Origin: an uncultured Erysipelotrichaceae bacterium
GTDB taxonomy: Bacteria; Bacillota_I; Bacilli_A; RF39; UBA660
Direction of reading: 5' to 3'
Assembly: GCA_902783895.1 (NCBI GenBank)
Contig: CACZST010000034.1
Coordinates: forward strand, 23,748 to 87,747
Length of the DNA stretch: 64,000 nt
Positions 1 through 64,000 of the stretch are shown here, in pieces. A model generated the notes under the pieces. That model was not told where the DNA came from. It saw only the letters and a list, made by a program, of their open reading frames with translations, and did no database searches. Positions within the stretch are counted from its first letter, which is position 1. The number at the start of each line of letters is the position of its first letter. The position numbers and the translations under genes were made by a program.

Positions 1-816
1 TTTTCGAAGTAATTGCGAACTTTTTTCTAGTTTCGCTTGTAAATCTTTATTTTCTTCTTTTAAAGATTTATTTTCTTCTTTTGCTTTTTCTAAATCAGTT
101 GTCAATTTTATTTGTTTTTCGTCTGATTTTTTATTTTCATTTTTGATTAGAGTTAAACTTTTTTCTAATTCTTTATTTTCTTCTTTTAATTTAGCTAAAT
201 CAGCTTCAAGTTTTTTAACTTGATCTTTTTGACTTTTGTATTCTTTTTTAGTTTCATCATATTCATTAAGGAAACCAGAAATTGCATCAGTCATGTCTTC
301 AAATGATTCTGCTTTTACTTCTTCTTTTTCGGAAATAACTTCTTCAACAACGTCAGATAGATTTTCAATTTCATCTAATAAGGTTTCAGCTTGTTTTGGT
401 GAAAGTTTTGTCATTTCACTTACGAAGTCTAATTCTTCTTTTGGCTCTTCTTTAGTTTCAGAAGCATAATTTCCATAAAGGTTTAACTCAGTTATTTTAC
501 TCATAATGTCTTCGATACTTACAGCATACTTATTCATTAAATTACGAATGTTTTTATCATTTGAATAGCTGGTGAAAAATTCTTTATCATCAGGAATTAA
601 AATGTTAGCTCTTAACATTTGATTTTCTTCTTTTCCTTCGTCACCTTCGCTAAAGTGAATATCCATTTTTTTGATTGTTTCATTTATGAATTCATCTTTA
701 TTTTTTACTGCTTCAGCAACTTCTTCTTTGGCTAAAGTTTTAAATAACTTTTCATTATCGTTTCTAATATTTTGCGCTAATTTTTTGATTGCTAAATATT
801 TATCTTTGTCTAACAT
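1..816 (-). CDS. hypothetical K/E-rich coiled-coil protein, partial (C-terminus runs off left window edge); absent from ORF track because no stop in window
   Basis: ATG at 816 with GAGGTG SD (821-826 on + strand is CACCTC). I translated 272 codons by hand (MLDKDKYLAIKKLAQNIRNDNEKLF...KLEKSSQLLRK) down to position 1 without a stop. The + strand ORFs 236..469 and 671..1000 are low-complexity antisense artefacts of this gene. Confidence 0.55.
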   Translation of the reverse strand, partial: MLDKDKYLAIKKLAQNIRNDNEKLFKTLAKEEVAEAVKNKDEFINETIKKMDIHFSEGDEGKEENQMLRANILIPDDKEFFTSYSNDKNIRNLMNKYAVSIEDIMSKITELNLYGNYASETKEEPKEELDFVSEMTKLSPKQAETLLDEIENLSDVVEEVISEKEEVKAESFEDMTDAISGFLNEYDETKKEYKSQKDQVKKLEADLAKLKEENKELEKSLTLIKNENKKSDEKQIKLTTDLEKAKEENKSLKEENKDLQAKLEKSSQLLRK

Positions 817-843
817 ATTCCACCTCTTTATTCTTTTATATAG

Positions 844-1401
844 TTATGCTCTTGAATCGTATTTCCCTTCTTTTGTTGATACGATTACTCTATCGTTTTC
901 ATTTACAAATAATGGAACTTTGATTGTTAAGCCATTTTCTAATGTAGCTTCTTTAGTCGCATTTGTGGCAGTGTTTCCTTTTACTCCTGGTTCTGTGTGA
1001 GCAATTTGATATTCAATTTTTTCTGGTAATGTTATTCCTAAAACTTCACCTTGATAGAAAGTTACGTCTACTTCTAGACCTTCTTTAAGGTATTTAGCTT
1101 CGTCACCTAATTGATTTTTATCAAGATCAATTTGTTCATATGTTTCCATATTCATGAAATTATATGAATCTCCATTACCATATAGGAATTGCATTGTTAC
1201 TTTATCGATAATTGCTTTTTCAAATTTAATATTTGTATTAAAAGTTTTTTCGATTGTAGAACCTGTTCTTAAATTCTTAAGTTTTATTCTGACAAAAGCT
1301 GGGCCTTTACCAGGTTTAACATGTTGGAATTCTTGAATTAAGTAAATATTTCCATCACTAATGATTGTCATTCCATTTTTAATATCATTGATATTAATCA
1401 T
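844..1401 (-). CDS. efp: elongation factor P
   Basis: 185 aa; MININDIKNGMTI...KPGKGPAFVRIKLKNLRTG, typical EF-P N-terminus and KPGKG loop. Confidence 0.95.
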   Translation of the reverse strand: MININDIKNGMTIISDGNIYLIQEFQHVKPGKGPAFVRIKLKNLRTGSTIEKTFNTNIKFEKAIIDKVTMQFLYGNGDSYNFMNMETYEQIDLDKNQLGDEAKYLKEGLEVDVTFYQGEVLGITLPEKIEYQIAHTEPGVKGNTATNATKEATLENGLTIKVPLFVNENDRVIVSTKEGKYDSRA

Positions 1402-1412
1402 TTCTTCTCACC

Positions 1413-1580
1413 TTATTTCTTTTCATTGTGTTCTGTTGTTTTATTACATTTAGGACAGTGTCTTCTTAATTTTAGACGTTCAGGAGTATTTCTTTTGTTT
1501 TTTTCAGTTCTATAGTTTTCACTTTTACATACTGAACAAACTAATGTTGTATTCTCTCTTGCTTCTCCTTTTTTTGCCAT
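1413..1580 (-). CDS. rpmG: 50S ribosomal protein L33
   Basis: Hand-translated 55 aa MAKKGEARENTTLVCSVCKSENYRTEKNKRNTPERLKLRRHCPKCNKTTEHNEKK. The CxxC...CxxC zinc ribbon and the NKRN(T/N)PERLxLxxxCPxC motif match L33. Too short for the ORF track. Confidence 0.85.
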   Translation of the reverse strand: MAKKGEARENTTLVCSVCKSENYRTEKNKRNTPERLKLRRHCPKCNKTTEHNEKK

Positions 1581-1621
1581 AATATCCCTCCTTTTCGCAT
1601 TTCTTATAGTATTATATCAAA

Positions 1622-3775
1622 TTATTTGTAAATTTCAAAGTATTTTTGAGAAACTCTTTGGGCTAAACGCTTATTTATTGATGATTGATGAGTTGTTTTT
1701 CCATCTTGTCTTGATACATCTGGTGAAATAATAGTAAACGCTACCTTAGGATTATCATATGGAGCATAAGCAGCAAAGGTTGTTGAAATGGTTTGCTGAT
1801 CTACTTTTCCATCTTTGTCAGTATCAATAAAACTTTGAGATGTTCCAGTTTTTCCAGCTGGTTTATAAGCCATATCAATATAACCTGCTCCTGTTCCATA
1901 TTTAAGGACAGCTTCAAATCCTTCATGAACTTTATCCATGTATTCTTGTTTAGTATTTACTTTGTTTAAAACTTTTACTTCGTTTTCATTTGTTATTTTA
2001 CCATTATCATAATATCCTTTAAATACAGATAATTGTTTTCTTTCACCATTATCAGCAATTGTATCTATATACTGCGCTAATTGAATTGGGGTATAGTTAT
2101 CATACTGACCGATTGAAAAGTCTAGTAATAATCCAGATGTTGTACTTGTTCCTTTAAGTCCTGTACTTTTTTCAGGAAGATCAATTCCTGTTTTTACTCC
2201 TAGTCCAAATTCAGCAAAGGTGTTACGGTAAGTATTAAAAGCTTCGGTATCAATTGAAAGTGGTTTATTATATTGATAATTTCCTTTACCTATTTTAATA
2301 GCTGTATAGTACTGATATGTATTTGATGAGTAAGCTAAAGCTGTTACATCATTTAATTTTCCCAGTGGTTTCCAAGAACATTTTTCAGGAGTAGCAGCAA
2401 TTTTAACACAATTATCATATCTTACCTCACCTATTTTTAAAGCTCCGGTATTGTATCCAGTTATTTGTGAGGCTCCCTTGACAACTGAACCCATAACAAC
2501 TGATGATGTTAAAGCGCCAGTTGTATAGTCGACTATTTCTTTTTTACCATTTTCGTCTTTGACTTGTTTACCAGACATAGCTAACACTTCACCGGTTTTT
2601 GGATCTGTGATGATTACAAATGAGTGGTCATAAAATTCAGTATTAGCTTCTGATTTTGTTTGCATAACTTCTTCTGATAAAATTTGCTCAATTTCTTTTT
2701 GAAGTTCAATATCAATTGAAAGGACAATATCCTGACCTCTTTTACCTTCTTTTATTAGTTTATATGTTCCATCACCTAGTACTTGATATTTATTTTTTTC
2801 TCCTCTTAGAATATCTTCGTATTGGTATTCAATGTAGCTTGTACCTACTCTATCGTCTAAACTATAACCTTTTTTTAGATAGTAATCTTTTAGTTCGGCA
2901 GGGATACCACTTTTACTACTAGAAACATTTCCTAAAATACTTCTAAATACATTACCATAAGGATAAGATCTTGCCCAATCTAATTTGGTGTTTACACCTT
3001 TTAAATTACTTATATTTTCAGAAATTAAAGCATATTCAGCGTCCGATACATCGGTGTTTTTTATTACTTTTTCATCATAAGAATAACCAGTGTTCATAAG
3101 CGTATATATATATGCAGCTTTTTTATCTTCATCATTATATGTGGATAACTCTTCTGGAGTAATTCTTTCAAGTTCTAATTTGTATATATCATCACTTGTT
3201 AATTTTCTTTCTTCAAGTTTTTTCCATTCAGCATCAGTTATTTTGGATTTTAATTTTTTAGGATTATTTTTGGCCCAAAATACTTTTAAATTATTATCAT
3301 TTAATTTTGAAAAATCAATGTCTATCATACTTGCTAATTTATAAGCTGTTTCGATTTCTTCTTTTGCAGTTATTTTATTTGGCTTTTTATAATAAATAAC
3401 TTTAATTGGAGTATTATCAACAATTAATTTACCATTTCTATCATATATACGTCCACGAGGTGCGGTTTCACCGTCAGTTGTTTTTAAAGTTAAGGTATTT
3501 AATTCTTTTGTATATTTTTCTTTACTGACTATTTGGATAAAAAATAGGCAGAATAATAAGACAAAGAGAATTAAAATAATTATAAATGTTAATATGTTAT
3601 ACCTTTTTTCGATTTCAATTTTGACGTCTTTATTATTTTTATATGAATTAAGGTTACTATAACTTGGATTTTTTTGTCTTTTTTTAATTTTTAATGAGTT
3701 TTTTCTTCTTTGATTTATCTCAGAAATTGATGGGATATTTTGAAAAAAGTTTTTTATCTTATTTATTATTCGCAA
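1622..3775 (-). CDS. class B penicillin-binding protein (peptidoglycan D,D-transpeptidase, PBP2/SpoVD-like) with roughly 60 aa basic cytoplasmic N-terminal tail
   Basis: 717 aa; TM segment; SVVK (SxxK), SSN (SxN), KTGT motifs; PBP dimerisation region. Confidence 0.85.
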   Translation of the reverse strand: MRIINKIKNFFQNIPSISEINQRRKNSLKIKKRQKNPSYSNLNSYKNNKDVKIEIEKRYNILTFIIILILFVLLFCLFFIQIVSKEKYTKELNTLTLKTTDGETAPRGRIYDRNGKLIVDNTPIKVIYYKKPNKITAKEEIETAYKLASMIDIDFSKLNDNNLKVFWAKNNPKKLKSKITDAEWKKLEERKLTSDDIYKLELERITPEELSTYNDEDKKAAYIYTLMNTGYSYDEKVIKNTDVSDAEYALISENISNLKGVNTKLDWARSYPYGNVFRSILGNVSSSKSGIPAELKDYYLKKGYSLDDRVGTSYIEYQYEDILRGEKNKYQVLGDGTYKLIKEGKRGQDIVLSIDIELQKEIEQILSEEVMQTKSEANTEFYDHSFVIITDPKTGEVLAMSGKQVKDENGKKEIVDYTTGALTSSVVMGSVVKGASQITGYNTGALKIGEVRYDNCVKIAATPEKCSWKPLGKLNDVTALAYSSNTYQYYTAIKIGKGNYQYNKPLSIDTEAFNTYRNTFAEFGLGVKTGIDLPEKSTGLKGTSTTSGLLLDFSIGQYDNYTPIQLAQYIDTIADNGERKQLSVFKGYYDNGKITNENEVKVLNKVNTKQEYMDKVHEGFEAVLKYGTGAGYIDMAYKPAGKTGTSQSFIDTDKDGKVDQQTISTTFAAYAPYDNPKVAFTIISPDVSRQDGKTTHQSSINKRLAQRVSQKYFEIYK

Positions 3776-3826
3776 TTTTTATCACCTCGCTTTTTGATTT
3801 ACATATATTTAGTTAGGGGGTATTTT

Positions 3827-4084
3827 ATGAAATATTTGATTGAAAGATATATTAGTAGTATTACTAAGAAAGATATTATTAGTTTTGCGGGAAGTAATAA
3901 TATTTATTTAGATGATTATGAAGTCACTATTTTATATGAATGTATGCATAAACATTATAACGATTTTCTAAATGGTGATGAATCTTTTTTAGAAGACATT
4001 AAAAAGAAATTTGATAAAGAAAAATTTAACAAAATTTACAATTTATATTTACTTTATAAGGAAAAATATAAAGGTTATCTATAA
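3827..4084 (+). CDS. small hypothetical protein (85 aa)
   Basis: ATG at 3827 follows GGGGG SD. The ORF-track start at 3740 overlaps the PBP gene and is unlikely. Confidence 0.4.
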   Translation: MKYLIERYISSITKKDIISFAGSNNIYLDDYEVTILYECMHKHYNDFLNGDESFLEDIKKKFDKEKFNKIYNLYLLYKEKYKGYL

Positions 4085-5016
4085 TAATTTCTAATTTCAG
4101 TTAACATGTTTTTATCAAATTTATCATTTCTAATCATTTCGATTTCAAATTTATATGGTGGATAACTACGGTCAGTACCATCTTTTTCTTTACTTACATA
4201 TGGTGTTTCTAGGATAAGAGGTAATTTTCTTACTCTAGGATTATAAGCTATTTTTTCGATGTTTTCAAAGCCTATTGTTCCAAAGCCAATATTTGCATGT
4301 CTATCTTTATGTGATCCCATTTGATTTTTATCATCATTTAAATGGATACATCCCAATTTATCAAGTCCAATTACTTCATCAAAATCATCTAAGACTGCAT
4401 CGAAATTTGAGACATCATATCCAGCATCATATATATGACATGTATCTATGCACACCATTATTCTTTTTTTATTTTTAACGTTTTTAATAATTTGGTTTAA
4501 CTGCAGAAAATCAGTTCCAACTTCTGTTCCTTTACCAGCCATTGTTTCAAGACAGATAATTGGTCCTTCTTCTTCAGTTAAAACTAAATTTAAGCCATTT
4601 GCAATGTTTTCTAAGCCTTTTTCAACACCTAATCCAACATGACTTCCTGGGTGTAGAACTATTTTATTAACACCGAATTTTTTTGCTCTTTCTACTTCTT
4701 CTTTTAGGAAGTTTACAGTAAATTTCCATTTTTCTTCATCTTTATTATTAGCTAGATTTATAATATATGGAGCATGAATAATAACATTTTTGATGTCAAT
4801 ATTGTTTTCTTTCATTAATTTTTGAGCATTTTTTACATTTTCTTCATCTATTTTACTTCTAAATGTATTTTGAGGAGCTCCTGTATAAAACATAAATGTA
4901 TTTGCATTATAGCTTAATGTTTCCTTTACAGATCCAGTTAATCCTTCATTTTTATTGTAAGAAACGTGGCTTCCTAAAATTATATTTTCCAAAGTAATCA
5001 CCTCTTTAGATATCAT
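4075..5016 (-). CDS. nfo: endonuclease IV (AP endonuclease)
   Basis: 313 aa; HAPYIINLAN...VLHPGSH...ICLETMAGKGTE...IDTCHIYDAGYD TIM-barrel metal ligands of Nfo. Confidence 0.9.
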   Translation of the reverse strand: MISKEVITLENIILGSHVSYNKNEGLTGSVKETLSYNANTFMFYTGAPQNTFRSKIDEENVKNAQKLMKENNIDIKNVIIHAPYIINLANNKDEEKWKFTVNFLKEEVERAKKFGVNKIVLHPGSHVGLGVEKGLENIANGLNLVLTEEEGPIICLETMAGKGTEVGTDFLQLNQIIKNVKNKKRIMVCIDTCHIYDAGYDVSNFDAVLDDFDEVIGLDKLGCIHLNDDKNQMGSHKDRHANIGFGTIGFENIEKIAYNPRVRKLPLILETPYVSKEKDGTDRSYPPYKFEIEMIRNDKFDKNMLTEIRNYYR

Positions 5017-5032
5017 ACCACATTTTTTATTT

Positions 5033-5359
5033 TTATCCTAGTAATTTACTGAAAACTTTAAAGAAGCCTGCGATTAATTTTTGAATTAATTTTTCGGAAT
5101 TTTGAGAGACTGATAAACCGGCTTTACCAAGGTTATTATCATAATTTTTTTCTTTGACAATATAGTTATTTATATCAACATTTTTTCCATTTTTTACATC
5201 ACTTTCAAATTTTTGAATTTGCTTTTGGGTTAAAGCAGATCTTTTATTATTTTGATATTCAAAGTATCCAGAAGCTTGAGAGACATATAAAGCTATAAAT
5301 GATGTGAATAAAAGAAAAAAACAATATTTTACAGTTTTACTAAATATTTTAATTTTCAT
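5033..5359 (-). CDS. small secreted/membrane hypothetical protein
   Basis: 108 aa, N-terminal hydrophobic signal-like segment. Confidence 0.35.
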   Translation of the reverse strand: MKIKIFSKTVKYCFFLLFTSFIALYVSQASGYFEYQNNKRSALTQKQIQKFESDVKNGKNVDINNYIVKEKNYDNNLGKAGLSVSQNSEKLIQKLIAGFFKVFSKLLG

Positions 5360-6311
5360 TAATATATTCTCCTATTATTGGACTTAAAAGTTCAATGGTA
5401 TTTAAGACTTCATCAATTGTACTTTCTTGTGAGCCAATTTCTAGAAGGGTCATTTTTCCGTTTAAATCTTGATTATATATTCCATTTACATCATCACCTT
5501 CTTTGGTTAAAACTCCTCTTGAAAGGTCTTTATATTTTTCAGTTATTTTATCATTTAATATATTTGTTATGTTTAAGTTTTCTTCATAATTTGGATTATT
5601 TTTTCCAATAACGAAGACAATTTTAGCACATGATTTATTATTAATAATTGTTGTTACTTTATCTTTAGGCATGGCATCACGGTGAAGGTCGATGATTAAT
5701 TTTAATGATGGTGTGCTTTCTATTACTGGTTTTATAAAGGCGCGGCTGGCAATATAACTTTTACTATGTTTCATATTATTTAAATTCATATAGTCAATTA
5801 TATTATCTTCTAAAACTATTGTATTTATATTTAATTTAGATAGTTTATCTTGAAGGATATATGATGCCATCATGACACCAGGTTTGATATTATATTCTTC
5901 TAGTCCTTGTCCTTGATATTCTTCGGACTGATGAGAATTATATATTAAAATCGTTGGTGATGTGTTTTCGTTTTTTATGGGATTAGGATTCTTAACATAT
6001 GTCATCGGTACTTGTTTTTCTTTAAATGGTAGTGACCCTTCAAGTATACTTAAAGGTTTATTTACGTCAATTATTTTTGAAAACATTTTAGTAAGTAAAT
6101 TACTAGCTTTTTTTTCGTATAGTAAATGATAATTAGAATCAGTTATTAAAGCTTTTACAAAATCTTCATTGCTTTTTGCAAGTTTAAAATCCATGATAGT
6201 ATTATAAGATACTTCATATCCTATAAATACTAGTAAAAGATATAAAAGAAGTCTAAATTTGAATCTTCTTTTTTTAACGAGTTTCATTTTTTTTGCCATA
6301 TTATCCCTCAT
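5349..6311 (-). CDS. spoIIP: stage II sporulation protein P (engulfment peptidoglycan hydrolase)
   Basis: 320 aa; N-terminal TM; ILIYNSHQSEEY...IDLHRDA...FVIGKNNPNYEENL...LSRGVLTKEG...NGIYNQDL...LLEIGSQ pattern of the SpoIIP family; adjacent to gpr as in Bacillus. Confidence 0.8.
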   Translation of the reverse strand: MRDNMAKKMKLVKKRRFKFRLLLYLLLVFIGYEVSYNTIMDFKLAKSNEDFVKALITDSNYHLLYEKKASNLLTKMFSKIIDVNKPLSILEGSLPFKEKQVPMTYVKNPNPIKNENTSPTILIYNSHQSEEYQGQGLEEYNIKPGVMMASYILQDKLSKLNINTIVLEDNIIDYMNLNNMKHSKSYIASRAFIKPVIESTPSLKLIIDLHRDAMPKDKVTTIINNKSCAKIVFVIGKNNPNYEENLNITNILNDKITEKYKDLSRGVLTKEGDDVNGIYNQDLNGKMTLLEIGSQESTIDEVLNTIELLSPIIGEYINEN

Positions 6312-6353
6312 TTCTAGGATAATTATATGTTTTTTTATTTAAATAAAATGTAG

Positions 6354-6380
6354 AAAAAAACTGATTAGTTATCAGTTTTT
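6354..6380 (-). terminator. rho-independent terminator of gpr (hairpin overlaps stop codon, followed by U-run on minus strand)
   Basis: aaactgat-tagtt-atcagttt on + strand; the minus-strand transcript ends in a uuuuuuu run. Confidence 0.5.
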
Positions 6381-7372
6381 AGATGATGAAGGGATTTGTT
6401 TATAGAATTACTTATAAGGTTAGATAATTTTTCAATAATAAAATCCTCTTCTTTTGGGGTGACCATTAGATTATATCCGATGGGATTTAAGACTTCTTTG
6501 ATTAATGATTTTGTCTGATCTTCATCAAGGGTTCCAACTAAACCAAATAGTTTTTCTTTATCTTCTTTTTTGATTTCTTCTTTTTTATTTAAGTAGTTTA
6601 TATTTATAGCTAGTTTGTTTTTAGGGTTATTTATATTTTCTTTTTGATATGCGAAATTTTTATATAGATATTTAATTGTATCACTAACTATTGAAACAGC
6701 ATCAACAACAGTTGGAACACCAATAGCTATAACGGGAATACCTAAGGTATCTTTACTTATTTCTTTTCTTTTATTACCTACTCCACTTCCAGGATTTATG
6801 CCTGATGTTGATAATTGGATGGTTTTGTTTACTCTTTCAATTGATGAGGCGGCTAAGGCATCAATTACTATAACAAAATTGGGATTAATAGTTTTGATGA
6901 TACTTTTAATTAAATCACTTGTTTCGATACCTGTTTCACCCATAACCCCTGGGGCGATTGCGAAGGTTCTTCTATAATTTTCGTCTAAATCACCATATAG
7001 GTATAGATGATTTGTGACTACTATGTTTGATACTGCGAGTGGTCCTAGACTATCTGGGGTTGATTTTTCATTTCCAAGCCCTAAAATTAAACAAGAATCA
7101 TCCTTTTTAATATTTAATTTATTAAGGATTTTCTCTATTTCATTTGATAATATTTTTTCTACTTCTTTTTGATTTGAACTATCAGTTATGTCTTCAAATT
7201 CTATGTTTATATAAGTTCCTTTCTTTTTATTTATTTCTTTAGATATTTTTTCATCTAAATTTATGGTTGTTATTTTGTTTTTACCAATTTTTTCTAATGT
7301 CCCATTTTGGGTAAGTTCGATTGCTAGATCGGTTCGAACATTAAAATTTTTCATATCTATTTTATGATTCAT
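6365..7372 (-). CDS. gpr: germination protease (spore endopeptidase GPR)
   Basis: 335 aa; MNHK...VRTDLAIE...GPLAVSNIVVTNHLY...IAIGVPTVVDA, GPR peptidase A25 family. Confidence 0.85.
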   Translation of the reverse strand: MNHKIDMKNFNVRTDLAIELTQNGTLEKIGKNKITTINLDEKISKEINKKKGTYINIEFEDITDSSNQKEVEKILSNEIEKILNKLNIKKDDSCLILGLGNEKSTPDSLGPLAVSNIVVTNHLYLYGDLDENYRRTFAIAPGVMGETGIETSDLIKSIIKTINPNFVIVIDALAASSIERVNKTIQLSTSGINPGSGVGNKRKEISKDTLGIPVIAIGVPTVVDAVSIVSDTIKYLYKNFAYQKENINNPKNKLAININYLNKKEEIKKEDKEKLFGLVGTLDEDQTKSLIKEVLNPIGYNLMVTPKEEDFIIEKLSNLISNSINKSLHHLKTDN

Positions 7373-7415
7373 ATTATCACCTTTAAAATATTTTACCCAA
7401 AAAGTAATGTTTTTA

Positions 7416-7444
7416 TTGCTTTTTTTATATTTTTTTGTTAAAAT
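7416..7444 (+). promoter_or_regulatory. sigma-A-like promoter for rpsT (TTGCTT-17-TGtTAAAAT, extended -10)
   Basis: -35 at 7416-7421, TG at 7436-7437, -10 TAAAAT at 7439-7444. Confidence 0.4.
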
Positions 7445-7474
7445 GGTTATACGAGTGGCTTGGAGGTGAAATTT

Positions 7475-7738
7475 GTGGCCAATTTAAAAAATGCGAAAAA
7501 AAGAATTAGAGTTAATGAGAAAAAAGAGGTTCGTAACAATAATTATTTAGCTAGTGTTAAAACTGCAATTAAGAAAACTATGAGAGCAGTTGAGAAAAAA
7601 GATAAAGAACTTGCTAATGAAGATTTAAAAGTTGCCATCAATAGAATCGACAAGGCAGCTGGCGCTAAAGTAATGCCAAAGAATACTGCTTCTAGAAAAA
7701 AATCTAGATTAACTAAAAAAGTAAATGCAATGGATTAA
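7475..7738 (+). CDS. rpsT: 30S ribosomal protein S20, GTG start
   Basis: GGAGGTG SD then GTG at 7475. ANLKNAKKRIRVNEKKEV...ASVKTAIKK is a typical S20 N-terminus. The ORF-track ATG at 7460 lies inside the SD. Confidence 0.85.
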   Translation: MANLKNAKKRIRVNEKKEVRNNNYLASVKTAIKKTMRAVEKKDKELANEDLKVAINRIDKAAGAKVMPKNTASRKKSRLTKKVNAMD

Positions 7739-7819
7739 TTTACTTTTTTTATTTTTTTAAAATATCATTTGGAAGTTTTAATGACTTAATGTATAATGTA
7801 TATTGAAAGAGGTGTGGCT

Positions 7820-8743
7820 ATGAAAAAGATTATAAGTTTTATTGTGATAATTATTTTAGGTATTTCTTTATATTTTGCTTATAATAACAGAATGATAATT
7901 ATCCAAAATGTAGATAAATTAATGAACGAACCTGTTGCTTTAACAGATAAGCCTTTATATCATAATGATTTTAATTTTGAGCTTGTAAAAGAAACAAATG
8001 ATTTTAATGTTAAAAGTAGACAAGATTTTTTAAATATTATGTATACTGTTTTAAACAATGGGATGACAGAATTTAATTTTTATTGTGATCCTAGTTATAA
8101 AGATTGTTTAAAAGACTTTGACAGTATTAGTAAAGATTCTGTTTTACTTGGAACAATAAATAATATGGTATCACCTTTCAATAGTTATGATAAAATTTCT
8201 TTTGTGATTAGTAATTATGGTAAAGTTAAAGTAGAAGTTACAAAATTATATACGGATGATGAGATTAAACAAATTAATGAAAAGATTGATGAAATAGTTA
8301 AAACCATTGATCCTAATTTAACTGATAGAGAAAAGATTGAAATATTCCATGATTATATAGTTAATAATAGTTCTTATGATAAGGAAAATGCGGATAGAAT
8401 TACTAATGGTGAGTCTATTACAAATTCTTCACATAAAGCTATTGGTCCTTTAATTGAAGGTAAAGGTTTATGTAGTGGATATAGTGATGCGATGAAATTA
8501 TATTTAGATAGATTAGGTATTCCTAACTATAAAATTACTAATGAAAATCATTGTTGGAATTTAGTTTATATTGATGGTAAATGGTTACATTTAGATTTAA
8601 CTTGGGATGATCCTATTACTTCTACTGGTGATAATTTACTTCTTCATAAATTTTTCCTAATAACTACTGATGAACTTAAGAATTTAAATGTTAAGAGTCA
8701 TGATTTTAATGTAGAATATTATAATGAAACAGAAAAAGCCTAA
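7820..8743 (+). CDS. transglutaminase-like cysteine protease domain membrane-anchored protein
   Basis: Start MKKIISFIV after AAAGAGGTG. Cys-His-Asp triad context GKGLCSGYS...NHCWNLVYIDGKW...HLDLTWDDP. Confidence 0.7.
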   Translation: MKKIISFIVIIILGISLYFAYNNRMIIIQNVDKLMNEPVALTDKPLYHNDFNFELVKETNDFNVKSRQDFLNIMYTVLNNGMTEFNFYCDPSYKDCLKDFDSISKDSVLLGTINNMVSPFNSYDKISFVISNYGKVKVEVTKLYTDDEIKQINEKIDEIVKTIDPNLTDREKIEIFHDYIVNNSSYDKENADRITNGESITNSSHKAIGPLIEGKGLCSGYSDAMKLYLDRLGIPNYKITNENHCWNLVYIDGKWLHLDLTWDDPITSTGDNLLLHKFFLITTDELKNLNVKSHDFNVEYYNETEKA

Positions 8744-8757
8744 TAGGCTTTTTTTAT
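8733..8757. terminator. bidirectional rho-independent terminator between convergent genes
   Basis: aagcct-aat-aggctt hairpin flanked by A-run upstream and T-run downstream. Confidence 0.6.
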
Positions 8758-9966
8758 TGGTAAGATGACAGTTACTAGAGTATACTCTTTAATTTTTGAT
8801 TTATAATTTAAACTTCCTCCATGGGCAGTTATTATTTCACTTGATAGTGATACTCCAAGTCCTGTTCCTTTTACTTTAGTTGTATAAAATGGTTCTTTTA
8901 TTTTATTTATTGTATTTTTATCCATTCCTTCCCCATTATCTTTGATAAATATTTTTACTTTATCTTTTGAATTTTCAGTCCATATTTTTATTTGGCTGAC
9001 GCCTTTAGCTTCACAGCTATTTTTTAAAAGGTTTACAAAAACTTGAATTAATCTATTATAATCTCCATTTATATATATTTCATCATCTGATATATTATTT
9101 ATTAGTTTTATTTTATTACTATCAAATAACAGTTTAGTACTTTCTAAAACATCTTCTAATATTAAATTTATGTCAACAATATCCTTTTGAATTTTAATTT
9201 TATTCATAGCAAGAAAGTCTTCAAGAAGTAGTAATGTCCTGTTTATTTCTTCTTTTATTATGGGAATATATTTTTGGGCGTGCTCGGGATTATTTGGGTC
9301 AAACATATCTAAATATCCTTTACAAACTGCGATTGGATTTTTTATTTCGTGGGTTATTTGAAAAAGTGATGTTTTTATTTGTTTGTCTTTTTGTATTTCT
9401 TTATATTTCAAATGTAGTTTAAGCATGTCTTCAGTTTTTCTATTAAATAAAGTAATAAACATACTTAACACTATGAACAATACTATTGAAATTATTATTT
9501 CGTTTTCTGTTTGATAATTTAAATTGTTTTTAAAGAAAACATATAGGTTAAGCATTACTGCTTTTATATTTGTAAATATGATAATAAATTTATTTATATT
9601 GAAATTTTTGTAATTAATCATATATATTAAATAGTATAGTAGATATTCTAATATTATTAAAAATTTGTATTCTTCAAAATATGATATATAGTAACATATT
9701 ATTGTAAAGGATGTTGTTATAATAGCCATATTTGATTTTTTTAAATATGTGAGTATTAAGGGAATATTTATAAGTATTAAAGGAAAATCTTTTGAATGGG
9801 TACCATTTTTTAAAATCATATATATCATTGTAAATACCATAAACATAAAAACTAGATTATTTTCTTTTTTACTGAAAGTATTTGAATATGCAGTATATAA
9901 TAGATATATTGCAAGTGGAAGAAGTATGTTTGTTAAATCAAGTAAAACTATATTAATTATATTCAT
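8740..9966 (-). CDS. orphan membrane sensor histidine kinase (multi-TM N-terminus; no cognate response regulator adjacent)
   Basis: 408 aa; at least 6 predicted TM helices; H-box ITHEIKNPIAV; HATPase N/G boxes LIQVFVNLLKNSCEA...DNGEGMD...GTGLGVSLS. Confidence 0.8.
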   Translation of the reverse strand: MNIINIVLLDLTNILLPLAIYLLYTAYSNTFSKKENNLVFMFMVFTMIYMILKNGTHSKDFPLILINIPLILTYLKKSNMAIITTSFTIICYYISYFEEYKFLIILEYLLYYLIYMINYKNFNINKFIIIFTNIKAVMLNLYVFFKNNLNYQTENEIIISIVLFIVLSMFITLFNRKTEDMLKLHLKYKEIQKDKQIKTSLFQITHEIKNPIAVCKGYLDMFDPNNPEHAQKYIPIIKEEINRTLLLLEDFLAMNKIKIQKDIVDINLILEDVLESTKLLFDSNKIKLINNISDDEIYINGDYNRLIQVFVNLLKNSCEAKGVSQIKIWTENSKDKVKIFIKDNGEGMDKNTINKIKEPFYTTKVKGTGLGVSLSSEIITAHGGSLNYKSKIKEYTLVTVILPIKKAY

Positions 9967-10079
9967 TTTATCACCTGATTAAAATTATACTATTTAACCA
10001 TGTCGAAAAATGTCGAATAAAGATATATCTTGTAAAAATATATAATATTTAGTCAAAAAAAATAAAATACATTTATATT

Positions 10080-10520
10080 TTATTTTTTAAATATTACTAA
10101 TTTACTTAATACGTAGTTGAATATAATAACAATTATTTGAGCTGCTAGTTTAGCTATATCATCATTCATAGAAAGCATTGAAACAGTTACATACATGAAT
10201 ATCATCTCAATAAATAATGATGATAGTCTGGCTAGGAAGAAACTTGTAATTTCTTTTAATTGGCTTTTTCCTTTAACATAACTTTTGAAAACAAAGTATT
10301 TGTTTGTGAAATAAGCAAAGGTAACTGCTACAACCCATGATATAACAGTAGCAATTTGAATATCTAATGGTGTTTTTGATGATAATATTGTTATCATAAG
10401 TAATTTATATGTTATTAAATTTATAACAGTTGTTAGGACACCAAAGACTAAATAATTTATCATTTCTTCGTATTTTTTATAAAGGGTTTTTATTTTATCT
10501 AACATATATTCCCCCCACAA
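10080..10520 (-). CDS. GtrA-family membrane protein
   Basis: 146 aa, 4 TM; MLDKIKTLYKKYEEMINYLVFGVLTTVINL... typical of the GtrA-like family. Confidence 0.65.
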   Translation of the reverse strand: MWGEYMLDKIKTLYKKYEEMINYLVFGVLTTVINLITYKLLMITILSSKTPLDIQIATVISWVVAVTFAYFTNKYFVFKSYVKGKSQLKEITSFFLARLSSLFIEMIFMYVTVSMLSMNDDIAKLAAQIIVIIFNYVLSKLVIFKK

Positions 10521-10870
10521 GTTTCAACATATGTATATTTGTATTGGTTATATGATGGATCTTTTGTTATTCTTACACATCCATCCATTTTATTACCAGT
10601 TGTTGGATCTTTAATTTCTTTTTTAGAGCTTAAATAACCTTCAGTTTTTAAACTATCTACTTTAATATCACATGATGTATCTGGCAATTTTTGAGTATTA
10701 TCAGTTCCCCATCTTTTTGCGGCGGTGATAATAGTTTGTTTTTGCTCTTTAAGTGTTTTTTCTTTAGATTTGTTTAACGTATCTGATACTGTTGGCATAA
10801 CTATTACAGCAATAATGGCAAGTAATGTAATTACACCAAGAAGTTCAACTAAGGTAAATCCTTTTTTCAT
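10499..10870 (-). CDS. prepilin-type N-terminal cleavage/methylation domain protein (type IV pilin / ComGC-like), orphan
   Basis: AGGTGAGGAG SD then ATG at 10870. MKKGFTLVELLGVITLLAIIAVIV has the class III signal G/FTLVE; two Cys pairs in the C-terminal part. Confidence 0.75.
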   Translation of the reverse strand: MKKGFTLVELLGVITLLAIIAVIVMPTVSDTLNKSKEKTLKEQKQTIITAAKRWGTDNTQKLPDTSCDIKVDSLKTEGYLSSKKEIKDPTTGNKMDGCVRITKDPSYNQYKYTYVETCGGNIC

Positions 10871-10943
10871 ACTCCTCACCTAGTTTAAATTATACTTTGA
10901 GTTTTTTAATTAGTCAACTTTATAGTAAAAAAGTATTATCCTT

Positions 10944-11222
10944 TTAGAATAATACTTTTTGGTTTCCCTCTTCAGGTTCATCTTTTTGTTCTTTAGTAAT
11001 TTTGTCTAAATAATCAATATCATTGTTAAGCATTTCCAATCTATTTTGAATAGCTTGGTTAGCTAGGAATTCTGCAGTTTCTTCAATATTATCAGCATTT
11101 CCTTGAGCCATTAATGTTTTGATAAAGTTTTCTTTGATTTCTTCTTTTTGCTGAACCATTTTTTGAGCAAATCTAATATTTTCTTTTAATTTTTCAATAT
11201 TTGTTTTTACGATTTCATCCAT
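10944..11222 (-). CDS. hypothetical acidic coiled-coil protein
   Basis: ORF 10944..11270; internal Met start chosen to avoid overlap. Confidence 0.35.
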   Translation of the reverse strand: MDEIVKTNIEKLKENIRFAQKMVQQKEEIKENFIKTLMAQGNADNIEETAEFLANQAIQNRLEMLNNDIDYLDKITKEQKDEPEEGNQKVLF

Positions 11223-11223
11223 A

Positions 11224-11739
11224 TTATTTACCTCCTTTAGCTTTTTGTTTTGCTTTTGTTTGATATTCATCTAATTTAATATCGTGCAATTTACAATAAT
11301 TGTTAACTTCATTTATTTGTTGATTTATGTAATTGCAGTGGTTTACAATGTTGTTACGGAAAAAGCTTTCATAAAATTCTTCTTCTGATAGTGCAGATAC
11401 AGATTTTGTATATCTTTGAACATTAATTTTTTTAGATCTTTCATAGTCGCTTAAAAATAAACTAAAACCTTGATTTAAAAAGTGAGAGGCATTTGCGATT
11501 TGTTGTCTTAATTTCTTAATGATATTATTACTTTCAAATGATAGTTCTTGTTTCTCATATGCTCTTAATACTTCAATAGTAGTTGTTATTTGACTATCTA
11601 TATATTCTTCTGCAGCTTTTTCAAAAGCTTTTAAAATATTTTCTCCTTCTTTAATTACCTCGAATAATTCGATGTTATCATTATTATACATTTCCATGGC
11701 TCTTTCTTCGCCATATACTTCTAATTCTTTATTTGTCAT
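11224..11739 (-). CDS. hypothetical protein
   Basis: 171 aa ORF, codon usage consistent with neighbours. Confidence 0.45.
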   Translation of the reverse strand: MTNKELEVYGEERAMEMYNNDNIELFEVIKEGENILKAFEKAAEEYIDSQITTTIEVLRAYEKQELSFESNNIIKKLRQQIANASHFLNQGFSLFLSDYERSKKINVQRYTKSVSALSEEEFYESFFRNNIVNHCNYINQQINEVNNYCKLHDIKLDEYQTKAKQKAKGGK

Positions 11740-11824
11740 ACTTTTTCCTCCATGTGTGTATATTTTACCCTTTTTTTATAAATTGTCAAATTTGCATATA
11801 AAAATGTAGTATTTTCGTACTACA

Positions 11825-12667
11825 TTAACTTTTTTGATATTTTTTGACTTTTTTACTATCTTCTTCTTTTTCAATTTTTTCTATATCTATATCTTGGGTA
11901 AGTCTTTTTACTTCTCTGTCGTCACGGACTTTTTCAAGTCCCATTTTTTTAATGACTCCTTGTGCATAACACATATCAAGATAACCATTTATAATTTCGT
12001 CTTTATATGTTGTGTATCTTTCTACTGTTTCAAATATCTCTGAGTTTTCTCTTTTTAATTTTTCGATTTTTCCATCGCTTAACCAGTTGTTTAAGACATA
12101 TTCAGCACTTCTAATATATTCTTCACATATTGCTATTACAACTATGAAATTAGTTCTGTTTAATCTTCTTTCTAGACTACCTATTTTTCCAAGTTCACAA
12201 TCAATTGAATATTTAGCGTATAGATAATATTTTCCTAAGGTATTTTTTACTTCAAGATTTTCATTTAAGAACTTTTCTTTCTTTTTTGTATCCTGCCAAC
12301 TTTCTAGAATTATATTTATAAATTTTGTTTTCTTTTCACATTCATCTAGAATGTATGGATTATCATCATTTATTCCTTTTTCTAATACTTTTATTTGTTT
12401 AATTTCATTTAAAATTTGGCTTTCATTTATTGTTTCTTCAACATCTGAATGCATGCTTAAATAGAGTTTTCTGACTTCGCTTTTCATCCAATTATTTAAA
12501 ACAAAATTTATTCTTTTTATGCATTCAAAATAATCATCTGCGTTTTTATTTGGTAAATGACTTATTTTTTTCATTTCAGCATTAATGCTTTCTTCACAGA
12601 TTACATAAAAATCTTGTTCATCTTTTGTTTCTAAATATTCTTTTATTCTCTCGTCCATAAGGCTCAC
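11825..12667 (-). CDS. hypothetical acidic protein
   Basis: 280 aa ORF. Confidence 0.45.
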   Translation of the reverse strand: MSLMDERIKEYLETKDEQDFYVICEESINAEMKKISHLPNKNADDYFECIKRINFVLNNWMKSEVRKLYLSMHSDVEETINESQILNEIKQIKVLEKGINDDNPYILDECEKKTKFINIILESWQDTKKKEKFLNENLEVKNTLGKYYLYAKYSIDCELGKIGSLERRLNRTNFIVVIAICEEYIRSAEYVLNNWLSDGKIEKLKRENSEIFETVERYTTYKDEIINGYLDMCYAQGVIKKMGLEKVRDDREVKRLTQDIDIEKIEKEEDSKKVKKYQKS

Positions 12668-12796
12668 TCCCCCACAAACTCTACTATACCTGTATTATAT
12701 AAATATTTAATTATTTTGTCAAATACACATTATGTGCGCTAAAATTGTTTAAGTTTTAATCTTATGTTAAAATATTTTAAGAAAAGCGGTGATTTG

Positions 12797-13915
12797 ATGA
12801 AAGCAGTTGGAATTATTTGTGAATATAATCCGATGCATAACGGACATTTATATCATTTAAAAAAAGTTAGAGAGTTATTTCCTGGATATACAATTATACT
12901 TGTTTTAGGTGGAAATTATACCCAAAGAGGTGAATTTAGTATAATAGATAAATGGAAGAAAACTGAGATTGCGCTTAATTATGTTGATTTAGTTATTGAA
13001 CTTCCTTTTGTTTTTGCGGTACAAGCGGCAGATATTTTCGCAAAAGGGGCCTGCGAAATTTTAAAAAATTTAAAAGTTGATGCGGTTGTTTTTGGTAGTG
13101 AGTGCGATAATATTTCTAATTTAAAGAAGATGGTTAAAATTCAAGAAAGTGATGATTATCATAAAAGAGTTAATTATTTTTTGGATAAAGGTCTTAATTA
13201 CCCTACTGCTTTGTCTAAATCTTTGGAAGATCTAGGTGGAGATAATATAAAGGATTCTAATGATTTATTAGCTTTAGGATATGTTAGAAATTTAATGGAT
13301 AGTGATATTATAATTAAAACAATTAAAAGAACTAATGATTATAATAGTTTAGATTTAAATTTAGAATATGCATCTGGCACTGGAATTAGAAAAGCTTTAA
13401 GGGAAGGTATTGATGTTAGTAAGTTTGTTCCTAAAGTAACTTATGATAATCTTAATAATTTACATTTTTTTGAGGATTATTTTGAACTTTTAAAATATAA
13501 AATAATTAGTGATGATGATTTAAGTAAATATCAAACGGTTGATGAAGGTATTGAAGGCAGAATTAAAAAAGAAATTTATAAAGCTACATCTTTAGATGAT
13601 CTAATTAAAAGAGTTAAAAGTAAAAGATATACATATGCGAAAATAAATCGAATGTTTTTGCATATATTTGTAGGTTTTACTAAGGAGGAAGCTAAACGTT
13701 TTAACAAATTAGAATATATTAGAGTTTTAGGTTTTAATAATAAAGGAAGAGGCTATTTAAAATATATTAAAGATAAATGTAGTCTTCCTATTATTACAAA
13801 ATATTCAAAGGACTTTCCAATGCTTGATTTAGAAAATAGAGTTAATGAAATATATAATATAAAAGAAAAAGATGATTTAGAAAGTGATTATAAACATAAG
13901 CCTATTATTTTCTAA
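12797..13915 (+). CDS. tmcAL: tRNA(Met) cytidine acetate ligase (YlbM/UPF0348 nucleotidyltransferase family)
   Basis: Start MKAVGIICEYNPMHNGHLYHL after GGTGA SD; HxGH-like NPxHNGH motif of the family. Confidence 0.7.
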   Translation: MKAVGIICEYNPMHNGHLYHLKKVRELFPGYTIILVLGGNYTQRGEFSIIDKWKKTEIALNYVDLVIELPFVFAVQAADIFAKGACEILKNLKVDAVVFGSECDNISNLKKMVKIQESDDYHKRVNYFLDKGLNYPTALSKSLEDLGGDNIKDSNDLLALGYVRNLMDSDIIIKTIKRTNDYNSLDLNLEYASGTGIRKALREGIDVSKFVPKVTYDNLNNLHFFEDYFELLKYKIISDDDLSKYQTVDEGIEGRIKKEIYKATSLDDLIKRVKSKRYTYAKINRMFLHIFVGFTKEEAKRFNKLEYIRVLGFNNKGRGYLKYIKDKCSLPIITKYSKDFPMLDLENRVNEIYNIKEKDDLESDYKHKPIIF

Positions 13916-15335
13916 TGTCATCTTTTTTTATTGTTTCAATTTTAAGGAAATTTGTGGTTTTTAATTTATTCATATCTGGGAAGCCACCAGTTATGATTAT
14001 TAAATCATCTTCTTTTAATTTTAATTTATCTATAGCTTTTAATTTACAATTTTCAACTAATGATTCAATATCATCATACGGTTTTACAATAGCTGGGTAA
14101 ACGCCGTAATTTAAAGCTAAAGATTTGGCAACTTTTTCATTATTGCATGCGGCTAAAACTAATGATTTTGGTTTTAAAGTTCCTATTAATTTTGCTGTGT
14201 AACCGGTAGCAGTTGCGACTACAATACCTTTTATGTTTAATAGTTTATCTGTATCAATAACATTTTGCGCAATGGCGGAAGGAATTCTATCACATCTTGC
14301 ATATGATTTTTGATTTTTATAATCATAGTATTCTTCAGCTGTTTTAGCGGCCTGGCTCATATACTGTACTGCTTTAATAGGATGTTTTCCTACAGTTGTT
14401 TCTCCTGATAACATTATGGCATCTGTTCCATCTAATACAGCATTAGCAACATCGGAAATTTCAGCTCTTGTTGGTCTTGCACTTGTATACATTGAGGCAA
14501 GCATTTCAGTTGCGACAATACTTGTTCTTCCAATTGTACGGCATTTTTCAATAATTTGTTTTTGCAGGATTGGTAATTTATCCATAGGCATTTCTACACC
14601 CAAATCACCTCTAGCCACCATAATACCATCACTTACTTTGATAATTGAATCAATGTTTTTAATAGCAGTTTCACTTTCAATTTTAGATATTAATTGCATA
14701 TCTTCTCTTCCCTGTGATTTTAGTATTTCTCTAACTGCAAGTACATCTTCAGCACATGATACGAAAGATAAAGCTAGGAAATCACCATCATTTTGACAAG
14801 CATATATTATATCTTCTTCATCTTGTTTAGATATAAAGTTTAAGTTTAAATTTACACCCGGTACACTTACACCTTTTTTATCTTTTAAAATTCCGCCATC
14901 AATTATTTTACATATTAATTCCTCATCATTTTTATCTATAACTTCTAATTTCATTAAACCATCTTCAAGCAAGATAGTATTCCCTACTTCAATATAGTCT
15001 AATGTTTCTTTATAATTAACAGTAAATTTTTCTTCAGTTCCAAGGATATCTTCTTTTACAATTTTTATTGTTTCTCCAGGTATTAGTTCAATACTTCCGG
15101 TTTTAGTTTTGCCAGTTCTAAAGTCTGGTCCTTTGGTATCATATAAAACAGCTACATGATGATCTAAATCCTCATTTACTTTTTTAACTAAGTTTAATAC
15201 TGTTTCTACTTCTTCTTTGGTTGCATGTGAAAAATTTATACGGGCAACATTCATGCCATTTTCAACCATTTGTTTAAATACTTTATAATCAGAGCTTGCT
15301 GGCCCGATTGAACAAATTATTTTTGTTTTTTTCAT
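13905..15335 (-). CDS. pyk: pyruvate kinase
   Basis: Start MKKTKIICSIGPAS (internal Met of ORF 13905..15386); ...TKGPDFRTG...MVARGDLGVE, the PK signature. Confidence 0.9.
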   Translation of the reverse strand: MKKTKIICSIGPASSDYKVFKQMVENGMNVARINFSHATKEEVETVLNLVKKVNEDLDHHVAVLYDTKGPDFRTGKTKTGSIELIPGETIKIVKEDILGTEEKFTVNYKETLDYIEVGNTILLEDGLMKLEVIDKNDEELICKIIDGGILKDKKGVSVPGVNLNLNFISKQDEEDIIYACQNDGDFLALSFVSCAEDVLAVREILKSQGREDMQLISKIESETAIKNIDSIIKVSDGIMVARGDLGVEMPMDKLPILQKQIIEKCRTIGRTSIVATEMLASMYTSARPTRAEISDVANAVLDGTDAIMLSGETTVGKHPIKAVQYMSQAAKTAEEYYDYKNQKSYARCDRIPSAIAQNVIDTDKLLNIKGIVVATATGYTAKLIGTLKPKSLVLAACNNEKVAKSLALNYGVYPAIVKPYDDIESLVENCKLKAIDKLKLKEDDLIIITGGFPDMNKLKTTNFLKIETIKKDDIRK

Positions 15336-15336
15336 T

Positions 15337-16167
15337 TTACTTCTCCTTTTGACAGTTTGGACAGAAATATGTTCCTCTTCCACCAACTGTGATTTTTTCT
15401 ATTTTAGTTTGACAATTTGGACATATATCTTTTGTGTGAACTAAAAGTTTGTTTTGAAATCTTCCGTGAACACCTTCACTTGAGGTATAACTTTTTATAG
15501 TTGTGCCACCTTCTTTTATAGCTTCATCTAAAACTTTTTTGGTATTTTCAATTATTTTATAAATCTTTTCATCTGATAATGTTTTGGCATTTTCAAGTGG
15601 ATTTATTTTACTTAAGAAAAGTATTTCATCAGCGTATATATTTCCAATACCAACTATTATACTTTGGTCTAATAGTTCTGTTTTAATTGGTTTGTTTTTA
15701 AATTTTTGTTTTAGGTAATTGATATTTAAATTACTATCCCATGGTTCTAGTCCTAAATCTTTAAGAGGTTTTGTTTTAAATACCTCCTCTTTGGGGATTA
15801 GGTACATTTTTCCAAATTTTCTAGTATCATGATATCTAAGCTGTTCATGACTATTTTTTATTTTATTTTCAAAGGTAAATACTATATGTTCATGTTTGGA
15901 AAGTTCATCTTCTTCATTTTTAATAAAATATTTTCCTTCCATTCTTAAATGACTAAGTAAATAATAATCATTTAATTCAAACATTAACCATTTTCCTCTT
16001 CTTTTAATATCAATTATATTTTGATTTTTTATTTCTCTTTTAAATTCTTTAGGAGATGGATAGGCAATTATGTTATCCCAATATATTTTAGAAGCTATTA
16101 TTTTCTTATGTAATATTTGTTTTTTTAAGGTGTTTTTGACAGTTTCTACTTCTGGTAATTCTGGCAT
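15337..16167 (-). CDS. mutM: formamidopyrimidine-DNA glycosylase
   Basis: MPELPEVETV N-terminus (catalytic Pro2, Glu3); C-terminal CxxC-x16-CxxC zinc finger. Confidence 0.9.
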   Translation of the reverse strand: MPELPEVETVKNTLKKQILHKKIIASKIYWDNIIAYPSPKEFKREIKNQNIIDIKRRGKWLMFELNDYYLLSHLRMEGKYFIKNEEDELSKHEHIVFTFENKIKNSHEQLRYHDTRKFGKMYLIPKEEVFKTKPLKDLGLEPWDSNLNINYLKQKFKNKPIKTELLDQSIIVGIGNIYADEILFLSKINPLENAKTLSDEKIYKIIENTKKVLDEAIKEGGTTIKSYTSSEGVHGRFQNKLLVHTKDICPNCQTKIEKITVGGRGTYFCPNCQKEK

Positions 16168-16382
16168 TATTTTTCCTTATATTCAGCTTCTATAATAACA
16201 CTTTTTACTTTTTTATTTTTCGTTTGTTTCTCTCTTGGTTTTCTTTCTTTGATAACTCTATAAATTGTGTAAATTACTACTCCTATTAAAAGAAAAATTA
16301 AAAAATATGCGAAAAATGTAAAAAATAATACTACTATAATTATTCCTAAAACAATGTATAATGCTTTTTTTAATGTGTCCAT
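16167..16382 (-). CDS. small membrane protein
   Basis: 71 aa, two hydrophobic helices, basic tail. Confidence 0.35.
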   Translation of the reverse strand: MDTLKKALYIVLGIIIVVLFFTFFAYFLIFLLIGVVIYTIYRVIKERKPREKQTKNKKVKSVIIEAEYKEK

Positions 16383-16473
16383 TTGATCACCAATCTTTCT
16401 TTTTAAATTATAACATCTAAGGTATAAAAAGACAAATAAAAAGGCACGATATTTGTGCCTATAGTAATTATTT

Positions 16474-17595
16474 TTATTTTTTATTTTTTGTAGTTTTTCT
16501 CATTATGACAGCTGATCCAATTACACAAGCTATTCCAAGTCCTGCAATTATTATTGAACCAAATGCGGATGTGGATGGTACTTCTACTACCTGTCCATTG
16601 TCCACTTTTACTTCATCTTTCTTATTTTCTTCATTTTTTGGTTCTTCTTTGACTTCTTCCACATATTTTGAAACTGTATATGGGTTTGTTTCTGTGCCTT
16701 CTCCATTTAATGTAGTTTCAGAAGAAAGGTAGAACGCAGGACAAACACTTCGCTCATAGCGTGGGTAACTGTAGCCTAAGAAACCACCACTATAGACGCG
16801 GTACACATTGTATGAGTCTGATGATGCGTTAAGAGAAAGTGTCCATGAATTATTGTCTGAATATAAATAATTATGTGTTTCGCTATTATTATAGCATGAT
16901 GTATTATAGGCATATGCATTTACATTTGTACATTCACTATTTGTTGATGCTTTTACATAATCTGTCGCATTCATAAGTGCTATTTTACCATTCCATTTAT
17001 ATGATGATTCTTCTTTTATACTTTCCGATAAATTAGTTTGATTATATGTGATTGGTCCAATATTCCATGTTTTTTCTACTATTAAACTTTTTACAATATC
17101 ATTCAAACCATTGTAAAAATCATTGTTTAAATATGTATTTAAAGTTGCTTCTTTATCTGGCAAATTTTTAAGTGTTCCATTTGCTTCCCATGGCATTTGA
17201 GTTACTTTATTCCCATTTGCATCAAGTGTCGTTGTATTGTTTCCCCATGATTTACAACCATCTTCACTTGTACAATAATCTTCACTATTAGTAGAATATC
17301 TAGCATTTTTCGCATCCCATGCTATTTTTCCAAGAGTCTCCTGTTTTATTACTTTTATTGTTCCATCTTTTTCTACTGATATTATTCTATATAAATCATC
17401 ACCTAATTTAATATAGTTATTAGGGTTACCTCCCCTTTAAATATATCTTCCATCAATAGTGGAATCTGCATAAAGTCCATCTCCAGTTGTTACTGCATTT
17501 TTCTTTAGTATATCTGCTGCCCTCTCCATTGCACTTACTGGATAAAAAGATATACTTAAAATAAATATTGTTAATGTTAAAAATAATTTCTTCAT
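16474..17595 (-). pseudogene. surface-protein family paralog (same family as 61421..62548) inactivated by an in-frame TAA at 17437..17439 (Tyr codon in the intact paralogs)
   Basis: ATG at 17595 encodes MKKLFLTLTIFILSISFYPVSAMERAADILKKNAVTTGDGLYADSTIDGRYI-stop-RGGNPNNYIKLGDDLYRII. The stop is in the same frame as ORF 16474..17196. Paralog 61421..62548 reads YIYRGGNPNNY at this position. Confidence 0.75.
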
Positions 17596-17678
17596 ATATT
17601 TAATCCTCTCCTACTTTACTATAACCATTTTATCAAAAAAATTAATATTTTTTACGAATAATTTACTTGTATTAAAAC

Positions 17679-17915
17679 TTAATCTATATTTAAATTCTTT
17701 TTTACAATTGGCATAAGGAGTTTCTTTATTTCTTCTAAATCTTCATTTTTAATTTCATTACTAGAAGAAGATATTATTTTATATTCATCTAAGATATCAT
17801 CTTCTTTATCATTTACTCTTACTATATAGCTGTATGTGTTATTTTTATAATCTACAGTAGCAATAACTAGCCATTTTTCATTATTTTCTAAGGTTATTAT
17901 TTTATCCATTTTCAA
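17679..17915 (-). CDS. small acidic protein, DUF1292-like
   Basis: 78 aa; ITLENNEKWLVIATVDYKNNTYSYIV pattern resembles the DUF1292/YrzB-like family (from memory). Confidence 0.4.
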   Translation of the reverse strand: MKMDKIITLENNEKWLVIATVDYKNNTYSYIVRVNDKEDDILDEYKIISSSSNEIKNEDLEEIKKLLMPIVKKNLNID

Positions 17916-17978
17916 TCCTCTTTTCTATATTAAATTGTAACATCATTTTGCTTCGATAGGCAATACATTATATTAATT

Positions 17979-18007
17979 TTGACATTTTTTTAAACGTGTG
18001 CTATTAT
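17979..18007 (+). promoter_or_regulatory. sigma-A promoter driving the serS T-box leader (TTGACA-17-TATTAT)
   Basis: TTGACA at 17979-17984, 17 nt spacer, TATTAT at 18002-18007. Confidence 0.6.
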
Positions 18008-18009
18008 AA

Positions 18010-18215
18010 TTCTAATAAATCGAAGAAAAAGACTAGTAATATAAGTTAATGTATTAAAGAGAGTTAGTGGTTGGTGTGAACTAATATACATTTTTATATG
18101 AATCTACTTTGGAGAGAAGCTAATCACTTCCGGCCTAGCCGTTATTTTAATTAAGATCTATATTAGGATGGTACCGTAATTTATTTACTCCTATATTATA
18201 GGTCTTTTTATTTTC
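18010..18215 (+). promoter_or_regulatory. T-box riboswitch leader of serS, with terminator/antiterminator
   Basis: AGAGAG stem I motif (18058-18063). UCC Ser specifier candidate in cacTTCCggc. Conserved T-box sequence attaGGATGGTACCGtaa (18163-18179). Terminator hairpin cctat-atta-tagg followed by tcttttta. Confidence 0.75.
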
Positions 18216-18244
18216 TTTTGGTTTATTTGGAAAAGAGGGATAAA

Positions 18245-19531
18245 ATGATTGATATTAAAATTATTAGGGAAAAACCTGATGTAGTTAAAGAAAACATTAG
18301 AAAAAAGTTTCAAGATGATAAATTACCTTTAGTAGATGAGATAATTAATCTCGATGAAGAAGTTAGAAAAGTTAAGGCTCGTGGTGATGAACTTAGATCT
18401 ATTCGTAATAAAACTAGTGCGTTAATTGGTCAATTAATAAGTGAAGGCAATGAAGCTGAGGCTATGAATGTTAAAAAAGAGGTTTCAAAATATGGAAAAG
18501 AAATAGATGAACTTTCTAAGAAGGAAGCTCATTTAAATGAAGAAATTAAAAAAAGAATGATGGTTATTCCAAATATTATTGATGCTTCTGTTCCTATTGG
18601 GGAAGATGACACTAAAAATGTTGAAAACGAAAAATTTGGTGAACCTATGGTTCCTGATTTTGAGGTTCCTTTCCATGCAGATATTTGTGAAAGACTTAAT
18701 GGTTTAGATAAGAAAAGTGCTGGTAGAACTAGTGGTAATGGATTTTATTATTTAATGGGTGATGTGGCAAGACTTCATTCTGCAATGCTTTCTTATGCCC
18801 GTGATTTTATGATTGATAAAGGATTTACATATGTCGTTCCTCCATTTATGATTAGAAGTGATGTTGTTAATGGCGTTATGAGCTTTTCTGAGATGGAAGA
18901 TATGATGTATAAAATTGAAGGTGAAGATTTATATTTGATTGGTACTTCTGAACATTCAATGATTGGTAAATTTAAAGATCAAATTATTAAAGAGGATGAA
19001 CTTCCTATTACATTAACTTCTTATTCTCCATGTTTTAGAAAAGAAGTTGGTGCTCATGGTATTGAGGAACGTGGTTTATATAGAGTTCATCAATTTGAAA
19101 AAGAGGAAATGATTGTTTTATGTAAGCCTGAAGATGGTATGAAATGGTATGACAAGATGTGGAAATATACTGTTGAATTTTTCAGAAGTTTAGATATTCC
19201 TGTTAGAACCTTAGAATGTTGTAGTGGTGATTTAGCTGATTTGAAAGTTAAATCTTGTGATGTTGAGGCTTGGAGTCCTAGACAAAAGAAATATTTTGAG
19301 GTTGGTTCTTGTTCTATTTTAGGTGATGCTCAGGCTAGAAGACTTGGTATTCGCATGAAGACTGATCATGGAAATGAGTATGTTACAACTTTAAATAATA
19401 CTGTTTTGGCTACTCCTCGTGGACTAATCGCTTTTCTTGAAAATAATGTTAATGAAGATGGTAGTGTTAATATTCCAGTGGCTTTAAGACCTTATATGGG
19501 TGGAATTGAAAAAATTACACCTAAAAAGTAA
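18245..19531 (+). CDS. serS: seryl-tRNA synthetase
   Basis: Start MIDIKIIREKPD after AAGAGGG SD; N-terminal coiled-coil arm; class II core. Preceded by the T-box leader. Confidence 0.9.
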   Translation: MIDIKIIREKPDVVKENIRKKFQDDKLPLVDEIINLDEEVRKVKARGDELRSIRNKTSALIGQLISEGNEAEAMNVKKEVSKYGKEIDELSKKEAHLNEEIKKRMMVIPNIIDASVPIGEDDTKNVENEKFGEPMVPDFEVPFHADICERLNGLDKKSAGRTSGNGFYYLMGDVARLHSAMLSYARDFMIDKGFTYVVPPFMIRSDVVNGVMSFSEMEDMMYKIEGEDLYLIGTSEHSMIGKFKDQIIKEDELPITLTSYSPCFRKEVGAHGIEERGLYRVHQFEKEEMIVLCKPEDGMKWYDKMWKYTVEFFRSLDIPVRTLECCSGDLADLKVKSCDVEAWSPRQKKYFEVGSCSILGDAQARRLGIRMKTDHGNEYVTTLNNTVLATPRGLIAFLENNVNEDGSVNIPVALRPYMGGIEKITPKK

Positions 19532-19552
19532 CTCATTTTTTGAGTTACTTTT
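19527..19552. terminator. shared hairpin terminator between convergent serS and polA
   Basis: gtaactca-ttttt-tgagttac palindrome; U-run on the minus-strand side. Confidence 0.5.
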
Positions 19553-22133
19553 ATTTTGCTTCAGCCCAGTTTTTACCATAATGAACATCAGCTTTTAATG
19601 GCACTTTTAATTTATAAACATTTTCCATGGTATTTGATAGAATTTCTTTTACTTTTTCTAATTCTTCTTTATAAGTATCTATTATAAGTTCATCGTGAAT
19701 TTGAATAATCATTTTACTTTTTAAATTATTTTTACTAAATTCATCATATACTTTAACCATGGCAAGTTTTATTATATCTGCGGCAGTTCCTTGAATTGGA
19801 GTATTTAAAGCAATTCTTTCTCCGCTTTGTCTAATTGTGTAAACAGTGTTTTTAAGTTCTGGGATATTTCTTTTTCTTTCAAATAAGGTTTTAACATAAC
19901 CTTTTTCTTTGGCATGTTTAATCGTATTTTCCATATATTCTTTTATACCTGGATATGCTTTTAAATATGTATCTATAAAGTTTTGGGCTTCTTTTGGTGT
20001 CATTCCAATATTTTCTGCAAGTCCATAACTACTAATTCCATATATTATTCCAAAGTTTACGGCCTTAGCTACTCTACGCATGTGTGATGTTACTTCACTT
20101 TCTGGAACTTTAAAAATATCACTTGCGGTTTTAGAGTGGATGTCTTTGCCTTCTTTGAATGCTTCTATTAGAGATTTAACACCGGCTATATGGGCTAAAA
20201 CTCTAAGCTCAATTTGTGAATAATCAGCTCCAGCAATATAATCAAACGACGGTACAAATGCTTGCCTTATTTCCCTACCAATTTCATCTCTTATAGGAAT
20301 GTTTTGTAAATTTGGTTCAATTGAAGAAAGTCTTCCTGTTCTTGTTAAGTTTTGGGTATATATGGTGTGGATTTTTCCATCTTCTTTGATATATGTTTGT
20401 AGTCCTTCAATATATACACTATATATTTTAGATAATTTTCGATATTCAATTATTAAATTTATTATAGGATGTTCATGTTTTAATTTATTTAAAACTTCAA
20501 TAGCTGTTGAATAACCGTTAGCAGTTTTCTTTTTATGAGGTAAATTTAATTTTTCAAATAGAATAACACTAAGCTGACTTGGTGATGATATATTAAATTC
20601 TTCACCGGCAAGGTTATATATATCTTTTGTTAGTAATTCTAATTTTATTTTTATTTTTTCGCCCATTTCGTTTAGCAAAGTTCTGTCTACTTTTACACCA
20701 GTATATTCCATATCAGCCAAAACTAATGATAGTGGAAGTTCAATAGTATTAAATAGTTCATTTAGATTTTCTTGGTTTAATTTTTTTTCAAGTAAATCTT
20801 TTGTTTCATAAATAAATTTTGCTCTTTTAACAAGATTTTCAGCAACTAAGTTTTCATCAGGCATTTTTAATTTATTAAATTTGCCAAATATGTTTTCATA
20901 AAATTCTAGATTATAGTCTAATTGACCAGCTAGATAAGCCATGTCATCTTTAATATTATAATCAAGTAATGACCCTGCTATCATCGCATCGAATGTAACA
21001 TTTTTTATATCAATATTTAAATATTTTAAGGCAACTGCTATTTTTTTAAGATCATAGGTATATTTTATGTTTTCTTTTAAGAATTTTGGATTTTGTTTAA
21101 TTATTTCTTTTGGAATATAATAGGCAATATTTTCGTTATAAACTCCCATACCTACTATTTCACTATTATGATAATTACTACCAAAGACTTCTAGACTTAT
21201 GGCGACATCACCTTCAACATTAATTTCATTTATATCTTTTATTATTTTAAAATTAATTTTATCTAGTTTTTTAGGTGTTTCTTTTTTTAAAAATGAATAA
21301 AATTCTAGTTCTTCATATATTTGATTTAATTTATCAGTATTTGAGCCTTCGTATTTGGTGTCGTCAATATTAATATTAAGTGGAACATCTTTGACAATAG
21401 TTGCGAGGTGGTATGATTTATAAGCATTTTCTTTATCATTTTCTAATTTTTCTTTTAATTTACCTTTTATACTATCAATATTTTCATAGATTCCATCTAA
21501 TGTTTTATAATCTTGAAGTAATTTTAAAGCGGTTTTTTCACCTACTCCTTTAACACCTGGAATATTATCAGAACTATCTCCCATTAAGGATTTTAAATCT
21601 ATTATATTTATTGGTTTAATTCCATATTCAGCCTCAAATGATGTTTCATTATATCTAATATAGTCATGGCTTTTGAGTAATTTAATGTCAACGTCACTTG
21701 ATATTAGCTGTAGTAAATCTTTGTCACTACTTACAATAGTTCCAATAAAATCTGGCTCGTCATCACAAAATTTAGCAAAGGTTCCAATAATGTCATCTGC
21801 TTCATAGTTGTCAATTTCATAATATTTTATTCCCATGGCAGTTAATAGATTTTTAGCGACTGGAAACTGTTTTTTGAGTTCATCTGGTGTTTCTGTTCTT
21901 CCACCTTTATAATCTTGGTACTCTTCATGTCTAAAAGTTTTTCCTTTATCAAAAGCCACCAAAATATATGTTGGTTTTTCTTCATTTATTATTTTATTAA
22001 TCATATTAGTAAAACCAAATAAGGCATTTGTTGGAAAATCTTTACTATTTTTCATAAAATTACCATTATAAGCGGTTGCATAATAGCTTCTAAACATTAG
22101 ATTGTTACCATCTATTAAAATTATCTTTTTCAT
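19551..22133 (-). CDS. polA: DNA polymerase I
   Basis: Start MKKIILIDGNNLMFRSYYA (5'-3' exonuclease domain); C-terminal family A polymerase motifs ...RRVAKAVNFGIIYG...QIHDELI. Confidence 0.9.
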   Translation of the reverse strand: MKKIILIDGNNLMFRSYYATAYNGNFMKNSKDFPTNALFGFTNMINKIINEEKPTYILVAFDKGKTFRHEEYQDYKGGRTETPDELKKQFPVAKNLLTAMGIKYYEIDNYEADDIIGTFAKFCDDEPDFIGTIVSSDKDLLQLISSDVDIKLLKSHDYIRYNETSFEAEYGIKPINIIDLKSLMGDSSDNIPGVKGVGEKTALKLLQDYKTLDGIYENIDSIKGKLKEKLENDKENAYKSYHLATIVKDVPLNINIDDTKYEGSNTDKLNQIYEELEFYSFLKKETPKKLDKINFKIIKDINEINVEGDVAISLEVFGSNYHNSEIVGMGVYNENIAYYIPKEIIKQNPKFLKENIKYTYDLKKIAVALKYLNIDIKNVTFDAMIAGSLLDYNIKDDMAYLAGQLDYNLEFYENIFGKFNKLKMPDENLVAENLVKRAKFIYETKDLLEKKLNQENLNELFNTIELPLSLVLADMEYTGVKVDRTLLNEMGEKIKIKLELLTKDIYNLAGEEFNISSPSQLSVILFEKLNLPHKKKTANGYSTAIEVLNKLKHEHPIINLIIEYRKLSKIYSVYIEGLQTYIKEDGKIHTIYTQNLTRTGRLSSIEPNLQNIPIRDEIGREIRQAFVPSFDYIAGADYSQIELRVLAHIAGVKSLIEAFKEGKDIHSKTASDIFKVPESEVTSHMRRVAKAVNFGIIYGISSYGLAENIGMTPKEAQNFIDTYLKAYPGIKEYMENTIKHAKEKGYVKTLFERKRNIPELKNTVYTIRQSGERIALNTPIQGTAADIIKLAMVKVYDEFSKNNLKSKMIIQIHDELIIDTYKEELEKVKEILSNTMENVYKLKVPLKADVHYGKNWAEAK

Positions 22134-22300
22134 TTTTATCACCATTATATATTGTAGCATAAAAATACTATAGTATCTATTGTTTTATCATTTAAACTCT
22201 TTGGTGTATCAATATGGTGGAGATGATTAAAATGTTATTTAATTTCTTTATTTTTTTTTATTTTTGATAAAGACATAATAAAAATAGGACCTTGTATTCC

Positions 22301-22591
22301 CTATTTATTAAAGATTTGGTTATGGGTGCCAGTATTTACTAATAGTAAAATAATTTCTTCATCTAAATATTTATAAATAAGTAACCAATCAGGTTCAATG
22401 TGACAGTCTCTACAATCTTTAAATTTCTTATCGCTATATAGAGAGTGGTCCTTATACTTTGAATCTAATGGTTGCTTTTTAGAAAGAATATCTACCACGT
22501 TTAACAATTTTTCGATGTTTTTACCTTGTTTTATCGTTTTTTTTAAAGATTTTTTAAATTCTTTAGAATATTTTACTTTATAATTAATCAT
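22301..22591 (-). CDS. yafQ: type II toxin YafQ/RelE-family mRNA interferase
   Basis: 96 aa; YSKEFKKSLKKTIKQGKN...YKDHSLYSDKKFKDCRDCHIEPDWLLIYKYLDEE..LLLVNTGTHNQIF matches the YafQ pattern. Confidence 0.75.
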   Translation of the reverse strand: MINYKVKYSKEFKKSLKKTIKQGKNIEKLLNVVDILSKKQPLDSKYKDHSLYSDKKFKDCRDCHIEPDWLLIYKYLDEEIILLLVNTGTHNQIFNK

Positions 22592-22898
22592 CTGATAATA
22601 AAGCTTTCTTTAAATCTTCCATATTGTCATAACTTGGATATTCGTCTAAATGCTTTTCCATATAAGCGAGTTCTTTTGCTGTTTTTTCAATTTCTTCTTT
22701 AGAAAAAAATTTATATATATCATTTTTTTCTTGAGGAATTGATACTTCAAACGGAATACTTTCCCTCATTATTAGTTGTTTGATAGTCATGTTTATTAAA
22801 CCACTCATACTAACGCCTAATTTTTGAAGTATTTCTGTGGCTTTTTCTTTATCCTCTTTATCAATTTGAACACTTATAGCTGTTGTTAAATTAGCCAT
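22584..22898 (-). CDS. dinJ: DinJ/RelB-family antitoxin
   Basis: 104 aa; ISVQIDKEDKEKATEILQKLGVSMSGLINMTIKQLIMRESIPFEVSIP ribbon-helix-helix DinJ pattern; overlaps the toxin gene by 8 nt. Confidence 0.75.
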   Translation of the reverse strand: MANLTTAISVQIDKEDKEKATEILQKLGVSMSGLINMTIKQLIMRESIPFEVSIPQEKNDIYKFFSKEEIEKTAKELAYMEKHLDEYPSYDNMEDLKKALLSDD

Positions 22899-23073
22899 AC
22901 ATAATCATCTCACTTTCTATTAGTAATATATCACTTTTTGAATAATAAGTCAACAAAAATATATAATACTTATATATTTTTCATATGATTATTATATATT
23001 TATTATATGATTATATTTATATTTAATACATTATAATTTAAAATATTAATATAACATATACAAAATTTTAACT

Positions 23074-24153
23074 TTATATAGTATATTTTTTGATATTTGT
23101 ATATTTTAATTTTTTCTCGTTTATATTAATTAAATTTTTATTTAGGATAATATAATAATTATTTTGATTTTTATATAATCTTCCTTTAGTTATATTTCTT
23201 TTTATAAAAATATTTTTGTCAATTAATGGGATTATTACTTGTTTTGATAAGGTATATGGATTTTTTCTTGGATTAAATTTATTATAAAATCTGACTAAAT
23301 CTTTAATTGTTAAATTACTATTTAAAGAAATAAAATATTCAATTATTTGTTTTTCTTCTTGATTTAGATCTATATTAATATTTCTGATTATATATTCTTT
23401 TTCTAATTGTTTTAAAACTTCTTTCATCATATATTTTAAAAATAATGTTATATCACCTTTCTTAGATAATATTATATTTTTTTCATATTCTTTTTGGTTA
23501 TAGGTAATTGCCTTAGTAAATATCGTAAAAGGATAAGCATTATTATTTAGTAAATACCAAAGGGCTAAAGTACGACTTGTTCTTCCATTAACATCGAAGT
23601 ATGGATGGATATAAACGAAATAGAAATGCATTATTTGAGATTTTATAAAAGGATCAAAGTTTTCATCATTTATAAACTCAAATAATTCATTCATATGTTT
23701 ATCAATATGTTTTTCATCTATTCCCATGTATGGTTCAATCGATAAATTTCTTCCTTTTAAAATATAAACTTTATCATTTCGGTAATACTTTCCCATCATG
23801 TTTAAGTCACATTCATCTAATAAATTATTTGATAAAATTGAATATAATTTTTTTAATGTTTCCTTATTTATTTCTTTATTTTCTAAAATATATTTATAAC
23901 CTTTTGATAAATTTTTAATTCTATCTGGAACATCTGCTTTTTCAATTTCCATGATATCATCATTTTCCCCTTCAATTGTATTATTAGCTTTTATTTCACC
24001 ATTTAAAATACTTTTGGCAAATTCTAGTTTCTTCATATAATCTAAGTCTTTTAAAAAAAATAAGATGTCATCTTCAAATCTTTGGAGATAATTTTGATTA
24101 AAATAAAAACTATTATTATTTTCATCAGTTAAATTTAGATATGTAAAATCCAT
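23074..24153 (-). CDS. Fic-family protein (AMPylase-type Fido domain plus C-terminal winged helix)
   Basis: 359 aa; Fic motif HPYFDVNGRTSR, i.e. HxFx(D/E)xNGRxxR. Confidence 0.75.
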   Translation of the reverse strand: MDFTYLNLTDENNNSFYFNQNYLQRFEDDILFFLKDLDYMKKLEFAKSILNGEIKANNTIEGENDDIMEIEKADVPDRIKNLSKGYKYILENKEINKETLKKLYSILSNNLLDECDLNMMGKYYRNDKVYILKGRNLSIEPYMGIDEKHIDKHMNELFEFINDENFDPFIKSQIMHFYFVYIHPYFDVNGRTSRTLALWYLLNNNAYPFTIFTKAITYNQKEYEKNIILSKKGDITLFLKYMMKEVLKQLEKEYIIRNINIDLNQEEKQIIEYFISLNSNLTIKDLVRFYNKFNPRKNPYTLSKQVIIPLIDKNIFIKRNITKGRLYKNQNNYYIILNKNLININEKKLKYTNIKKYTI

Positions 24154-24189
24154 AGTATCCTCCTTTTTCTCGGGTTATTATAACATATT

Positions 24190-24226
24190 TTGGAATAAAA
24201 AAAGTTTATTTTTAAAATAAACTTAA
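24190..24226 (-). terminator. rho-independent terminator overlapping the polC stop codon
   Basis: Palindrome aagtttatttt-taa-aataaactt; the minus-strand transcript is followed by uuuuuuu. Confidence 0.5.
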
Positions 24227-27200
24227 TTGGCTAGACTCTTCCATACCATCTAGGATTCCCATGGATCTTAATTTTTCAATTAATGTTGTGGAAAGTTTAG
24301 CACGTTTTTGAAGGTCTTCGATACTTATGTATTCACCTTTTTTTCTTTCTTCAACGATGTTTTTAGCAACAACATCACCTAGCCCATCTATTGATCTAAA
24401 TGGTGGGATTAAGTTACCTTCTTCGTCAATAACAAAGTTTGTAGAATCACTTTTATATAAATTAATTGGTTTAAATTTGATGCCTCTTGCGAGTGCTTCT
24501 AAGGCAACTTTTAAACATTCTAGTATTGATGATTCTTTATTTGTTGCTTCATATCCTTTTTCATTTATTTCTATTATTCTGTTTTTTACAAATTCATATC
24601 CTTTTATCATACTTTCAATATCAAAGTCATCATATTCGACAGAGAACTGTGCGGCATAATATACAGATGGCTTATGAACTTTATAATAAGCTAAACGCAT
24701 AGCATTAATAACATAAGCAACAGCATGAGCTTTGGGGAACATATACTGAATTTTATAACAAGATTCAATATACCAATCTTCTATTCCAGCTTCTTTCATG
24801 TCTTTTACATATTCATTCCATTGATCTGGGATTTTTTTAGCTTTTCCTTTACGAACAAATTCCATTATTTTAAATGCTTTAAATGGAGCCATACCTTTAT
24901 ACATAAGATAAACCATAATATCATCACGACATCCGATAACATCACTGAAAGGTACTGTTCCACTATCAATTAAATCTTTAGCGTTACCATTCCATACATC
25001 TGTACCATGAGATAAACCAGATATTTTAACAAGTTCGGCAAAGGTTTTAGGTTTTGTATCTCTAACCATTTGTAAGGTAAATGGTGTTCCAAATTCTGGG
25101 ATACCTAATGTTCCTGTATCATTCATTATTTGGTCTTTGGTTACACCTAATGGTTCTGGTGATAAGAATATTTTCATTGTTTCTTTATCATCCATGGGTA
25201 TTTTAGTGACATCATCACCAGTTATATTTTGAATTAATCTTAATTTTGTTGGGCCTGAATGGCCTAAGATATCAAGTTTTAAAACGTCTTGGTCAATGGC
25301 ATGGTAGTCAAAGTGTGTGGTTCGCCAAGGTGATGTAGCATCGTCAGCAGGATATTGGAAAGGAGTAAAATCAAATACATCCATATACTGAGGAATAACA
25401 ACTATTCCACCTGGGTGCTGGCCGGTTGTTCTTTTAATTCCAGTACATCCTTGAGCTAATCTTTCAATTTCAGCATTTCGCATTGAAATTCCTTTATCTT
25501 CACAGTATCCTTTAACATATCCAAAAGCCGTTTTTTCGGCTACTGTACCAATAGTTCCGGCACGATAAACATTATCTTTACCGAATAATACTTTGGTATA
25601 TTCATGGGCTGCTGCTTGATTTAAATCAGAGAAATTTAAATCGATATCTGGTACTTTATCAGCGTGGAAACCTAAGAATGTAGCAAATGGCATGTCTTGT
25701 CCTTCTTTTATCATTTTTGTTTGACATTTTGGACAGTTATAATCTGGAAGATCATATCCACTTCCGTAATCACTTCCAAGTGGTCTACCATTTAATTCAA
25801 ATATAGAATGTTTACAATTTGGACAAACATAATGTGGAGGCAGGGCATTTACTTCAGTTATTCCCATCATTGTGGCAACAAGTGACGAACCAACAGATCC
25901 TCTACTTCCAACCAAATAACCATCATCATTTGATTTTTTAACTAATTTTTGGGATATTAAATAAATTACATCGAAGTTAGCACCTATGATACCAGTTAGT
26001 TTTTCTTTAATGCCTTTTTCATCTATATCAGGGTTATCTTCTTTTAATAAATTTATAATTCCTTTTTTATAACTTCGCATAACATCATGGAGTTTTTTAT
26101 ATATTATTTTATTATATTCCTCATCAGACATATCACCTTGAGGATTTTGTTTTTTTATTATATTAAATGGTTCATCTCCATAAAGTTCAGTGGCAAGTCT
26201 TTCTTCAATATTGTATGGTAATGGATTACCATAAATTTCTTCAGCTTTATCATATACCATATCAGTCGTTGTTTCGGAACAATTTTCAATATTTGGGGCG
26301 AAAGGAATTCCACCTGTGTCAATTATTACTTCAATTATGTCAACCATATCAGCAATTTTATTTGGATTAGTAATTACAATTTCTTTAGCTTCATCCTCGT
26401 CTAAGAAATTAAAATCTTCAAGCATTTCGGTTGTTGTTCGGAAATATTGATTTGGTATTTCTTTAATATTATTTCTAGATAGTGGGTGTCTTCCACCTCC
26501 AGGAACTTTTTGTCTTACAATGATTTCTCTATAAATTTTATCTTCAGGATTTATTTGGTGAACATCTCCGGTCGCCACTATTAGTTTTCCAGACTCTTTA
26601 GTTACTTTGATTATTTTTTTAATATGGTTAATTAGTTCAGCTTTATTACCAAAGTCACCCATTTGAATTAAGTGGTCATATACTTCTGGTGACTGAACTT
26701 CAACATAATCATAGAAGCCGATTAGATTTGCTAATTCTTCTTCTGATTTACTTCTGGCAAGTTTGAATATTTCACTTTCATAGCAGCCACTACCAATTAG
26801 TAATCCTTCTCTATGGCTTTCAATTTCACTTCTTAATATCCTTGGTGTTTTATATAAATATGTTGTGTTTGCTTTAGAGATTAATTTAAACATATTTTTA
26901 AGTCCAGTTTTATTTTTAGCTAAAATATTTACGTGATACGCTGCACCATATTTATAAATTTCATCTTTGGAAACTAGTTTTTCTAAGTCGGCAATTGTTT
27001 TAAAATTACGGTCAGTAAGTTTTTTTATCATTTTGTGAAATACTAAGGCAGTTCCTTCGGCATCATAATCACCACGGTGGTGAGCATTTTCATCCCAAGG
27101 GACATCATATCTTTTAACTAAAGCAGATAAACTATGTCTAGCATATCCGGTATCTAAGGCTCTTGAAAGTTCTAATGTATCAATAACTGGATTATCGAAT

Positions 27201-28717
27201 GAACCTAAATTGTATTTTTGATAAGCCATACTTATGAATGAAGTATCAAATTTGGCATTATGAGCGACTAATGGTAAGTCACCTATCCATTCTTTGAATC
27301 TTTTAACAGCATTTTCTTCATTATCTTTATCTTTTAACATATCATCTGTTATATTGGTAAGTTCAGTTATTTTATATGGAAGTGGTCTTTCTGGATTAAT
27401 TAATTCATCATAATGTTCTAGGATTTCTCCTTCTTTTATTTTAACGGCACCAATTTCAATTATAGAATCAGCACCACCAGCGTTAAATCCTGTAGTTTCT
27501 AAATCGAAAACAACATATGTTGATTTTAATAAATCTTCATTATTTTTTCTTACAACTATTCCTACAGTATCATCAATTAAAGTTAATTCGGTTCCATATA
27601 TGGCTTTGAATTTATCTTTATCTTCTTTACCTTTGTTATAACTTGTTACTGTATTAAATACATGTGGGAATGCTTGACATCCGTTATGATCAGTTATGGC
27701 AATGGCTTTATGGCCCCATTTAATTGCTTGGTTTACTAGGGCAATTTCGTCAGCTACACCATCCATTTGACTCATTTTTGTATGAGTGTGCAATTCTACT
27801 CTTTTTTCTTTAGCATTATCTTCTCTTACTTCATCTTCTTTTTCTAAGATATTAATAGCTCTTGCGTTTAAAACTATTTCATTTGAGTATTTATCATTTT
27901 TAGCATAACCTTTTATTAAATACCATTTCCCATTTTTTAGACTCTTTTTATATTTATTAAATTCTTCCTCTTCACGGCAGAATATTTTACAGTACATACT
28001 ATCTGATTTATCAGTTATTTTTAAGGTAATTATTTTGAAATTACTTTTACTTGACTCAAAAAAATCTACACCAAATATTTGTGCTTCAACAGTAACATTA
28101 TCCATTTCAAATGTGATTAAATTTATTTTAGTTGGAGTATCTTTTATTTCGCCGCCCATAATAAAAGGATTTTCTTTTATTACAGGTTTAGGAATTTCTT
28201 TTAATTTTTCTTTTTCTATTTCTTTTTCTATTTCTAAAGATTTTTCTTTGTTTATATTTGTTTTAATTTTTATTTTAAATCCAGCATAGTTTAACTGTTT
28301 TTCAAGTTCTTCTTTGATACTTGAAAACTTCATTTCTTCGGCAATATTTCCTACTTCAACTGATAAAATATTATCATCTAAATTTAATTTACTTTCCATA
28401 AAAATGGATAAAAGTGGAGCATTTTTACTATAGTCTTCTATAAAGTATCTATAGTAGTCAGTAAGCTTTTCTAAGTCAAATGATTCAACCTTAATATCAA
28501 CCTTTACACTTTCAGCGGTATTAAAACATTTAACCATTAGATTGCAGAAAGTAAAGTAAAGATTTTTGGGCAAAGTTTGTTTTAGGTTAAGACAAAAAAG
28601 ATATTTAGTTTTTCCTCTATTACAAATAATTTTTTCAAGTTTTCCACCATCAAAATATTTAAAATCGTCTTTATCTAAGTTAATTTGATTAAGTAATAAA
28701 TTAAGTTTATCGTTCAT
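24212..28717 (-). CDS. polC: DNA polymerase III PolC-type (Gram-positive replicative polymerase)
   Basis: 1501 aa; PHP, OB, 3'-5' exonuclease (DEDDh, e.g. VVFDLETTG) and polymerase core domains. Confidence 0.95.
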   Translation of the reverse strand: MNDKLNLLLNQINLDKDDFKYFDGGKLEKIICNRGKTKYLFCLNLKQTLPKNLYFTFCNLMVKCFNTAESVKVDIKVESFDLEKLTDYYRYFIEDYSKNAPLLSIFMESKLNLDDNILSVEVGNIAEEMKFSSIKEELEKQLNYAGFKIKIKTNINKEKSLEIEKEIEKEKLKEIPKPVIKENPFIMGGEIKDTPTKINLITFEMDNVTVEAQIFGVDFFESSKSNFKIITLKITDKSDSMYCKIFCREEEEFNKYKKSLKNGKWYLIKGYAKNDKYSNEIVLNARAINILEKEDEVREDNAKEKRVELHTHTKMSQMDGVADEIALVNQAIKWGHKAIAITDHNGCQAFPHVFNTVTSYNKGKEDKDKFKAIYGTELTLIDDTVGIVVRKNNEDLLKSTYVVFDLETTGFNAGGADSIIEIGAVKIKEGEILEHYDELINPERPLPYKITELTNITDDMLKDKDNEENAVKRFKEWIGDLPLVAHNAKFDTSFISMAYQKYNLGSFDNPVIDTLELSRALDTGYARHSLSALVKRYDVPWDENAHHRGDYDAEGTALVFHKMIKKLTDRNFKTIADLEKLVSKDEIYKYGAAYHVNILAKNKTGLKNMFKLISKANTTYLYKTPRILRSEIESHREGLLIGSGCYESEIFKLARSKSEEELANLIGFYDYVEVQSPEVYDHLIQMGDFGNKAELINHIKKIIKVTKESGKLIVATGDVHQINPEDKIYREIIVRQKVPGGGRHPLSRNNIKEIPNQYFRTTTEMLEDFNFLDEDEAKEIVITNPNKIADMVDIIEVIIDTGGIPFAPNIENCSETTTDMVYDKAEEIYGNPLPYNIEERLATELYGDEPFNIIKKQNPQGDMSDEEYNKIIYKKLHDVMRSYKKGIINLLKEDNPDIDEKGIKEKLTGIIGANFDVIYLISQKLVKKSNDDGYLVGSRGSVGSSLVATMMGITEVNALPPHYVCPNCKHSIFELNGRPLGSDYGSGYDLPDYNCPKCQTKMIKEGQDMPFATFLGFHADKVPDIDLNFSDLNQAAAHEYTKVLFGKDNVYRAGTIGTVAEKTAFGYVKGYCEDKGISMRNAEIERLAQGCTGIKRTTGQHPGGIVVIPQYMDVFDFTPFQYPADDATSPWRTTHFDYHAIDQDVLKLDILGHSGPTKLRLIQNITGDDVTKIPMDDKETMKIFLSPEPLGVTKDQIMNDTGTLGIPEFGTPFTLQMVRDTKPKTFAELVKISGLSHGTDVWNGNAKDLIDSGTVPFSDVIGCRDDIMVYLMYKGMAPFKAFKIMEFVRKGKAKKIPDQWNEYVKDMKEAGIEDWYIESCYKIQYMFPKAHAVAYVINAMRLAYYKVHKPSVYYAAQFSVEYDDFDIESMIKGYEFVKNRIIEINEKGYEATNKESSILECLKVALEALARGIKFKPINLYKSDSTNFVIDEEGNLIPPFRSIDGLGDVVAKNIVEERKKGEYISIEDLQKRAKLSTTLIEKLRSMGILDGMEESSQLSLF

Positions 28718-28810
28718 CTTAAACCACCCTACATTCGATTATAACATACGGGATTATTTTTCGTAAATAATTTTTTAAGAAAATAAAAAAATCATTTATT
28801 TTTAAATGAT

Positions 28811-29773
28811 TTATTCAGATATACTATATGGATTTGCTTCTGTACCTTCTCCGCATAATTTTATATCTGAGCTTAAATAGAATGATGGGTAAAAGCTTAT
28901 TAGACTACTTGCATTATTTTGTCTTATACTTGTTGTTGAAAACATGTACCATATTGCATCTGCAGCTGAATGACTAAATGGTGATAATAACCAGCTTTGC
29001 TTTGTGGACGTTAGATAGTTATGAGATTGACTATTGTTATAACATGCGGATGTACTCCTATATGCACCAGCACTAACACATGCGGAGTTATTACTTGCTT
29101 TTACATAATCTACGACACTAATTAAAGCTATTTTACCTTTCCACCTATATGCAGATGCTTCTTGCATATTTTGCGCAATACTTGACATATCATATCCAAC
29201 AGGACCGACATCCCAATATTTTTCTTCGATATATTTTTTTACGTTACTATCTAGACTATTATACCACTCATTATTTAAATATGTATTAAGTGTTGCTTCT
29301 TTATCTGGAATTTCTTTTAAAGCCTCTCCTATTTTTATTGGCATTTTTGTTACACTATTGCCGTTTGCGTCAAATGTTGTTGTTTTGCTCCCCCAGACTT
29401 TACAACCTTTTGCACTTGTTCCACAATATTCTGATGTCCTTGAGCTTGCCTTATCCCATGCTTGTCCGCTAACATAATCTTTCTTCATTACTTTTATAGT
29501 TCCATCATTTTCAAGTGATATTATTCTATAAAGGTCATTACCTAATTTAATATAATTTTCAGGGGTACCCCCTTTGAAAACATATCTACTTGTGTCGTTA
29601 GGGTCGATATATAAGCCCGAACCTGTTTTGGTTAATTTCTGCATTAATTTTTCACTTGGAGTTTCCGATTTACATACTATTTTACTTTTACCAGTTATTT
29701 TTACACTTGTACTGAAAGCAGCATAACCAATAGTCATTAAAGTTACAACTGCAAGTAAACTTATAAACATCAT
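28811..29773 (-). CDS. surface-protein family paralog lacking the C-terminal anchor; currently out of frame with an upstream leader ORF (ATG 29808) because of a poly-A(13) tract
   Basis: 320 aa ORF MMFISLLAVVTLMTIG...GDGLYID..NDLYRIISLENDGTIKV...LPDKEATLNTYLNNEWYNSL...KWKGKIALISVVDYVKAS...GEGTEANPYSISE. It ends before the VPxTS anchor seen in the paralogs. Confidence 0.7.
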   Translation of the reverse strand: MMFISLLAVVTLMTIGYAAFSTSVKITGKSKIVCKSETPSEKLMQKLTKTGSGLYIDPNDTSRYVFKGGTPENYIKLGNDLYRIISLENDGTIKVMKKDYVSGQAWDKASSRTSEYCGTSAKGCKVWGSKTTTFDANGNSVTKMPIKIGEALKEIPDKEATLNTYLNNEWYNSLDSNVKKYIEEKYWDVGPVGYDMSSIAQNMQEASAYRWKGKIALISVVDYVKASNNSACVSAGAYRSTSACYNNSQSHNYLTSTKQSWLLSPFSHSAADAIWYMFSTTSIRQNNASSLISFYPSFYLSSDIKLCGEGTEANPYSISE

Positions 29774-29782
29774 TGTTTTTTG

Positions 29783-29795
29783 TTTTTTTTTTTTT
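29783..29795 (-). repeat. homopolymeric A(13) tract (T13 on + strand) in the 5' coding leader of the surface-protein gene; candidate slipped-strand phase-variation switch
   Basis: ATG(29808) AGA AAG ATT C + A13 + C AAAAAA CAA TGA gives MRKIQKKKNKKQ-stop. With A14 or A11 it reads MRKIQKKK(K)QKT fused in frame to MMFISLLAVVTLMTIG, giving a complete signal peptide. Confidence 0.7.
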
Positions 29796-29833
29796 GAATC
29801 TTTCTCATATATTTCCTCGCTTATTATATTTAT

Positions 29834-29862
29834 ATTATATATAGGTATTTGGGATAAATCAA
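29834..29862 (-). promoter_or_regulatory. sigma-A promoter of the phase-variable surface-protein gene (TTGATT-17-TATAAT)
   Basis: -35 at 29857-29862 and -10 at 29834-29839 on the minus strand. Confidence 0.5.
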
Positions 29863-29896
29863 CATTTTTGGTTTAAAAAAAATAAGATTATAAATC

Positions 29897-32077
29897 CTAT
29901 TTTCTTAATTTTAATGTTTTTGTTTTAACTGTTTTTTCCTCTTCAATATTATTTTCTTCAGTTTCTTCTTTGAATTTTTCTTTGGAAACAACTAAATAAA
30001 TTGTTCTGTCTGGGATTGATACAGCTTTAACTAAAGCATATACTCTTCCACCTAATTTATATTTAGGTTTTTCACCATTTTTATTTGGTTTTCTTATAAT
30101 ATCATCGTTAGCGACAATACCCCTTATATGGTTATCAAGTTTAATTTCCATTTTTGAAGGAGTGATTCTAGTAATTTTTCCTTCAAATGTTTCATTAATG
30201 TGTTCACTCATGAACTGAGCCATTTTTAATTCCATAGTTTCTCTTTCAGCTGTGTCAGCTTCTCTTTCCATGAATGATGAATGTTCACATATTTCTGGTA
30301 GTTCTTTTTCTAACTTATCTAACCCTTCATATGTTTGGTAATGATTAATTAGGTTATGAACTTCTAAATCTGGGAATCTTCTGATTGGTGATGTAAAGTG
30401 TGTATAATGAGTTAATGATAACCCATAATGTCCTTCATTTTGGTGAGAATAGATAGCTTTACTCATTCCTCTTAAAAGCTGGTTAGAAATTATTGTATAA
30501 TTTTCTGTATTTTTATAACTTTCTAAGAAATCTTTTATGTCTTTTGAGGTATAACCTTTATTTTTTATTTTATTTATTAATCTATCGGCTATGACACTAT
30601 CACAAAGTTCTTCTTCTTTTAGAGTTTTTAGTATTTCAACTATTTTATCAGGATCTGGAATGGCATGAATTCGGTATACGAATGGTCCTTCCATATATGA
30701 GTAATATTTTGTGACTGTTTCGTTTGCTGCTATCATAAAGTTTTCAATCAATTTTTCAGCAGGTCCTTGATATCTTTGTTTGAAATCTAATGGATTTCCA
30801 TTTTCATCTACTTCTACTTTTAATTCATCAGAATAAAAATCTATATTACCTCTTTGTTTACTATTTTCACTTAATATTTTAGATAATTCATACATTAACT
30901 TTAAATCAGATTCAAATTCTTCATAACCTTCAACTGTTTGATTTTTATCAATTATTAGGTTTACATCATCATAGTTCATTTTTTTCCTTGATCTTATGAC
31001 ACTGTCATATATCTTACTATCAATTATTTTACCATTTTTATTTATCTTCATTTCGACTGTTTTAGTTAATCTGTCAACTTTTTCATTTAATGAGCAAATT
31101 CCATTTGATAGTTGATGTGGAAGCATTGGTACGACAGAGTTAGCAAGATATGCGGATGTTCCTCTTTCCATAGCTTCACTATATAAAGCCATATTTTCTT
31201 TTACATAGTGAGTTACATCAGCAATATGAACACTTAAGATGTAATTACCATCATTATCCTTTTCGATGCTTATGGCATCATCCATATCTTTAGTGTCTAT
31301 ACCATCTATTGTGAAAATGGTTTTATCTCTTAAATCTTCTCTTCCTTTTATTTCTTCAGAAGTTACACAACTTGGAATTTTTTCTAATTCTTTTAGTGCT
31401 TTATCTGAAAATTCAGGCATAAATCCATGTCTGGCAGCAATGGCTTTAATATCAATATCTGGATCATCTTTGTGACCGAGAATTTTTTGCAACTTGCCGT
31501 CATAGATTAATTTACCATTAATAATGGCGTGAAGATCTTTTTCTAGTCTAACAAGTACTCTATGTCCTGCTACGATACCTGTTAATGTTGATTTTGGACA
31601 TAAGAATGTGATGTTATTTTTTAGACCGTATGGTATAAATTCTTTACCATCATATTCAAATATAGCAAATCCAGGATCTCTTTTTATTATTTTTTCTACT
31701 CTTCCTTTGAAACGTAATTTTCCACTTTTTTCTATATCTGTTAGGACGACTACGTCACCGTCTAAAGCTCCCCCTAAATTTTTTTCTGAAACAATATATT
31801 TTTCTTCATTTTGACCTTTTTTTAATATGATATACCCAGTACCATACTTGTCAATAGAAATTTTTCCTTGTATTTTGTGCAAATTTCTTGCACTAAATAT
31901 TTGATAATGATCACTTTCATCATAATATATTTGTCCATTTTCTTCTAAATCTTTTAATGCATTAGAAAAAGAAGCACAATCATCCTCACCTTTTACATGC
32001 AAAATTTTGCGCAATTGGCTTTCAGTGTGCTTCTTTTCTTTTAATAATTTAATTATTTGTCCTTTGATATCATTCAT
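29897..32077 (-). CDS. rnr: ribonuclease R
   Basis: 726 aa; cold-shock/OB domains, RNB catalytic domain, C-terminal S1 and basic tail. Confidence 0.9.
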   Translation of the reverse strand: MNDIKGQIIKLLKEKKHTESQLRKILHVKGEDDCASFSNALKDLEENGQIYYDESDHYQIFSARNLHKIQGKISIDKYGTGYIILKKGQNEEKYIVSEKNLGGALDGDVVVLTDIEKSGKLRFKGRVEKIIKRDPGFAIFEYDGKEFIPYGLKNNITFLCPKSTLTGIVAGHRVLVRLEKDLHAIINGKLIYDGKLQKILGHKDDPDIDIKAIAARHGFMPEFSDKALKELEKIPSCVTSEEIKGREDLRDKTIFTIDGIDTKDMDDAISIEKDNDGNYILSVHIADVTHYVKENMALYSEAMERGTSAYLANSVVPMLPHQLSNGICSLNEKVDRLTKTVEMKINKNGKIIDSKIYDSVIRSRKKMNYDDVNLIIDKNQTVEGYEEFESDLKLMYELSKILSENSKQRGNIDFYSDELKVEVDENGNPLDFKQRYQGPAEKLIENFMIAANETVTKYYSYMEGPFVYRIHAIPDPDKIVEILKTLKEEELCDSVIADRLINKIKNKGYTSKDIKDFLESYKNTENYTIISNQLLRGMSKAIYSHQNEGHYGLSLTHYTHFTSPIRRFPDLEVHNLINHYQTYEGLDKLEKELPEICEHSSFMEREADTAERETMELKMAQFMSEHINETFEGKITRITPSKMEIKLDNHIRGIVANDDIIRKPNKNGEKPKYKLGGRVYALVKAVSIPDRTIYLVVSKEKFKEETEENNIEEEKTVKTKTLKLRK

Positions 32078-32116
32078 AATAATTACCCCACTCTCCCTCT
32101 GGTTTTATTATAACAT

Positions 32117-32848
32117 TTATTTTCTATTTGACAATATTATTTTATTAAAAATGAATAAATATCTATCTTTCTCTGTTAAGTCTTTTTCTATTTTTATAGT
32201 ACTTTCATTAAAATATTTTCTAGCAATTTCTTTTAATTTTTCACCTTGATTCATTCCGATTTCAAAGGCTAAAATACTTTTGTCATTTAAATATTTTTTG
32301 GCTTCTTTAAGTATTTTTTTATAGAAATATAATCCATCATCTTCTGCGAATAATGCTAAATGTGGTTCATTATTTTTTACAATTTCTTCTATTTCTTCAT
32401 CAACGGCAATATAAGGTGGGTTACTTATTATAATATCAAATTTCCCATTTATGTTTTCAAACAAATCACTTTGGATAAATTCTACATTTAAATTATTTTT
32501 TAGAGAATTTTCTTTGGCAACTGTTAGAGCTTCTTTTGAAATATCACAAGCGGTAACATTTGCGTTTAAATGTTTTTTTAAGGTTAAGGCGATAGCCCCT
32601 GAACCAGTTCCAATATCTAATATATTTATTTTATCTGTAAAAATTTTTTCAGCATAATTTATGGTTTTTTGAACTAAATATTCTGTTTCAAATCTTGGGA
32701 TTAAAACATTTTCGTTAACTTTTAAATTTAAATCATAAAAATCAACATTACCAACAATATATTGAAGAGGTTTTCCTTTTTTATATGCCTCTAATCCTTT
32801 TTCATAATCTTTACTTAGATATTTTTTTAAGTACTCTTCGGGACTCAC
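32117..32848 (-). CDS. prmC: release factor glutamine N5-methyltransferase
   Basis: 243 aa; SAM-binding [10 protein letters not shown]; NPPY motif IIISNPPYI; overlaps prfA by 4 nt. Confidence 0.85.
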
Positions 32849-33903
32849 TCTTGACCTCTTAGTTTTTGATTTTGATCTTCTGTAATTAGGGCTTCAATAA
32901 TGTCATCTAAGTTACCTTCCATAACACGGTCTAAGTTTTTTGTAGTATAACCAATACGATGGTCAGTTACTCTATTTTGTGGATAGTTATATGTTCTTAT
33001 TTTTTCTGATCTATCTCCGGTTCCTATTTTACTACGTCTTTCATTTCCTAGTTCTTCGGCTACTTCATTTAATTTAGCTTCATATAAACGCGCTCTTAAA
33101 ACTTGCATACATTTTTCTTTGTTTTGAATTTGGCTTCTTTCATTTTGACTGGTAACAACTGTGCCCGTTGGAAGGTGGGTTATTCTTACGGCACTATCAG
33201 TTGTGTTAACACCTTGGCCACCAGCTCCAGAACTTCTAAAAACATCGATTCTTAAATCTGATGGGTTTATTTCAATATCGACTTCTTCAGCTTCTGGCAT
33301 TATTAAGACTGTCGCCGTTGAAGTATGAACTCTTCCTTGAGTTTCTGTAACTGGTACTCTTTGAACACGGTGAGAACCACTTTCATATTTTAATTTTGAA
33401 TAAACCATATTACCTTTAACCATAAATTCAACTAATGGGAATCCACCAGCATCAGAATGTTCTTCGGTGATTACTTCGATTTTCCATCCTTGTTTTTCCG
33501 CATATTTGGTATACATACGGTATAAATCACCAGCGAAGATATTTGCTTCATCACCACCTGCAGCACCTCTTATTTCAACAATAACGTTTTTATCATCATT
33601 TGGATCTTTGGGTAAAAGCATAACTTCAATTTCTTTTTCTAAGTTTTCTTTTTCTAAAGAAAGTCTTGTAACTTCTTCTTTGGCAAATTCGCCAAGGTCT
33701 GGGTCTTTGGTTAATTCTTTAGACTGTTCTAGATCTTCTTCTATTTTTTTTAATTTTTGATATGCTTCATAAGCTGATTTTAATGATGCTTCTGTTTTTG
33801 AAAGTTCAGTTATTTTTTTAATATCACTTAGTACTTCAGGCTTACTTAATTCATTTGTTATTTCGATATATTTTTCTTCAATTGTTTTTAATCTCTCAAT
33901 CAT
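32845..33903 (-). CDS. prfA: peptide chain release factor 1
   Basis: 352 aa; PxT-type decoding region; GGQ in [23 protein letters not shown]. Confidence 0.95.
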
Positions 33904-33973
33904 TTTTTCACCTTTTCTAATTTTAATTTCACCTTATTTTACAATAAAATTTATTATAAGTCAAAAAAACGAA

Positions 33974-34414
33974 TTAATCTTCTAATTCGTCTTCTTCTAT
34001 TACAGTTAGATCGTCAGTTTCTTCTAATGTTTCATCAATTTCATCATCAACATCATCAATGTCATCGTCATCTTCAGAGATGATATCGTCTAATTTTTCA
34101 TCTTCCTCTTCTTCGGTTTCTATTAATTCTTCATCCTCATCATCATCGTCAAGTTCGATTTTTATACTGTGGCGATCACGTAAGTCCCATGTTCCATCAT
34201 TTAGGGAAATGAAATTTTTGTCAGTAGTTAATGATGTGTAAAAATCACCTATTTTATTTGCGTAATCATCATCAGATAATTTAAGTAAACTGCATATTTT
34301 TTTAAATAATTCTGGAGTGTTTAAATTTTTACCTGATTCATCCAAAATCATTTTAGCAAGTTCCTGATAAGAATGTTGTTCTAACTCCTCTTGTGACATT
34401 TTTTCTAACTTCAT
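33974..34414 (-). CDS. rpoE: RNA polymerase delta subunit
   Basis: 146 aa; N-terminal HARE-HTH-like region (FYTSLTTDKNFISLNDGTWDLRD matches the RpoE FYTDLNxDGRFxxLGDNxWGLR pattern) followed by a long D/E-rich acidic tail. Confidence 0.75.
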   Translation of the reverse strand: MKLEKMSQEELEQHSYQELAKMILDESGKNLNTPELFKKICSLLKLSDDDYANKIGDFYTSLTTDKNFISLNDGTWDLRDRHSIKIELDDDDEDEELIETEEEEDEKLDDIISEDDDDIDDVDDEIDETLEETDDLTVIEEDELED

Positions 34415-34461
34415 GTTCTCACCTTCCTACGTTATAAATCTTAAAACATTGTATCATATTT

Positions 34462-34827
34462 TTATAGACTGTCAATAGAAAAATCTAAAATATATTCAAA
34501 GGTGTCAATTATTTGTTTATCAATAATTAATTTATACTTTATTTTTATTTTGTTTGCAGACTTTTCTATATTTAGAGTTTCTGTTTCTAAGTCAAAGTAA
34601 CCAAATGGGGTTTTATATTTTCCTTTTAATATGGAGTTTTCTTTAAAGTTTAATTCAATTAGATAATCTTTTATTCTGATAATTTTTATAGTATCATCAA
34701 GAATTATTTTTGTTTTTACTTCTCCATCTATATAAGAAATAGAGCTTCCGTTTTTAATAGCTTTTCCTTTAAATTCATGATTTTCTTCTTTACTTTTGGT
34801 CTTTGCCTTTATATTTATCTTACTCAT
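34462..34827 (-). CDS. hypothetical small beta-rich protein (possibly DUF1934/YwiB-like)
   Basis: 121 aa ORF downstream of rpoE. Confidence 0.35.
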   Translation of the reverse strand: MSKINIKAKTKSKEENHEFKGKAIKNGSSISYIDGEVKTKIILDDTIKIIRIKDYLIELNFKENSILKGKYKTPFGYFDLETETLNIEKSANKIKIKYKLIIDKQIIDTFEYILDFSIDSL

Positions 34828-34926
34828 TTTGTCACTTCCGATGACAAGATTATAACATATATTTTGTTTTTTACTTATATTTTTTTAAAATTTTCTAATA
34901 ATAATGTTAGAAAGTGACGTGATTTT

Positions 34927-36891
34927 ATGAAAAAAGTTCGTAAAAAACGCAGAATTTGGGCTTTTATAATTGTGTTACTACTACCTTTTATTATTTACAC
35001 AGGACTTTACATTTATGCGAAATGTAGTCCTAAACTTAGAGTTGATGGGGCTAATGGATATTATTTTTATGATAAAGATGAGAAGGCTTATGATACAGGA
35101 GCAAGTGAAAATTGGGTTAGTTTAGATGATATATCTGATGATTTAATTAAAGCTACTATTGCGACTGAGGATAAGCATTTTTATAAACATCAAGGATTCG
35201 ATTTTTTAAGAATTATTAAGGCGTTAGCGGTAAATTTTAAATCTGGATCTAAGCTTCAAGGTGCTTCGACAATTACTCAGCAATATTCAAAAAATTTATT
35301 TTTAGATTTTGATAAAACTTGGGATAGAAAAATAAAGGAAGCTTTCATTACTTTAAGGCTTGAGGCTCATTATAGTAAAGATGAGATTTTAGAGGGTTAT
35401 TTAAATACAATTAATTATGGTGGGATATTTGGAATTGAAAATGCATCTAAATATTATTTTAATAAAAAAGCAAAGGACTTGACTTTAGCTGAGGCTAGTA
35501 TGCTGGCGGGGATACCAAAAAATCCTAGTAGTTATTCACCTTTAGCTAATGAAAATAAAGCTAAAGAAAGGCAAAAGGTTATTTTAGATTCAATGGTTAA
35601 TAACAAAGACATTAAGGAAAGTGAGGCAAAAATTGCTTATAATACTAATCTTGTTTATCAAAAAGGAGATTTAAATAATAAAAGTTCTAATATGGTTCGC
35701 TATTATCAAGATGCGGTTATGCAGGAACTTTCGACTATAAAGACAATACCAACTTCATTTTTGGAAACTGGTGGTATTAAAATTTATACAAATTTAGATA
35801 ATACTGTTCAAAATTCTCTTGAAGAGTCTTCTAAAAATAATATGAAAAATAAAAATATTCAGATGTCTGGAGTTGCGTTGGATCCAAAAAATGGTAAGGT
35901 TTTAGCTTTGACTGGTGGGATGGATTACAATAAAAGTGAATATAATAGAGCTTTAAAGTCAAAAAGACAAGTTGGGTCCACTATTAAACCTTTTCTTTAT
36001 TATTCTGCTTTAGAAAATGGTTTTACACCATCAACGACATTTACTTCAGAGAAAACTATATTTACATTTTCGGGTGATAAGAGGTATTCGCCTAAAAATT
36101 ATAATGACAAATATGCGAATGGTCCACTTAGTTTAGCGGCGGCAATTAGTTATTCTGATAATATTTATGCGGTAAAAACAAATTTATTTTTAGGAGATAA
36201 TGCTCTTTCTGATATATTAAAACGAGTTGGTATTAATGAAAATCTTAGTTCTCTTCCCTCTTTAGCTTTGGGAGCTGAGGAGATAAGCATGATGGATATG
36301 ATTAGTGCTTATGGAACTTTAGCAAGTGAAGGATATAAAAATAAACCTTATTTTATTAGTAAGGTTACTGATATGAGTGGTAATGTTTTATATGAACATA
36401 AGTCTAATCCGGAAAATGTTTTAAATAAGAATACAGTTTATATTTTAAACGAACTTTTAACGACAACGTATGCGAAGGAGTTTGAAGATTATAATGTACC
36501 GACATGTTTATCAATTGCGCCAAAAATGAGTCATAAATATGCTTTAAAAAGTGGGACAACCCAGACTGATAATTTAATATTTGGATACAATAAAGAACTG
36601 GTACTTGGTCTTTGGAGTGGATATGATGATAATAAGGAAGTGAGTGGTGAGGATAGTAGTAATTTAAAAAATGTTTGGGTTGATACAATGGAAAAATCTT
36701 TAGAGGGTAAAAAAGATGAGATGTGGTACGATGTGCCTAGTAATGTGGTTGGTGTGGCAATAGATCCTATTAGTGGTAAACTTGCGGATAATGGTAAAAA
36801 AGCTAAAATTTTATATTATTTAAAAGGTACTGAACCGACACTTCAAAAGACTTCTTTAGATGATGAGGTTCCAGCAGTTAGAGCAGAATAA
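34927..36891 (+). CDS. class A penicillin-binding protein (bifunctional glycosyltransferase/transpeptidase, PBP1A-like)
   Basis: 654 aa; N-terminal TM; GT51 motifs IATEDKHFYKHQGFD, GASTITQQ; TPase motifs STIKP (SxxK), SDN, KSGTT. Confidence 0.9.
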   Translation: MKKVRKKRRIWAFIIVLLLPFIIYTGLYIYAKCSPKLRVDGANGYYFYDKDEKAYDTGASENWVSLDDISDDLIKATIATEDKHFYKHQGFDFLRIIKALAVNFKSGSKLQGASTITQQYSKNLFLDFDKTWDRKIKEAFITLRLEAHYSKDEILEGYLNTINYGGIFGIENASKYYFNKKAKDLTLAEASMLAGIPKNPSSYSPLANENKAKERQKVILDSMVNNKDIKESEAKIAYNTNLVYQKGDLNNKSSNMVRYYQDAVMQELSTIKTIPTSFLETGGIKIYTNLDNTVQNSLEESSKNNMKNKNIQMSGVALDPKNGKVLALTGGMDYNKSEYNRALKSKRQVGSTIKPFLYYSALENGFTPSTTFTSEKTIFTFSGDKRYSPKNYNDKYANGPLSLAAAISYSDNIYAVKTNLFLGDNALSDILKRVGINENLSSLPSLALGAEEISMMDMISAYGTLASEGYKNKPYFISKVTDMSGNVLYEHKSNPENVLNKNTVYILNELLTTTYAKEFEDYNVPTCLSIAPKMSHKYALKSGTTQTDNLIFGYNKELVLGLWSGYDDNKEVSGEDSSNLKNVWVDTMEKSLEGKKDEMWYDVPSNVVGVAIDPISGKLADNGKKAKILYYLKGTEPTLQKTSLDDEVPAVRAE

Positions 36892-36916
36892 AAGCATAGA
36901 TAATTTCTATGCTTAT
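36891..36916. terminator. bidirectional hairpin terminator between PBP1A and the convergent Fic/Doc gene
   Basis: aagcataga-taatt-tctatgctt followed by atttta. Confidence 0.5.
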
Positions 36917-37623
36917 TTTATGCTTTTAGCGTTTGCTATATCAACTTCTTGCTGTAATGTTTTATTGTCAATATCTTCAAGAATTGGTATATTTTCTGTA
37001 GCTTTATAAAAACCAACCATTGTTAAATTTTCAATATTTGATCTTTGTCTTAAGAATTCAGCAAAGCCCATATAATCTTGGGTATTTATAAATCTATAAT
37101 ATTCATCAATATCAGCTTTGGTAATGATAACTGGTGGAATGTTTTGTTTTAATAAATTTGTAGTTGTAATTAATTTTGCGCTTCTTTTATTTCCATCTTC
37201 AAATGGATGGATACGCATGTATGCGATATGAAACATTGCTTCTTTTAAAAATGGGTCAATTCCTTCCCACATATAATAATATTGAGCAAGCAATTGATTT
37301 AAATCATTAATAATATGTTCTGGTTCACTTGGGATAAAGCCAGCTTTATCTCCTGGGTCAACATCAATTCTTCTAAAGTTTTGTGGTACTTCTTCACCTT
37401 CATTTACTTTATCTCCAACAAAACGTATGTCACCTATGTTTAAATGTTCATCTTCCGGTTTTGACTGAAGATATTTAAAGGCTTCTAAAGTGTTTCTTAA
37501 TAATCTTTCTTTTTCTTTTTTACTTTCTGGTTTCTCTACTTCAACTGTTCCATATACAAATCTTTCAACAAAGAATTTAGCATATTTTTCATTAAATTTT
37601 CTTATGTCCATAATCTCGTCCAT
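36913..37623 (-). CDS. Fic/Doc-family protein (Doc-like HxFx(D/E)GNKR motif), no adjacent Phd-like antitoxin
   Basis: 236 aa; IHPFEDGNKRSAKL. Confidence 0.7.
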   Translation of the reverse strand: MDEIMDIRKFNEKYAKFFVERFVYGTVEVEKPESKKEKERLLRNTLEAFKYLQSKPEDEHLNIGDIRFVGDKVNEGEEVPQNFRRIDVDPGDKAGFIPSEPEHIINDLNQLLAQYYYMWEGIDPFLKEAMFHIAYMRIHPFEDGNKRSAKLITTTNLLKQNIPPVIITKADIDEYYRFINTQDYMGFAEFLRQRSNIENLTMVGFYKATENIPILEDIDNKTLQQEVDIANAKSIK

Positions 37624-37759
37624 AATAACACCTCACTTTTTGGTATTATATTAGAAATAAAAGTAATTGTCAAATTTACACTAACAAATTATTTAAACTT
37701 TTATACATTATGGAATATTTATTTATACCTTTAATATAATTTTTTAGGAGATGATATTA

Positions 37760-38113
37760 ATGAATAACAGTTTTTCGAATCAAAATAATTTTCCTGGAGC
37801 TCCCCTTTATTCAGGTGGAACCGCTGTTCCTAATCAACAGATGCAAAATAATACCCAGTTTGAACAATCATATATTGAAAACATTTTAAGACTTAACAGA
37901 GGAAAAAAGGTTGAAATTTATGCTTCATATCCTGATTCTACTGAATGGCGAGATAAGGTTTTTAGTGGTATAATTGAGCAATCAGGACGTGATCATATTA
38001 TTTTAAGCGATCCTAAAACTGGCAATTGGTATTTAATTTTAATCATTTATGTTGATTATATTAAGTTTGATGAGCGAATAATTTCTAGTAGTGAATTTTA
38101 TCCAAATAATTGA
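37760..38113 (+). CDS. spore coat protein GerQ-like (Gln/Asn-rich N-terminus plus conserved C-terminal domain)
   Basis: MNNSFSNQNNFPGAP...QFEQSYIENILRLNRGKKVEIY...GRDHIILSDPKTGNWYLILIIYVDYIKFDE resembles the GerQ family as I recall it; second ATG after AGGAG chosen. Confidence 0.5.
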   Translation: MNNSFSNQNNFPGAPLYSGGTAVPNQQMQNNTQFEQSYIENILRLNRGKKVEIYASYPDSTEWRDKVFSGIIEQSGRDHIILSDPKTGNWYLILIIYVDYIKFDERIISSSEFYPNN

Positions 38114-38156
38114 AAATAAAATAGGTATTTGTTATAATGATTATAGGTGATGATAG

Positions 38157-38702
38157 GTGGCAGTAATTATTGTTTGTTTGTCCGTTATTATCGTTGTTTG
38201 TATAGCTTTTGTTTGGATGGCAAATACTTATAATAAAATTCAAATAATGTCTATTAGAATAAATGAGGCAGAGGCTAATATTGATTCTGTTTTAAGGAAA
38301 AGATTTGATTTACTTAATAAGTCAATTGAGGTTATTAAGAATTTTGCTTCTGAAGAAGATGATGTACTTTCAATGATAGTAAAGCTTAGATCAAGAAAAC
38401 TTAGTAATTTCGAGCTTGATAGAAAGCTTTATGATGGTCTTAAAGAATTTTGCAAATATAAAGAGATGTATCCAAAGCTTAAGGTTAATGAGTCTTTTAT
38501 GAAGATTGATATTGCTTTAGGTGAGTCTGAGGCTGAAATAAGTGCTTTTAGAAAATATTATAATGATATTATTACTGATTATAATAAACTTGTTAAATCG
38601 TTTCCAGCTAATTTAGTTGCTTGGATGTTCAAGTTTAAAAGTAAGCCATATTTTGATGGTAAAAATATGGATGATGATATTATTAATGACTTTAAACTTT
38701 AA
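38157..38702 (+). CDS. lemA: LemA-family membrane protein, GTG start
   Basis: AGGTGA SD then GTG at 38157; N-terminal TM then YNKIQIMSIRINEAEANIDSVLRKRFDLL... typical of LemA. Confidence 0.75.
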   Translation: MAVIIVCLSVIIVVCIAFVWMANTYNKIQIMSIRINEAEANIDSVLRKRFDLLNKSIEVIKNFASEEDDVLSMIVKLRSRKLSNFELDRKLYDGLKEFCKYKEMYPKLKVNESFMKIDIALGESEAEISAFRKYYNDIITDYNKLVKSFPANLVAWMFKFKSKPYFDGKNMDDDIINDFKL

Positions 38703-38780
38703 AAACGGGAATACCTGTTTTTTAATTTGACATTATTTTATATTGGTGTATAATACACATATTCAAAAGGAGGGGTTGTT

Positions 38781-39593
38781 ATGGAAAGAATTGAAAAAGA
38801 AAATATTAATATTTCAAATTTAGAAGTTCTTAAAGAAAGAAAAAAGAAAAATAATGTAGATAGAGGTATTTTAGTTGCCCATGATAATAAACGTGTATAT
38901 AAGTTTTTTGATTGTGATTCAAAAAAATATATGGGTGAAATGCAGAAAAGAATCGAGCTATTAGGTGATGAAAATTATGATCGTCCCCTACTTTCTGTTT
39001 TCCCGGACGAAGAAATTTTTGATGGTGATAAATTTGTTGGGTATACTCAAGAATATATCCCTGATGCTGTATCTTTAAATGATGTTGTTATGTTTGATGA
39101 TAAAGACCTTTATGATTTTGTAAGATTATCTTCTAAGGCATCTGAGATATTAGATTATATTCATGGTGATTTTAGGGGTATTGTTTTATGTGATATGAAT
39201 TTTACAAATATAATTATTTCAAAAAAAGATAAATATAAAATACCATATTTTATTGATTTTGATGATTGTGCGATTGGTGGTAGAGTTGGTCCGACTGCAA
39301 TTTCAGTTAATTTAAATGCATTCTTGAAGGACAAAGGATTACCAAGAGTTGTGAGTCAGGAAACTGATAAAATATCTATGGCTATAAGTTTCTTTAATAT
39401 AATTTTTGGAACAAATAATTTTGCAATTTCACTTTATGATTTTGATATGATGTGTGAAAAATATCCTTTTTTAGAGGATATGAGAGATTTGTTTAAAAGT
39501 TTAAAAAGTGAAAGATGTTTATATGGTATTGATTATTTACATGATGTAATTGATCCAGATAAACTTGGTGAAGGTAAGAAACTAATTAAATAG
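38781..39593 (+). CDS. protein-kinase-like fold protein (APH/CotS-like), paralog 1 of a tandem pair
   Basis: 270 aa; IHGDFRGIVLCDMNFTNIII (HGD....N catalytic loop) and YFIDFDDCAIG (DFD = DFG-like metal-binding). Confidence 0.5.
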   Translation: MERIEKENINISNLEVLKERKKKNNVDRGILVAHDNKRVYKFFDCDSKKYMGEMQKRIELLGDENYDRPLLSVFPDEEIFDGDKFVGYTQEYIPDAVSLNDVVMFDDKDLYDFVRLSSKASEILDYIHGDFRGIVLCDMNFTNIIISKKDKYKIPYFIDFDDCAIGGRVGPTAISVNLNAFLKDKGLPRVVSQETDKISMAISFFNIIFGTNNFAISLYDFDMMCEKYPFLEDMRDLFKSLKSERCLYGIDYLHDVIDPDKLGEGKKLIK

Positions 39594-39603
39594 GAAGTGT
39601 TTT

Positions 39604-40464
39604 ATGGAAAAAATTGATAGAAAAGATATAGATTATTCAAAATTGACAATATTAAAAGAATGGTCAGCAACTAGGCCATCATCTGTTTTTACCGATGGTG
39701 ATAATGTTTATAAACTGTTTATGCATAATGACCGTTCTGAATTAAAACGCATTGAAAAAAGAGTTAGTATTTTGAGTACAGATGATATTTCGGATTATAC
39801 TATTTTACCTAAAACGGAAATTTATGATAATGGTCAATTTTCGGGATATGCACAAGATTACCTTCCAGATAGTAAAAGTTTATATTCTTATCGTGGATGT
39901 TTGAGTGAAGATTTACCTAATTTTATTTGGCTTGCTTCAGCTAGCTCAATGACATTAGACTTAATTCATAGTGATTATAGATTAATTAGAATGTGTGATA
40001 TGAACTTTAGCAATATTCTTATTTCAAAGGATCAAATTCCTTATTTTATTGATTTTGATGAAATAAAGGTTGGTCCGATAAGTCCAAGTGTTATTACATC
40101 TAAATTAAGTGCTTATTTAAATAAAAAAGGATTTGATGTTTATAGTTTGGCCGACAATAATTGTAAGGCAAATTTTAGATTATTAGATAATATTGCATTT
40201 ATGATATTTTTCTTCAATATATTTTTTGATAGGGATTTCTTTAAGATAACTATTGACGAATATGACGAAATGAGTGAAAAATTTTCTACACTTAAAAATT
40301 TAAGAGATATATTTTTAGATATTCAAAATTTAAAAGATATTAAAGGTATGGATTATTTATATGAAAGAGTTGATCCTAAAGATTTTCCTGAAGGAATTTT
40401 AGAAAGTGATAAAGCTTTAGATTTCTTTGAGGATTTTAATGATAGAAAAGAAAGACGTTTTTAA
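39604..40464 (+). CDS. protein-kinase-like fold protein, paralog 2 (HGD replaced by HSD)
   Basis: 286 aa; IHSDYRLIRMCDMNFSNILIS and YFIDFDEIKVG are collinear with paralog 1. Confidence 0.5.
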   Translation: MEKIDRKDIDYSKLTILKEWSATRPSSVFTDGDNVYKLFMHNDRSELKRIEKRVSILSTDDISDYTILPKTEIYDNGQFSGYAQDYLPDSKSLYSYRGCLSEDLPNFIWLASASSMTLDLIHSDYRLIRMCDMNFSNILISKDQIPYFIDFDEIKVGPISPSVITSKLSAYLNKKGFDVYSLADNNCKANFRLLDNIAFMIFFFNIFFDRDFFKITIDEYDEMSEKFSTLKNLRDIFLDIQNLKDIKGMDYLYERVDPKDFPEGILESDKALDFFEDFNDRKERRF

Positions 40465-40892
40465 TTACGTCTTTTATTTTTTCTATGTTTTATGATGATG
40501 AAAAGGATAATTAATATTGCTCCTGCACCACATCCATAATATATATATTTTTGATTTTCATTCACTTTTTTTGTAGTTGTTGCTTTTTCTTTGCTTTTAT
40601 CAATTTTTATAACATATTCTCCATCTTTTGTATAAAGATAATTTTCTCTAGCATATCTTGCGACATAATCTTTATCTTGAAGTTTTGTGATTTCTGTTTT
40701 GAGGCTTGTTGCATCTGATTTTAATTCAGTTAACTTATTTTGAAGTTCCTTTTCTTCTTTATTTAATGAATATATGTTGATAACTGTTGTTACTAGGGTA
40801 AAAATAAAGTAACAGATGATAAAAGCAGCAATTGGTGCGAGAATAAATAAGCGTCTTTTAGCAGTCTTAGGAACTTTTTTGTTTTTCGCCAT
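40461..40892 (-). CDS. divIC: septum formation initiator family protein (DivIC/FtsB-like)
   Basis: Start MAKNKK; TM, coiled coil LQNKLTELKSDATSLKTEITKLQDKDYVARYARENYLY (DivIC YARE motif); positioned after yabP-yabQ as in Bacillus. Confidence 0.6.
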   Translation of the reverse strand: MAKNKKVPKTAKRRLFILAPIAAFIICYFIFTLVTTVINIYSLNKEEKELQNKLTELKSDATSLKTEITKLQDKDYVARYARENYLYTKDGEYVIKIDKSKEKATTTKKVNENQKYIYYGCGAGAILIILFIIIKHRKNKRRN

Positions 40893-41178
40893 TTTTATCA
40901 CCTCTTATCATCTTAAAGTATAGCATTTTTTTGATTTATTTACAATGTTACTTTTTATTATAGACAAATAGTTTACTAATATAAAAAGGCATTTAAATAT
41001 CATTAACTTTAAATACATGATAAAACATTTTTATTTATTTTCTTATGTATTATAAACTTAAAAATGCATATACTATATATACAATATCTATCTATATATC
41101 ATATATATAATAGATTTACATAATTTGAATGTAAAAAACATCAAAAAGATAAATACCTTTTGATATACATATATTGAG

Positions 41179-41463
41179 TTATTTTTTAAATACTTTTTTT
41201 ATTTTTGTATTTAATATATTTTCTAGAATATAACCTAAAATTAAAGTTAATATAAGATATGGATGAAAGGCTGCATAGTCAATTTTTCTTAGGCCAATAA
41301 AGTATAAAAGCATGCTGATAATGATTATTAAAAATGTACCTAAATACTTTATAAATTTGTTTTTACAATATATTATTTTTTTATTAAGATTTAAAAAAAG
41401 TGAAAAGAATATTCCAAAGAAAAAAGAAAAAATAAGGGTTTGGATTTGTATATTTAAAGGCAT
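41179..41463 (-). CDS. yabQ: spore cortex biosynthesis membrane protein YabQ
   Basis: 94 aa, 3 TM, immediately downstream of yabP with a 1-nt overlap (conserved yabP-yabQ arrangement). Confidence 0.55.
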   Translation of the reverse strand: MPLNIQIQTLIFSFFFGIFFSLFLNLNKKIIYCKNKFIKYLGTFLIIIISMLLYFIGLRKIDYAAFHPYLILTLILGYILENILNTKIKKVFKK

Positions 41464-41753
41464 TATTTAAATAGTTTACTTAAAAATCCATTTTCTTTTT
41501 CTTTTGTATCGCCTTCGGAATATGTTAGACTATCCACTTTTCCTTTAATTGAGACATTTCCTTGATATGTATCTAATTTTATTATTTCTAGTTCTTCTCC
41601 TTTTAGTGTTAAATTACCCATACTTGTAATCATTAAAAACTCATTTTCATCAAAATTTTCTATTTTTTTAACTCCTGTTATGATTATATTTTTCCTTTCG
41701 TTTACGGTTATGCTGTGATTTAAAGATGTTATTACGCTATCTATTTTATCCAT
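41463..41753 (-). CDS. yabP: sporulation protein YabP
   Basis: 96 aa; HSITVNERKNIIITGVKKIENFDENEFLMITSMGNLTLKGEELEIIKLDTYQGNVSIKGKVDSLTY matches the YabP beta-barrel pattern. Confidence 0.8.
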   Translation of the reverse strand: MDKIDSVITSLNHSITVNERKNIIITGVKKIENFDENEFLMITSMGNLTLKGEELEIIKLDTYQGNVSIKGKVDSLTYSEGDTKEKENGFLSKLFK

Positions 41754-41821
41754 GTTTGGCCTCCCTTATTTAAATATATGAAAGGGTTTATTATTTATTC
41801 AAAGAATATAAAAAAAGCAGA

Positions 41822-42076
41822 TTATTCTGCTTCATTATAAGCTTTAATTATAGCTTCTTCTATCATACTACGGCATTCTTGAGTTACCGGATGAGCGATG
41901 TCATGATATTTTCCATCGTTAGTTTTTCGACTAGGCATAGCAGTGAATAATCCGTTATCCCCTTCAATAATTCTAATTCCATGAATAGCAAAACATTCAT
42001 CTATTATAATTGATGCGATTGCTTTCATTTTACCCGCATCTTCTACTTTGCGGATTTTTATAGCTGTAATTTTCAA
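41822..42076 (-). CDS. spoVG: septation protein SpoVG
   Basis: 84 aa; MKITAIKIRKVEDAGKMKAIASIIIDECFAIHGIRIIEGDNGLFTAMPSRKTNDGKYHDIAHPV, near-canonical SpoVG. Confidence 0.9.
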   Translation of the reverse strand: MKITAIKIRKVEDAGKMKAIASIIIDECFAIHGIRIIEGDNGLFTAMPSRKTNDGKYHDIAHPVTQECRSMIEEAIIKAYNEAE

Positions 42077-42151
42077 GCTAACCTCTCCCTTCTAGTCTAT
42101 TACCATCTTCAGTATACAATATTTTTATTTAAAATGTCAATAATTATGCGG

Positions 42152-42391
42152 TTATTCAGATATTTTTATAGTTTTGCTTATAACATCGGCATAAGAAAAA
42201 GATTTGACTGACTTTTGTTTACCGTTTATTTCAACCAGGAAAAGAAAATTATATATTTTTTTAATTGTTGCTTCAAATGTTTCATATTTATTGCGACCGA
42301 GATTGCATTTTATTTTAACGGTTTTACCAATATAAGGAGCTAATGTTTTTTTAATACTGTCTGCGCTATTTCTACCTTGGATATCCAACAT
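42152..42391 (-). CDS. veg: biofilm formation stimulator Veg
   Basis: Internal Met start (MLDIQ...) chosen by alignment to the Veg family (SIKKTLAPYIGKTVKIKCNLGRNKYETFEATIKKIY...SFSYADV). The ORF-track start at 42436 overlaps yabG. Confidence 0.75.
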   Translation of the reverse strand: MLDIQGRNSADSIKKTLAPYIGKTVKIKCNLGRNKYETFEATIKKIYNFLFLVEINGKQKSVKSFSYADVISKTIKISE

Positions 42392-43154
42392 ACATTGTTC
42401 CTTTCGTGATAATACCACCCATTCCATCTTTTCCATACTTGGTTTTTTCTAATATTTCTTTTAAATCAATATCTTTATTTATATCTGCAAGTGCCATGTT
42501 TGCGGCAATTATTGCTGGATCTAAGGCATGAATATTTATTCTTTTTGGGCTTGAAGCAAAGTTAGCTCCTGATGTTATTAGTTTTTCATAATATGATGAG
42601 CAGCCACCAGCTATAATAATTAATTTTTCATGACTTCCTTCATACTGTCTAGCTTTTTCTATTGCATCGGCGAAATATTTACTATTTTTATAGGCATTAA
42701 TATCGTTTTTTTCACCTTTTTTGGGCGAATATACATCGTGACCTGTTATTACAAGAATATTAGGTTTGTATTCTTGCAAGAGATCTTTAACGTTATTTTT
42801 AACGTCTATTTCAGCCTCATTTATTCCTAATGCCCATATATTCATTTTTTTATAATAATCAAGGCATCTTTCTAAGTAGTCTTTATCACTATCTATATGA
42901 AGAATTTTTCCTGGTAAATAAAAGAAATCATCCCTGTTTAATTCTTTTGGTTTGTTTACTCTTTCTAGGAATGGTTTTTCTTCTTCAATGTCTTCATCAT
43001 TATATTGTTTTAAATCACTTATTTGACTGTCAACAATTAGTCTAATATTTACTCCTTTTAAATGACATAATTCTCCTTCAATTTTTATTATTTTGAAGAT
43101 TATATCATTATTATGGGAGTTTCTGGTTACCAAATCTCCTACTTTAAATTCCAT
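42372..43154 (-). CDS. yabG: sporulation-specific protease YabG
   Basis: 260 aa; NILVITGHDVY...LIIIAGGCSSYYE... peptidase U57-like; lies upstream of veg as in Bacillus subtilis. Confidence 0.7.
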   Translation of the reverse strand: MEFKVGDLVTRNSHNNDIIFKIIKIEGELCHLKGVNIRLIVDSQISDLKQYNDEDIEEEKPFLERVNKPKELNRDDFFYLPGKILHIDSDKDYLERCLDYYKKMNIWALGINEAEIDVKNNVKDLLQEYKPNILVITGHDVYSPKKGEKNDINAYKNSKYFADAIEKARQYEGSHEKLIIIAGGCSSYYEKLITSGANFASSPKRINIHALDPAIIAANMALADINKDIDLKEILEKTKYGKDGMGGIITKGTMYVGYPR

Positions 43155-43252
43155 AATATCACCTAGATAAATATATGTATTTTTTTTAAATTAATTCTTT
43201 AAAAATATAATATATTAAATTTTTATATAAATAAAAAAGGTATAAATACCTT

Positions 43253-44152
43253 CTATATTTTTAAATGTTTTCTAACGGCTCTCCAAGAACCAAACATACC
43301 AACTAATATACCAATTATTACTAGGATTAAAGACGTTTCATATACAAATGGTACTGGTTTAATTAGTTTGATAAATGGTGAAAATAATTGTCCATTAAAG
43401 TGGTTATACAAGGATGTGTATCCATATATTGTTAAAATAACAGGGATGATAGAACCTAATAGTCCTAAGATTAAACCTTCAATTATAAATGGGATTCTAA
43501 TATTTAGGTTTGATGCACCTATTAATCTCATGATTCCGATTTCTCTTTGTCTTGAAGATATTGTTATTTTAATTGTATTAGAAATTAAGAATGCAGTTAC
43601 TAAAATTAAGGCAACTACGGCGCCCAAGCATAATTTGTGAACAAATTCAAAAGTGGAAATTAAACTGTCTATTGTTCCTTCTCCATATTTTACTAAGGTT
43701 ATACCATCAATCTTTTTAACTTTATTGGCAACTCCATCAATTTCTTTGATATCAGTTACTTTTATTTGATAAGTATTTTGTATTGGACTTTCTTCATCAT
43801 TCCAATTTTTCATAATACTATCAAATACTTCAGAGGAATCACGCATCTCTGATGTGATGTCTTGTTTTGATTTAAATTCATATTTTTCAACGTTATCGAT
43901 TGATGATATTTCATCTTTTATTTCATCTATTTTTTCTTTTGAGGCATCATTATCGATGAAGGCAACTATTGTAACATCTTTTTCAACTAGTTTTGTAAAG
44001 TTATTTACATTATCAGATAAAATTATGGAAATTGCGACAACTATTAGGGTTATTGTTATACAAGAAATTGAAGCAAAAGATAAAGAAAAGTTTCTGAATA
44101 CACCTTTAAAGGCATCTCTGATATTTCTACCTATTATTCTTAATGTTTTCAT
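43253..44152 (-). CDS. ftsX: cell division ABC-transporter-like permease FtsX
   Basis: 299 aa, 4 TM with large extracellular loop; overlaps ftsE by 4 nt. Confidence 0.8.
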   Translation of the reverse strand: MKTLRIIGRNIRDAFKGVFRNFSLSFASISCITITLIVVAISIILSDNVNNFTKLVEKDVTIVAFIDNDASKEKIDEIKDEISSIDNVEKYEFKSKQDITSEMRDSSEVFDSIMKNWNDEESPIQNTYQIKVTDIKEIDGVANKVKKIDGITLVKYGEGTIDSLISTFEFVHKLCLGAVVALILVTAFLISNTIKITISSRQREIGIMRLIGASNLNIRIPFIIEGLILGLLGSIIPVILTIYGYTSLYNHFNGQLFSPFIKLIKPVPFVYETSLILVIIGILVGMFGSWRAVRKHLKI

Positions 44153-44835
44153 TTATTATAAGTTCCTTCCGCATAATCTTTTACCACTCTTCCTGAATCT
44201 AAAACAATAACTCTTTTTTGTAATTTTTTAACTATATCTATATCATGAGTAACCATAATAATTGTTGTGCCTAATTTATTAATTTCTTCAAGCACTCTCA
44301 TTATTTCCATACCAGTATTTTTATCTAGGTTTCCTGTAGGTTCATCACAAATCAATAATTTTGGTCCATTTACTATAGCTCTTGCTATAGCTACTCTTTG
44401 TTGCTCTCCACCTGATAATTGGGCTGGATAATTTTTTATTTTTGATTTTAATCCAACAAGTTCAAGTGCTTTTATTACTTTCGAATGAATTTCATCTTTT
44501 GGTAGTCCAAATATTTCTAGGGCAAAGGCAACATTTTCATAAACTGTTGATTTTGGTAATAGTTTAAAGTCTTGGAATACAACTCCTATTTTTCTTCTTA
44601 TTTTATAAACTTTACCATTTCTTAGTTTTCCAACATCGATTCCTCCAACAATTATTTGACCGGCAGTTGGTTTTTCTTCACGGTATAACATTTTTATTAG
44701 GGTTGATTTACCACATCCAGTTGAACCTATAATAAAGACAAATTGTCCTTTTTTGATTGAAAGGTTCAAGTCTTGAATAGCGGTTACACCGGTTTTATAA
44801 GTTTTTCTAACCTTAGTTAATCTTATTAACTCCAC
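44149..44835 (-). CDS. ftsE: cell division ATP-binding protein FtsE
   Basis: 228 aa; Walker A GSTGCGKST, ABC signature LSGGEQQR, Walker B LLICDEPT. Confidence 0.9.
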   Translation of the reverse strand: MELIRLTKVRKTYKTGVTAIQDLNLSIKKGQFVFIIGSTGCGKSTLIKMLYREEKPTAGQIIVGGIDVGKLRNGKVYKIRRKIGVVFQDFKLLPKSTVYENVAFALEIFGLPKDEIHSKVIKALELVGLKSKIKNYPAQLSGGEQQRVAIARAIVNGPKLLICDEPTGNLDKNTGMEIMRVLEEINKLGTTIIMVTHDIDIVKKLQKRVIVLDSGRVVKDYAEGTYNK

Positions 44836-44849
44836 TTTATCACTTCTTT

Positions 44850-45749
44850 CTATTCTTCTTCAGGTTTTTTACTTGAAAGTTCATATGTATCCATAGTAAT
44901 TATAAAGGCTTCTGGATCAATTTTTCTAATACTTTCGGTTGCTAAAAAGTATTCTCTTGTTGGTATTGCTGATATTAATACTTTTTTATGTCTATTTGTA
45001 AAACCACCTTCAGCATTTATAACGGTTACTCCATGATTTAATTTGTTTAAAATAAAGTCTTTAATACTTTCTTCTTTATCGGTTATTATTTCCATTGTTT
45101 TATACTCTGAAATACCAAGTATTACTCTATCACTAACATAACCAACTATGGCTAAAGTAATTATTGAGTATAGGAATGATTGCCATCCGAAGGCAATTGC
45201 ACCAAGCGTTACGATTACTCCTTCTGAGTATAAGTTTGCTTTACTAAAAGGTACTTTAAAGTAAACTGTCATTATTTGTTTTAATATATCACTACCACCT
45301 GAAGTAAAATTGTTTTTAAATATCAGTCCTGTACCAAATCCAGATAAAACTGCACCGGCTAATACTAAAACAATCATTTCAGTATTTCCTAAATCAATAT
45401 AATTTGAAACGTTATCTGTTAATTTAATTAATAATGGGAATAATAATGAACCTAAGATAGAGCCTTTAGTTTTTTCTTTACCAAGAAGAAAATAACTGGC
45501 AATTAACAGCAATACATTTCCAATTAAGATTACTATCCACGGCTGAATATTAAAGTATTTTTCAGTGATGATTGAAAGACCACTAACACCTGAAATAATG
45601 TGATTTTCTTTCATAAAAATATTGAAAGAAAGTGCACAAATTAATACTCCGATGAAAAAGTATATATATCTTTTTAGTTTTTTTGAATTATATACTTCTT
45701 TGATTATTTCTTCGTTGTTTATTTTCTTTTTGGTAAGTTTAAATATCAT
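44850..45749 (-). CDS. YitT-family membrane protein (DUF161 + DUF2179)
   Basis: 299 aa; 5 TM then a soluble C-terminal domain. Confidence 0.65.
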   Translation of the reverse strand: MIFKLTKKKINNEEIIKEVYNSKKLKRYIYFFIGVLICALSFNIFMKENHIISGVSGLSIITEKYFNIQPWIVILIGNVLLLIASYFLLGKEKTKGSILGSLLFPLLIKLTDNVSNYIDLGNTEMIVLVLAGAVLSGFGTGLIFKNNFTSGGSDILKQIMTVYFKVPFSKANLYSEGVIVTLGAIAFGWQSFLYSIITLAIVGYVSDRVILGISEYKTMEIITDKEESIKDFILNKLNHGVTVINAEGGFTNRHKKVLISAIPTREYFLATESIRKIDPEAFIITMDTYELSSKKPEEE

Positions 45750-46844
45750 ATTACATTTCTCCTTAGATTATCATTTATAAATTTATCAAGGTCACCATCT
45801 AATACTTTATTTACATTTACATCTTCTGTATTAGTTCGGTGGTCTTTTACTAAAGAGTATGGATGCATTACATAACTTCTTATTTGTGAGCCAAAATTTA
45901 TATCTTGTTTCTCACCTTGAATTTTTTTCATTTCATCCTCTTTATTTTTTTGCTCTATTTCATATAACTTACTACGTAAAATTTGCATTGCTTTTGCTTT
46001 ATTTTGAACTTGACTACGTTCATTTTGACATGTAACTACAATTCCAGTTGGAAGGTGGGTTATTCTAACAGCACTATCAGTTGTGTTTACTGACTGTCCA
46101 CCAGCTCCACTACTATGGTAAACATCGATTTTTAAATCTTTATCATCAATATCAATTTTTATTGTATCGTCAATAACAGGAGTTACAGTTACGGAAGCAA
46201 ATGAAGTATGTCTTCTGGCCCCAGAATCAAAAGGTGATATTCTTACTAGTCTATGAATACCCTTTTCATTTTTTAAATATCCATAAGCATTTAATCCTTT
46301 AACGATTAATGTAATACTTTTTATACCGGCTTCTAAACCTGGCTGGGTATCAACAACTTCTACTTTATAATTATGTTTTTCACAGTATCTTGAATACATA
46401 CGGTAAAGCATATTGGCCCAATCACAAGCTTCGGTTCCACCAGCCCCAGAATGTATTTCTAAAACTGCATCGTTTTTATCATATTCATTATTAAGTAATA
46501 TTTCGACTTCTACTTTTTCTATTTCTTTCCCAATATTTATACTTTCTTTTTCTAACCATTGTAGACTATTTACATCGTCTGGATCAATTTCTATTGCCAT
46601 TTCTAAATAATCTTTAGTTTCCGAAAGTAAATTTTTAACGTTTTCTAGTGTTTTCTTTTCACTATTTAAAATTGAAATTACTTCTTCACTATGTTTACGG
46701 TCATCCCAAAAATTTGGTAAATTCATTTCTTCTTCAAGTTTTTTTATTTTTTCTTCTTTAGCTTTTGGGTCAAAGTGACCTCCATAATTCATTTATTTTA
46801 TTTAGGCTTTTTTCATATATATTTATTGCTTCTTTTTTTTCCAT
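45746..46844 (-). CDS. prfB: peptide chain release factor 2 with programmed +1 ribosomal frameshift: join(46773..46844, then skip 46772, 45746..46771)
   Basis: ATG at 46844 (AGGGAGG SD) encodes MEKKEAINIYEKSLNKINELWRSL then CTT TGA C (46770-46776) with internal SD GGAGG 3 nt upstream. A +1 shift reads GAC CCA AAA = DPK and continues as ORF-track frame 45746..46792 (…SPFDSGARRHTSF, GGQ in [23 protein letters not shown]). Confidence 0.9.
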
Positions 46845-46962
46845 TTTTTTGCCTCCCTATCATTAAATCATTATATCAAATTTTTATATTTTTTTAAAGT
46901 CACTGCTTGACTTTTTATGAAAGCTATTTAAGTTAAAAAAGAATGATTTACTTTAAACCATT

Positions 46963-48180
46963 CTAATTATTTATTTTTATCATTTTTCTTGATACAATTA
47001 TTGCTAAACTAATAAATATAATTCCAATTGATGCGATTATTATTGATGCTTTTGCGGAGGTAGCTGGAACTTCAACTATTTGCGGGTTGTCTGTTTTACT
47101 ATTCTTATCATCTTTTATAGTATCTTTTATAATATCTGTTGCATTGGCTTTTTTATCATCTACTTCATCATCTTTTTCATCATCTTTTGGTGCATATAAT
47201 GTATATGGACTTTCTTTAGTACCTTCTCCTTCTAAAGTAGTTTCACTTGATATATAGAAGGCTGGGCGAACGCCTAATGTAGATGTTGCAACATTAAAGT
47301 CAATTACTCCTGTTAAAGATGAATTTGCTGAATCAAGATGAAGGTTATCCTGGGAATAATAAGGATTTGATATTGGATTTAAAAACCATGGAGAGATTTT
47401 TGAATACAAATAATTATGACTTGTTATGTTTTTATGACAAGACTCTTTGGCTTGATAATTTCTAAAGGCTGCAAATCCGTTACATTCAGGGTTTGTGCTT
47501 GCTTTAATATAATCAGTTACATTCATTAAAGCTATTTTGCCTTTCCATTTATATGTAGCTTCCTCATTTAAAGTTTCACTTACTGGAGCATCACTTTTTA
47601 CGTAGTAATAATCTACACTACCTATATTCCAAATATAATCTACTATTATTTTTTTAATATCATCAGATAGGCTATTATACCAAGTTGTATTTAAATATGT
47701 ATTTAAACTTGCCTCTTTATCTGGCAAATTATATAGTTTATCACCTATTCCTTTTGGCATTTGAGTTACATTATTACTGTTTGAATCTAGTGTAGTTGTA
47801 TTACTTCCCCAGACATTACATCCATAATCTGAATTACAATAGTCTTCGGAATTTGTGGATTTTCTATTTTCTTTTGTATCAAAATTGGCAGATGATGAAT
47901 TATATACTGTACCATTAGCGTCATTTTTTACTATTTTCATTTTACCATCTACTTCAATTGATATTATTCTATATAAGCTATTATTTAGTTTTAAGTAATT
48001 ATTTGGACTACCACCTTTATAGATATATCTCCCTTCTTCATCATTATCTATATAAAGCCCATCTCCTGATGTCACTGTATTTAAAACTAGGTTTCTGGAA
48101 GTAATGCTTTGAGCTTTTACTTGTGTATTTAAAGTTAGAGGTATTCCAATTAAACCTAAATAAGTCAAAATATTTTTCAT
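46963..48180 (-). CDS. surface-protein family paralog with VEVPATSA + TM + basic tail C-terminus
   Basis: Start MKNILTYLGLIGIPLTLNTQVKA after AGGAGGA; conserved blocks GDGLYID..GRYIYKGGSPNNYLKL, LPDKEASLNTYLN, KWKGKIALMNVTDYIKAS, RPAFYISSETTLEGEGT. Confidence 0.7.
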   Translation of the reverse strand: MKNILTYLGLIGIPLTLNTQVKAQSITSRNLVLNTVTSGDGLYIDNDEEGRYIYKGGSPNNYLKLNNSLYRIISIEVDGKMKIVKNDANGTVYNSSSANFDTKENRKSTNSEDYCNSDYGCNVWGSNTTTLDSNSNNVTQMPKGIGDKLYNLPDKEASLNTYLNTTWYNSLSDDIKKIIVDYIWNIGSVDYYYVKSDAPVSETLNEEATYKWKGKIALMNVTDYIKASTNPECNGFAAFRNYQAKESCHKNITSHNYLYSKISPWFLNPISNPYYSQDNLHLDSANSSLTGVIDFNVATSTLGVRPAFYISSETTLEGEGTKESPYTLYAPKDDEKDDEVDDKKANATDIIKDTIKDDKNSKTDNPQIVEVPATSAKASIIIASIGIIFISLAIIVSRKMIKINN

Positions 48181-48268
48181 AGGTTTTCCTCCTATTATTA
48201 CTATACCCATAATACTTGAAAAGTTAATTAGAAAATAGCAATTAGATATATAAAAAAAGATATCATTT

Positions 48269-49756
48269 TTATTTACTGATATCCTTCTTTTTAAATACTT
48301 TTAAATATAAGTATCCACTTACTGCAAGTAATATGACTGCACCTACTATTACAAATATTGATGTGAATAATGAAGTTGGTGGTACATCTACTATTTGGGT
48401 AATACTTGATGTTATATTATTTGAATTAGCAGATCCTCCCATATTTGATAAAGTATATGGACTGTTTTCGCTTCCTTCTCCACCAGTTATACTAATAGAT
48501 GAATTTAAATGAACAACTGGTCTTATTGAGAATGAATTATAATATACTGCACCAAAATCTTGGTAAACATATTGTGGGTTTAATCCTTGATTTGAGGCTG
48601 AATACACAAGTTCATTACTGTTATAAACTGGTGTGATTAATAAATAATTATAATCAGTAAATTTGTATGTCTCAGGTGGAATTAAATAATTTGATTTATC
48701 ACAATTATTTTTTAAGGTTGGGTATCTAAATTTTGCATATGTACCATATTTTTCACTTCCATCTACTAATTTGTCATCACTCCAACTATTAGCACATCCT
48801 CCCCAATTATCTTTTTGTGTGCATTCTCCGTTAGTATTAACTAATGTCATCGTTCCACATGTTTTTTCATCATTAGTTGCTTCAAGTACATCTGTTAATG
48901 TTGGCATAGCAACATTACCATTCCATGTATATTTACTTTCTTCTTCATTATTTTCTTTTATAATATTATTAATTTCTGTAAAATAACTATCATAAGTAGG
49001 TTTTAACTCCTCCATTTTTTGCTTTTCTTTTTCCATTTGAGATTTATAATATGTTGAATTAGTACCACTTGGATCATTTTCATAATTTTTTTTATTTGTC
49101 TCATAAAAATCTTTAGCACCCAAGTATCCTACCACTTTTTCTTCATATACTTTATCTTTTAAAGATACACCACCAATATTATAATTGTATTTTACGATTT
49201 GATTTTTGGCATTTTCTGATAGCTTTTTATAATAATCATTATTTAAATAATCATTAATATCTGAGTTATTTTCAACTTTACCTTTTAATTCAAACGTTTT
49301 GTCATATTGATCATAATCTAAGCTATTGGGCCCGCTATAGCCACTAAGACCATTTTCTGTTACACCTGCATAGACACCGTTACTGAAGCTATCTGTTTTA
49401 GCCCAGGCATTACATCCAAATTGGGCATAATCACAGTATCTATTCCCTGTTGGTTTTTGCTGATCAATGTCAAATGTTGCATTATTATCTAGGGTATTTG
49501 ATCTAATTATTTTTAATGTTCCATCTTTTTCGATGGCCATTACTCTCCAAAGTTCATTATTGAATTTGATATAGTTATTTGGATTTGCTCCTTTATAGAC
49601 ATATCTGCCTTCAGTTACTTCATCTTTGTAAAGTCCTTCACCTTCAGTTACTACTTTACTTTTTAAAGTTTCTGAAGCAGTACTTGCGGCGTTTACCTGT
49701 GATATCATAGTAAAAGGTATACTAAATAAGCTTAAAAATAATAAAAATTTTTTCAT
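48269..49756 (-). CDS. surface-protein family paralog (divergent middle) with DVPPTSL + TM + basic tail C-terminus
   Basis: 495 aa; signal peptide MKKFLLFLSLFSIPFTMISQVNA; GEGLYKD..GRYVYKGANPNNYIKFNNELWRV N-terminal block. Confidence 0.7.
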   Translation of the reverse strand: MKKFLLFLSLFSIPFTMISQVNAASTASETLKSKVVTEGEGLYKDEVTEGRYVYKGANPNNYIKFNNELWRVMAIEKDGTLKIIRSNTLDNNATFDIDQQKPTGNRYCDYAQFGCNAWAKTDSFSNGVYAGVTENGLSGYSGPNSLDYDQYDKTFELKGKVENNSDINDYLNNDYYKKLSENAKNQIVKYNYNIGGVSLKDKVYEEKVVGYLGAKDFYETNKKNYENDPSGTNSTYYKSQMEKEKQKMEELKPTYDSYFTEINNIIKENNEEESKYTWNGNVAMPTLTDVLEATNDEKTCGTMTLVNTNGECTQKDNWGGCANSWSDDKLVDGSEKYGTYAKFRYPTLKNNCDKSNYLIPPETYKFTDYNYLLITPVYNSNELVYSASNQGLNPQYVYQDFGAVYYNSFSIRPVVHLNSSISITGGEGSENSPYTLSNMGGSANSNNITSSITQIVDVPPTSLFTSIFVIVGAVILLAVSGYLYLKVFKKKDISK

Positions 49757-49820
49757 TTTTCTCCTCCTATTTTTACTATACCCATTTTAGCAAAAAAAAG
49801 TAATATTTTTGATGGATAAT

Positions 49821-51323
49821 TTACACTTGTTTTGCTTTGTTTTGAAGTTTTTTTATTTGATTTTCAATAAGTAATATTTTAAACTTATTTTCATTAATTT
49901 TAAAGTTTGATTTTTCAATATTTTGCAATAATTTCATTTTTTTATTGTTAAGTAAAAAGTCTTTGCCGATGCTTACTAATTTTGGAAGATAAAATTTTTC
50001 AATACAGGCATTCATAGCAATGAATTCATCACCAACAGTTTTTAAATTAGGTTTATTTATTTCTTTTAACTCTCCATTACATATTAAGAAGGAGTTTCCT
50101 ACTTTGGTTAGGTTTGGAAAATTTATTTTACTAATGTTTGAATTACAATAGATGAAATCATTTCCTACTTCTTTTAAATTTGGTAATGATATTTTTTTCA
50201 TGTTATAGTTATAAGTTAAAAAATCATCTTCTATTTTTTCTAAGTTTGGCATATTAATTTCTTCTAAATATTCACTGTGGTATAAAAATTTACTACCTAT
50301 TTCTTTTAGGTTTTTATTTTCGTAAGAGATTAATCTATTTTGATTATCCAATGTTATTAAAGTTTCACCCTTTTCAGTAATTAACGTTATTAACTTTTTT
50401 TCTTTTGTTTTACTTATATTAATTTTTTTAATATTTTTTAAATTATCTAAAAAAGAATTTTCTGCTTCTTCATTATAAGTATATATTTTTTTATTTTGAA
50501 TGTCTAAGATGAATTCATCAAATAATATATAGGAATCTTTTTTATAAGTGATTACTTTATCACCATCAATTATAATGTTGTTTGGACAGTAAAATATACC
50601 GTTTATTTCAAGGTTATACTTATATAATTTACCGTTTTTATCCTCAATGTATTTTTCTAATCTTAATCCTTCTTCAGGATTTGTTTGGGTAAGACCATAT
50701 GTTGTTTCAAAGGCATACGTAAGTCCTGGAATGATATTTTCTAAATTATTACTAAAAGTTGCGTCTGGATTATCTACTGTATGATTATATCTATTTTTTA
50801 TTGATAATGTTTTATATTTATCTTTTGTAAATTGAATACTGATAACTGATGTACCGTATTCATCTTGTCTTTTTGGATCATTAAAGTTTTCTCTTTTTAT
50901 TTCATTTACGTTTTTTTTAATGGCCCAAAAGACATGGCATCTTTCTAATCGATTACTGTGAAATGAACATAATTCTTCATTTTGAGTAAAATACCTTTTA
51001 AAGCTTTCAAGCTGTTCTTCAGTATGACACTCATAAAAATCATAGCCTGCTTCTTCTAATAATTCTTTTGGGGTTTTATCTGTCTTTGTTTTAGTTATTA
51101 CATTTTCAACTTTACTGAAGATAAATTGTTTGAAGGTATTTGTTACGCCAGCTGAGATGATATCATCATAGAGGTATTTATTTTCTTCGAAATTTTTTTC
51201 TAATATTTTAGGAAGTAATCCTTTAGTTTCTAATATAGTTGAAAAAAGTTCTCGGCAGAGATGCATCATTTTTTCCCCATATTTTTTCTTAATCCATTTT
51301 AAATCATCATTCATATATATCAT
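49821..51323 (-). CDS. cytoplasmic NTD-LRR family protein, copy 1 (conserved roughly 220 aa N-domain plus about 6 BspA-type 23-aa LRRs)
   Basis: 500 aa; no signal peptide; invariant RQDEYGTSVISIQFTKD; repeats of the form FPNLxxVGNxFLxxNxxLKEINKPNL. Confidence 0.7.
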   Translation of the reverse strand: MIYMNDDLKWIKKKYGEKMMHLCRELFSTILETKGLLPKILEKNFEENKYLYDDIISAGVTNTFKQFIFSKVENVITKTKTDKTPKELLEEAGYDFYECHTEEQLESFKRYFTQNEELCSFHSNRLERCHVFWAIKKNVNEIKRENFNDPKRQDEYGTSVISIQFTKDKYKTLSIKNRYNHTVDNPDATFSNNLENIIPGLTYAFETTYGLTQTNPEEGLRLEKYIEDKNGKLYKYNLEINGIFYCPNNIIIDGDKVITYKKDSYILFDEFILDIQNKKIYTYNEEAENSFLDNLKNIKKINISKTKEKKLITLITEKGETLITLDNQNRLISYENKNLKEIGSKFLYHSEYLEEINMPNLEKIEDDFLTYNYNMKKISLPNLKEVGNDFIYCNSNISKINFPNLTKVGNSFLICNGELKEINKPNLKTVGDEFIAMNACIEKFYLPKLVSIGKDFLLNNKKMKLLQNIEKSNFKINENKFKILLIENQIKKLQNKAKQV

Positions 51324-51343
51324 CCTTTATATTCTTTGAATGG

Positions 51344-53110
51344 TTAAACTTGTTTTGGTTTTTCTTCAATATTTTTGTTTGTATTTATAACGGCTAGAAC
51401 AAACCTATAGTCATCTTTTATTATTTTGTATTTACTATTTACTTGAATTTCTTGTTCTTTATTTAATAGTTTTTGCATAAACTGATAAGGAACACTGCTT
51501 AGTTTTGGTAAATTAATACTTTCTAAAACAACATTACAGTATAGGAAACCACTTCCAAAATCTGATAAATTTGGGAAATCAATGTTTCTTATTTCTCTAT
51601 TTTGGAATAGGAAATCTGATCCGACTTTCGTTAAATTTGGAAGATAAACTTCTCTTATTTTTTGATTAGATTTTATAAAGTTATATCCTGCATCTTGTAG
51701 ACATGGGGCATATAGCTGAGTTAATTCTTCATTTTGGCCTAAAAAGTTTCCTTTTATTTCAGTTAATTTTGGAATATTAATATTTCTTAGTTTTTTATCT
51801 GATTGAAGGAAACTTTCACCAGCATAAATTAAATTTGGGAATTTTGCTTCTTCAATTTCATTATTAAAGCCTAAAAACATATCACCAGATACTTGTAAAT
51901 TTGGAAGATTTATATTATTTAATATTTTATTATAGTATATAAAATAATTGCCTACTTTTTGTAAATTAGGGAAATCTATTTCAGTTAATTCTCTATTTTC
52001 TTTTAAGAAGTTATGGCCAATTTCAGTTACATTTTGCATGCTTATATGTTTTACACATTTAGCATTTTCTAGGTAATTATTTGGAACTATTTTAATATTT
52101 TCATCTGTTAACCCAATTATTCTATTTTGTTTATTTAAAATCACTTCAACGATTCTATCTTTTAATTCTATGATTATTTTTTTATTATCATTTTCCTTTT
52201 TTATATCTATTTTTTGAATATCATTTAGTGTATCAACGAATCCGTCATAAGATAAGGGATCATAATTGGTTATTTTTTTATTTTGCAAATCCAAAATATA
52301 ATTTTCAAATATTAAGTAATTTTCTTTGCTGTATTTTTTAACATTTCCATTATCAACTATGACATTGTTTTGGCAGTAATATATACCATCGATAGTAAAA
52401 TTATATCTATAAAATTTTCCGTCTTTGGCTTTTATGTAATTTGGAATTGCAAATTCTTCGTCTTTATTTGTCTGCTTTAAACCATATTTTTTCCCAAAGG
52501 CATCTGTCAGTCCTGGGATGATGTTATCTAGATTATTGGCAAAAGTCGCATCTGGATTATCTACTGTATGATTATATCTATTTTTTATTGACAAAGTATT
52601 ATAATTATCTTTGGTAAATTGGATACTTATAACCGATGTGCCATACTCATCTTGTCTTTGGGGTTTTTCAAAATTCTCTCTTTTTATTTCGTCTACATTT
52701 TTCTTAACTGCAAAGAAGACATAACATCTATTTAGACGTCCCCCTTGAAATGTACATATTGCTTCATCTAAAGCATAATATTTTTTAAAAGACTGGATTT
52801 CTTCTTCAGTTTTACATTCATATAAATCATAGCCAGCTTGATTTAATAATTCCTCTGGGTCTTTATCTGCTTTTATATTTTCATCATTTAAGCTTGCTTT
52901 ATTGTAGATAAAACTTTTAAAAGAATATTTTAAACAATTATTAATAATATCATCATATAAGTTTCTATTTTCATCAAAATTTTCTTCAAATATTTGGGTA
53001 AGTAAACCTTTTTCTTCTAGGATTGTTGGGAAAAGTTCTCGGCAGAGATGCATCATTTTTTCCCCATATTTCTTTTTAATTTTTTTTAAATCTTCATTCA
53101 TTGTTTTCAC
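51344..53110 (-). CDS. cytoplasmic NTD-LRR family protein, copy 2
   Basis: 588 aa; same N-domain, about 10 LRRs; ATG abuts the stop of the small partner ORF. Confidence 0.7.
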   Translation of the reverse strand: MKTMNEDLKKIKKKYGEKMMHLCRELFPTILEEKGLLTQIFEENFDENRNLYDDIINNCLKYSFKSFIYNKASLNDENIKADKDPEELLNQAGYDLYECKTEEEIQSFKKYYALDEAICTFQGGRLNRCYVFFAVKKNVDEIKRENFEKPQRQDEYGTSVISIQFTKDNYNTLSIKNRYNHTVDNPDATFANNLDNIIPGLTDAFGKKYGLKQTNKDEEFAIPNYIKAKDGKFYRYNFTIDGIYYCQNNVIVDNGNVKKYSKENYLIFENYILDLQNKKITNYDPLSYDGFVDTLNDIQKIDIKKENDNKKIIIELKDRIVEVILNKQNRIIGLTDENIKIVPNNYLENAKCVKHISMQNVTEIGHNFLKENRELTEIDFPNLQKVGNYFIYYNKILNNINLPNLQVSGDMFLGFNNEIEEAKFPNLIYAGESFLQSDKKLRNINIPKLTEIKGNFLGQNEELTQLYAPCLQDAGYNFIKSNQKIREVYLPNLTKVGSDFLFQNREIRNIDFPNLSDFGSGFLYCNVVLESINLPKLSSVPYQFMQKLLNKEQEIQVNSKYKIIKDDYRFVLAVINTNKNIEEKPKQV

Positions 53111-53389
53111 CTATCCATAATATCTTTTTAATTTCATTTTTTTAGTTTTGGTTATTACTTCTATCACATCAGCATCATTTTCCTTGACATTTTTACCATA
53201 TTTACCAGATAATGGGCCAAATGATAATGGTATATGTTCATCGAGTAAATATTCATCCATGATTATGGAATCTTCTGATTTAGGATCTTCAACATCATAA
53301 AATTGCATGTTTACGCTATAATCATTATTATTTTCATCTTCTAAAATATAGTTATAATCTTCAATGTTTTTAATTGTTAATTTTTTCAT
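53111..53389 (-). CDS. small partner protein of the NTD-LRR array (copy B)
   Basis: AAGGAGA SD then ATG at 53389; MKKLTIKNIEDYNYILEDENNNDYSVNMQFYDVEDP...LSFGPLSGKYG...KRYYG; paralogous to 58598..58876. Confidence 0.65.
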   Translation of the reverse strand: MKKLTIKNIEDYNYILEDENNNDYSVNMQFYDVEDPKSEDSIIMDEYLLDEHIPLSFGPLSGKYGKNVKENDADVIEVITKTKKMKLKRYYG

Positions 53390-53390
53390 T

Positions 53391-55043
53391 TTATCTCCTT
53401 TTTCTTTTGTTTTTATTTTTATCTTCAAATTTTAATATTAATAATTTTGCTTTAGTATCTTTTTCTATTTTATAATTTGTATTTCTTTTATATTTATCTC
53501 TTAGAAAACCGAATGGGAATACTGTATTTTTCCCCGGCTTTAGTTTTAATGTAAGACTTTCGATAGTTTGATTATGATCGAGAAAGTCATTACCAATAAT
53601 TTCAAGATTTGGGAAATATAGATTTTTAATGTTTTGATTGTTTTTTAAAAAATTACTACCAACTTGAGTTAAATTTGGGATATTTATGCTTTCTAAATTT
53701 TGATTATATCCTAGAAAATAATCTCCTATTATTCTGACATTTGGCAGGCTTATTTCTTTTAATTGGTTTTTGCAACCTAGAAAATAGTCTCCAATTATTT
53801 CAACATTTGGCATATTTATTTTTTCAATATTTTCATTTTGCATATTGAAGTTATTACCTATTTTTTTTACATTTGGTAAATTAATCTCTTTTAAGCTAGA
53901 GGCTAGTGTTAGAAAGCTATTTCCTATTGTTTGTACATTTGGTAAATTTAAAAACCTTATTTTTCTGGCAAAAGGTAAAAAACTATCACCAATTTCTTTT
54001 ATATTTTCATTACTATAACCTACTATTTGGTTTAAATTGTCTAAATATAAATATGACTCTTCATTATCTTTAGTTTTAAACTTAATTATTTTAATATCAT
54101 TTTCTTTGATTATATCAATATTTTTTATATTAAATAAAATGTTTTTAAAGCTATCTCGTCTTCTTTCATTATACTGATAGATTATTTTCTTTTTTAAATC
54201 AAGTATTAGGTCATCGAAAACTATGAAAGAATCTTTATCAAATTTGTGAATTCCAGTTTTTCTACTATAAGTACTTCCTTTATCAATTATTATATTATTT
54301 GGGCAGTAATAAATACTTAGGTGTTTGAAATTGTATTTATAGTATCTTCCATCATTTGCTTTGACATATTTTGGTAGGTTAAAAGGTTCATCTGAATCAT
54401 TCTCATAAATACAGTATGTTTGTTTAAAAGCGTTTGTTAGCCCTGGAATTATGTTTTCTAAATCGTTACCAAAGGTTGCATCTGGATTTTCGACGGTATG
54501 GTTATATCTGTTTTTTATTGATAGTGTATTTGACATATCTTTGGTAAATTGAATACTTATTACAGATGTACCATATTCATCTTGTCTTTGGGGATTAGTG
54601 AAATTCTCTCTTTTTATTTGATTTACGTTTTTTTTAACGGCAAAGAAGACATGACAATTATTTAATCTTCCTCCATCAAAGGTACATAATTCTTCGTCTT
54701 CTTTAAAGTATTTTTTAAATTTTTGGATTTCCTCTTCCGTTTTACATTCATAAAAATCATAGCCTGCTTCTTCTAATAATTCTTTTGGGGTTTTATCTGT
54801 ATCTATTTTTATATTATCTTTGATATCTGTTTTACTGAAAATGAAGTTTTTAAATGAAGTTTTTATCCCATTTTCTATGATATCATTATATAAAAATTTA
54901 TTTTCTGCAAAATTTTCCATTAGTATTTTAGGAAGTAATCCTTTTTCTTCCAATATTGTTGGGAAAAGTTCACGGCATAAATGCATCATTTTTTCGCCAT
55001 ATTTCTTTTTTATTATTTTTAAATCTTCATTCAATTTTATCAC
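53391..55043 (-). CDS. cytoplasmic NTD-LRR family protein, copy 3
   Basis: 550 aa; start overlaps the stop of copy 4 (ATGA). Confidence 0.7.
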   Translation of the reverse strand: MIKLNEDLKIIKKKYGEKMMHLCRELFPTILEEKGLLPKILMENFAENKFLYNDIIENGIKTSFKNFIFSKTDIKDNIKIDTDKTPKELLEEAGYDFYECKTEEEIQKFKKYFKEDEELCTFDGGRLNNCHVFFAVKKNVNQIKRENFTNPQRQDEYGTSVISIQFTKDMSNTLSIKNRYNHTVENPDATFGNDLENIIPGLTNAFKQTYCIYENDSDEPFNLPKYVKANDGRYYKYNFKHLSIYYCPNNIIIDKGSTYSRKTGIHKFDKDSFIVFDDLILDLKKKIIYQYNERRRDSFKNILFNIKNIDIIKENDIKIIKFKTKDNEESYLYLDNLNQIVGYSNENIKEIGDSFLPFARKIRFLNLPNVQTIGNSFLTLASSLKEINLPNVKKIGNNFNMQNENIEKINMPNVEIIGDYFLGCKNQLKEISLPNVRIIGDYFLGYNQNLESINIPNLTQVGSNFLKNNQNIKNLYFPNLEIIGNDFLDHNQTIESLTLKLKPGKNTVFPFGFLRDKYKRNTNYKIEKDTKAKLLILKFEDKNKNKRKRR

Positions 55044-56872
55044 CCCACTTTTTTGGGAATATTGGTTTCATTTGTATTTTGATTATTATCAATAAGAATT
55101 AATTCAAAATTACTATCTCCCCTTTGTAATTTATATTTCGGACTTATTTTTATTGATTCATATTTTTTATACAGATTATATAAAAATAAATATGGAACTT
55201 CTTTTAGATTTGGTAAGTATACTTCATTTATTTTTTCATTACTATAAAAGCTACCGCTGCCCGCAATTTCTAGATTTGGTAGTGATAAATTTGTAAGTTC
55301 ATTATTTGACTGCATAAAATAAGAACCAACTCTTTTTATATTAGGCATATTTATTTTTTCCATTATTTCATTATAACGTAAACTATTATGACCAATTGAA
55401 ATTATGTTTGGAAGGCTTAATTCTTTTAAGCCTTGGTTATACATAAGAAATCCGCTACCTGCAGTTTCTAGATTTGGAGCGATAAATGTATCAATGATTC
55501 GGTTACTATTTAAAAAATAATTACCAACTTCTTTTAAATTTGGTAAATTTAAATACTGCAATTTTTTATTAAATTGCATAAATGAATTTCCAACAGTTTC
55601 TAGATTAGGTAAATTTACTTCATTAACTGATTCATTAAAATATAAAAAGTTATCTCCAACTGTTTTTAAATTAGGAAAATCAATTTCTTTTAAATAAAAA
55701 TTTCGAGTAAGAAATCTATTCCTAATGTTTTCAAGATTAGGAAGCTCAAGTTTCTTTATATATTTATTTTCGGTTAAAAAATTATCATTTGCTTCTTTGA
55801 TATTTTCATCTTTTAAGTATATCATTCTACCGAGTTTATCTAAGGTTATTTCTATAACTTCATTATTTTCTTTGGTTATAGTTATTGTTTTAGTTTCTTT
55901 ATCTTTGGTTATATCAATATTTTTAATATTTTGCACTCTTTCTAAAAAAGATTCTTTTATGTTTTTATCATATGTTTTAATTGTTTTTGATTTTAAATCT
56001 ATAATAAAATTATCGAATAGTAAATAAGATTCTTTATCAAATTTCTTTACTTGATCATTATCAATTATTATATTATCTTGGCAGTAAAATATATCATCAA
56101 TAACAAGGTTATATCTATATAATTTTCCATCATTTGCTTTTACATAGTTTTCTAAATTTAGACAATCCGATTTTGTAGTTGGATGGGTAGCATTATAGCC
56201 AAAATCATACACTATATCTTTTTCTTCCTCTTTTAAAGATGATTGAATTAATCCATATGTTTTTTCAAAGGCATGTGTTAAACCTGGAATAATATTATCA
56301 AGATTATTACTGAATGTTGCATCTGGATTGTCGGCTTTGTGATTATATCTATTTTTTATTGATAGGCTATGATAAACATCTTTGGTAAATTGAATACTTA
56401 TAACGGATGTACCGTATTCATCTTGTCTTTGGGGAATACTAAAATTTTCCCTCTTTATTTCATTTACATTTTTTTTAACGGCCCAAAAGACATAACATCT
56501 ATCTAATCTTTTTTCTTCAAAGGTACATAATTCTTCACCCTCAGCATAATATTTTTTAAAAGATTGGATTTCTTCTTCAGTTTTACATTCATAAAAATTG
56601 TATCCTGCTTCTTCTAATAATTCTTTTGGAGTTTTATTTGTTTCAATTGTTTTATTTTGAATGTTTGCTTTACTATAAATAAAATTTCTAAATGAATATA
56701 TCATATTTTGGTCAATGATATCAAAATATAGTTGATGACTTATTGCGAAATTTTCTTTCAGTATTTTTGGTAATAGTCCTTTTTTTTCAATTATTGTGGG
56801 GAAATTTTTTCGGCATAAATGCATCATTTTTTCGCCGAATTTTTTCTTTATCCATTTTAAATCCTCGTTCAT
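55040..56872 (-). CDS. cytoplasmic NTD-LRR family protein, copy 4
   Basis: 610 aa, about 11 LRRs. Confidence 0.7.
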   Translation of the reverse strand: MNEDLKWIKKKFGEKMMHLCRKNFPTIIEKKGLLPKILKENFAISHQLYFDIIDQNMIYSFRNFIYSKANIQNKTIETNKTPKELLEEAGYNFYECKTEEEIQSFKKYYAEGEELCTFEEKRLDRCYVFWAVKKNVNEIKRENFSIPQRQDEYGTSVISIQFTKDVYHSLSIKNRYNHKADNPDATFSNNLDNIIPGLTHAFEKTYGLIQSSLKEEEKDIVYDFGYNATHPTTKSDCLNLENYVKANDGKLYRYNLVIDDIFYCQDNIIIDNDQVKKFDKESYLLFDNFIIDLKSKTIKTYDKNIKESFLERVQNIKNIDITKDKETKTITITKENNEVIEITLDKLGRMIYLKDENIKEANDNFLTENKYIKKLELPNLENIRNRFLTRNFYLKEIDFPNLKTVGDNFLYFNESVNEVNLPNLETVGNSFMQFNKKLQYLNLPNLKEVGNYFLNSNRIIDTFIAPNLETAGSGFLMYNQGLKELSLPNIISIGHNSLRYNEIMEKINMPNIKRVGSYFMQSNNELTNLSLPNLEIAGSGSFYSNEKINEVYLPNLKEVPYLFLYNLYKKYESIKISPKYKLQRGDSNFELILIDNNQNTNETNIPKKVG

Positions 56873-56884
56873 TTTTACCTCCGA

Positions 56885-58588
56885 TTATATTTTCTTTTCA
56901 TATTCGTTATTTTCTTTCTTGTTTTTAATTTCTTTATCAATAACCATTAATTCAAAATTGTAGTTTCTTCTTTCTAGTTTATATTCATGACTTATATTTA
57001 TTGTCCTTTTTGTTTCTGATAATTCTTGCAAGAATCCAAAACCAATTTTTCTTATTTTAGGTAAATAAATTTTGTTTATTTTTTTATTTTGGCTTAAACT
57101 TTCTGTACCTATTACTTGAACATTTGGCAAGATAAGTTCTTTTAAATTTTCATTTGCATAAAGAAAATATGCGCCAACTTCTTTTAGATTTGGTAAATTA
57201 ATACTACTTAATTGTTTATTACTTTCAAGAAAATATGAACCTATTATTTGAATGTTTGGCATGTAAATTTCTTTAATATTTTTATTTTGTAGTAAACAAA
57301 AATTATCTATCTTTTTAGCACTTGGTAAATTTAATGATTTTAACTTTACATTTGTGATTAGAAATTCTTCACCAATTGTTTGAACATTTGGTAAATTTAT
57401 TTTTACCAAATCAAAATTATTATTTAAAAAATTATTACCTATTCTTATGACATTTGGCAGATTTATTTCTTTTAAATGTTCATTTTCAATCAAAAAATTA
57501 TCATCAAGCTCTTTAATGTTATCATTTTTATATCCAATAAAACGATTTTGTTTATCAATTGTGATTGTTGATTTAGTCTTATCTTTTAAGGTTATAACGA
57601 TATCTTTTGTTTCTTTATTTTTAATAATATCAATATTTTTGATATCTTTATATAATTCGGAAAAAACTCTTTCTAAAAAAGGATCATATGATTTTAATAT
57701 TTTATTTTTTAAATCTAGTATGAAATTATCAAATACTATATATGATTCTTTTGAAAATTCAACGACTTCACCACATTCGATTATAACGTTATTTGGACAA
57801 TAATATATATTATTGTGACACATATTATATTTGTATAATTTTCCATTTCCAGCTCTTACATAATTATCTAAATTAAAACGATTATTTTTATTTTCTTGAA
57901 TCATATTTAAAAAAATAAATCCGTGTTTACTTTTTTCTTTTTTAGATATATCATTATTTTGAATTAAATTATATGTTTTTTCAAAGGCATATGTTAAACC
58001 TGGAATAATATTGTCTAAATTGTTTCCAAAAGTGGCATCAGGATTATCAACCATATGATTATATCTATTTTTAATTGATAATGTTTGGTGACTATCTTTT
58101 GTAAATTGAATACTTATTACAGATGTACCATACTCATCTTGTCTTTGGGGGTTATGAAAGTTTTCCCTTTTTATTTCATCTACATTTTTCTTAACCGCCC
58201 AGAAGACATAGCATTTTTTTAATCTGTTTTCTTCGAAAGTACATAACTCTTCGCTTTCTTTATAATATTTTTTAAAGGCATTGATTTCTTCTTCGGTTTT
58301 GCATTCATAAAAATCATAACCAGCTTCTTCTAGTAATTCTTTCGGAGTTTTTTCTGTTTGCGTGATTGTAAAATTTATTTGGGCTTTACTATATATGAAA
58401 GCTTTAAAGGATTGGACCATTTGGGCATTTATTATATCATCACATAACTGGTGACTTTCAGCAAAATTTTCTTCTAATAATTTTGGAAGCAATCCTTTTG
58501 TTTCTAAAATTGTTGGGAAGATTTTTTTACATAAATGGCTCATTTTTTCGCCATATTTTCTTTTTATTTCTTTTAAATCTTCGTTCAT
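56885..58588 (-). CDS. cytoplasmic NTD-LRR family protein, copy 5
   Basis: 567 aa, about 9 LRRs. Confidence 0.7.
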   Translation of the reverse strand: MNEDLKEIKRKYGEKMSHLCKKIFPTILETKGLLPKLLEENFAESHQLCDDIINAQMVQSFKAFIYSKAQINFTITQTEKTPKELLEEAGYDFYECKTEEEINAFKKYYKESEELCTFEENRLKKCYVFWAVKKNVDEIKRENFHNPQRQDEYGTSVISIQFTKDSHQTLSIKNRYNHMVDNPDATFGNNLDNIIPGLTYAFEKTYNLIQNNDISKKEKSKHGFIFLNMIQENKNNRFNLDNYVRAGNGKLYKYNMCHNNIYYCPNNVIIECGEVVEFSKESYIVFDNFILDLKNKILKSYDPFLERVFSELYKDIKNIDIIKNKETKDIVITLKDKTKSTITIDKQNRFIGYKNDNIKELDDNFLIENEHLKEINLPNVIRIGNNFLNNNFDLVKINLPNVQTIGEEFLITNVKLKSLNLPSAKKIDNFCLLQNKNIKEIYMPNIQIIGSYFLESNKQLSSINLPNLKEVGAYFLYANENLKELILPNVQVIGTESLSQNKKINKIYLPKIRKIGFGFLQELSETKRTINISHEYKLERRNYNFELMVIDKEIKNKKENNEYEKKI

Positions 58589-58597
58589 TGCTTTCTC

Positions 58598-58876
58598 CTA
58601 TCCGTAATATCTTTTTAGTATTATTTCTTTATCTTCAGTTATTACTTTTATAACATCTTTGTCTCCTTCAGTAACTTCTCTTCCATATTTACCTGATAAT
58701 GGGCCGAATGAAAGGGGAACATTTTCTTCTAATAAATATTCATTCATTAATAAGTAATTGTTTTCTTTTGGGGTTTCTACTGAATAAAATTCTAAATTTA
58801 AGTTATATAGATTTTTGTTTTCATCTTCTAAAATATAATTATATCCATCTTTTTTTATTATTTTTAATGTTTTCAT
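58598..58876 (-). CDS. small partner protein of the NTD-LRR array (copy A)
   Basis: AAGGTGA SD then ATG at 58876; MKTLKIIKKDGYNYILEDENKNLYNLNLEFYSVETP...LSFGPLSGKYG...KRYYG. Confidence 0.65.
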   Translation of the reverse strand: MKTLKIIKKDGYNYILEDENKNLYNLNLEFYSVETPKENNYLLMNEYLLEENVPLSFGPLSGKYGREVTEGDKDVIKVITEDKEIILKRYYG

Positions 58877-59157
58877 TTTTTCACCTTTTCTAATATAAAA
58901 TATTTGCATCCATAAGCACAGCTATCTTTTATATATGTGTGGACTTTTTTAAAATCATTTATTTTATTAAATAAGTAGTTTTTAGGTTTACAAAAACCTT
59001 TTAGTCTTAATTTTCCATATGACCAATCACCTAATATATAATCGTAATCTTTAAAATAATCGGTTATAATTTTTTCAATTTCTTCTTCTTGAAAAGCATC
59101 TTTATAATTTTCTAATAATTTATAGTGATTTTCAATTAACTCTATATTATTTTCCAT
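58873..59157 (-). CDS. yutD: YutD-family protein (DUF1027)
   Basis: Start MENNIELIE after GGGTGA; ILGDWSYGKLRLKGF...CAYGCKYFILEKV matches the YutD pattern; overlaps the start of small partner A by 4 nt. Confidence 0.7.
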   Translation of the reverse strand: MENNIELIENHYKLLENYKDAFQEEEIEKIITDYFKDYDYILGDWSYGKLRLKGFCKPKNYLFNKINDFKKVHTYIKDSCAYGCKYFILEKVKK

Positions 59158-59182
59158 AGCATCACCCGCTTTAATTATAACA

Positions 59183-59944
59183 TTATTCGGATGGAACAGC
59201 AATATTAGGGGTTACTTCAGATTTACCATTTACATAGTAATTTGGCACTGTACCAGTAACTATTTTGATACCTACTGGTATTTCTTTGGATATTTTGATG
59301 TCTTCACTTAAAAAAGGAAGGATCATTTTCTCATTTACTTTTATTTCTACATACACTTGAATTACAGCATTGTTTATTCCATAGTTTTTAATATTTGTTT
59401 TTATATTACTACTTACATTCCCAATCAGAATTATTTTAATCGGTATTTTAGGTCCAACTGATGATAAAACATTATTGTTAAAGGCAGCACCCATACTAAA
59501 ACGATATATTATTCCCTTTTCTAAATCATTTTTATTATAGTCATTAAATATATATTTTTTATACTTTAAATTATCAATATTTCCTGATTGGATATTCTTT
59601 ATTTCTTGCTGGATATCAGTTGTCGTTTGGGTTAATAATTTATTTATTATATTTGAATTATAATCAATTGATTTTATTTCACCGTTACTATCGTTAGTTA
59701 CTTTAAATAACTCTTTTTCGGTTATTTTATTTGATATATTTTCTTTAACAGCTTCATTTATGATTATATTTGATATTTTTTTTGCTTCTGATTTTGAGTA
59801 TGAAAATACAATGGGACCAATTTGATTACTTAAATGTTTAATCATTAATACTACACTTAAAGCAATTATTAATAATGTGATTATTATAATTTGAAATTTA
59901 TTTAACTTAATTTTTATTTTTTTCTTTAATTTAGCTTTTTTCAT
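59183..59944 (-). CDS. yunB: sporulation protein YunB
   Basis: 253 aa; N-terminal TM; ISNIIINEAVKENISN region resembles the YunB family signature (from memory). Confidence 0.6.
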   Translation of the reverse strand: MKKAKLKKKIKIKLNKFQIIIITLLIIALSVVLMIKHLSNQIGPIVFSYSKSEAKKISNIIINEAVKENISNKITEKELFKVTNDSNGEIKSIDYNSNIINKLLTQTTTDIQQEIKNIQSGNIDNLKYKKYIFNDYNKNDLEKGIIYRFSMGAAFNNNVLSSVGPKIPIKIILIGNVSSNIKTNIKNYGINNAVIQVYVEIKVNEKMILPFLSEDIKISKEIPVGIKIVTGTVPNYYVNGKSEVTPNIAVPSE

Positions 59945-59981
59945 ATTTAAATATATTAAAAAAAGAATTATTAAATTCTTT

Positions 59982-61304
59982 TTAAGCTGTTTTACGATAT
60001 TTAAATTTATATGTTACATCAAGTTTTTTATCTTCTCTGTAAGCAAAATCTGGGAGATCCATTTTAACTTTTTCTTCAAATTCATCAAGTGGTAATGGTT
60101 CTTTTAAAACTTTTAAAGATAATATTTCATATACTTCTCTATATCTTGTGACAGTTCTTGTTTCTTCACTACGATAAATTTCATTAGAACCATTTACTTT
60201 ACTCTCATCTTCCCATGATGAGAAACTACCATATGTTGCGGTATCTTCATCCTTTAAGTTTAAACCTACTGGAGCATAAGAATATAACATACTATATTTT
60301 CTTTTTTGACCATTATACCAACGCCATTGTTTATCTCTATATCTGTATAATTTGGCGGGATCTGGTTCTTGCATATTATATTTTGTTTGATCTACTTCCT
60401 CTGGATTAACATATTGACCACTTTTATAATAAACTTTTTTGCCATTTTTATCTTCATAATAATATCTATATCCATCTACTGATTGAATTTCACGGTATGA
60501 TTTAGCTTCTGGAGAATTTTGTGAATAATCTGTCCAGTCAGTGTATACAGATACTTGTTCATCTTTGTTTGCATATCCATCTGGCATTTCAGATGAATAT
60601 TCCGAATAATCGCCTTCAATATCATACCAGTTCCACATTAAATCTTGATATCTGTATTGAATTTTATCTTCAGTTTCAATATCAATTATTTTACCTTCTT
60701 TTGGAACTATTGGTAGTGTATCTTCATCTTTTGGAAGATATACTCCATATTTAGATTCTTTATCAGATATTTGGTCCTGGGTATAGTACTCTGACCATGC
60801 GGTATTATTTATTTCTTTTTCATAATAGTTATAGTAAGGAATAACATCTATTATCGCGTGACTTGATGGATATGCAGAAGTTTCATTACTCCAATCTCCA
60901 TATCTTATGTTTGTAGAACATTCTTTGCATCCTCTTACATCTAAAGTATAAAGATAAGTTTCTTTGTATTTCGTTACTTTTACAGTACCAGAGCATCTAA
61001 TATCGTTGGTTTGTGAACTTCTTAAGAATCCATCATATAATTTATCAATGTGAACTATAGTGTTTTCACCTTCTATTTCTGGTAATTCTTCTCTATCCTT
61101 TAAGTAATTTAATGCGGATTGTTCGATAGCTTTATATATTTTATCACAAGTGTTATTTTGAACCATTGTATATATGATTAATCCAATTATAATTAAGGGA
61201 ATAACTGTACCAAAAAGGAAGAAACACGCTAAAAGTGGTTTCTTATTTTCAAATGATTGATTTACGACATTTCCTGATTTATCCACATATGTAGGTCTTT
61301 TCAT
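59982..61304 (-). CDS. membrane-anchored Tyr/Trp/acid-rich hypothetical protein with internal (Y)RYxDxxWxWY repeats
   Basis: 440 aa; single N-terminal TM; repeats IQYRYQDLMWNWYDIEGDY / LYRYRDKQWRWYNGQKRKY. Confidence 0.5.
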   Translation of the reverse strand: MKRPTYVDKSGNVVNQSFENKKPLLACFFLFGTVIPLIIIGLIIYTMVQNNTCDKIYKAIEQSALNYLKDREELPEIEGENTIVHIDKLYDGFLRSSQTNDIRCSGTVKVTKYKETYLYTLDVRGCKECSTNIRYGDWSNETSAYPSSHAIIDVIPYYNYYEKEINNTAWSEYYTQDQISDKESKYGVYLPKDEDTLPIVPKEGKIIDIETEDKIQYRYQDLMWNWYDIEGDYSEYSSEMPDGYANKDEQVSVYTDWTDYSQNSPEAKSYREIQSVDGYRYYYEDKNGKKVYYKSGQYVNPEEVDQTKYNMQEPDPAKLYRYRDKQWRWYNGQKRKYSMLYSYAPVGLNLKDEDTATYGSFSSWEDESKVNGSNEIYRSEETRTVTRYREVYEILSLKVLKEPLPLDEFEEKVKMDLPDFAYREDKKLDVTYKFKYRKTA

Positions 61305-61420
61305 GAATATCCCCTCTATTCTAATTAATATTTTAACATAGATAATTGTTTTTTTAAAGTATTTATTGACGAAAAAGAATTAACACTTTTAGTTAATTCT
61401 TTAAGATAATATCATCTTTT

Positions 61421-62548
61421 TTAAATCCTTTTATTTTTTGTCATTTTTTTCGTAATTATTACAGCTAAAGATATAAATATAATTCCAATAGATGCGATTA
61501 TTATAGACATCTGAGCGGATGTGGATGGTACTTCTACTAATTGCCTGTTATCTATATCGACTTCATTATTATTTTCTTCATCTTTTGTTTCTTCAACATA
61601 TTTTGAAACTGTATATGGATTAGTCTCTGTACCTTCTCCATTTAGTGTAGTTTCAGAGGATAGGTAGAATGCGGGACGGACATACATATTAATCCATGTG
61701 TGTTGATAACCTAAATATCCTCGACCAGTTGTAATACTTGAATTATATCTATTTGCATTCTCGGAGTAGGAAGAAATCGTCCATTCACTATTCTTAGGAT
61801 ATAAATAATTATGCGTTTCACTATTATTGTAACACGATGAATTTCCATTGGCATAGTAATAATCTTTTATACTTATGCAAGCACTATTATTAGAACCTTT
61901 AATATAATCTATAGCGCTAATCAAAGCTACTTTACCTTTCCATTTATATGCTGTTTCTTCTTTTACACTTTCTTTTAAATCTTCTTGATTATAATTTATT
62001 ACTCCTACACCCCAATATTTTTCCTTAATGTATTCTTTAATATTATCACTTAATCCGTTATAAAAATCATTATTTAAATATGTATTTAATGTTGACTCCT
62101 TTTCTGGAAGATTCTTTAAGTTCCCTCCTATCTCCCATGACATTTGGATTACTTTGTTTCCACTCTCATCTAACATAGTCTCATTACTTCCCCAGACTTT
62201 GCAGCCAAGTGAACCAGTTGAATAGCAAAAATCATCACCAGCCTTCGATGGTCTTGAATCACCCTTGTCCCAAGGCGTTTCCCCAATACTATCTTGTTTT
62301 ACTACTTTTATAGTTCCATCTTTTTCTACTGATATTATTCTGTAAAGGTCATCACCTAATTTAATATAGTTATTTGGATTCCCACCCCTATAAATATATC
62401 TTCCATCTATAGTGGAATCTACATATAAACCATCTCCTGACGTTACTACATTTTTCTTTAAGATATCTGCAGTTTTTTCCATAGCTTTTACTGGATAAAA
62501 AGATATACTTAAAAGAATTACTGAAAGTGTAAAAAATAATTTTTTCAT
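61421..62548 (-). CDS. surface-protein family paralog (intact reference copy) with VEVPSTSA + TM + basic tail
   Basis: 375 aa; signal peptide MKKLFFTLSVILLSISFYPVKA; all conserved family blocks present. Confidence 0.75.
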   Translation of the reverse strand: MKKLFFTLSVILLSISFYPVKAMEKTADILKKNVVTSGDGLYVDSTIDGRYIYRGGNPNNYIKLGDDLYRIISVEKDGTIKVVKQDSIGETPWDKGDSRPSKAGDDFCYSTGSLGCKVWGSNETMLDESGNKVIQMSWEIGGNLKNLPEKESTLNTYLNNDFYNGLSDNIKEYIKEKYWGVGVINYNQEDLKESVKEETAYKWKGKVALISAIDYIKGSNNSACISIKDYYYANGNSSCYNNSETHNYLYPKNSEWTISSYSENANRYNSSITTGRGYLGYQHTWINMYVRPAFYLSSETTLNGEGTETNPYTVSKYVEETKDEENNNEVDIDNRQLVEVPSTSAQMSIIIASIGIIFISLAVIITKKMTKNKRI

Positions 62549-62587
62549 ATATTTAATCCTCTCCTACTTTACTATACCCATTTTATC

Positions 62588-62607
62588 AAAAAAAAAAAAA
62601 AAAAAAC
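62588..62607. repeat. A(20) on + strand, T(20) on the coding strand: a homopolymer in the promoter spacer of the surface-protein gene 61421..62548, replacing T8/T7 at the same position in the paralogous promoters
   Basis: Coding-strand context attacttg-T20-gataaaatgggtatagtaaagtaggagagg, versus attac-T8-gctaaaatgggtatagtaaaaataggaggag upstream of 49756 and T7 upstream of 17595. Confidence 0.7.
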
Positions 62608-62648
62608 AAGTAATATTTTTGATAAATAAATTTACTTGTTTATAACTA

Positions 62649-63200
62649 TTAAATATATATTTTACTATTTTTTTCTGGTCCCATTTTTGTATCTTTATCT
62701 TGCATATATTTTTCTATAACTACTGTTTTCCCTTCTTTTAGGGATTTTTGTACATCAATAACCCTTTGGTTTCTAGAACCTCGGAAATATATATTTAGAC
62801 TTCTTTCAGCTAATATGAATTTACCATCTATTAAAACATCAACGTGTTTTAATAGGTCTAACATTGGTTTTCTTTTTAGTAAGTCTTCATATGTAAATCC
62901 TGTGTAACACCAAACGGTAAGTCCAATTTCATGAGCATGTTTGGCGATTTCAGCGGATGCTTGCGGTTGGAAAAGTGGATCTCCTCCGGATAAAGTTATA
63001 CCATCTTGACCTTCTAATTTGTCAAGTTCTTTATTTACTTCATCTGTGTCGGTTAGAAATCCACCATTAAAATCCCAAGTCTCAGGGTTGTGACATCCGG
63101 GACATGCATGAGCACAGCCTTGAGTCCATATAACTGTTCTAATACCTTCACCATCAACTATACTATCAGGTTGAAGGGTACTAGCTAAACGAATTTTCAT
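62649..63200 (-). CDS. nrdG: anaerobic ribonucleoside-triphosphate reductase activating protein (radical SAM)
   Basis: 183 aa; CAHACPGC cluster motif; its ATG overlaps the TAA of the upstream glycyl-radical ORF (TAATG). Confidence 0.85.
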   Translation of the reverse strand: MKIRLASTLQPDSIVDGEGIRTVIWTQGCAHACPGCHNPETWDFNGGFLTDTDEVNKELDKLEGQDGITLSGGDPLFQPQASAEIAKHAHEIGLTVWCYTGFTYEDLLKRKPMLDLLKHVDVLIDGKFILAERSLNIYFRGSRNQRVIDVQKSLKEGKTVVIEKYMQDKDTKMGPEKNSKIYI

Positions 63201-63355
63201 TATTTTGTAATGCCAGTAGTGTCGTGTTTTACTCTATCATGTTCTTCGGCTTTTTTTCCATTATTGAATTTATCTGTAGTTCCAACTAAGTAACCTGTAA
63301 TTCTTCTTATTCTTTCAAATTTTACACCTTGTCCAACTAATTTTTCTTTTTCCAT
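63200..63355 (-). CDS. stand-alone glycyl-radical domain ORF corresponding to the NrdD C-terminus (51 aa)
   Basis: Hand-translated MEKEKLVGQGVKFERIRRITGYLVGTTDKFNNGKKAEEHDRVKHDTTGITK. RRITGYL..FNNGK..E..RVKH matches the NrdD glycyl radical region (E. coli RRVCGYLGSPDARPFNAGKQEEVKRRVKH). AGGAGGA SD sits 7 nt upstream of the ATG. It is in frame with the upstream nrdD ORF, separated from it by a TAG and 4 codons. Confidence 0.65.
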   Translation of the reverse strand: MEKEKLVGQGVKFERIRRITGYLVGTTDKFNNGKKAEEHDRVKHDTTGITK

Positions 63356-63367
63356 AATAAATTCCTC

Positions 63368-64000
63368 CTATCTTCCGCAGCAAGTTAGGTCTGCGTTTTT
63401 TACTCTTTCTATTGGTACGCCTTCACAATCTCTTCTACCACATCCTGGGCAGTAATCTCCAATTACTCCATTAAATCCACATACTGGATCACGGTCTACT
63501 GGGTGGTTGATTGCAGCGTATCCCATTTTATTATCGTGCATTAAGCGAACGATTTTTTCAAAAGCTTCGACATTTGAAGCAGTGTCACCGTCAAGTTCGA
63601 TGTAACTGATATGTCCACCATTTGTTAAGGCATGGTATGGACCTTCTATTTTTAATTTATCCGCGATTGAGATATTGTAATATACTGGAACGTGGAATGA
63701 ATTTGTATAGTAATCTCTATCAGTAACACCTTTTATTTTTCCATAAATTGCTTTATCAATATTTGTAAATCTTCCTGACAATCCTTCAGCAGGAGTTGCG
63801 ATAAGTGAGAAGTTTAAGTTATATTCTTCAGCATATTTATCAGTTTTATCTCTCATGAATTTAATAATTTTTAATCCTAATTCTTGAGCTTCTTTACTTT
63901 CACCTTGATGCTTACCAATTAGTGCTTTTAAACATTCAGCAAGTCCGATGAAACCAACTGTTAATGTTCCGTGTTTATATACTTTTCTTAATCTGTCATT
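63368..64000 (-). CDS. nrdD: anaerobic ribonucleoside-triphosphate reductase, catalytic body, partial (N-terminus beyond right window edge); ends at an in-frame TAG before the glycyl-radical region
   Basis: The frame is open to position 64000 (…RLRKVYKHGTLTVGFIGLAECLKALIGKHQGESKEAQELGLKIIKFMRDKTDKY…). C-terminal Cys-rich ribbon ...CGFNGVIGDYCPGCGRRDCEG...LTCCGR then TAG at 63368-63370. Confidence 0.8.
   Translation of the reverse strand, partial: NDRLRKVYKHGTLTVGFIGLAECLKALIGKHQGESKEAQELGLKIIKFMRDKTDKYAEEYNLNFSLIATPAEGLSGRFTNIDKAIYGKIKGVTDRDYYTNSFHVPVYYNISIADKLKIEGPYHALTNGGHISYIELDGDTASNVEAFEKIVRLMHDNKMGYAAINHPVDRDPVCGFNGVIGDYCPGCGRRDCEGVPIERVKNADLTCCGR

What the first reader, a model, noticed from the sequence alone, without database searches (positions are those of the whole stretch)
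29770..29829. Poly-A(13) tract in the signal-peptide leader gives an ON/OFF phase-variation switch for a surface-protein gene
A good sigma-A promoter (TTGATT-17-TATAAT) is followed by an ATG at 29808 that reads MRKIQKKKNKKQ then stop (TGA at 29770-29772). A tract of 13 A runs through this leader (T13 at 29783-29795 on the + strand). The main ORF, which begins MMFISLLAVVTLMTIG, lies in the +2 frame and begins immediately after. One extra A or two fewer A would fuse the basic n-region MRKIQKKK(K)QKT to the hydrophobic core and create a canonical signal peptide. In the present frame only an n-region-less internal start is available. This is the classic slipped-strand contingency-locus layout.
Basis: seen in the sequence. 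Interest (0 to 1): 0.7.

Follow-up and report, generated by a model that had tools for sequence, protein, structure and literature searches.

The report
Frameshift-prone poly-A tract in surface-protein leader
A run of 13 A's in the first codons of a secreted lectin-like protein gene puts the gene out of frame in this strain, and other strains of the same uncultured gut bacterium carry in-frame and out-of-frame versions of the run, so this is a real but ordinary mutational on/off polymorphism of a kind already known from Listeria and Mycoplasma.

Summary
On the minus strand, ATG 29808 has the only Shine-Dalgarno site. It reads MRKIQKKKNKKQ*, running through A13 (29795-29783). Its TGA overlaps the ATG of a 320-aa ORF (29773-28811).

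Adding one A or removing two fuses the frames. The fused protein has the basic n-region, hydrophobic core and GYAAF N-terminus found in 54 of 60 relatives. The protein is a DUF6273, C-type-lectin-like, secreted or surface protein.

Public assemblies of the same species carry five tract alleles:
- A6GA7: in frame, the majority allele, at least 24 contigs.
- A6GA6: -1 frame, about 10 samples.
- A11: in frame.
- A13: the window, -1 frame.
- A27: the other off frame.

A13, A27 and A6GA6 all occur on an identical 2.5-kb flanking haplotype. The window allele is A6GA6 plus a G-to-A change, so the frameshift is inherited and the pure tract is a later derivative.

The on/off polymorphism is therefore real. 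High-frequency reversible switching is unproven, the common allele is G-interrupted and stable, and the exact length 13 depends on the assembly. The closest precedents are Listeria inlA (A2GA4/A7/A6) and Mycoplasma hominis vaa.

The window's only other long homopolymer (T19, 62588-62606) lies in the promoter of a paralogue.

Verdict: a new member of a known kind, of modest interest.

The parts
29857..29862 (-). -35-like hexamer TTGATT
   Evidence: The match is 10/12 with a 17-nt spacer. Such matches are not enriched in this AT-rich region. The hexamer is conserved in all strains that cover it.
29834..29839 (-). -10 hexamer TATAAT
29815..29818 (-). Shine-Dalgarno core GAGG, six nt before ATG 29808
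   Evidence: The anti-SD duplex is -7.3 kcal/mol, comparable to neighbouring genes (-8 to -13).
29770..29808 (-). Leader mini-ORF MRKIQKKKNKKQ* in the A13 allele. It is the true 5' end of the gene, here cut off by the -1 frame.
   Evidence: The fused equivalents MRKIQKRKKQKT (P0121) and MRKIQKKKQKT (L066) exist in other strains.
29783..29795 (-). Uninterrupted A13 tract (T13 on the + strand), the mutable element
   Evidence: Alleles elsewhere are A6GA7, A6GA6, A7GA6, A11, A27, and A>=14 at a contig break.
29776..29781 (-). Second short run A6, invariant in all alleles seen
29770..29773 (-). ATGA overlap of the leader stop (TGA) with the first ATG of the main ORF. This is a possible termination-reinitiation site.
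   Evidence: Read directly from the sequence. A functional role is inference only.
28811..29773 (-). Main ORF (320 aa as called): the h-region and GYA|AF of the signal peptide plus the DUF6273 C-type-lectin-like domain
62588..62606 (-). Related second tract: T19 (coding-strand sense) in the promoter of paralogue 62548..61421. The layout is ATTACTTG-T19-GATAAAAT, so CTTG+T could supply a TTGTTT -35 and TGATAAAAT an extended -10.
   Evidence: The run is T19 in L059 and L060, T18 in L061 and T20 in L016 from another organism. Sister paralogues have T7 and T8 in a homologous promoter.
61421..62548 (-). Paralogue of the same family (375 aa) with a standard signal peptide and a C-terminal VEVPSTSA + TM + basic tail

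Best explanation
The tract lies in the Lys-rich n-region of the signal peptide of a gene for a secreted or surface C-type-lectin-like (DUF6273) protein. The organism is an uncultured, 27% GC gut Bacilli bacterium. Because lysines are encoded as AAA, the n-region is a homopolymeric tract that gains and loses bases by replication slippage. Each change that is not a multiple of three disconnects the only ribosome-binding site and start codon (ATG 29808) from the rest of the gene.

In this strain the tract is a pure A13, one base short of in frame. Ribosomes starting at 29808 stop after 12 codons, and the protein is not made with a functional export signal. The gene is genetically OFF, or at most weakly expressed.

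The likely history is as follows:
1. The ancestral allele A6GA7 was in frame and stabilised by the G.
2. It lost one A to give A6GA6 (OFF), which spread through one clade.
3. In the window's lineage a G-to-A change fused the two short runs into A13. This kept the frameshift but produced a much more slippage-prone tract. Its length differs even between otherwise identical contigs (A13, A27, A>=14).
4. On a sister haplotype a pure A11 restores the frame.

Shown here: the anatomy, SD presence and absence, the family-typical fused N-terminus, the five natural alleles, their haplotype background, and the protein fold.

Inferred: slippage as the mutational mechanism, loss of export in the OFF alleles, reversibility, and any adaptive value.
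For: - Anatomy and frame arithmetic.
- Start site: an SD is present only at ATG 29808.
- N-terminus: 54 of 60 GYAAF-type relatives have 2-9 K/R before the h-region, and the fused form aligns with them column for column.
- In-frame natural alleles: P0121 (332 aa) is on at least 24 contigs in 50 index blocks with the DNA C-A6GA7-C. L062, L063 and L078 carry the same allele. L066 has A11, with the gene called from ATG1.
- Off-frame natural alleles: A6GA6 occurs in about 10 samples. The window has A13 and L002/L072 have A27. L073 breaks inside A>=14.
- Haplotypes: the window, L002, L074 and L077 share one 2,560-nt haplotype yet carry A13, A27 and A6GA6. Two other clades carry A6GA7.
- Tract length is the only difference between the window and the ENA contig over 6,963 + 4,080 nt.
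- Long A/T runs are otherwise avoided in this window, and the only other one sits in a paralogue's promoter.
- Precedents with the same allele logic: inlA A2GA4/A7/A6 (PMC2831843) and vaa A8 ON, A7/A9 OFF (PMC524362).
Against: - There is no read-level or single-colony evidence of heterogeneity within a population.
- The majority allele is G-interrupted and appears uniformly ON in at least 24 contigs. The OFF allele A6GA6 appears stably inherited in about 10 samples. At the consensus level, switching is therefore slow, not classic high-frequency phase variation.
- Leader tracts are absent from 52 homologous loci in other genomes, so the tract is not a conserved, evolved switch.
- Other family copies are inactivated by non-repeat lesions: a TAA nonsense codon in paralogue 17595..16474 and a non-homopolymer leader frameshift in L079. 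Both fit plain decay.
- A13 versus A27 in identical contigs may be an assembler artefact.
- A13 is long enough for RNA-polymerase slippage, so OFF may be leaky.
Confidence: 0.6

Rival explanations
1. Plain gene decay. The family is large and redundant (five copies in this window, at least 13 in a related MAG). Frameshifts at a mutational hot spot are simply tolerated. On this view the A6GA6, A13 and A27 alleles are young pseudogenes, with no reversible or adaptive switching.
For: - A6GA6 is inherited unchanged across about 10 samples and two haplotypes.
- Paralogue 17595..16474 has an in-frame TAA in place of a conserved Tyr.
- Another family member has a non-homopolymer leader frameshift in three assemblies.
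- Homologues lack leader tracts.
Against: - An in-frame A11 allele exists on a clade-B haplotype whose relatives are A6GA6. This looks like a frame-restoring second event.
- No second disabling lesion is seen in any off-frame allele over 960 nt, and the five differences from the ON clade are all third-position synonymous changes. This is weak evidence, because divergence is only about 0.5% and the polarity of the changes is unknown.
- Both long tracts in the window sit at 5' ends of this family.
Confidence: 0.25
2. Leaky expression by recoding. RNA polymerase slippage on the 13-A run could add an A, or ribosomes could slip -1 or slide on A AAA AAA. Either event restores the frame in a fraction of messages, so the A13 allele would be a dimmer rather than an off switch. 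This can coexist with the best explanation.
For: - The frame defect is exactly the one corrected by +1 A in the RNA or by a -1 ribosomal shift.
- Bacterial RNAP slips on runs of nine or more A/T, giving up to six extra nt (PMC1088944; PMC5009743).
- This genome avoids runs of 9-12 about 30-fold, as expected if such runs are slippery in this organism.
- A human A4GA5-to-A9 deletion rescued by transcriptional slippage is a formal analogue (PMC12946587, abstract).
Against: - There is no stimulatory RNA structure downstream (z = +0.26 and +0.56), and no conserved frameshift signal.
- The widespread A6GA6 allele has only 6-nt runs, too short for efficient RNAP slippage. E. coli RNAP needs at least seven T and more A (PMC6260861).
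- Nothing is known about this organism's RNAP.
Confidence: 0.3
3. Assembly or sequencing artefact. The true tract length in this strain is not 13, and could be in frame. The assembler picked one path through noisy homopolymer reads.
For: - A contig with 0 mismatches to the window over about 11 kb carries A27.
- A Logan contig with the same rnr haplotype ends inside A>=14.
- Several contigs break at or just before the leader.
Against: - The rest of the window shows no sign of homopolymer indel errors. polC (1501 aa), rnr and about 50 ORFs are intact despite 19 runs of 8.
- The A6GA6 frameshift, which is the same length as A13, is reproduced by different assemblers in about 10 samples.
- Loss of the G is seen in four assemblies.
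Confidence: 0.2
4. The internal ATG (29773 or 29770) is used through termination-reinitiation at the ATGA overlap. This would yield a protein without the basic n-region, which might be retained or inserted differently rather than absent.
For: - The leader stop and the ORF start overlap as ATGA in every -1 allele.
- Gene callers annotate the 320-aa and 319-aa products.
Against: - There is no SD before the internal ATGs.
- No family member with an intact leader lacks an n-region.
- From established knowledge of Sec signal peptides in Gram-positives, signal peptides without positive charge are poorly exported.
- The ATGATG is also present in ON alleles, where it simply encodes Met-Met.
Confidence: 0.1

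Closest known systems
Listeria monocytogenes inlA 5' poly(A) homopolymeric tract (Orsi, Bowen & Wiedmann 2010, PMC2831843)
   Same: - It is a Firmicute surface-protein gene with an A-run in the first codons, in the signal-peptide n-region.
- The species carries a G-interrupted in-frame allele (A2GA4), a pure in-frame allele (A7) and a -1 allele (A6) that truncates after a few codons.
- ON and OFF alleles are found on near-identical backgrounds, with multiple independent origins.
- The present locus shows the same logic: A6GA7 / A11 / A6GA6, A13, A27.
   Different: - The tract here is twice as long, and in the window allele much longer than A7.
- An extreme A27 allele exists.
- Reversion rates were measured for inlA (5.5e-7) but not here.
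- The protein is a DUF6273 lectin-like protein, not an LRR internalin.
- The organism is uncultured.
Mycoplasma hominis vaa adhesin poly-A phase variation (Zhang & Wise 1997, as summarised in PMC524362)
   Same: A poly-A tract at the 5' end of a surface adhesin gene acts as the switch. One length is ON (A8) and +/-1 is OFF, through slipped-strand mispairing.
   Different: - For vaa, switching at 1e-3 to 1e-4 was shown in culture and the tract is maintained as a switch.
- Here the commonest allele is interrupted and stable, and no switching rate is known.
Transcriptional-slippage rescue of frameshifts in poly(A) tracts (Baranov et al. 2005, PMC1088944; Buchnera/Blochmannia cases cited in PMC5009743)
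   Same: A run of nine or more A in a coding region has the downstream ORF in the frame reached by adding one A.
   Different: There is no evidence that the frameshift is conserved or selected, no transcript data, and the widespread off allele (A6GA6) lacks a long run.
Promoter-spacer homopolymer phase variation (for example the M. hyorhinis vlp poly-A, Neisseria porA/opc and Bordetella fim tracts; recalled from established knowledge, not tested here)
   Same: This applies to the second tract (T19, 62588-62606). It is a homopolymer between a TTG-containing -35-like element and an extended -10 of a surface-protein paralogue. The length is 18, 19 or 20 in different assemblies.
   Different: Promoter elements are inferred from sequence only. 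The length is nearly constant (T19 in three of four same-species assemblies). No expression data exist.
DUF6273 / C-type-lectin-like DGR target proteins and the N-terminal domain of Thomasclavelia ramosa IgA protease
   Different: No template repeat is visible in the window, no RT was looked for beyond that, and there is no peptidase domain. Variation here comes from paralogy and a leader frameshift, not DGR mutagenesis.

Membership tests
SSR-mediated phase-variable (contingency) locus | A simple-sequence repeat lies within the 5' coding region or the promoter | tested here: met
   A13 lies at codons 6-9 of the leader, 29795-29783.
SSR-mediated phase-variable (contingency) locus | Repeat-length changes toggle between a full-length and a truncated product | tested here: met
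   A14 and A11 give 332-aa and 331-aa fused proteins. A13, A12 and A15 give 12-aa or 39-aa peptides.
SSR-mediated phase-variable (contingency) locus | Length polymorphism with both ON and OFF states occurs among closely related strains | tested here: met
   Five alleles were found. A13, A27 and A6GA6 lie on one identical 2,560-nt haplotype, and A11 (ON) lies on a sister haplotype.
SSR-mediated phase-variable (contingency) locus | High-frequency reversible switching occurs within a clonal population | not testable with these tools
   No reads or cultures are available. The only indirect hints are contig breaks in the tract and A13 versus A27 in identical contigs.
SSR-mediated phase-variable (contingency) locus | The uninterrupted repeat is maintained across strains or orthologues, as expected under selection for mutability | tested here: not met
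   The majority allele is G-interrupted A6GA7. Fifty-two homologous loci in other genomes have no leader tract.
SSR-mediated phase-variable (contingency) locus | The product is surface-exposed or interacts with the host | tested here: inconclusive
   There is a signal peptide with GYA|AF. The fold is C-lectin-like, related to the IgA-protease N-terminal domain. Paralogues have a C-terminal anchor or a pilin N-terminus. No localisation data exist.
Programmed recoding site (transcriptional slippage or -1 PRF) | A slippery run of sufficient length lies in the correct phase | tested here: met
   The A13 run is present, and +1 A in the RNA or a -1 ribosomal shift gives the fused frame.
Programmed recoding site (transcriptional slippage or -1 PRF) | A downstream stimulatory structure is present, or the frameshifted arrangement is conserved | tested here: not met
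   Folding z-scores are +0.26 and +0.56. Most strains are in frame without recoding.
Pfam DUF6273 (PF19789) C-type-lectin-like domain family | A profile match at the gathering threshold, with a matching fold | tested here: met
DGR (diversity-generating retroelement) target | A template repeat matching the C-terminal variable region, with a nearby RT | tested here: not met
   blastn of the last 330 nt of all five paralogues against the window finds only paralogue-to-paralogue matches. The rest of the genome was not available.
SipW-type (TasA/camelysin-like) signal peptide, NCBIfam TIGR04088 | A profile match to the signal-peptide model | tested here: not met
   The NCBIfam scan of the fused protein returned no family at E <= 1. 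The resemblance of GYAAFS to GGTxAxFSD is recalled from memory only.

The most novel reading that the evidence does not exclude
The DUF6273 lectin-like surface proteins of this uncultured gut Bacilli lineage may form a homopolymer-controlled variable repertoire. One copy would be gated by reading frame (the A-tract in the signal-peptide n-region). Another would be gated by promoter spacing (T18-T20 between a TTG -35 and an extended -10, conserved in a different organism, L016). Pure-tract alleles such as A13 would act as dimmers through transcriptional slippage rather than as dead genes. That would be a Mycoplasma-style surface-variation system in a walled, spore-gene-bearing commensal Firmicute known only from metagenomes.
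Probability: 0.15. Interest if true: 0.55.

Novelty: new member of a known kind. Interest (0 to 1): 0.35.

Why it matters
If the tract switches in vivo, it would be an example of mutational on/off control of a host-facing lectin-like protein in an uncultured commensal gut Bacilli lineage. Phase variation has hardly been documented in such organisms.

It also shows that public metagenome assemblies alone can expose ON and OFF alleles on a single haplotype.

There is a practical point for annotation. The 320-aa and 319-aa products deposited for this gene are N-terminally truncated calls from frameshifted alleles. The real gene starts at ATG 29808.

Tried and rejected
- JGI metagenome scans found nothing, both for the exact leader 24-mer and for the T-tract promoter motif. 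The extra alleles came from ENA, Logan and NCBI contigs, using rnr variants as handles.
- The genome-contig scan with the family alignment did not recover the window's own species (best hit 48% identity). It showed no recurrent leader tracts in 52 loci.
- NCBIfam gave no hit, so a SipW-type signal could not be confirmed.
- A DGR explanation for the family's C-terminal variability was considered, because DUF6273 is a known DGR target. No template repeat is present in the window.
- A programmed -1 frameshift stimulator was sought by folding the downstream RNA. Nothing exceeded the shuffles.
- The ThomasA paper was read for a function of the DUF6273 N-terminal domain. None is stated.
- I tried to use synonymous/nonsynonymous counts to show purifying selection in the off-frame clade. 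All five changes are synonymous, but divergence is too low and the polarity unknown, so I do not rely on this.
- The sigma-A promoter is a consensus match only. Such matches are at the chance level in this AT-rich DNA.
Full report
**1. What is in the sequence**

On the minus strand the region reads TTGATT-17 nt-TATAAT, then 15 nt, then GAGG, then 6 nt, then ATG (29808).

The coding sequence continues AGA AAG ATT CAA AAA AAA AAA AAC AAA AAA CAA TGA. The leader peptide is therefore MRKIQKKKNKKQ*.
- A13 occupies 29795-29783.
- The stop is at 29772-29770.
- The stop overlaps ATG 29773 of a 320-aa ORF that runs to 28811.
- The gene lies between rnr (RNase R, 32077..29897) and polC (28717..24212).

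Editing the tract in silico shows that A14 or A11 fuses the two frames into MRKIQKKK(K)QKTMMFISLL.... A12 and A15 read into a 39-codon dead end.

**2. Is the tract more than chance?**

The window is 27% GC.
- Dinucleotide shuffles expect 2.4 A13 windows.
- Markov models expect 1.1-1.4 runs of 13 or more.

Composition alone therefore does not make the run remarkable.

The real sequence, however, strongly avoids long runs. It has 19 runs of 8, one of 9 and none of 10-12, against about 39, 17 and 12 expected. The only two runs longer than 9 nt are this one and a 19-mer at 62588-62606. Both lie at the 5' end of paralogues of one gene family.

The promoter is a 10/12 consensus match, but such matches occur at chance frequency here.

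**3. Which start is real?**
- The anti-SD duplex upstream of ATG 29808 is -7.3 kcal/mol, in the range of neighbouring genes.
- The 22 nt before ATG 29773/29770 contain no usable SD (+1.6 kcal/mol).
- Among 60 relatives with the same GYAAF-type N-terminus, 54 have 2-9 Lys/Arg ahead of the hydrophobic core, with the motif at residue 22-31.
- The exceptions are this gene's own off-frame products and one other truncated group.
- In a 17-sequence alignment the fused N-terminus matches the family column for column.

The gene therefore starts at 29808, and the window allele is frameshifted.

**4. What the protein is**
- Pfam gives DUF6273 exactly at threshold, and many homologues are precomputed as PF19789.
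- An AlphaFold model built on the alignment is moderate in quality (pLDDT 69, pTM 0.71).
- The literature describes DUF6273 as a C-lectin-like ligand-binding domain, often a DGR target (PMC10743442, bioRxiv 2024.10.15.618418).
- The same domain occurs behind three kinds of export or anchoring module. These are the GYAAF-type signal, a standard signal plus a C-terminal VPSTSA-TM-basic tail, and a type IV pilin N-methyl N-terminus.

A secreted or surface location is therefore a reasonable inference.

No DGR template repeat is visible in the window.

The organism is an uncultured gut Bacilli lineage. Its SerS is about 80-83% identical to "Bacilli bacterium" MAGs and "Firmicutes bacterium CAG:822". 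It carries nrdDG and a YunB sporulation gene nearby.

**5. Population evidence**

The 90% cluster of the ORF holds a 332-aa member, P0121 (MRKIQKRKKQKT...). It is found on at least 24 contigs in 50 index blocks. Its DNA is C-A6-G-A7-C, 14 nt and in frame.

I used strain variants of the adjacent rnr gene as handles to collect further contigs. The alleles are listed below.

| Allele | Frame | Where seen |
|---|---|---|
| A6GA7 | ON | L001/L078, L062, L063, plus the P0121 contigs |
| A6GA6 | -1, OFF | L003=L064, L005, L006, L065, L067, L074-L077; also L004/L069 at a contig break; about 10 samples, several assemblers |
| A11 | ON | L066; gene called from ATG1 |
| A13 | OFF | the window |
| A27 | the other OFF frame | L002=L072 |
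| A>=14 | contig ends inside the run | L073 |

A haplotype table of 2,560 flanking nt with 42 variable sites shows the following:
- Two clades carry A6GA7.
- A third clade, B, carries all the off-frame and pure-A alleles.
- The window, L002, L074 and L077 have identical haplotypes yet carry A13, A27, A6GA6 and A6GA6.

A13 has the same length as A6GA6 and differs only by G to A. The parsimonious history has three steps:
1. A6GA7 lost an A to give A6GA6. This is the frameshift, inherited through clade B.
2. A G-to-A change gave A13, a pure tract that is still off frame.
3. Further length change followed, to A27.

A11, on a sister haplotype, restores the frame.

The window and the ENA contig are identical over 6,963 + 4,080 nt except for the tract. 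Either the tract is truly unstable or its length is not reliably assembled. The data cannot separate the two.

**6. Mechanism and rivals**

The best-supported reading is a slippage-prone homopolymeric tract in the signal-peptide n-region. It produces heritable, potentially reversible ON/OFF alleles. The window carries an OFF allele whose tract has recently become pure and therefore much more mutable.

The rivals are as follows:
- **Simple decay in a redundant family.** Supporting points are the stable inheritance of A6GA6, a TAA nonsense codon in paralogue 17595..16474, and a non-homopolymer leader frameshift in another family member.
- **Leaky rescue by RNA-polymerase or ribosome slippage on A13.** The direction of the defect fits. 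Runs of nine or more are slippery in bacteria (PMC1088944, PMC5009743). There is no stimulatory structure.
- **Assembly artefact in the exact length.**
- **Reinitiation at the ATGA overlap.** No SD precedes the internal starts, and no relative lacks an n-region.

These readings are not mutually exclusive.

**7. Comparison with known systems**

The allele spectrum parallels L. monocytogenes inlA almost point for point. There, A2GA4 is stable and in frame, A7 is in frame, and A6 truncates after 8 aa. Those alleles coexist, with independent origins and ON/OFF pairs on identical backgrounds (PMC2831843).

M. hominis vaa is the classic rapid-switching version, with A8 ON and A7/A9 OFF at 1e-3 to 1e-4 (PMC524362).

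Against the defining features of a contingency locus:
- Repeat position, frame toggling and inter-strain ON/OFF polymorphism are met.
- Maintenance of the uninterrupted repeat is not met. The majority allele is interrupted, and the tract is absent from 52 homologous loci.
- Rapid within-clone switching cannot be tested here.

The locus therefore works like a homopolymeric-tract switch. It should be filed as a polymorphic, mutable tract of the inlA type, not as a proven phase-variable contingency gene.

**8. Second tract**

The window's other long homopolymer is T19 in coding sense, at 62588-62606. It sits between ATTACTTG and GATAAAAT, about 30 nt upstream of the SD of paralogue 62548..61421.
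- The run is T19 in two other assemblies from both strain clades, T18 in one, and T20 in the equivalent promoter of a different organism (L016). Sister paralogues with a homologous promoter have T7 and T8.
- If CTTG+TTT provides a TTGTTT -35 and TGATAAAAT an extended -10, then T18, T19 and T20 give 17-, 18- and 19-nt spacers.
- This is inference from sequence only. It is the basis of the more novel reading that the family is under homopolymer control at two levels.

**9. Verdict**

The locus is a new member of a known kind. Interest is modest (0.35), and would be higher only if read-level data show genuine rapid switching or slippage-dependent expression.

Noticed in passing
window 62588-62606 (with ORF 61421-62548, minus strand); L016 1441-1460; L059, L060, L061: The window's only other long homopolymer (T19 in coding sense) lies in the promoter of a DUF6273 paralogue, as ATTACTTG-T19-GATAAAAT. 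It is T19 in two other assemblies, T18 in one, and T20 at the equivalent promoter in a different organism. Sister paralogues have T7 and T8. This may be a promoter-spacer tract.
   Followed up: partly
window 16474-17595 (minus strand), stop at 17439-17437: A third family paralogue carries an in-frame TAA where all relatives have Tyr (GRYI*RGGNPNNY). This splits it into 52-aa and 240-aa ORFs, so it is an apparent nonsense pseudogene.
   Followed up: partly
window 28811-29808, 61421-62548, 16474-17595, 46963-48210, 48269-49756; loci L007-L058: Five DUF6273 family copies lie in 64 kb. The family is hugely expanded (at least 13 loci) in a related Hadza-gut 'uncultured Bacilli' MAG (CAKOWU01). The same domain occurs behind three different N-terminal or anchoring modules: the GYAAF signal, a standard signal plus a C-terminal VPSTSA-TM tail, and a type IV pilin N-methyl N-terminus.
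   Followed up: partly
L079 1144-1215 (also L080, L081): A family member in another organism has its signal-peptide region broken by a frameshift that is not in a long homopolymer (MRMNRTQKNYIRT*). The ORF is then called from an internal Met just before GYAAF. This is seen in three independent assemblies.
   Followed up: partly
whole window: A/T runs of 9-12 nt are about 30-fold depleted relative to Markov expectation (1 observed against about 30 expected). This suggests strong selection against slippery runs in this very AT-rich genome.
   Followed up: yes
L068, L069, L070, L071, L073, L004, L061 (contig ends): Many ENA and Logan contigs terminate at or within a few dozen bases of the A-tract leader, and one terminates at the T-tract promoter. 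This is consistent with graph branching caused by length heterogeneity or homopolymer read noise.
   Followed up: no
L005, L006, positions 914-926 of the ORF (window about 28845-28857): Five clustered third-codon-position differences at exact 3-nt spacing occur near the 3' end in two assemblies. This looks like a short gene-conversion patch from a paralogue rather than independent mutations.
   Followed up: no
window 29897-29925 (minus strand), just after the rnr stop: A short GATT-TAT-AATC hairpin followed by T8 lies after the rnr stop codon. It is weak, and the terminator scan did not call it. Read-through from rnr into the leader therefore cannot be excluded.
   Followed up: no

Follow-up and report, generated by a model that had tools for sequence, protein, structure and literature searches.

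The locus described here raises the question of what a tandem array of leaderless leucine-rich repeat (LRR) proteins, built on a shared N-terminal domain and accompanied by small partner proteins, does in an uncultured gut bacterium. The window, i.e., the whole stretch of 64,000 nucleotides that was analysed, is derived from an uncultured Erysipelotrichaceae bacterium (GenBank assembly GCA_902783895.1, contig CACZST010000034.1, positions 23,748 to 87,747). A preliminary description of the window had proposed an intracellular sensor or immune-receptor repertoire, i.e., a constant head fused to a diversifying LRR tail.

Organization of the array

The array occupies positions 49821-58876 on the minus strand and consists of seven tightly packed genes in one direction, five large paralogues (L1 to L5) and two small partners (s1 and s2), all of which were found where the preliminary description had placed them (Table 1). 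The start of L1 is most likely the ATG at 51314, which is preceded by the Shine-Dalgarno sequence AAGGA and gives a protein of 497 aa, the annotated length of its counterparts in other assemblies. That of L2 is most likely the ATG at 53101 (585 aa), for which a Shine-Dalgarno sequence is also present and the same length is called in other assemblies; P0001, likewise of 585 aa, is 99% identical to L2. The GTG start of L3 overlaps the TGA stop of L4, and positions 55040-55043 read GTGA instead of the ATGA previously given. L3 may alternatively start at the TTG at 55034, which is aligned with the Met of the other copies and would yield 547 aa. A single nucleotide separates the L3 stop from the ATG of s1 (TAA-A-ATG), which has a perfect Shine-Dalgarno sequence, and 9 nt lie between the s1 stop and the L2 ATG. 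The true ATGA overlap is found at 58873-58876, between the yutD stop and the s2 ATG, which indicates that, in this species, translation of the array is coupled to that of yunB-yutD upstream. The array DNA is AT-rich.

Table 1. Features of the array (positions within the window).
Feature	Position	Strand	Description
L1	49821-51323	-	head, linker and ~6 LRR units; ORF of 500 aa
L2	51344-53110	-	head, beta-hairpin linker, ~9-10 LRR units, C-terminal cap
L2 LRR units and C-terminal cap	51344-52090	-	
L2 beta-hairpin linker	~52091-52456	-	
L2 head	52457-53101	-	
s1	53111-53389	-	small partner, 92 aa, C-terminal KRYYG
L3	53391-55043	-	~7 LRR units; 550 aa from GTG start
L4	55040-56872	-	610 aa; ~9-10 LRR units; ~20-aa insertion C-terminal to head
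L5	56885-58588	-	567 aa; ~7-8 LRR units
s2	58598-58876	-	small partner, 92 aa

Domain structure of the large proteins

The five large proteins are alignable over their full length (about 50-56% identity), with an identity of 68-76% in the head, 39-49% in the middle and 34-44% in the LRRs. The dN/dS ratio among the paralogues was 0.18 in the head, 0.38 in the linker and 0.43 in the LRRs, at a dS of about 1.1-1.4 in all three regions alike. As dS is similar across the regions, the conservation of the head reflects selection and not gene conversion; purifying selection on the head is strong. Alignment, regional identity and dN/dS thus bear out the earlier picture of a constant head with a variable LRR tail, amplified in tandem. 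The array is real and its copies are old and diverged: their DNA is only 65-82% identical, dS is high as given above, and the same array, nowhere collapsed, is present in four other independent assemblies, so that it is not an assembly artefact.

The head comprises about 215 aa and is N-terminal in all five proteins. The five-copy alignment confirmed the invariant 17-mer RQDEYGTSVISIQFTKD, the conserved block SIKNRYNH..(D/E)NPDATF and the five conserved Cys positions that had been noted before. The heads of 150 representatives, taken from clustering at 50% identity, are 55-68% identical, with C23/C99/C119, R24/R125/R144/R152/R178, D154/D187, Y156/Y179, S159/S162 and N177/N180 invariant; L1 matched the head HMM at 9e-128. 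According to AF2 models of the large protein (pLDDT 85), the head is predicted to consist of a bundle of five helices and, C-terminal to it, a small alpha/beta subdomain of four strands, with the three invariant Cys placed in long loops together with invariant Arg, Asp, Tyr, Ser and Asn. Judged solely by this conservation pattern, the head may be an enzyme. No match to it was obtained in Pfam, NCBIfam, PADLOC or PHROGs; PDB sequence profiles, searched with the full-length protein and with the head alone, returned LRR hits or noise and nothing for the head, and its fold matched nothing in the PDB, P-loop NTPases included. The head accordingly stands outside any named family, as first described, and no confident match to a secretion, anchoring or housekeeping domain emerged; a structural relative could exist beyond the PDB, to which the fold comparison was confined.

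A beta-hairpin linker of about 120 aa joins the head to the LRRs, which are of the BspA type and vary in sequence and in number between copies. Their variable number had been recognized correctly, but the range is about 6-10 units per copy rather than about 6 to 11, and the period was measured as 22 residues, not 23. LRR_5 (PF13306) was detected at or above its gathering score (27.7 bits) in L1-L4 (36-49 bits; E 5.7e-9 in L1) and below threshold in L5, which is homologous throughout by alignment. It was the only family found when all seven proteins were scanned against Pfam, NCBIfam, PADLOC and PHROGs. The closest solved relative of the solenoid is PDB 4fs7, a Bacteroides LRR protein (E 6.6e-19). 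Among 80 diverse representatives sampled with Pfam, only LRRs were detected as C-terminal modules (LRR_5 in 49, LRR_8 in three, no significant hit in the remainder).

Predicted location

No transmembrane (TM) segment was found by hydropathy in the five copies, the highest 19-residue Kyte-Doolittle mean being 1.07. The first possible start of each large ORF lies no more than 3 codons from the conserved MNEDL, so that an N-terminal extension, already held to be impossible for copies 2 and 3, is impossible for all five. The absence of a leader is family-wide: in 269 of 270 family proteins the head begins within 5 residues of the start, the N-termini being charged helices, the one exception has a hydrophilic N-terminal extension of 15 residues, and no orthologue with a signal peptide occurs among the 270. 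Pfam detected no wall-anchor or secretion domains (LPXTG, GW, SLH, CWB, LysM) in the five copies and 80 representatives and no LXG/WXG100 match in the large proteins, and no secretion-system genes recur beside the arrays (73 loci). Each large protein contains 6-9 Cys; exported proteins of Gram-positive anaerobes generally avoid Cys. The most likely location of the large proteins, to judge from these sequence features, is the cytoplasm.

A cytoplasmic location has to be weighed against the view that the proteins are BspA-like adhesins exported by a non-classical route, whose LRRs would bind host, mucus or microbes, with the head serving for export or anchoring and the small protein acting as an export chaperone or anchor. 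BspA-type LRRs are classically surface adhesins, and paralogue expansions this large are typical of host-interaction surface families, both of which speak for export. The solenoid is built of the BspA surface-adhesin repeat LRR_5 and has 4fs7 as its closest solved relative, the family is expanded in host-associated gut bacteria with small genomes, and the array in the window lies among genes for membrane-anchored DUF6273 proteins. Export nevertheless appears unlikely in view of the missing signal peptides, TM segments and anchor domains, the invariant Cys of the head, the lack of recurrent secretion-system genes beside the arrays and the lack of LXG/WXG matches combined with a partner that is beta-rich, unlike the helical T7SS chaperones.

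The array proteins share the C-terminal solenoid class of BspA-type LRR proteins (LRR_5, PF13306; Tannerella forsythia BspA, 4fs7), but lack a signal peptide and lipobox as well as TM segments and anchors, and add an undescribed head of about 215 aa, the beta-hairpin linker and a dedicated linked partner gene. The Listeria internalins resemble the array in being tandem LRR paralogues whose N-terminal part is conserved and whose LRR number varies. Internalins, however, have Sec signal peptides, a helical cap, LPXTG or GW anchors and a different LRR class, none of which is found in the array proteins. The IpaH/SspH NEL ubiquitin ligases and YopM likewise combine LRRs that confer specificity with a constant domain bearing a conserved Cys; the likeness is one of logic only. 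Their domain order is the reverse of that in the array proteins, in which Pfam finds no NEL. No T3SS genes were noticed on general inspection of the window and the related loci.

The small partner protein

The partner is a beta-rich protein of about 92 aa; s1 and s2 are 61% identical over 92 residues (58% when the longer ORFs are aligned). A single-sequence search yielded only four clusters, owing to a word-index limitation, whereas an HMM run over the loci found the partner to be widespread: in 32 of the 73 loci, which come from many genomes, the small protein directly adjoins the family genes, and it is their only recurrent neighbour. The partner is a true companion of the family and conserved as such. 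Its C-terminal R-x-Y-G-stop is invariant in 32 diverse partner sequences, Y14 being the sole other invariant residue. The PDB sequence profile of the partner gave noise, and S1_2 was hit weakly by 4 of the 32 members (best E 0.004, all below gathering).

The partner had been thought to head each of two sub-arrays and thereby to mark a duplicated module. It does head the sub-arrays in this species, but relatives usually carry it after the final LRR gene: the prevailing order in 72 other genome loci is L(n)-s, in which the small gene either abuts the last L gene or overlaps it. Nor is an old duplication visible; a duplication of s-L-L pairs was rejected, as the five paralogues are roughly equidistant. 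A downstream small gene is present in about 60% of the complete arrays and about 40% have no adjacent partner, so that the partner is not obligatory in cis.

The usual gene order, with head and partner conserved while the LRRs vary, would suit a toxin and inhibitor pair, in which the head would be the toxic enzyme, held in check in all paralogues by the small protein as immunity protein or antitoxin; polymorphic toxin/immunity pairs likewise consist of a large gene immediately followed by a small conserved gene. Known polymorphic toxins, however, carry a variable, C-terminal toxin domain, the reverse of the present arrangement, in which the LRRs vary. Moreover, several large genes share one small gene, many arrays have none at all, two L genes stand downstream of the last partner in this window, and no toxin or antitoxin family was matched; this reading is considered very improbable.

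A bolder proposal is a new cytoplasmic receptor system whose LRRs would survey foreign or variable macromolecules, whose Cys/Arg-rich head would be a new enzyme fold acting on or through the partner, and whose R-x-Y-G would be a conjugation or docking handle, in an NTPase-free innate-immunity or tagging pathway. In this role the R-x-Y-G would resemble the ATG8/ATG12-type modifiers, which end in aromatic-Gly, and the C-terminal Gly of the partner is invariant. Comparison with ubiquitin (hhalign) gave a probability of 0.1%, and no E1 or E2 genes were found among the related-locus neighbours. The proposal is regarded as improbable.

Family distribution and array variation

The family comprises at least 1179 clusters at 50% identity, its proteins being annotated merely as 'leucine-rich repeat protein'. 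Members were encountered exclusively in chromosomes of abundant, uncultured gut Bacilli (hosts: humans, rabbits, chickens and ruminants), as single genes or in arrays; the copy-number comparison across relatives gave 1 to about 14 genes per array in other MAGs. The one complete genome of the clade in the sample measures 1.46 Mb and the array genes about 1.7 kb each, and the family occupies a notable share of very small genomes. A scan of viral contigs and tblastn against phages and plasmids yielded no relatives; nothing relevant was found in the literature on LRR families in these lineages.

In the sister assembly ERZ28615022 the shared genes are 100% identical and an extra L3'-s1-L2 unit is present, in which L3' is a chimera of the first 81 codons of L1 and the rest of L3. 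This chimera in an extra three-gene unit indicates unequal crossover as the way in which arrays change. A collapse of the window during assembly is unlikely, the seven-gene variant containing the L1/L3 chimera that derives it from the five-gene order. The suggestion of a contingency locus holds in that copy number varies, by unequal crossover, but not in the sense of simple-repeat phase variation, as positions 49701-59300 contain no homopolymeric A or T run of 9 or more and no G or C run of 6 or more. Nonsynonymous and synonymous codon differences between strains numbered 37:39 in the array and 5:21 in the flanking genes; they were not concentrated in the LRRs, and one flanking DUF6273 gene is present or absent depending on the strain.

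Proposed function

Taken together, the anatomy of the domains, the pattern of selection, the missing leader, the distribution of the family, the partner linkage and the recombination event observed here are most readily read as a two-component module confined to a clade of uncultured gut Bacilli, composed of a repertoire of cytoplasmic LRR binding proteins that keep a constant head and of a small cofactor that they share; a probability of about 40% is assigned to this reading. The LRR solenoid of each paralogue would bind a different target, and the constant head would perform one biochemical act in all paralogues, which may be catalysis or else binding, whether to a ligand, a metal or nucleic acid. 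The cofactor common to all heads (regulator, adaptor or substrate) would be the small protein, which may use its invariant C-terminal tail to dock on the head. The arrays would grow and shrink, and the heads would be shuffled, through unequal crossing-over in the conserved DNA that encodes the head. Head and partner are absent from Pfam, NCBIfam and PDB, so that each would be the founder of a new domain family. If truly cytoplasmic, the array would belong to the few LRR repertoires that operate inside bacterial cells and would serve to test how LRR specificity modules are used without an NTPase switch; if exported instead, it would point to an unknown export route.

The anti-phage immune sensor repertoire is a specific biological version of this two-component module, with an NLR-like logic but no NTPase: the LRR, on sensing a phage component, would switch on the head as effector, with the partner as inhibitor or co-sensor. 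It would account for a leaderless, amplified constant head with diversified LRRs, and is favoured by the higher ratio of nonsynonymous to synonymous differences in the array than in its flanks, by the different copy numbers of near-identical strains and by the variable flanks with their facultative DUF6273 gene. NLR/STAND-type proteins (Avs, bNACHT, eukaryotic NLRs) share the logic of a constant effector part and a diversified repeat sensor, the cytoplasmic setting being probable here; the array, however, has no NACHT/NB-ARC/STAND NTPase (Pfam, NCBIfam, fold), its head precedes the LRRs and it appears to lie outside defence islands. PADLOC-DB 2.0 returned 0 families for all seven proteins at E up to 1, and PHROGs gave no hit. 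The window surroundings are core chromosomal housekeeping genes, no defence or mobile neighbours recur in the 73 loci, where neighbours differ between genomes, and phages, plasmids and viral contigs carry no relatives. Small genomes with arrays of up to about 14 paralogues do not fit the pattern of known defence systems, and the dN/dS of the LRR region, 0.43 domain-wide, and the spread of strain differences beyond the LRRs do not favour it either. None of these tests supported the immune-receptor repertoire of the preliminary description, and an anti-phage role is deemed doubtful.

Genomic context and expression

The gene yutD, whose stop codon overlaps s2, lies directly downstream of the sporulation gene yunB, with yabG nearby. 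This context in the present species, with the translational coupling, would be in line with proteins of the spore coat or exosporium that the mother cell synthesizes, the Cys head anchoring them in the coat and the LRRs being displayed on the spore; mother-cell synthesis would also explain the missing leader of these Cys-containing proteins. The neighbours differ in other genomes, however, and sigmaE/sigmaK -10 elements were found upstream of only 0-1 of 24 arrays, which makes this the least probable of the readings considered. Rfam revealed no riboswitch or leader adjoining the arrays. TATAAT (sigmaA-type) boxes, which also count against a spore-coat role, are present upstream of 18 of the 24 arrays in other genomes and point to predicted vegetative expression.

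Gene organization

The array (49821-58876, minus strand) comprises seven co-directional genes in the order s-L-L-L-s-L-L, with L1-L5 denoting the five large leucine-rich repeat (LRR) proteins and s1 and s2 the small partners. The genes are separated by 1-20 nt or overlap, and each is preceded by a Shine-Dalgarno sequence. No terminators were found within the array, in a scan that says little for such AT-rich DNA; there were no long homopolymers in its region and no Rfam elements adjoining arrays. The four-base overlap at 55040-55043, read as ATGA in the preliminary description, is GTGA in the actual sequence; a genuine ATGA overlap occurs at the yutD-s2 junction (58873-58876). The most likely start codons of L1 and L2, as called in other assemblies, are the ATGs at 51314 (497 aa) and 53101 (585 aa). 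An N-terminal extension had been considered impossible for copies 2 and 3, which holds but is too narrow: it applies to all five copies, because every ORF opens at most three codons from the conserved MNEDL. The stop of yutD overlaps the ATG of s2, the first small partner of the array, and yunB in turn overlaps yutD, so that judging from gene layout the array may be co-transcribed with the sporulation operon in this species. None of the other fetched loci showed an array linked to yunB-yutD.

Features of the array and its surroundings in the window
Feature	Position	Strand	Description
Fic/DOC	23074-24153	-	Fic/DOC-domain protein
ORF	38781-39593	+	270 aa
ORF	39604-40464	+	286 aa
prfB	45746-46792		348-aa ORF without the first codons
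DUF6273	46963-48210	-	membrane-anchored paralogue
DUF6273	48269-49756	-	membrane-anchored paralogue
L1	49821-51323	-	ORF
L2	51344-53110	-	ORF
s1	53111-53389	-	ORF, 92 aa counted from its ATG
L3	53391-55043	-	ORF
L4	55040-56872	-	ORF
L5	56885-58588	-	ORF
s2	58598-58876	-	ORF
yutD	58873-59202
yunB	59183-59944
ORF	59982-61304	-	440 aa, one N-terminal TM segment, rich in Tyr/Trp/Glu/Lys
DUF6273	61421-62548	-	membrane-anchored paralogue

Sequence and structure of the large proteins

The alignment bears out the description of L1-L5 as five paralogues: they align end to end, share the invariant 17-mer RQDEYGTSVISIQFTKD in identical form, and conserve both the block SIKNRYNH..(D/E)NPDATF and the five Cys positions originally listed. 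Pairwise identity is 68-76% over the first 216 columns (the N-terminal head), 39-49% over the next 136 columns and 34-44% in the LRR part, where four of the five copies pass the Pfam gathering score for LRR_5. The measured repeat period is 22 residues, not the 23 first reported, with approximately 6-10 units per copy. No segment of L1-L5 reaches the hydrophobicity of a TM helix or signal peptide. Misassembly of a repeat, raised as a possible objection, was ruled out, because the DNA of paralogous copies is 65-82% identical (dS approximately 1.1-1.4) and the same array is present in four other independent assemblies. Among the paralogues of the window dN/dS was lowest in the head (0.18) and higher in the linker (0.38) and the LRRs (0.43), whereas dS did not differ between these regions. 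Purifying selection therefore maintains the head, and gene conversion as the cause of its conservation is ruled out. Such a pattern corresponds to a functional head that stays constant and a binding solenoid that diversifies.

AlphaFold2 models of L2 residues 1-340 and 1-218, computed from a 67-sequence alignment, both had a mean pLDDT of 85. They place a five-helix bundle at the N-terminus of the head (approximately residues 1-75), followed by a small alpha/beta subdomain of four strands (94-99, 129-136, 160-166 and 173-176) whose long loops hold most of the invariant head residues; a beta-hairpin domain of approximately 120 residues, the linker, leads into the LRR solenoid. Over 150 cluster representatives (50% identity clusters) the head is 55-68% identical to that of L2, and residues conserved in at least 95% are C23, C99 and C119; R24, R125, R144, R152 and R178; E17, E116, D154 and D187; Y156 and Y179; and S159, S162, Q164, N177, N180 and T189. 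The three Cys and the many invariant residues of the Arg, Asp, Tyr, Ser and Asn types lie in loops and resemble a putative site for catalysis or for binding a ligand, a metal or nucleic acid. In agreement with the preliminary description, the head matched no named family in Pfam, NCBIfam, PADLOC, PHROGs or PDB sequence profiles, and Foldseek comparison of its fold with the PDB yielded nothing at E < 1e-3.

Distribution of the family

A word-indexed search yielded 2654 family clusters at 90% identity. At 50% identity, an exhaustive HMM search gave 1179 representatives, of which 671 lay below 1e-30. The head begins within five residues of the protein start in 269 of 270 retrieved proteins, the sole exception having a 15-residue hydrophilic N-terminal extension. 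Outside the head, the only Pfam families found in 80 diverse representatives were LRR_5 (49) and LRR_8 (3); fusion of the head to other C-terminal modules, which had been suggested as worth looking for, was not seen among them. Sampling of one genome per species recovered 72 loci. All belong to MAGs of uncultured gut Bacilli from human, rabbit, chicken, goat and other hosts, under the names Candidatus Coprovivens, Coprosoma, 'Clostridium sp. CAG:609' and 'uncultured Tenericutes'. Each locus contains from one to approximately 13-14 tandem genes; L008 with L025 and L012 with L014, overlapping fetched loci on single contigs, are examples of large arrays. No relatives were found in IMG/VR (pattern scan), phage records or plasmids.

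The small partner

The partners s1 and s2 are 61% identical over 92 residues (58% in an alignment of the longer ORFs). A single-sequence search returned four clusters only; with an HMM derived from these four, scanning of the fetched loci detected the small protein directly adjoining family genes in many genomes. In a clustering of all ORFs it was the only recurrent neighbor (32 of 73 loci), the runner-up being an ABC transporter family (10 of 73). The partner had been described as heading each sub-array; in relatives the small gene usually closes the array, L(n)-s being the commonest order, with s-L and L-s-L also seen. Of the arrays visible to both ends, approximately 40% lack a partner, which weakens the reading of the module as a toxin with its inhibitor.

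In an alignment of 32 partners invariance is limited to Y14 and the terminal four positions, R-x-Y-G-stop; the motif SFGPLSGKYG singled out earlier varies among the members, some of which have lost it. A profile search extended the partner to 69 clusters, all of them unnamed and lacking Pfam domains; no PDB relative was found, comparison with ubiquitin by hhalign was negative, and the S1_2 (OB-fold) profile gave weak matches in 4 of the 32 members. In Coprovivens (loci L035 and L041; protein P0333) the partner carries an N-terminal extension of approximately 75 aa, lacks the central SFG...YG loop and lies 278 nt after the L gene. Two degenerate forms, a metagenomic chimera of the first 88 head residues and the small partner (P0331, 165 aa) and a partner extended to 190 aa by loss of its stop codon (L008:17771-18343), suggest continuing decay and recombination in arrays.

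Strain variation and promoters

Compared with a sister strain at 98.3-99.6% identity, the L genes have changed nonsynonymously at 37 codons and synonymously at 39, spread across all domains; the counts for six flanking housekeeping genes are 5 and 21, respectively. A further assembly (ENA ERZ28615022, scaffold_199; loci L074/L075) matches the shared genes at 100% identity and contains an extra L3'-s1-L2 unit, giving the order s2-L5-L4-L3-s1-L2-L3'-s1-L2-L1. L3' (L074:10076-11716) consists of L1 codons 1-81 joined to the remainder of L3, the clean trace left when L1 and L3 crossed over unequally within their conserved head-coding DNA. The five-gene order of the window is thus the parental state, and arrays expand and contract via conserved head DNA, with heads being swapped in the process.

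A TATAAT box was present in 18 of 24 non-redundant upstream regions from other genomes, several with a good -35 element, and sigmaE/sigmaK -10 boxes in at most one (0-1 of 24). This promoter analysis weakens the reading of the large proteins as components of the spore surface.

Cellular location and possible function

The large LRR proteins are most likely cytoplasmic, because the family has no leader, TM segment or anchor, the head Cys residues are invariant, and no exporter gene is linked to the arrays. Exported Gram-positive proteins generally avoid Cys. Less probable but tenable rival readings are a family of adhesins exported by a non-classical route, a toxin with its inhibitor, and spore-surface proteins. 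In the favored reading the head would present the same putative site in all paralogues and the solenoid would serve as the diversified binding part, while the small protein, via its invariant tail, could be a cofactor common to all heads (regulator, adaptor or substrate). This role would fit a protein that is conserved like the head, unlike the LRRs, and occurs once per array. The immune-sensor repertoire initially proposed is a legitimate special case, for which no test result speaks; there is a small chance that the module represents a cytoplasmic LRR receptor or tagging system of a new type. The LRR part is of an already known kind, and no description of the head, the linker, the partner or their linkage was found in the databases and literature searched. 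The module is large, abundant, strongly constrained and functionally blank in uncultured gut bacteria.

Genomic neighborhood

The window represents core chromosome, encoding PBPs, PolA, PolC, RNase R, pyruvate kinase, SerRS, DivIC, YabG, FtsEX, YitT, prfB, YutD and YunB. The three DUF6273 paralogues flanking the array, whose genes are seen as direct repeats in the DNA, each carry a signal-like segment at the N-terminus and a TM anchor at the C-terminus. The 495-aa copy is missing in strain GCA_949878465.1, which makes this neighborhood variable in surface proteins as well. The 440-aa protein, which has no family in Pfam or NCBIfam, is kept beside yunB in sister strains. The neighboring ORFs of 270 and 286 aa had no Pfam match. 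The gene for the Fic/DOC-domain protein separates polC from polA; the rest of this stretch is housekeeping. Inspected by eye, the truncated prfB ORF would fit the programmed +1 frameshift usual for this gene.

What the first reader, a model, noticed from the sequence alone, without database searches (positions are those of the whole stretch)
61421..62548. Dispersed five-member surface-protein family with a non-canonical VEVPxTS + TM + basic-tail C-terminus
Paralogs lie at 16474..17595 (pseudogene), 28811..29773, 46963..48180, 48269..49756 and 61421..62548. They share a signal peptide, an N-terminal block GDGLY.D....GRY(I/V)YKG..PNNYIK(L/F).N.L(Y/W)R(I/V), and central blocks LPDKEA(T/S)LNTYLN, KWKGKIALxxxxDYIKAS, THNYL and RPAFY(L/I)SSETTLxGEGTE.NPY. 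Four of the five end in Q(I/V)V(E/D)VP(S/A/P)TS(A/L), then about 20 hydrophobic residues, then a K/R tail. That is the tripartite layout of sortase substrates, but the motif is not LPXTG, NPQTN or (S/P)PXTG. This may be a variant sorting signal for a dedicated sortase, or a simple C-terminal anchor. The 28811 copy stops right after GEGTEANPYSISE and so lacks the anchor; it is predicted to be released.
Basis: partly seen in the sequence, partly recalled or inferred. Interest (0 to 1): 0.7.

Follow-up and report, generated by a model that had tools for sequence, protein, structure and literature searches.

The report
Variant surface-anchor signal on lectin-like proteins
An uncultured low-GC gut bacterium carries a family of lectin-like surface proteins ending in a conserved, previously uncatalogued tag (QVVEVPSTSA, a membrane helix, then a basic tail), which the same clade also puts on unrelated enzymes and adhesins; it is most likely a new variant of the sortase cell-wall anchoring signal, though no sortase has yet been tied to it.

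Summary
Five paralogs on the minus strand share the stated blocks, and four end in Q[VIL]V[ED]VPxTS[AL], then about 20 hydrophobic residues, then a K/R tail.

The tail is a modular sorting signal, not a family relic. A profile search of 1.84 billion proteins found 53 clusters, nearly all matching at the very C-terminus. About half carry unrelated passengers: GH5, GH16, GH43, thioester and AgI/II adhesin domains, and beta-helix proteins. The motif is the most conserved stretch of the protein.

It scores just below NCBI's LPXTG-anchor threshold, and no curated model or paper describes it. Related MAGs encode class B sortases next to substrates ending ENPKTSD, which resembles EVPSTSA.

No sortase was found in about 86 kb of this contig or in 268 kb of tail-bearing loci, so sortase dependence is inferred, not shown.

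The anchorless 28811 copy belongs to a subfamily with N-terminal anchors. In this strain its true start is frameshifted.

Verdict: new variant of a known kind.

The parts
61421..62548 (-). Gene for the 375-aa surface protein in the finding. Layout: signal peptide, DUF6273/CTLD-like ectodomain, acidic linker, VPSTS signal, membrane helix, basic tail.
   Evidence: ORF. It is identical to P0001 from public assemblies. Pfam DUF6273 scores 32.9 bits against a cut-off of 23.5. The AF2 model has pLDDT 88.
62483..62548 (-). Sec-type signal peptide, aa 1-22: MKKLFFTLSVILLSISFYPVKA, followed by ME.
   Evidence: Read from the sequence: a basic n-region, a hydrophobic core and V-K-A before the likely cleavage site. 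It is conserved in homologs. The cleavage site itself is inferred.
61613..62482 (-). Ectodomain, aa 23-312: an enlarged C-type-lectin-like domain (DUF6273) ending in GEGTETNPY. It contains a hypervariable stretch at about aa 256-290.
61544..61612 (-). Acidic, low-complexity linker, aa 313-335.
   Evidence: pLDDT is below 50 for residues 325-342. Length and sequence vary among homologs.
61514..61543 (-). Conserved sorting motif QLVEVPSTSA, aa 336-345, with the VPSTS core at aa 340-344.
   Evidence: V338, V340, P341, T343 and S344 are invariant in 20 homologs. Position frequencies come from 103 distinct tails. Conservation is 0.90.
61451..61510 (-). Hydrophobic membrane-spanning segment, aa 347-366: MSIIIASIGIIFISLAVIIT.
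   Evidence: The model predicts a helix over residues 343-371.
61424..61450 (-). Positively charged tail KKMTKNKRI, aa 367-375. The stop codon is at 61421-61423.
   Evidence: The median net charge of tails across the set is +4.
62588..62606 (-). T19 homopolymer on the coding strand, 40-58 nt upstream of the start codon in the promoter region. It is a possible length-variable expression switch.
   Evidence: The paralog at 16474 has T7 at the same place in an otherwise conserved upstream region. Any function is inferred.
46963..48180 (-). Paralog of 405 aa. Motif QIVEVPATSA is at 47053..47082, the membrane segment at 46990..47049 and the tail at 46966..46989.
   Evidence: It is identical to P0050.
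48269..49756 (-). Divergent paralog of 495 aa with large insertions. Motif QIVDVPPTSL is at 48368..48397, the membrane segment at 48302..48367 and the tail at 48272..48301.
16474..17595 (-). Paralog interrupted by one in-frame TAA at 17437..17439. Motif QVVEVPSTSA is at 16564..16593.
   Evidence: Intact alleles P0014 and P0318 (372 aa, 97% identical) occur on other contigs.
28811..29808 (-). Paralog without a C-terminal anchor, belonging to the N-terminally anchored 'GYAAF' subfamily. The true start ATG at 29806..29808 follows a GAGG ribosome-binding site. An A13 tract at 29783..29795 puts it out of frame with the body of the gene.
   Evidence: The common allele P0315 is 332 aa and starts MRKIQKRKKQKTMMF; it is found on 20 contigs.

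Best explanation
The gene at 61421..62548 encodes a Sec-exported protein that is displayed on the cell surface.

Its roughly 290-residue ectodomain is an enlarged C-type-lectin-like binding module (Pfam DUF6273). This is the same module as the N-terminal domain of the Thomasclavelia ramosa IgA peptidase and as many phage receptor-binding proteins. An acidic linker holds it away from the membrane.

The C-terminus is a clade-specific, modular sorting signal:
- the motif Q-[VI]-V-[ENDS]-V-P-x-T-[SA]-[ALM];
- a hydrophobic segment of about 22 residues that starts 0-3 residues after the motif;
- a K/R-rich tail.

The most likely mechanism is the sortase route. After export, the membrane helix and basic tail hold the precursor in the membrane. 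A sortase, probably of class B type, cleaves after the invariant Thr and transfers the protein to peptidoglycan.

Steps that are shown:
- the domain identity and fold;
- the architecture of the tail;
- its strong conservation;
- its restriction to the extreme C-terminus;
- its reuse on unrelated secreted enzymes and adhesins in a small clade of low-GC gut Bacilli that have peptidoglycan and sporulation genes.

Steps that are inferred:
- cleavage after Thr;
- the identity of the enzyme;
- attachment to the wall;
- the ligand of the lectin-like domain.
For: 1. Architecture. There is a signal peptide, and the motif, hydrophobic run and basic tail sit at the very C-terminus in four paralogs.

2. 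Conservation. V338, V340, P341, T343 and S344 are invariant in 20 homologs of 29-69% identity. The motif is the most conserved segment, at 0.90 against 0.71 for the ectodomain. Among 103 distinct tails:
- the x position varies (S78, A14, P4, N3, plus K, Q, D and I);
- unconstrained upstream positions are also conserved (V102 at -3, Q71/E14 at -5, A87 after the S/A);
- the regex used for collection fixed P/A at position 0, T, S/A after T, and V/I/L at -1, so those columns are not independent evidence.

3. Modularity. An exhaustive HMMER search with the 44-residue tail profile found 53 clusters among 1.84e9 representatives, nearly all matching at the extreme C-terminus. About half lack the DUF6273 domain. 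Their passengers are:
- GH43, GH16 plus He_PIG, GH5, and an SKN1-like domain;
- a thioester domain and the AgI/II C2 domain;
- beta-helix proteins;
- a 1004-aa AgI/II-type adhesin ending VNVPITSAN.
Thioester and AgI/II domains are typical of sortase-anchored adhesins (established knowledge).

4. Same genome. A non-DUF6273 protein ending DVVEVPSTSAQ, then a membrane segment, then KYMTKKNN lies about 10 kb beyond the window on the same contig (L001:1-627).

5. Resemblance to known signals. Tails alone score 13.6-14.9 bits on TIGR01167 LPXTG_anchor (cut-off 15.9) and weakly match the IsdC C-terminus. The whole protein weakly matches EF0750_LPXTG over residues 310-371.

6. Relatives.
- Related Bacilli MAGs encode a conserved class B sortase: Pfam Sortase, and the source name 'class B sortase [Bacilli bacterium]'.
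- It always lies next to beta-helix substrates ending (V/A/E)ENPKTSD, a membrane segment, then (R/H/K)KKLA.
- That signal aligns with VEVPSTSA at the E, P, T and S positions.
- One such substrate is homologous to a VPATSA-tailed beta-helix protein: 24% identity over 271 aa, E 4e-5.

7. A wall is present. The window encodes PBPs, SpoIIP, Gpr and YunB.

8. Literature.
- Class B sortases use non-LPXTG motifs: (S/P)PXTG in C. difficile (PMC4155245), and NPXTG or NPQTN elsewhere.
- They depend on residues outside the pentapeptide (PMC11987632).
- The T. ramosa IgA peptidase combines the same N-terminal domain with SPQT|G, a membrane helix and a charged tail (PMC12237041).

Against: - No sortase gene was found in the window, in the roughly 86 kb of this contig that could be read, or in 268 kb of loci carrying such tails. 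This is only weak evidence, because it samples a small part of each genome.
- None of about 15 tail-bearing genes examined has an adjacent sortase. In contrast, the ENPKTSD substrates of related MAGs are always sortase-adjacent.
- VPxTS matches no experimentally established sortase motif, and the LPXTG-anchor model is not reached.
- The conserved stretch of about 10 residues, including QVV upstream, is longer than a classical pentapeptide.
- Three homologs (P0043, P0044, P0047) keep VPSTS but have about 24 extra residues before the membrane segment.
- The MAGs in which the class B sortase was seen showed no VPxTS tails in the sampled loci. Conversely, the tail-bearing MAGs showed no sortase in theirs.
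Confidence: 0.55

Rival explanations
1. The tail is a plain, uncleaved C-terminal membrane anchor, making a type I membrane protein. The conserved juxtamembrane stretch QVVEVPSTSA would serve another purpose, for example as an O-glycosylation or stalk element, or as a contact site for a membrane partner. No transpeptidation would take place.
For: - No sortase was found near any tail-bearing gene or in 268 kb of tail-bearing loci.
- The motif fails the LPXTG-anchor threshold.
- The conserved stretch is longer than a sortase pentapeptide and is rich in Ser/Thr.
- Variants with a 24-residue insertion between the motif and the membrane segment exist.
Against: - A simple anchor needs no conserved motif. 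Here the motif is the most conserved part of the protein.
- It is kept on at least eight unrelated passenger families whose linkers are otherwise free to vary, which implies recognition by shared machinery.
- Another C-terminal membrane segment plus basic tail in the window (40461..40901) lacks the motif, so the motif is not a general feature of anchors in this genome.
- The core is P-x-T with a small residue after Thr, and P, T and S are invariant across 20 homologs. Together with the passenger types (thioester and AgI/II adhesins), this is the signature of sortase substrates.
Confidence: 0.25
2. The tail is a sorting signal processed by an enzyme other than a sortase. Candidates are a rhomboid-type or CPBP-type intramembrane protease, by analogy with GlyGly-CTERM/rhombosortase or MYXO-CTERM/myxosortase. 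Processing would release the protein or re-attach it.
For: - The signal has the tripartite C-terminal layout shared by all such systems.
- Small residues (T-S-A) followed by F/Y-G and Gly-containing helices (AFGSIIIAGLG) resemble rhomboid cleavage contexts. This comparison comes from memory of the TatA/AarA motif and was not tested here.
- No sortase could be linked to the tails.
Against: - No NCBIfam CTERM-type model other than sortase-related ones is approached by the tails.
- No conserved candidate enzyme is seen next to tail-bearing genes.
- The P-x-T core is specific to sortase signals among known systems.
Confidence: 0.12
3. The shared C-terminus merely reflects common descent of one gene family and has no signal function.
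For: The four window copies are paralogs that are 64-71% identical in DNA.
Against: - The same tail occurs on proteins with unrelated, Pfam-defined domains: GH5, GH16, GH43, thioester, AgI/II and beta-helix.
- It is more conserved than the domain it is attached to.
Confidence: 0.02

Closest known systems
Class B sortase cell-wall sorting signals: NPQTN/NPKTG in Staphylococcus and Bacillus IsdC, (S/P)PXTG in Clostridioides difficile, and the curated NCBIfam 'Rumino_NPXTG' model.
   Same: - Both have an N-terminal signal peptide, a xPxT(small) core, a hydrophobic segment straight after it, and a basic tail at the extreme C-terminus.
- Both are used on adhesins and glycoside hydrolases.
- Residues outside the pentapeptide matter for class B enzymes (PMC11987632).
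- Related MAGs carry class B sortases next to ENPKTSD substrates, which align with EVPSTSA.
   Different: - The first core position is Val rather than Asn, Ser, Pro or Leu.
- The residue after Thr is Ser or Ala, never Gly or Asn.
- A further conserved Q-[VI]-V-x block lies upstream.
- No sortase has been linked to it, the genes are not sortase-adjacent, and no curated model or paper describes it.
Canonical LPXTG anchor (TIGR01167), class A sortase substrates.
   Same: The tripartite layout is the same. The tails score 13.6-14.9 bits on the model.
   Different: The scores fall below the 15.9-bit cut-off. L is replaced by V and G by S/A. Cleavage has not been demonstrated.
N-terminal domain of the Thomasclavelia ramosa IgA peptidase (IgAse/ThomasA; PDB 9qa6), Pfam DUF6273.
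   Same: - It sits in the same position, directly after the signal peptide.
- Both proteins end in a linker, a sortase-like motif, a membrane helix and a charged tail (PMC12237041, PMC12402451).
   Different: - Here the domain is the whole passenger, with no peptidase or beta-domains.
- Sequence similarity to PDB chains is undetectable.
- IgAse uses SPQTG, not VPSTS.
- The function of the IgAse N-terminal domain is itself unknown, and it is dispensable for IgA cleavage.
C-type-lectin-fold variable proteins of diversity-generating retroelements: TvpA, Mtd and phage DUF6273 'tentaclins'.
   Same: - A hypervariable surface stretch lies just before the conserved C-terminal strand.
   Different: - There is no reverse transcriptase and no template repeat in the window.
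- No adenine-biased repeat pairs occur in the related loci.
- The paralogs differ at non-adenine positions too.

Membership tests
Sortase substrates (cell-wall sorting signal) | N-terminal Sec signal peptide | tested here: met
   MKKLFFTLSVILLSISFYPVKA, followed by ME, read from the sequence. It is conserved in about 50 homologs. The cleavage site is inferred.
Sortase substrates (cell-wall sorting signal) | Motif, then a hydrophobic segment of about 20 residues, then a positively charged tail at the extreme C-terminus | tested here: met
   for the window copies. Across 103 distinct tails the hydrophobic run has a median of 22 residues and starts 0-3 residues after the motif in 99 of them; the median net tail charge is +4. 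Profile hits end at the C-terminus in nearly every case.
Sortase substrates (cell-wall sorting signal) | Pentapeptide matching an experimentally established class motif: LPXTG, NPQTN/NPKTG, (S/P)PXTG, LAXTG or LPXTA | tested here: not met
   The core is VP[SAP]TS. TIGR01167 scores 13.6-14.9 bits against a cut-off of 15.9, and no other sorting-signal model reaches threshold.
Sortase substrates (cell-wall sorting signal) | Conserved Pro and Thr with a small residue after Thr | tested here: met
   P341, T343 and S344 are invariant in 20 homologs of 29-69% identity. In the 103-tail set the regex used for collection fixed these positions (P/A, T, S/A), so that tally is not independent evidence.
Sortase substrates (cell-wall sorting signal) | The signal is portable between unrelated passenger proteins | tested here: met
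   Passengers are GH43, GH16, GH5, thioester, AgI/II C2, beta-helix and Ig-like domains.
Sortase substrates (cell-wall sorting signal) | A sortase encoded in the same genome | tested here: inconclusive
   None was found in the window, L001 and L092 (about 86 kb of one contig) or in 268 kb of tail-bearing loci. Class B sortases are present in related MAGs. The rest of the genome could not be read.
Sortase substrates (cell-wall sorting signal) | Cleavage after Thr and an amide link to peptidoglycan | not testable with these tools
   This needs biochemistry or mass spectrometry.
Pfam DUF6273 / C-type-lectin-like domain | Profile match above the gathering threshold | tested here: met
   All five copies score 23.7-32.9 bits against a cut-off of 23.5. 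Most homologs are precomputed as PF19789.
Pfam DUF6273 / C-type-lectin-like domain | C-type-lectin-like core fold | tested here: met
   [not shown]
DGR variable proteins | A nearby reverse transcriptase and a template repeat that differs from the variable region at adenines | tested here: not met
   There is no YxDD-bearing ORF and no extra repeat of the variable stretch in the window. No adenine-specific repeat pairs occur in the related loci.
Other C-terminal sorting systems (PEP-CTERM, GlyGly-CTERM, PGF-CTERM and similar) | Match to the curated signal model | tested here: not met
   No such model is reported for the window tails even at E up to 10. Only sortase-type models appear.

The most novel reading that the evidence does not exclude
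VEVPxTS-CTERM is the housekeeping surface-display signal of a clade of uncultured low-GC gut Bacilli and is read by machinery that is not a classical sortase. This would be a new C-terminal sorting system in Firmicutes. A milder version is a new sortase specificity class with Ser/Ala after the scissile Thr and an extended upstream recognition strand.
Probability: 0.12. Interest if true: 0.8.

Novelty: new variant of a known kind. Interest (0 to 1): 0.5.

Why it matters
- **Annotation.** C-terminal sorting signals define which proteins a bacterium shows to its surroundings. This one is invisible to current annotation: it falls below the LPXTG-anchor threshold, no curated model exists, and no paper in the library mentions it. 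The whole surface proteome of these prevalent but uncultured gut Bacilli (lectin-like binders, glycoside hydrolases, thioester and AgI/II adhesins) is therefore currently labelled 'hypothetical'.
- **A usable model.** A profile of the tail would flag these proteins at once.
- **Sortase specificity.** If a sortase reads the signal, known sortase specificity extends to VPxT|S with an extended upstream element. That is of interest for sortase-mediated ligation.
- **The passenger domain.** It is the same module as the functionally unexplained N-terminal domain of the T. ramosa IgA peptidase and of phage receptor-binding proteins. A stand-alone, surface-anchored version is a simple system for finding its ligand.

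Tried and rejected
1. **DGR hypothesis.** DUF6273 is a known DGR target, and the family has a hypervariable stretch with raised GC and lowered A content in the 16474 copy. I looked for a template repeat and a reverse transcriptase. Neither is in the window. No adenine-biased repeat pairs occur in 99 related loci. The paralogs also differ at non-A positions. Rejected for this window.

2. **Word-indexed search with the tail profile**. It returned only three short ORFs. These turned out to be the 3' parts of beta-helix genes split by an in-frame stop. The exhaustive search was needed to see the distribution.

3. **Sortase hunt.**
 - The contig was walked in both directions.
 - Neighbourhoods of seven tail-bearing proteins were inspected.
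 - Contig lengths of sortase hits were compared with those of tail-bearing proteins.
 - Ten contigs carrying sortase P0274 were listed to look for the window's sample.
 - None of these linked a sortase to the window organism.

4. **JGI metagenome scan with the tail** gave a single locus.

5. **The genome-contig scan** returned mostly the anchorless subfamily and did not return the window species.

7. **NCBIfam** has no model for the 'GYAAF' N-terminus.

8. **The afdb50 library** was unavailable.

9. **Organism name.** It could not be obtained. Sources give no names for these clusters.
Full report
**1. Observation**

The five ORFs are present on the minus strand exactly as described.

| Coordinates | Length | Note |
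|---|---|---|
| 61421..62548 | 375 aa | the finding |
| 46963..48180 | 405 aa | |
| 48269..49756 | 495 aa | large insertions |
| 28811..29773 | 320 aa | no C-terminal anchor |
| 16474..17595 | 373 codons | single in-frame TAA at 17437..17439 |

At the DNA level the copies are 64-71% identical, so they are old duplicates.

Four copies end in Q[LIV]V[ED]VP[SAP]TS[AL], then 20-22 hydrophobic residues, then a tail of 8-10 residues rich in K/R. No other ORF in the window combines a [VLI]PxT[SGAN] motif with a C-terminal hydrophobic run and basic tail. One unrelated ORF (40461..40901) has such an anchor without the motif.

**2. The organism**

- The window is 24-31% G+C.
- It encodes PolC, RNase R, RF1/RF2, two penicillin-binding proteins, SpoIIP, the germination protease, YunB and FtsEX. 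This points to a wall-bearing, spore-forming Firmicute.
- The window is identical to part of a 100,670-bp human-gut metagenome scaffold (ENA ERZ28615022). It is nearly identical to contig CARDWQ010000001.1 of MAG GCA_948962665.1.
- Relatives of the protein family come from MAGs labelled 'uncultured Bacilli', 'Tenericutes', 'Firmicutes' or 'Erysipelotrichaceae' bacterium.

**3. The passenger domain**

- All five copies match Pfam DUF6273 just above the gathering threshold.
- An AlphaFold2 model built on 44 homologs is confident for residues 30-320 (mean pLDDT 88). Residues 325-342 are disordered and residues 343-371 form a helix.
- The viral structure library gives 18 hits with E at or below 1e-3. 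Most are phage 'DUF6273 domain-containing' or receptor-binding proteins.
- The literature agrees. DUF6273 domains of phage DGR targets are C-type-lectin-like (PMC10743442).
- The IgAse N-terminal domain (A31-A321) is an enlarged CTLD that is not needed for IgA cleavage. Its role is unknown (PMC12237041, PMC12402451).
- A stretch at about aa 256-290, just before the conserved RPAFYLSS strand, is hypervariable. Conservation there is 0.40, against 0.71 for the whole domain.

I tested whether a DGR maintains this variability. The window holds no reverse transcriptase and no template repeat, and no adenine-biased repeats occur in the related loci.

The domain is therefore best read as a ligand-binding (adhesin or lectin-like) module. 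Its variable face has diversified through ordinary paralog divergence. The ligand is unknown.

**4. The tail is a modular signal**

Among about 50 close homologs the C-terminus is Q[VI]VEVPSTSA, a membrane segment and a basic tail, almost without exception. In 20 homologs of 29-69% identity, V338, V340, P341, T343 and S344 are invariant while the preceding acidic linker varies freely. The motif is the most conserved segment of the protein.

The decisive test was an exhaustive HMMER search of 1.84 billion representative proteins with a 44-residue profile of the tail.
- It found 53 clusters at E of 1e-3 or below, nearly all matching at the extreme C-terminus.
- About half have no DUF6273 domain.
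- Their passengers include GH43, GH16 plus He_PIG, GH5 cellulase and an SKN1-like glucanase.
- They also include a thioester domain, AgI/II C2 domains, an Ig-like domain and beta-helix proteins.
- A 1004-aa AgI/II-type adhesin ends VNVPITSAN, a membrane segment, then NLKKKKITNAK.
- On the window's own contig, about 10 kb beyond its end, a non-DUF6273 protein ends DVVEVPSTSAQ, a membrane segment, then KYMTKKNN.

Over 103 distinct tails the position frequencies are as follows.

| Position | Residues (count) |
|---|---|
| -5 | Q71, E14 |
| -4 | V51, I43 |
| -3 | V102 |
| -2 | E68, N12, D10, S7 |
| -1 | V102 |
| 0 | P102 |
| x | S78, A14, P4, N3, others |
| T | T103 |
| after T | S94, A9 |
| next | A87, L9, M6 |

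The regex used to collect these tails fixed positions -1 (V/I/L), 0 (P/A), T and the residue after T (S/A). Only the other columns are independent evidence of conservation.

The hydrophobic run has a median of 22 residues and starts 0-3 residues later. The tail has a median net charge of +4.

All carriers come from contigs of 25-36% G+C. This is the behaviour of a sorting signal used by a restricted clade, not of a family-specific sequence.

**5. How it most likely works**

The layout, the P-x-T core with a small following residue, and the passenger repertoire are those of sortase substrates.
- Tails alone score 13.6-14.9 bits on the LPXTG-anchor model, against a cut-off of 15.9. They also weakly hit the C-terminus of IsdC, a class B sortase substrate.
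- Related Bacilli MAGs carry a well-conserved class B sortase. It matches Pfam Sortase, has an LTLSTC active-site motif, and sources name it 'class B sortase'.
- This sortase is always adjacent to one or two beta-helix proteins ending (V/A/E)ENPKTSD, a membrane segment, then (R/H/K)KKLA, or KNPSTND.
- V-E-N-P-K-T-S-D and V-E-V-P-S-T-S-A agree at V, E, P, T and S.
- One ENPKTSD substrate is detectably homologous to a VPATSA-tailed beta-helix protein.
- Class B sortases are known to use non-LPXTG motifs, for example (S/P)PXTG in C. difficile (PMC4155245). They also depend on residues flanking the pentapeptide (PMC11987632).
- The T. ramosa IgA peptidase carries the same N-terminal domain with an SPQT|G signal (PMC12237041).

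I therefore favour a sortase-type signal, VPxT|S. It would act through retention by the helix and tail, cleavage after Thr343, and transfer to peptidoglycan.

This last part is inference, and the evidence against it is real.
- I found no sortase in about 86 kb of the contig or in 268 kb of tail-bearing loci.
- No tail-bearing gene is sortase-adjacent.
- The motif matches no proven class.
- The conserved stretch is about 10 residues long.
- Three homologs have a 24-residue spacer before the membrane segment.

The sampled DNA is a small part of each genome, so the absence of a sortase is weak evidence. Housekeeping sortases are typically unlinked to their substrates (established knowledge).

The rival explanations are an uncleaved anchor with a conserved juxtamembrane element, and processing by a non-sortase enzyme. 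A pure common-descent explanation is excluded.

**6. The anchorless copy**

The 28811 copy is not a truncated version of the others.
- More than 70 homologs at about 50% identity all end at GxGTxxxPYxx.
- They carry one of two N-terminal anchors. One is a basic n-region plus a hydrophobic segment ending VGYAAF[SAQ][ST]xLxIxG. The other is a prepilin-type N-terminus, KGFTLIELLAV (Pfam N_methyl).
- The 28811 copy has the first type.

Its called start at 29773 is internal.
- An ATG at 29806..29808, preceded by GAGG, opens MRKIQKKKNKKQ* in another frame across an A13 tract.
- The prevalent allele (P0315, 332 aa, 20 contigs) reads MRKIQKRKKQKTMMFISLL.
- The window strain has therefore lost the single G that interrupts the A run.

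The prediction that this copy is 'released' is not supported. The subfamily is N-terminally anchored, or processed by an unknown route. In this strain the gene is frameshifted at its 5' end.

**7. Comparison with what is known, and novelty**

- The passenger is a member of a known but functionally unassigned domain family (DUF6273).
- The tail works like a sortase signal but fails the motif-membership test for every established class.
- No curated NCBIfam model and no paper in the searchable library mentions VPxTS.

I classify it as a new variant of a known kind. Interest is moderate. It would change annotation of the surface proteome of a prevalent uncultured gut lineage, and it may extend sortase specificity. 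However, the key mechanistic step is untested.

Noticed in passing
window 29783..29808 (minus strand): The 28811 paralog has its real start codon (ATG 29806..29808, after a GAGG ribosome-binding site) out of frame with the gene body across an A13 tract. The common allele in other assemblies (P0315, 332 aa, MRKIQKRKKQKT...) has a G inside the tract. This strain therefore carries a 1-nt deletion that also creates a slippage-prone homopolymer.
   Followed up: yes
window 17437..17439: The nonsense codon that makes the 16474 copy a 'pseudogene' is strain-specific. Intact 372-aa alleles (P0014, P0318; 97% identical) occur on 15 or more other contigs. Two of the five family members are thus disrupted in this strain only.
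   Followed up: yes
window 62588..62606: A T19 run on the coding strand lies 40-58 nt upstream of the 61421 gene, in a promoter region that is otherwise conserved with the 16474 paralog, which has T7 there. This tract and the A13 tract are the only homopolymers of 10 nt or more in the 64-kb window. Both sit at genes of this family, which suggests phase-variable expression.
   Followed up: partly
homologs P0051-P0120; window 29680..29773: Anchorless family members carry one of two N-termini. One is a prepilin-type N-terminus (KGFTLIELLAV, Pfam N_methyl). The other is a conserved 'VGYAAF[SAQ][ST]xLxIxG' hydrophobic N-terminus for which NCBIfam has no model. It vaguely recalls SipW/TasA-type signal peptides, but that comparison is from memory only.
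   Followed up: partly
L002:186..1553, also L003 and L004; intact version at L086:4927..6243: A beta-helix surface protein with the same VEVPSTSA tail is split by an in-frame TAA into 367 + 78 aa in at least three independent metagenome contigs. It is intact (438 aa) in another contig. This is a second case of a nonsense-disrupted tail-bearing surface gene.
   Followed up: partly
L081:7290..10197, L094:7864..10849, L096:8881..10849, L006:509..3067: Related small-genome Bacilli MAGs (contigs up to 1.5 Mb) have a conserved class B sortase. It sits in a fixed housekeeping neighbourhood (rpoZ, DUF2779, substrates, srtB, DUF3792, tgt) beside one or two pectate-lyase-like beta-helix proteins ending ENPKTSD, a membrane segment, then RKKLA.
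   Followed up: yes
L001:1..627 (same contig, about 10 kb beyond window position 64000): A further protein, not of the DUF6273 family (similar to P0141), ends DVVEVPSTSAQ, a membrane segment, then KYMTKKNN. With it, this 73-kb stretch holds five tail-bearing genes.
   Followed up: partly
window 49821..58588 (minus strand), with small ORFs at 53111..53428 and 58598..58909: Five tandem paralogs of 500-610 aa have a conserved N-terminal half (MNEDLKWIKKKYGEKMMHLCRELF...) and C-terminal leucine-rich repeats (Pfam LRR_5 in the precomputed hits). They have no signal peptide. Two homologous ORFs of about 104 aa are interleaved with them. Function is unknown.
   Followed up: no
window 23074..24153 and 36913..37623 (minus strand): Two ORFs carry Fic-like motifs (HPYFDVNGRTSR and HPFEDGNKRSAK). 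This was read from the translations only and not checked with a profile.
   Followed up: no
window 45746..46792 (minus strand): The RF2 (prfB) ORF starts at MNYGGHFDPK and appears to lack the usual N-terminal segment. That is what the well-known programmed +1 frameshift of prfB would produce. Not checked.
   Followed up: no
window 10499..10879 (minus strand): A 126-aa prepilin-type pseudopilin (MKKGFTLVELLGVITLLAIIAV) lies in the window. Pseudopilin genes also recur near family members and sortases in related loci (L092, L094, L096, L098).
   Followed up: no
homologs P0052-P0117: Near-identical anchorless homologs from related MAGs differ almost only in the roughly 30-residue stretch before (A/V)PV(L/F)YLSS. 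The stretch is rich in S, N, Y, G, D and A, a pattern reminiscent of DGR variable regions. No template repeat or reverse transcriptase was seen within 10 kb of the sampled copies.
   Followed up: partly
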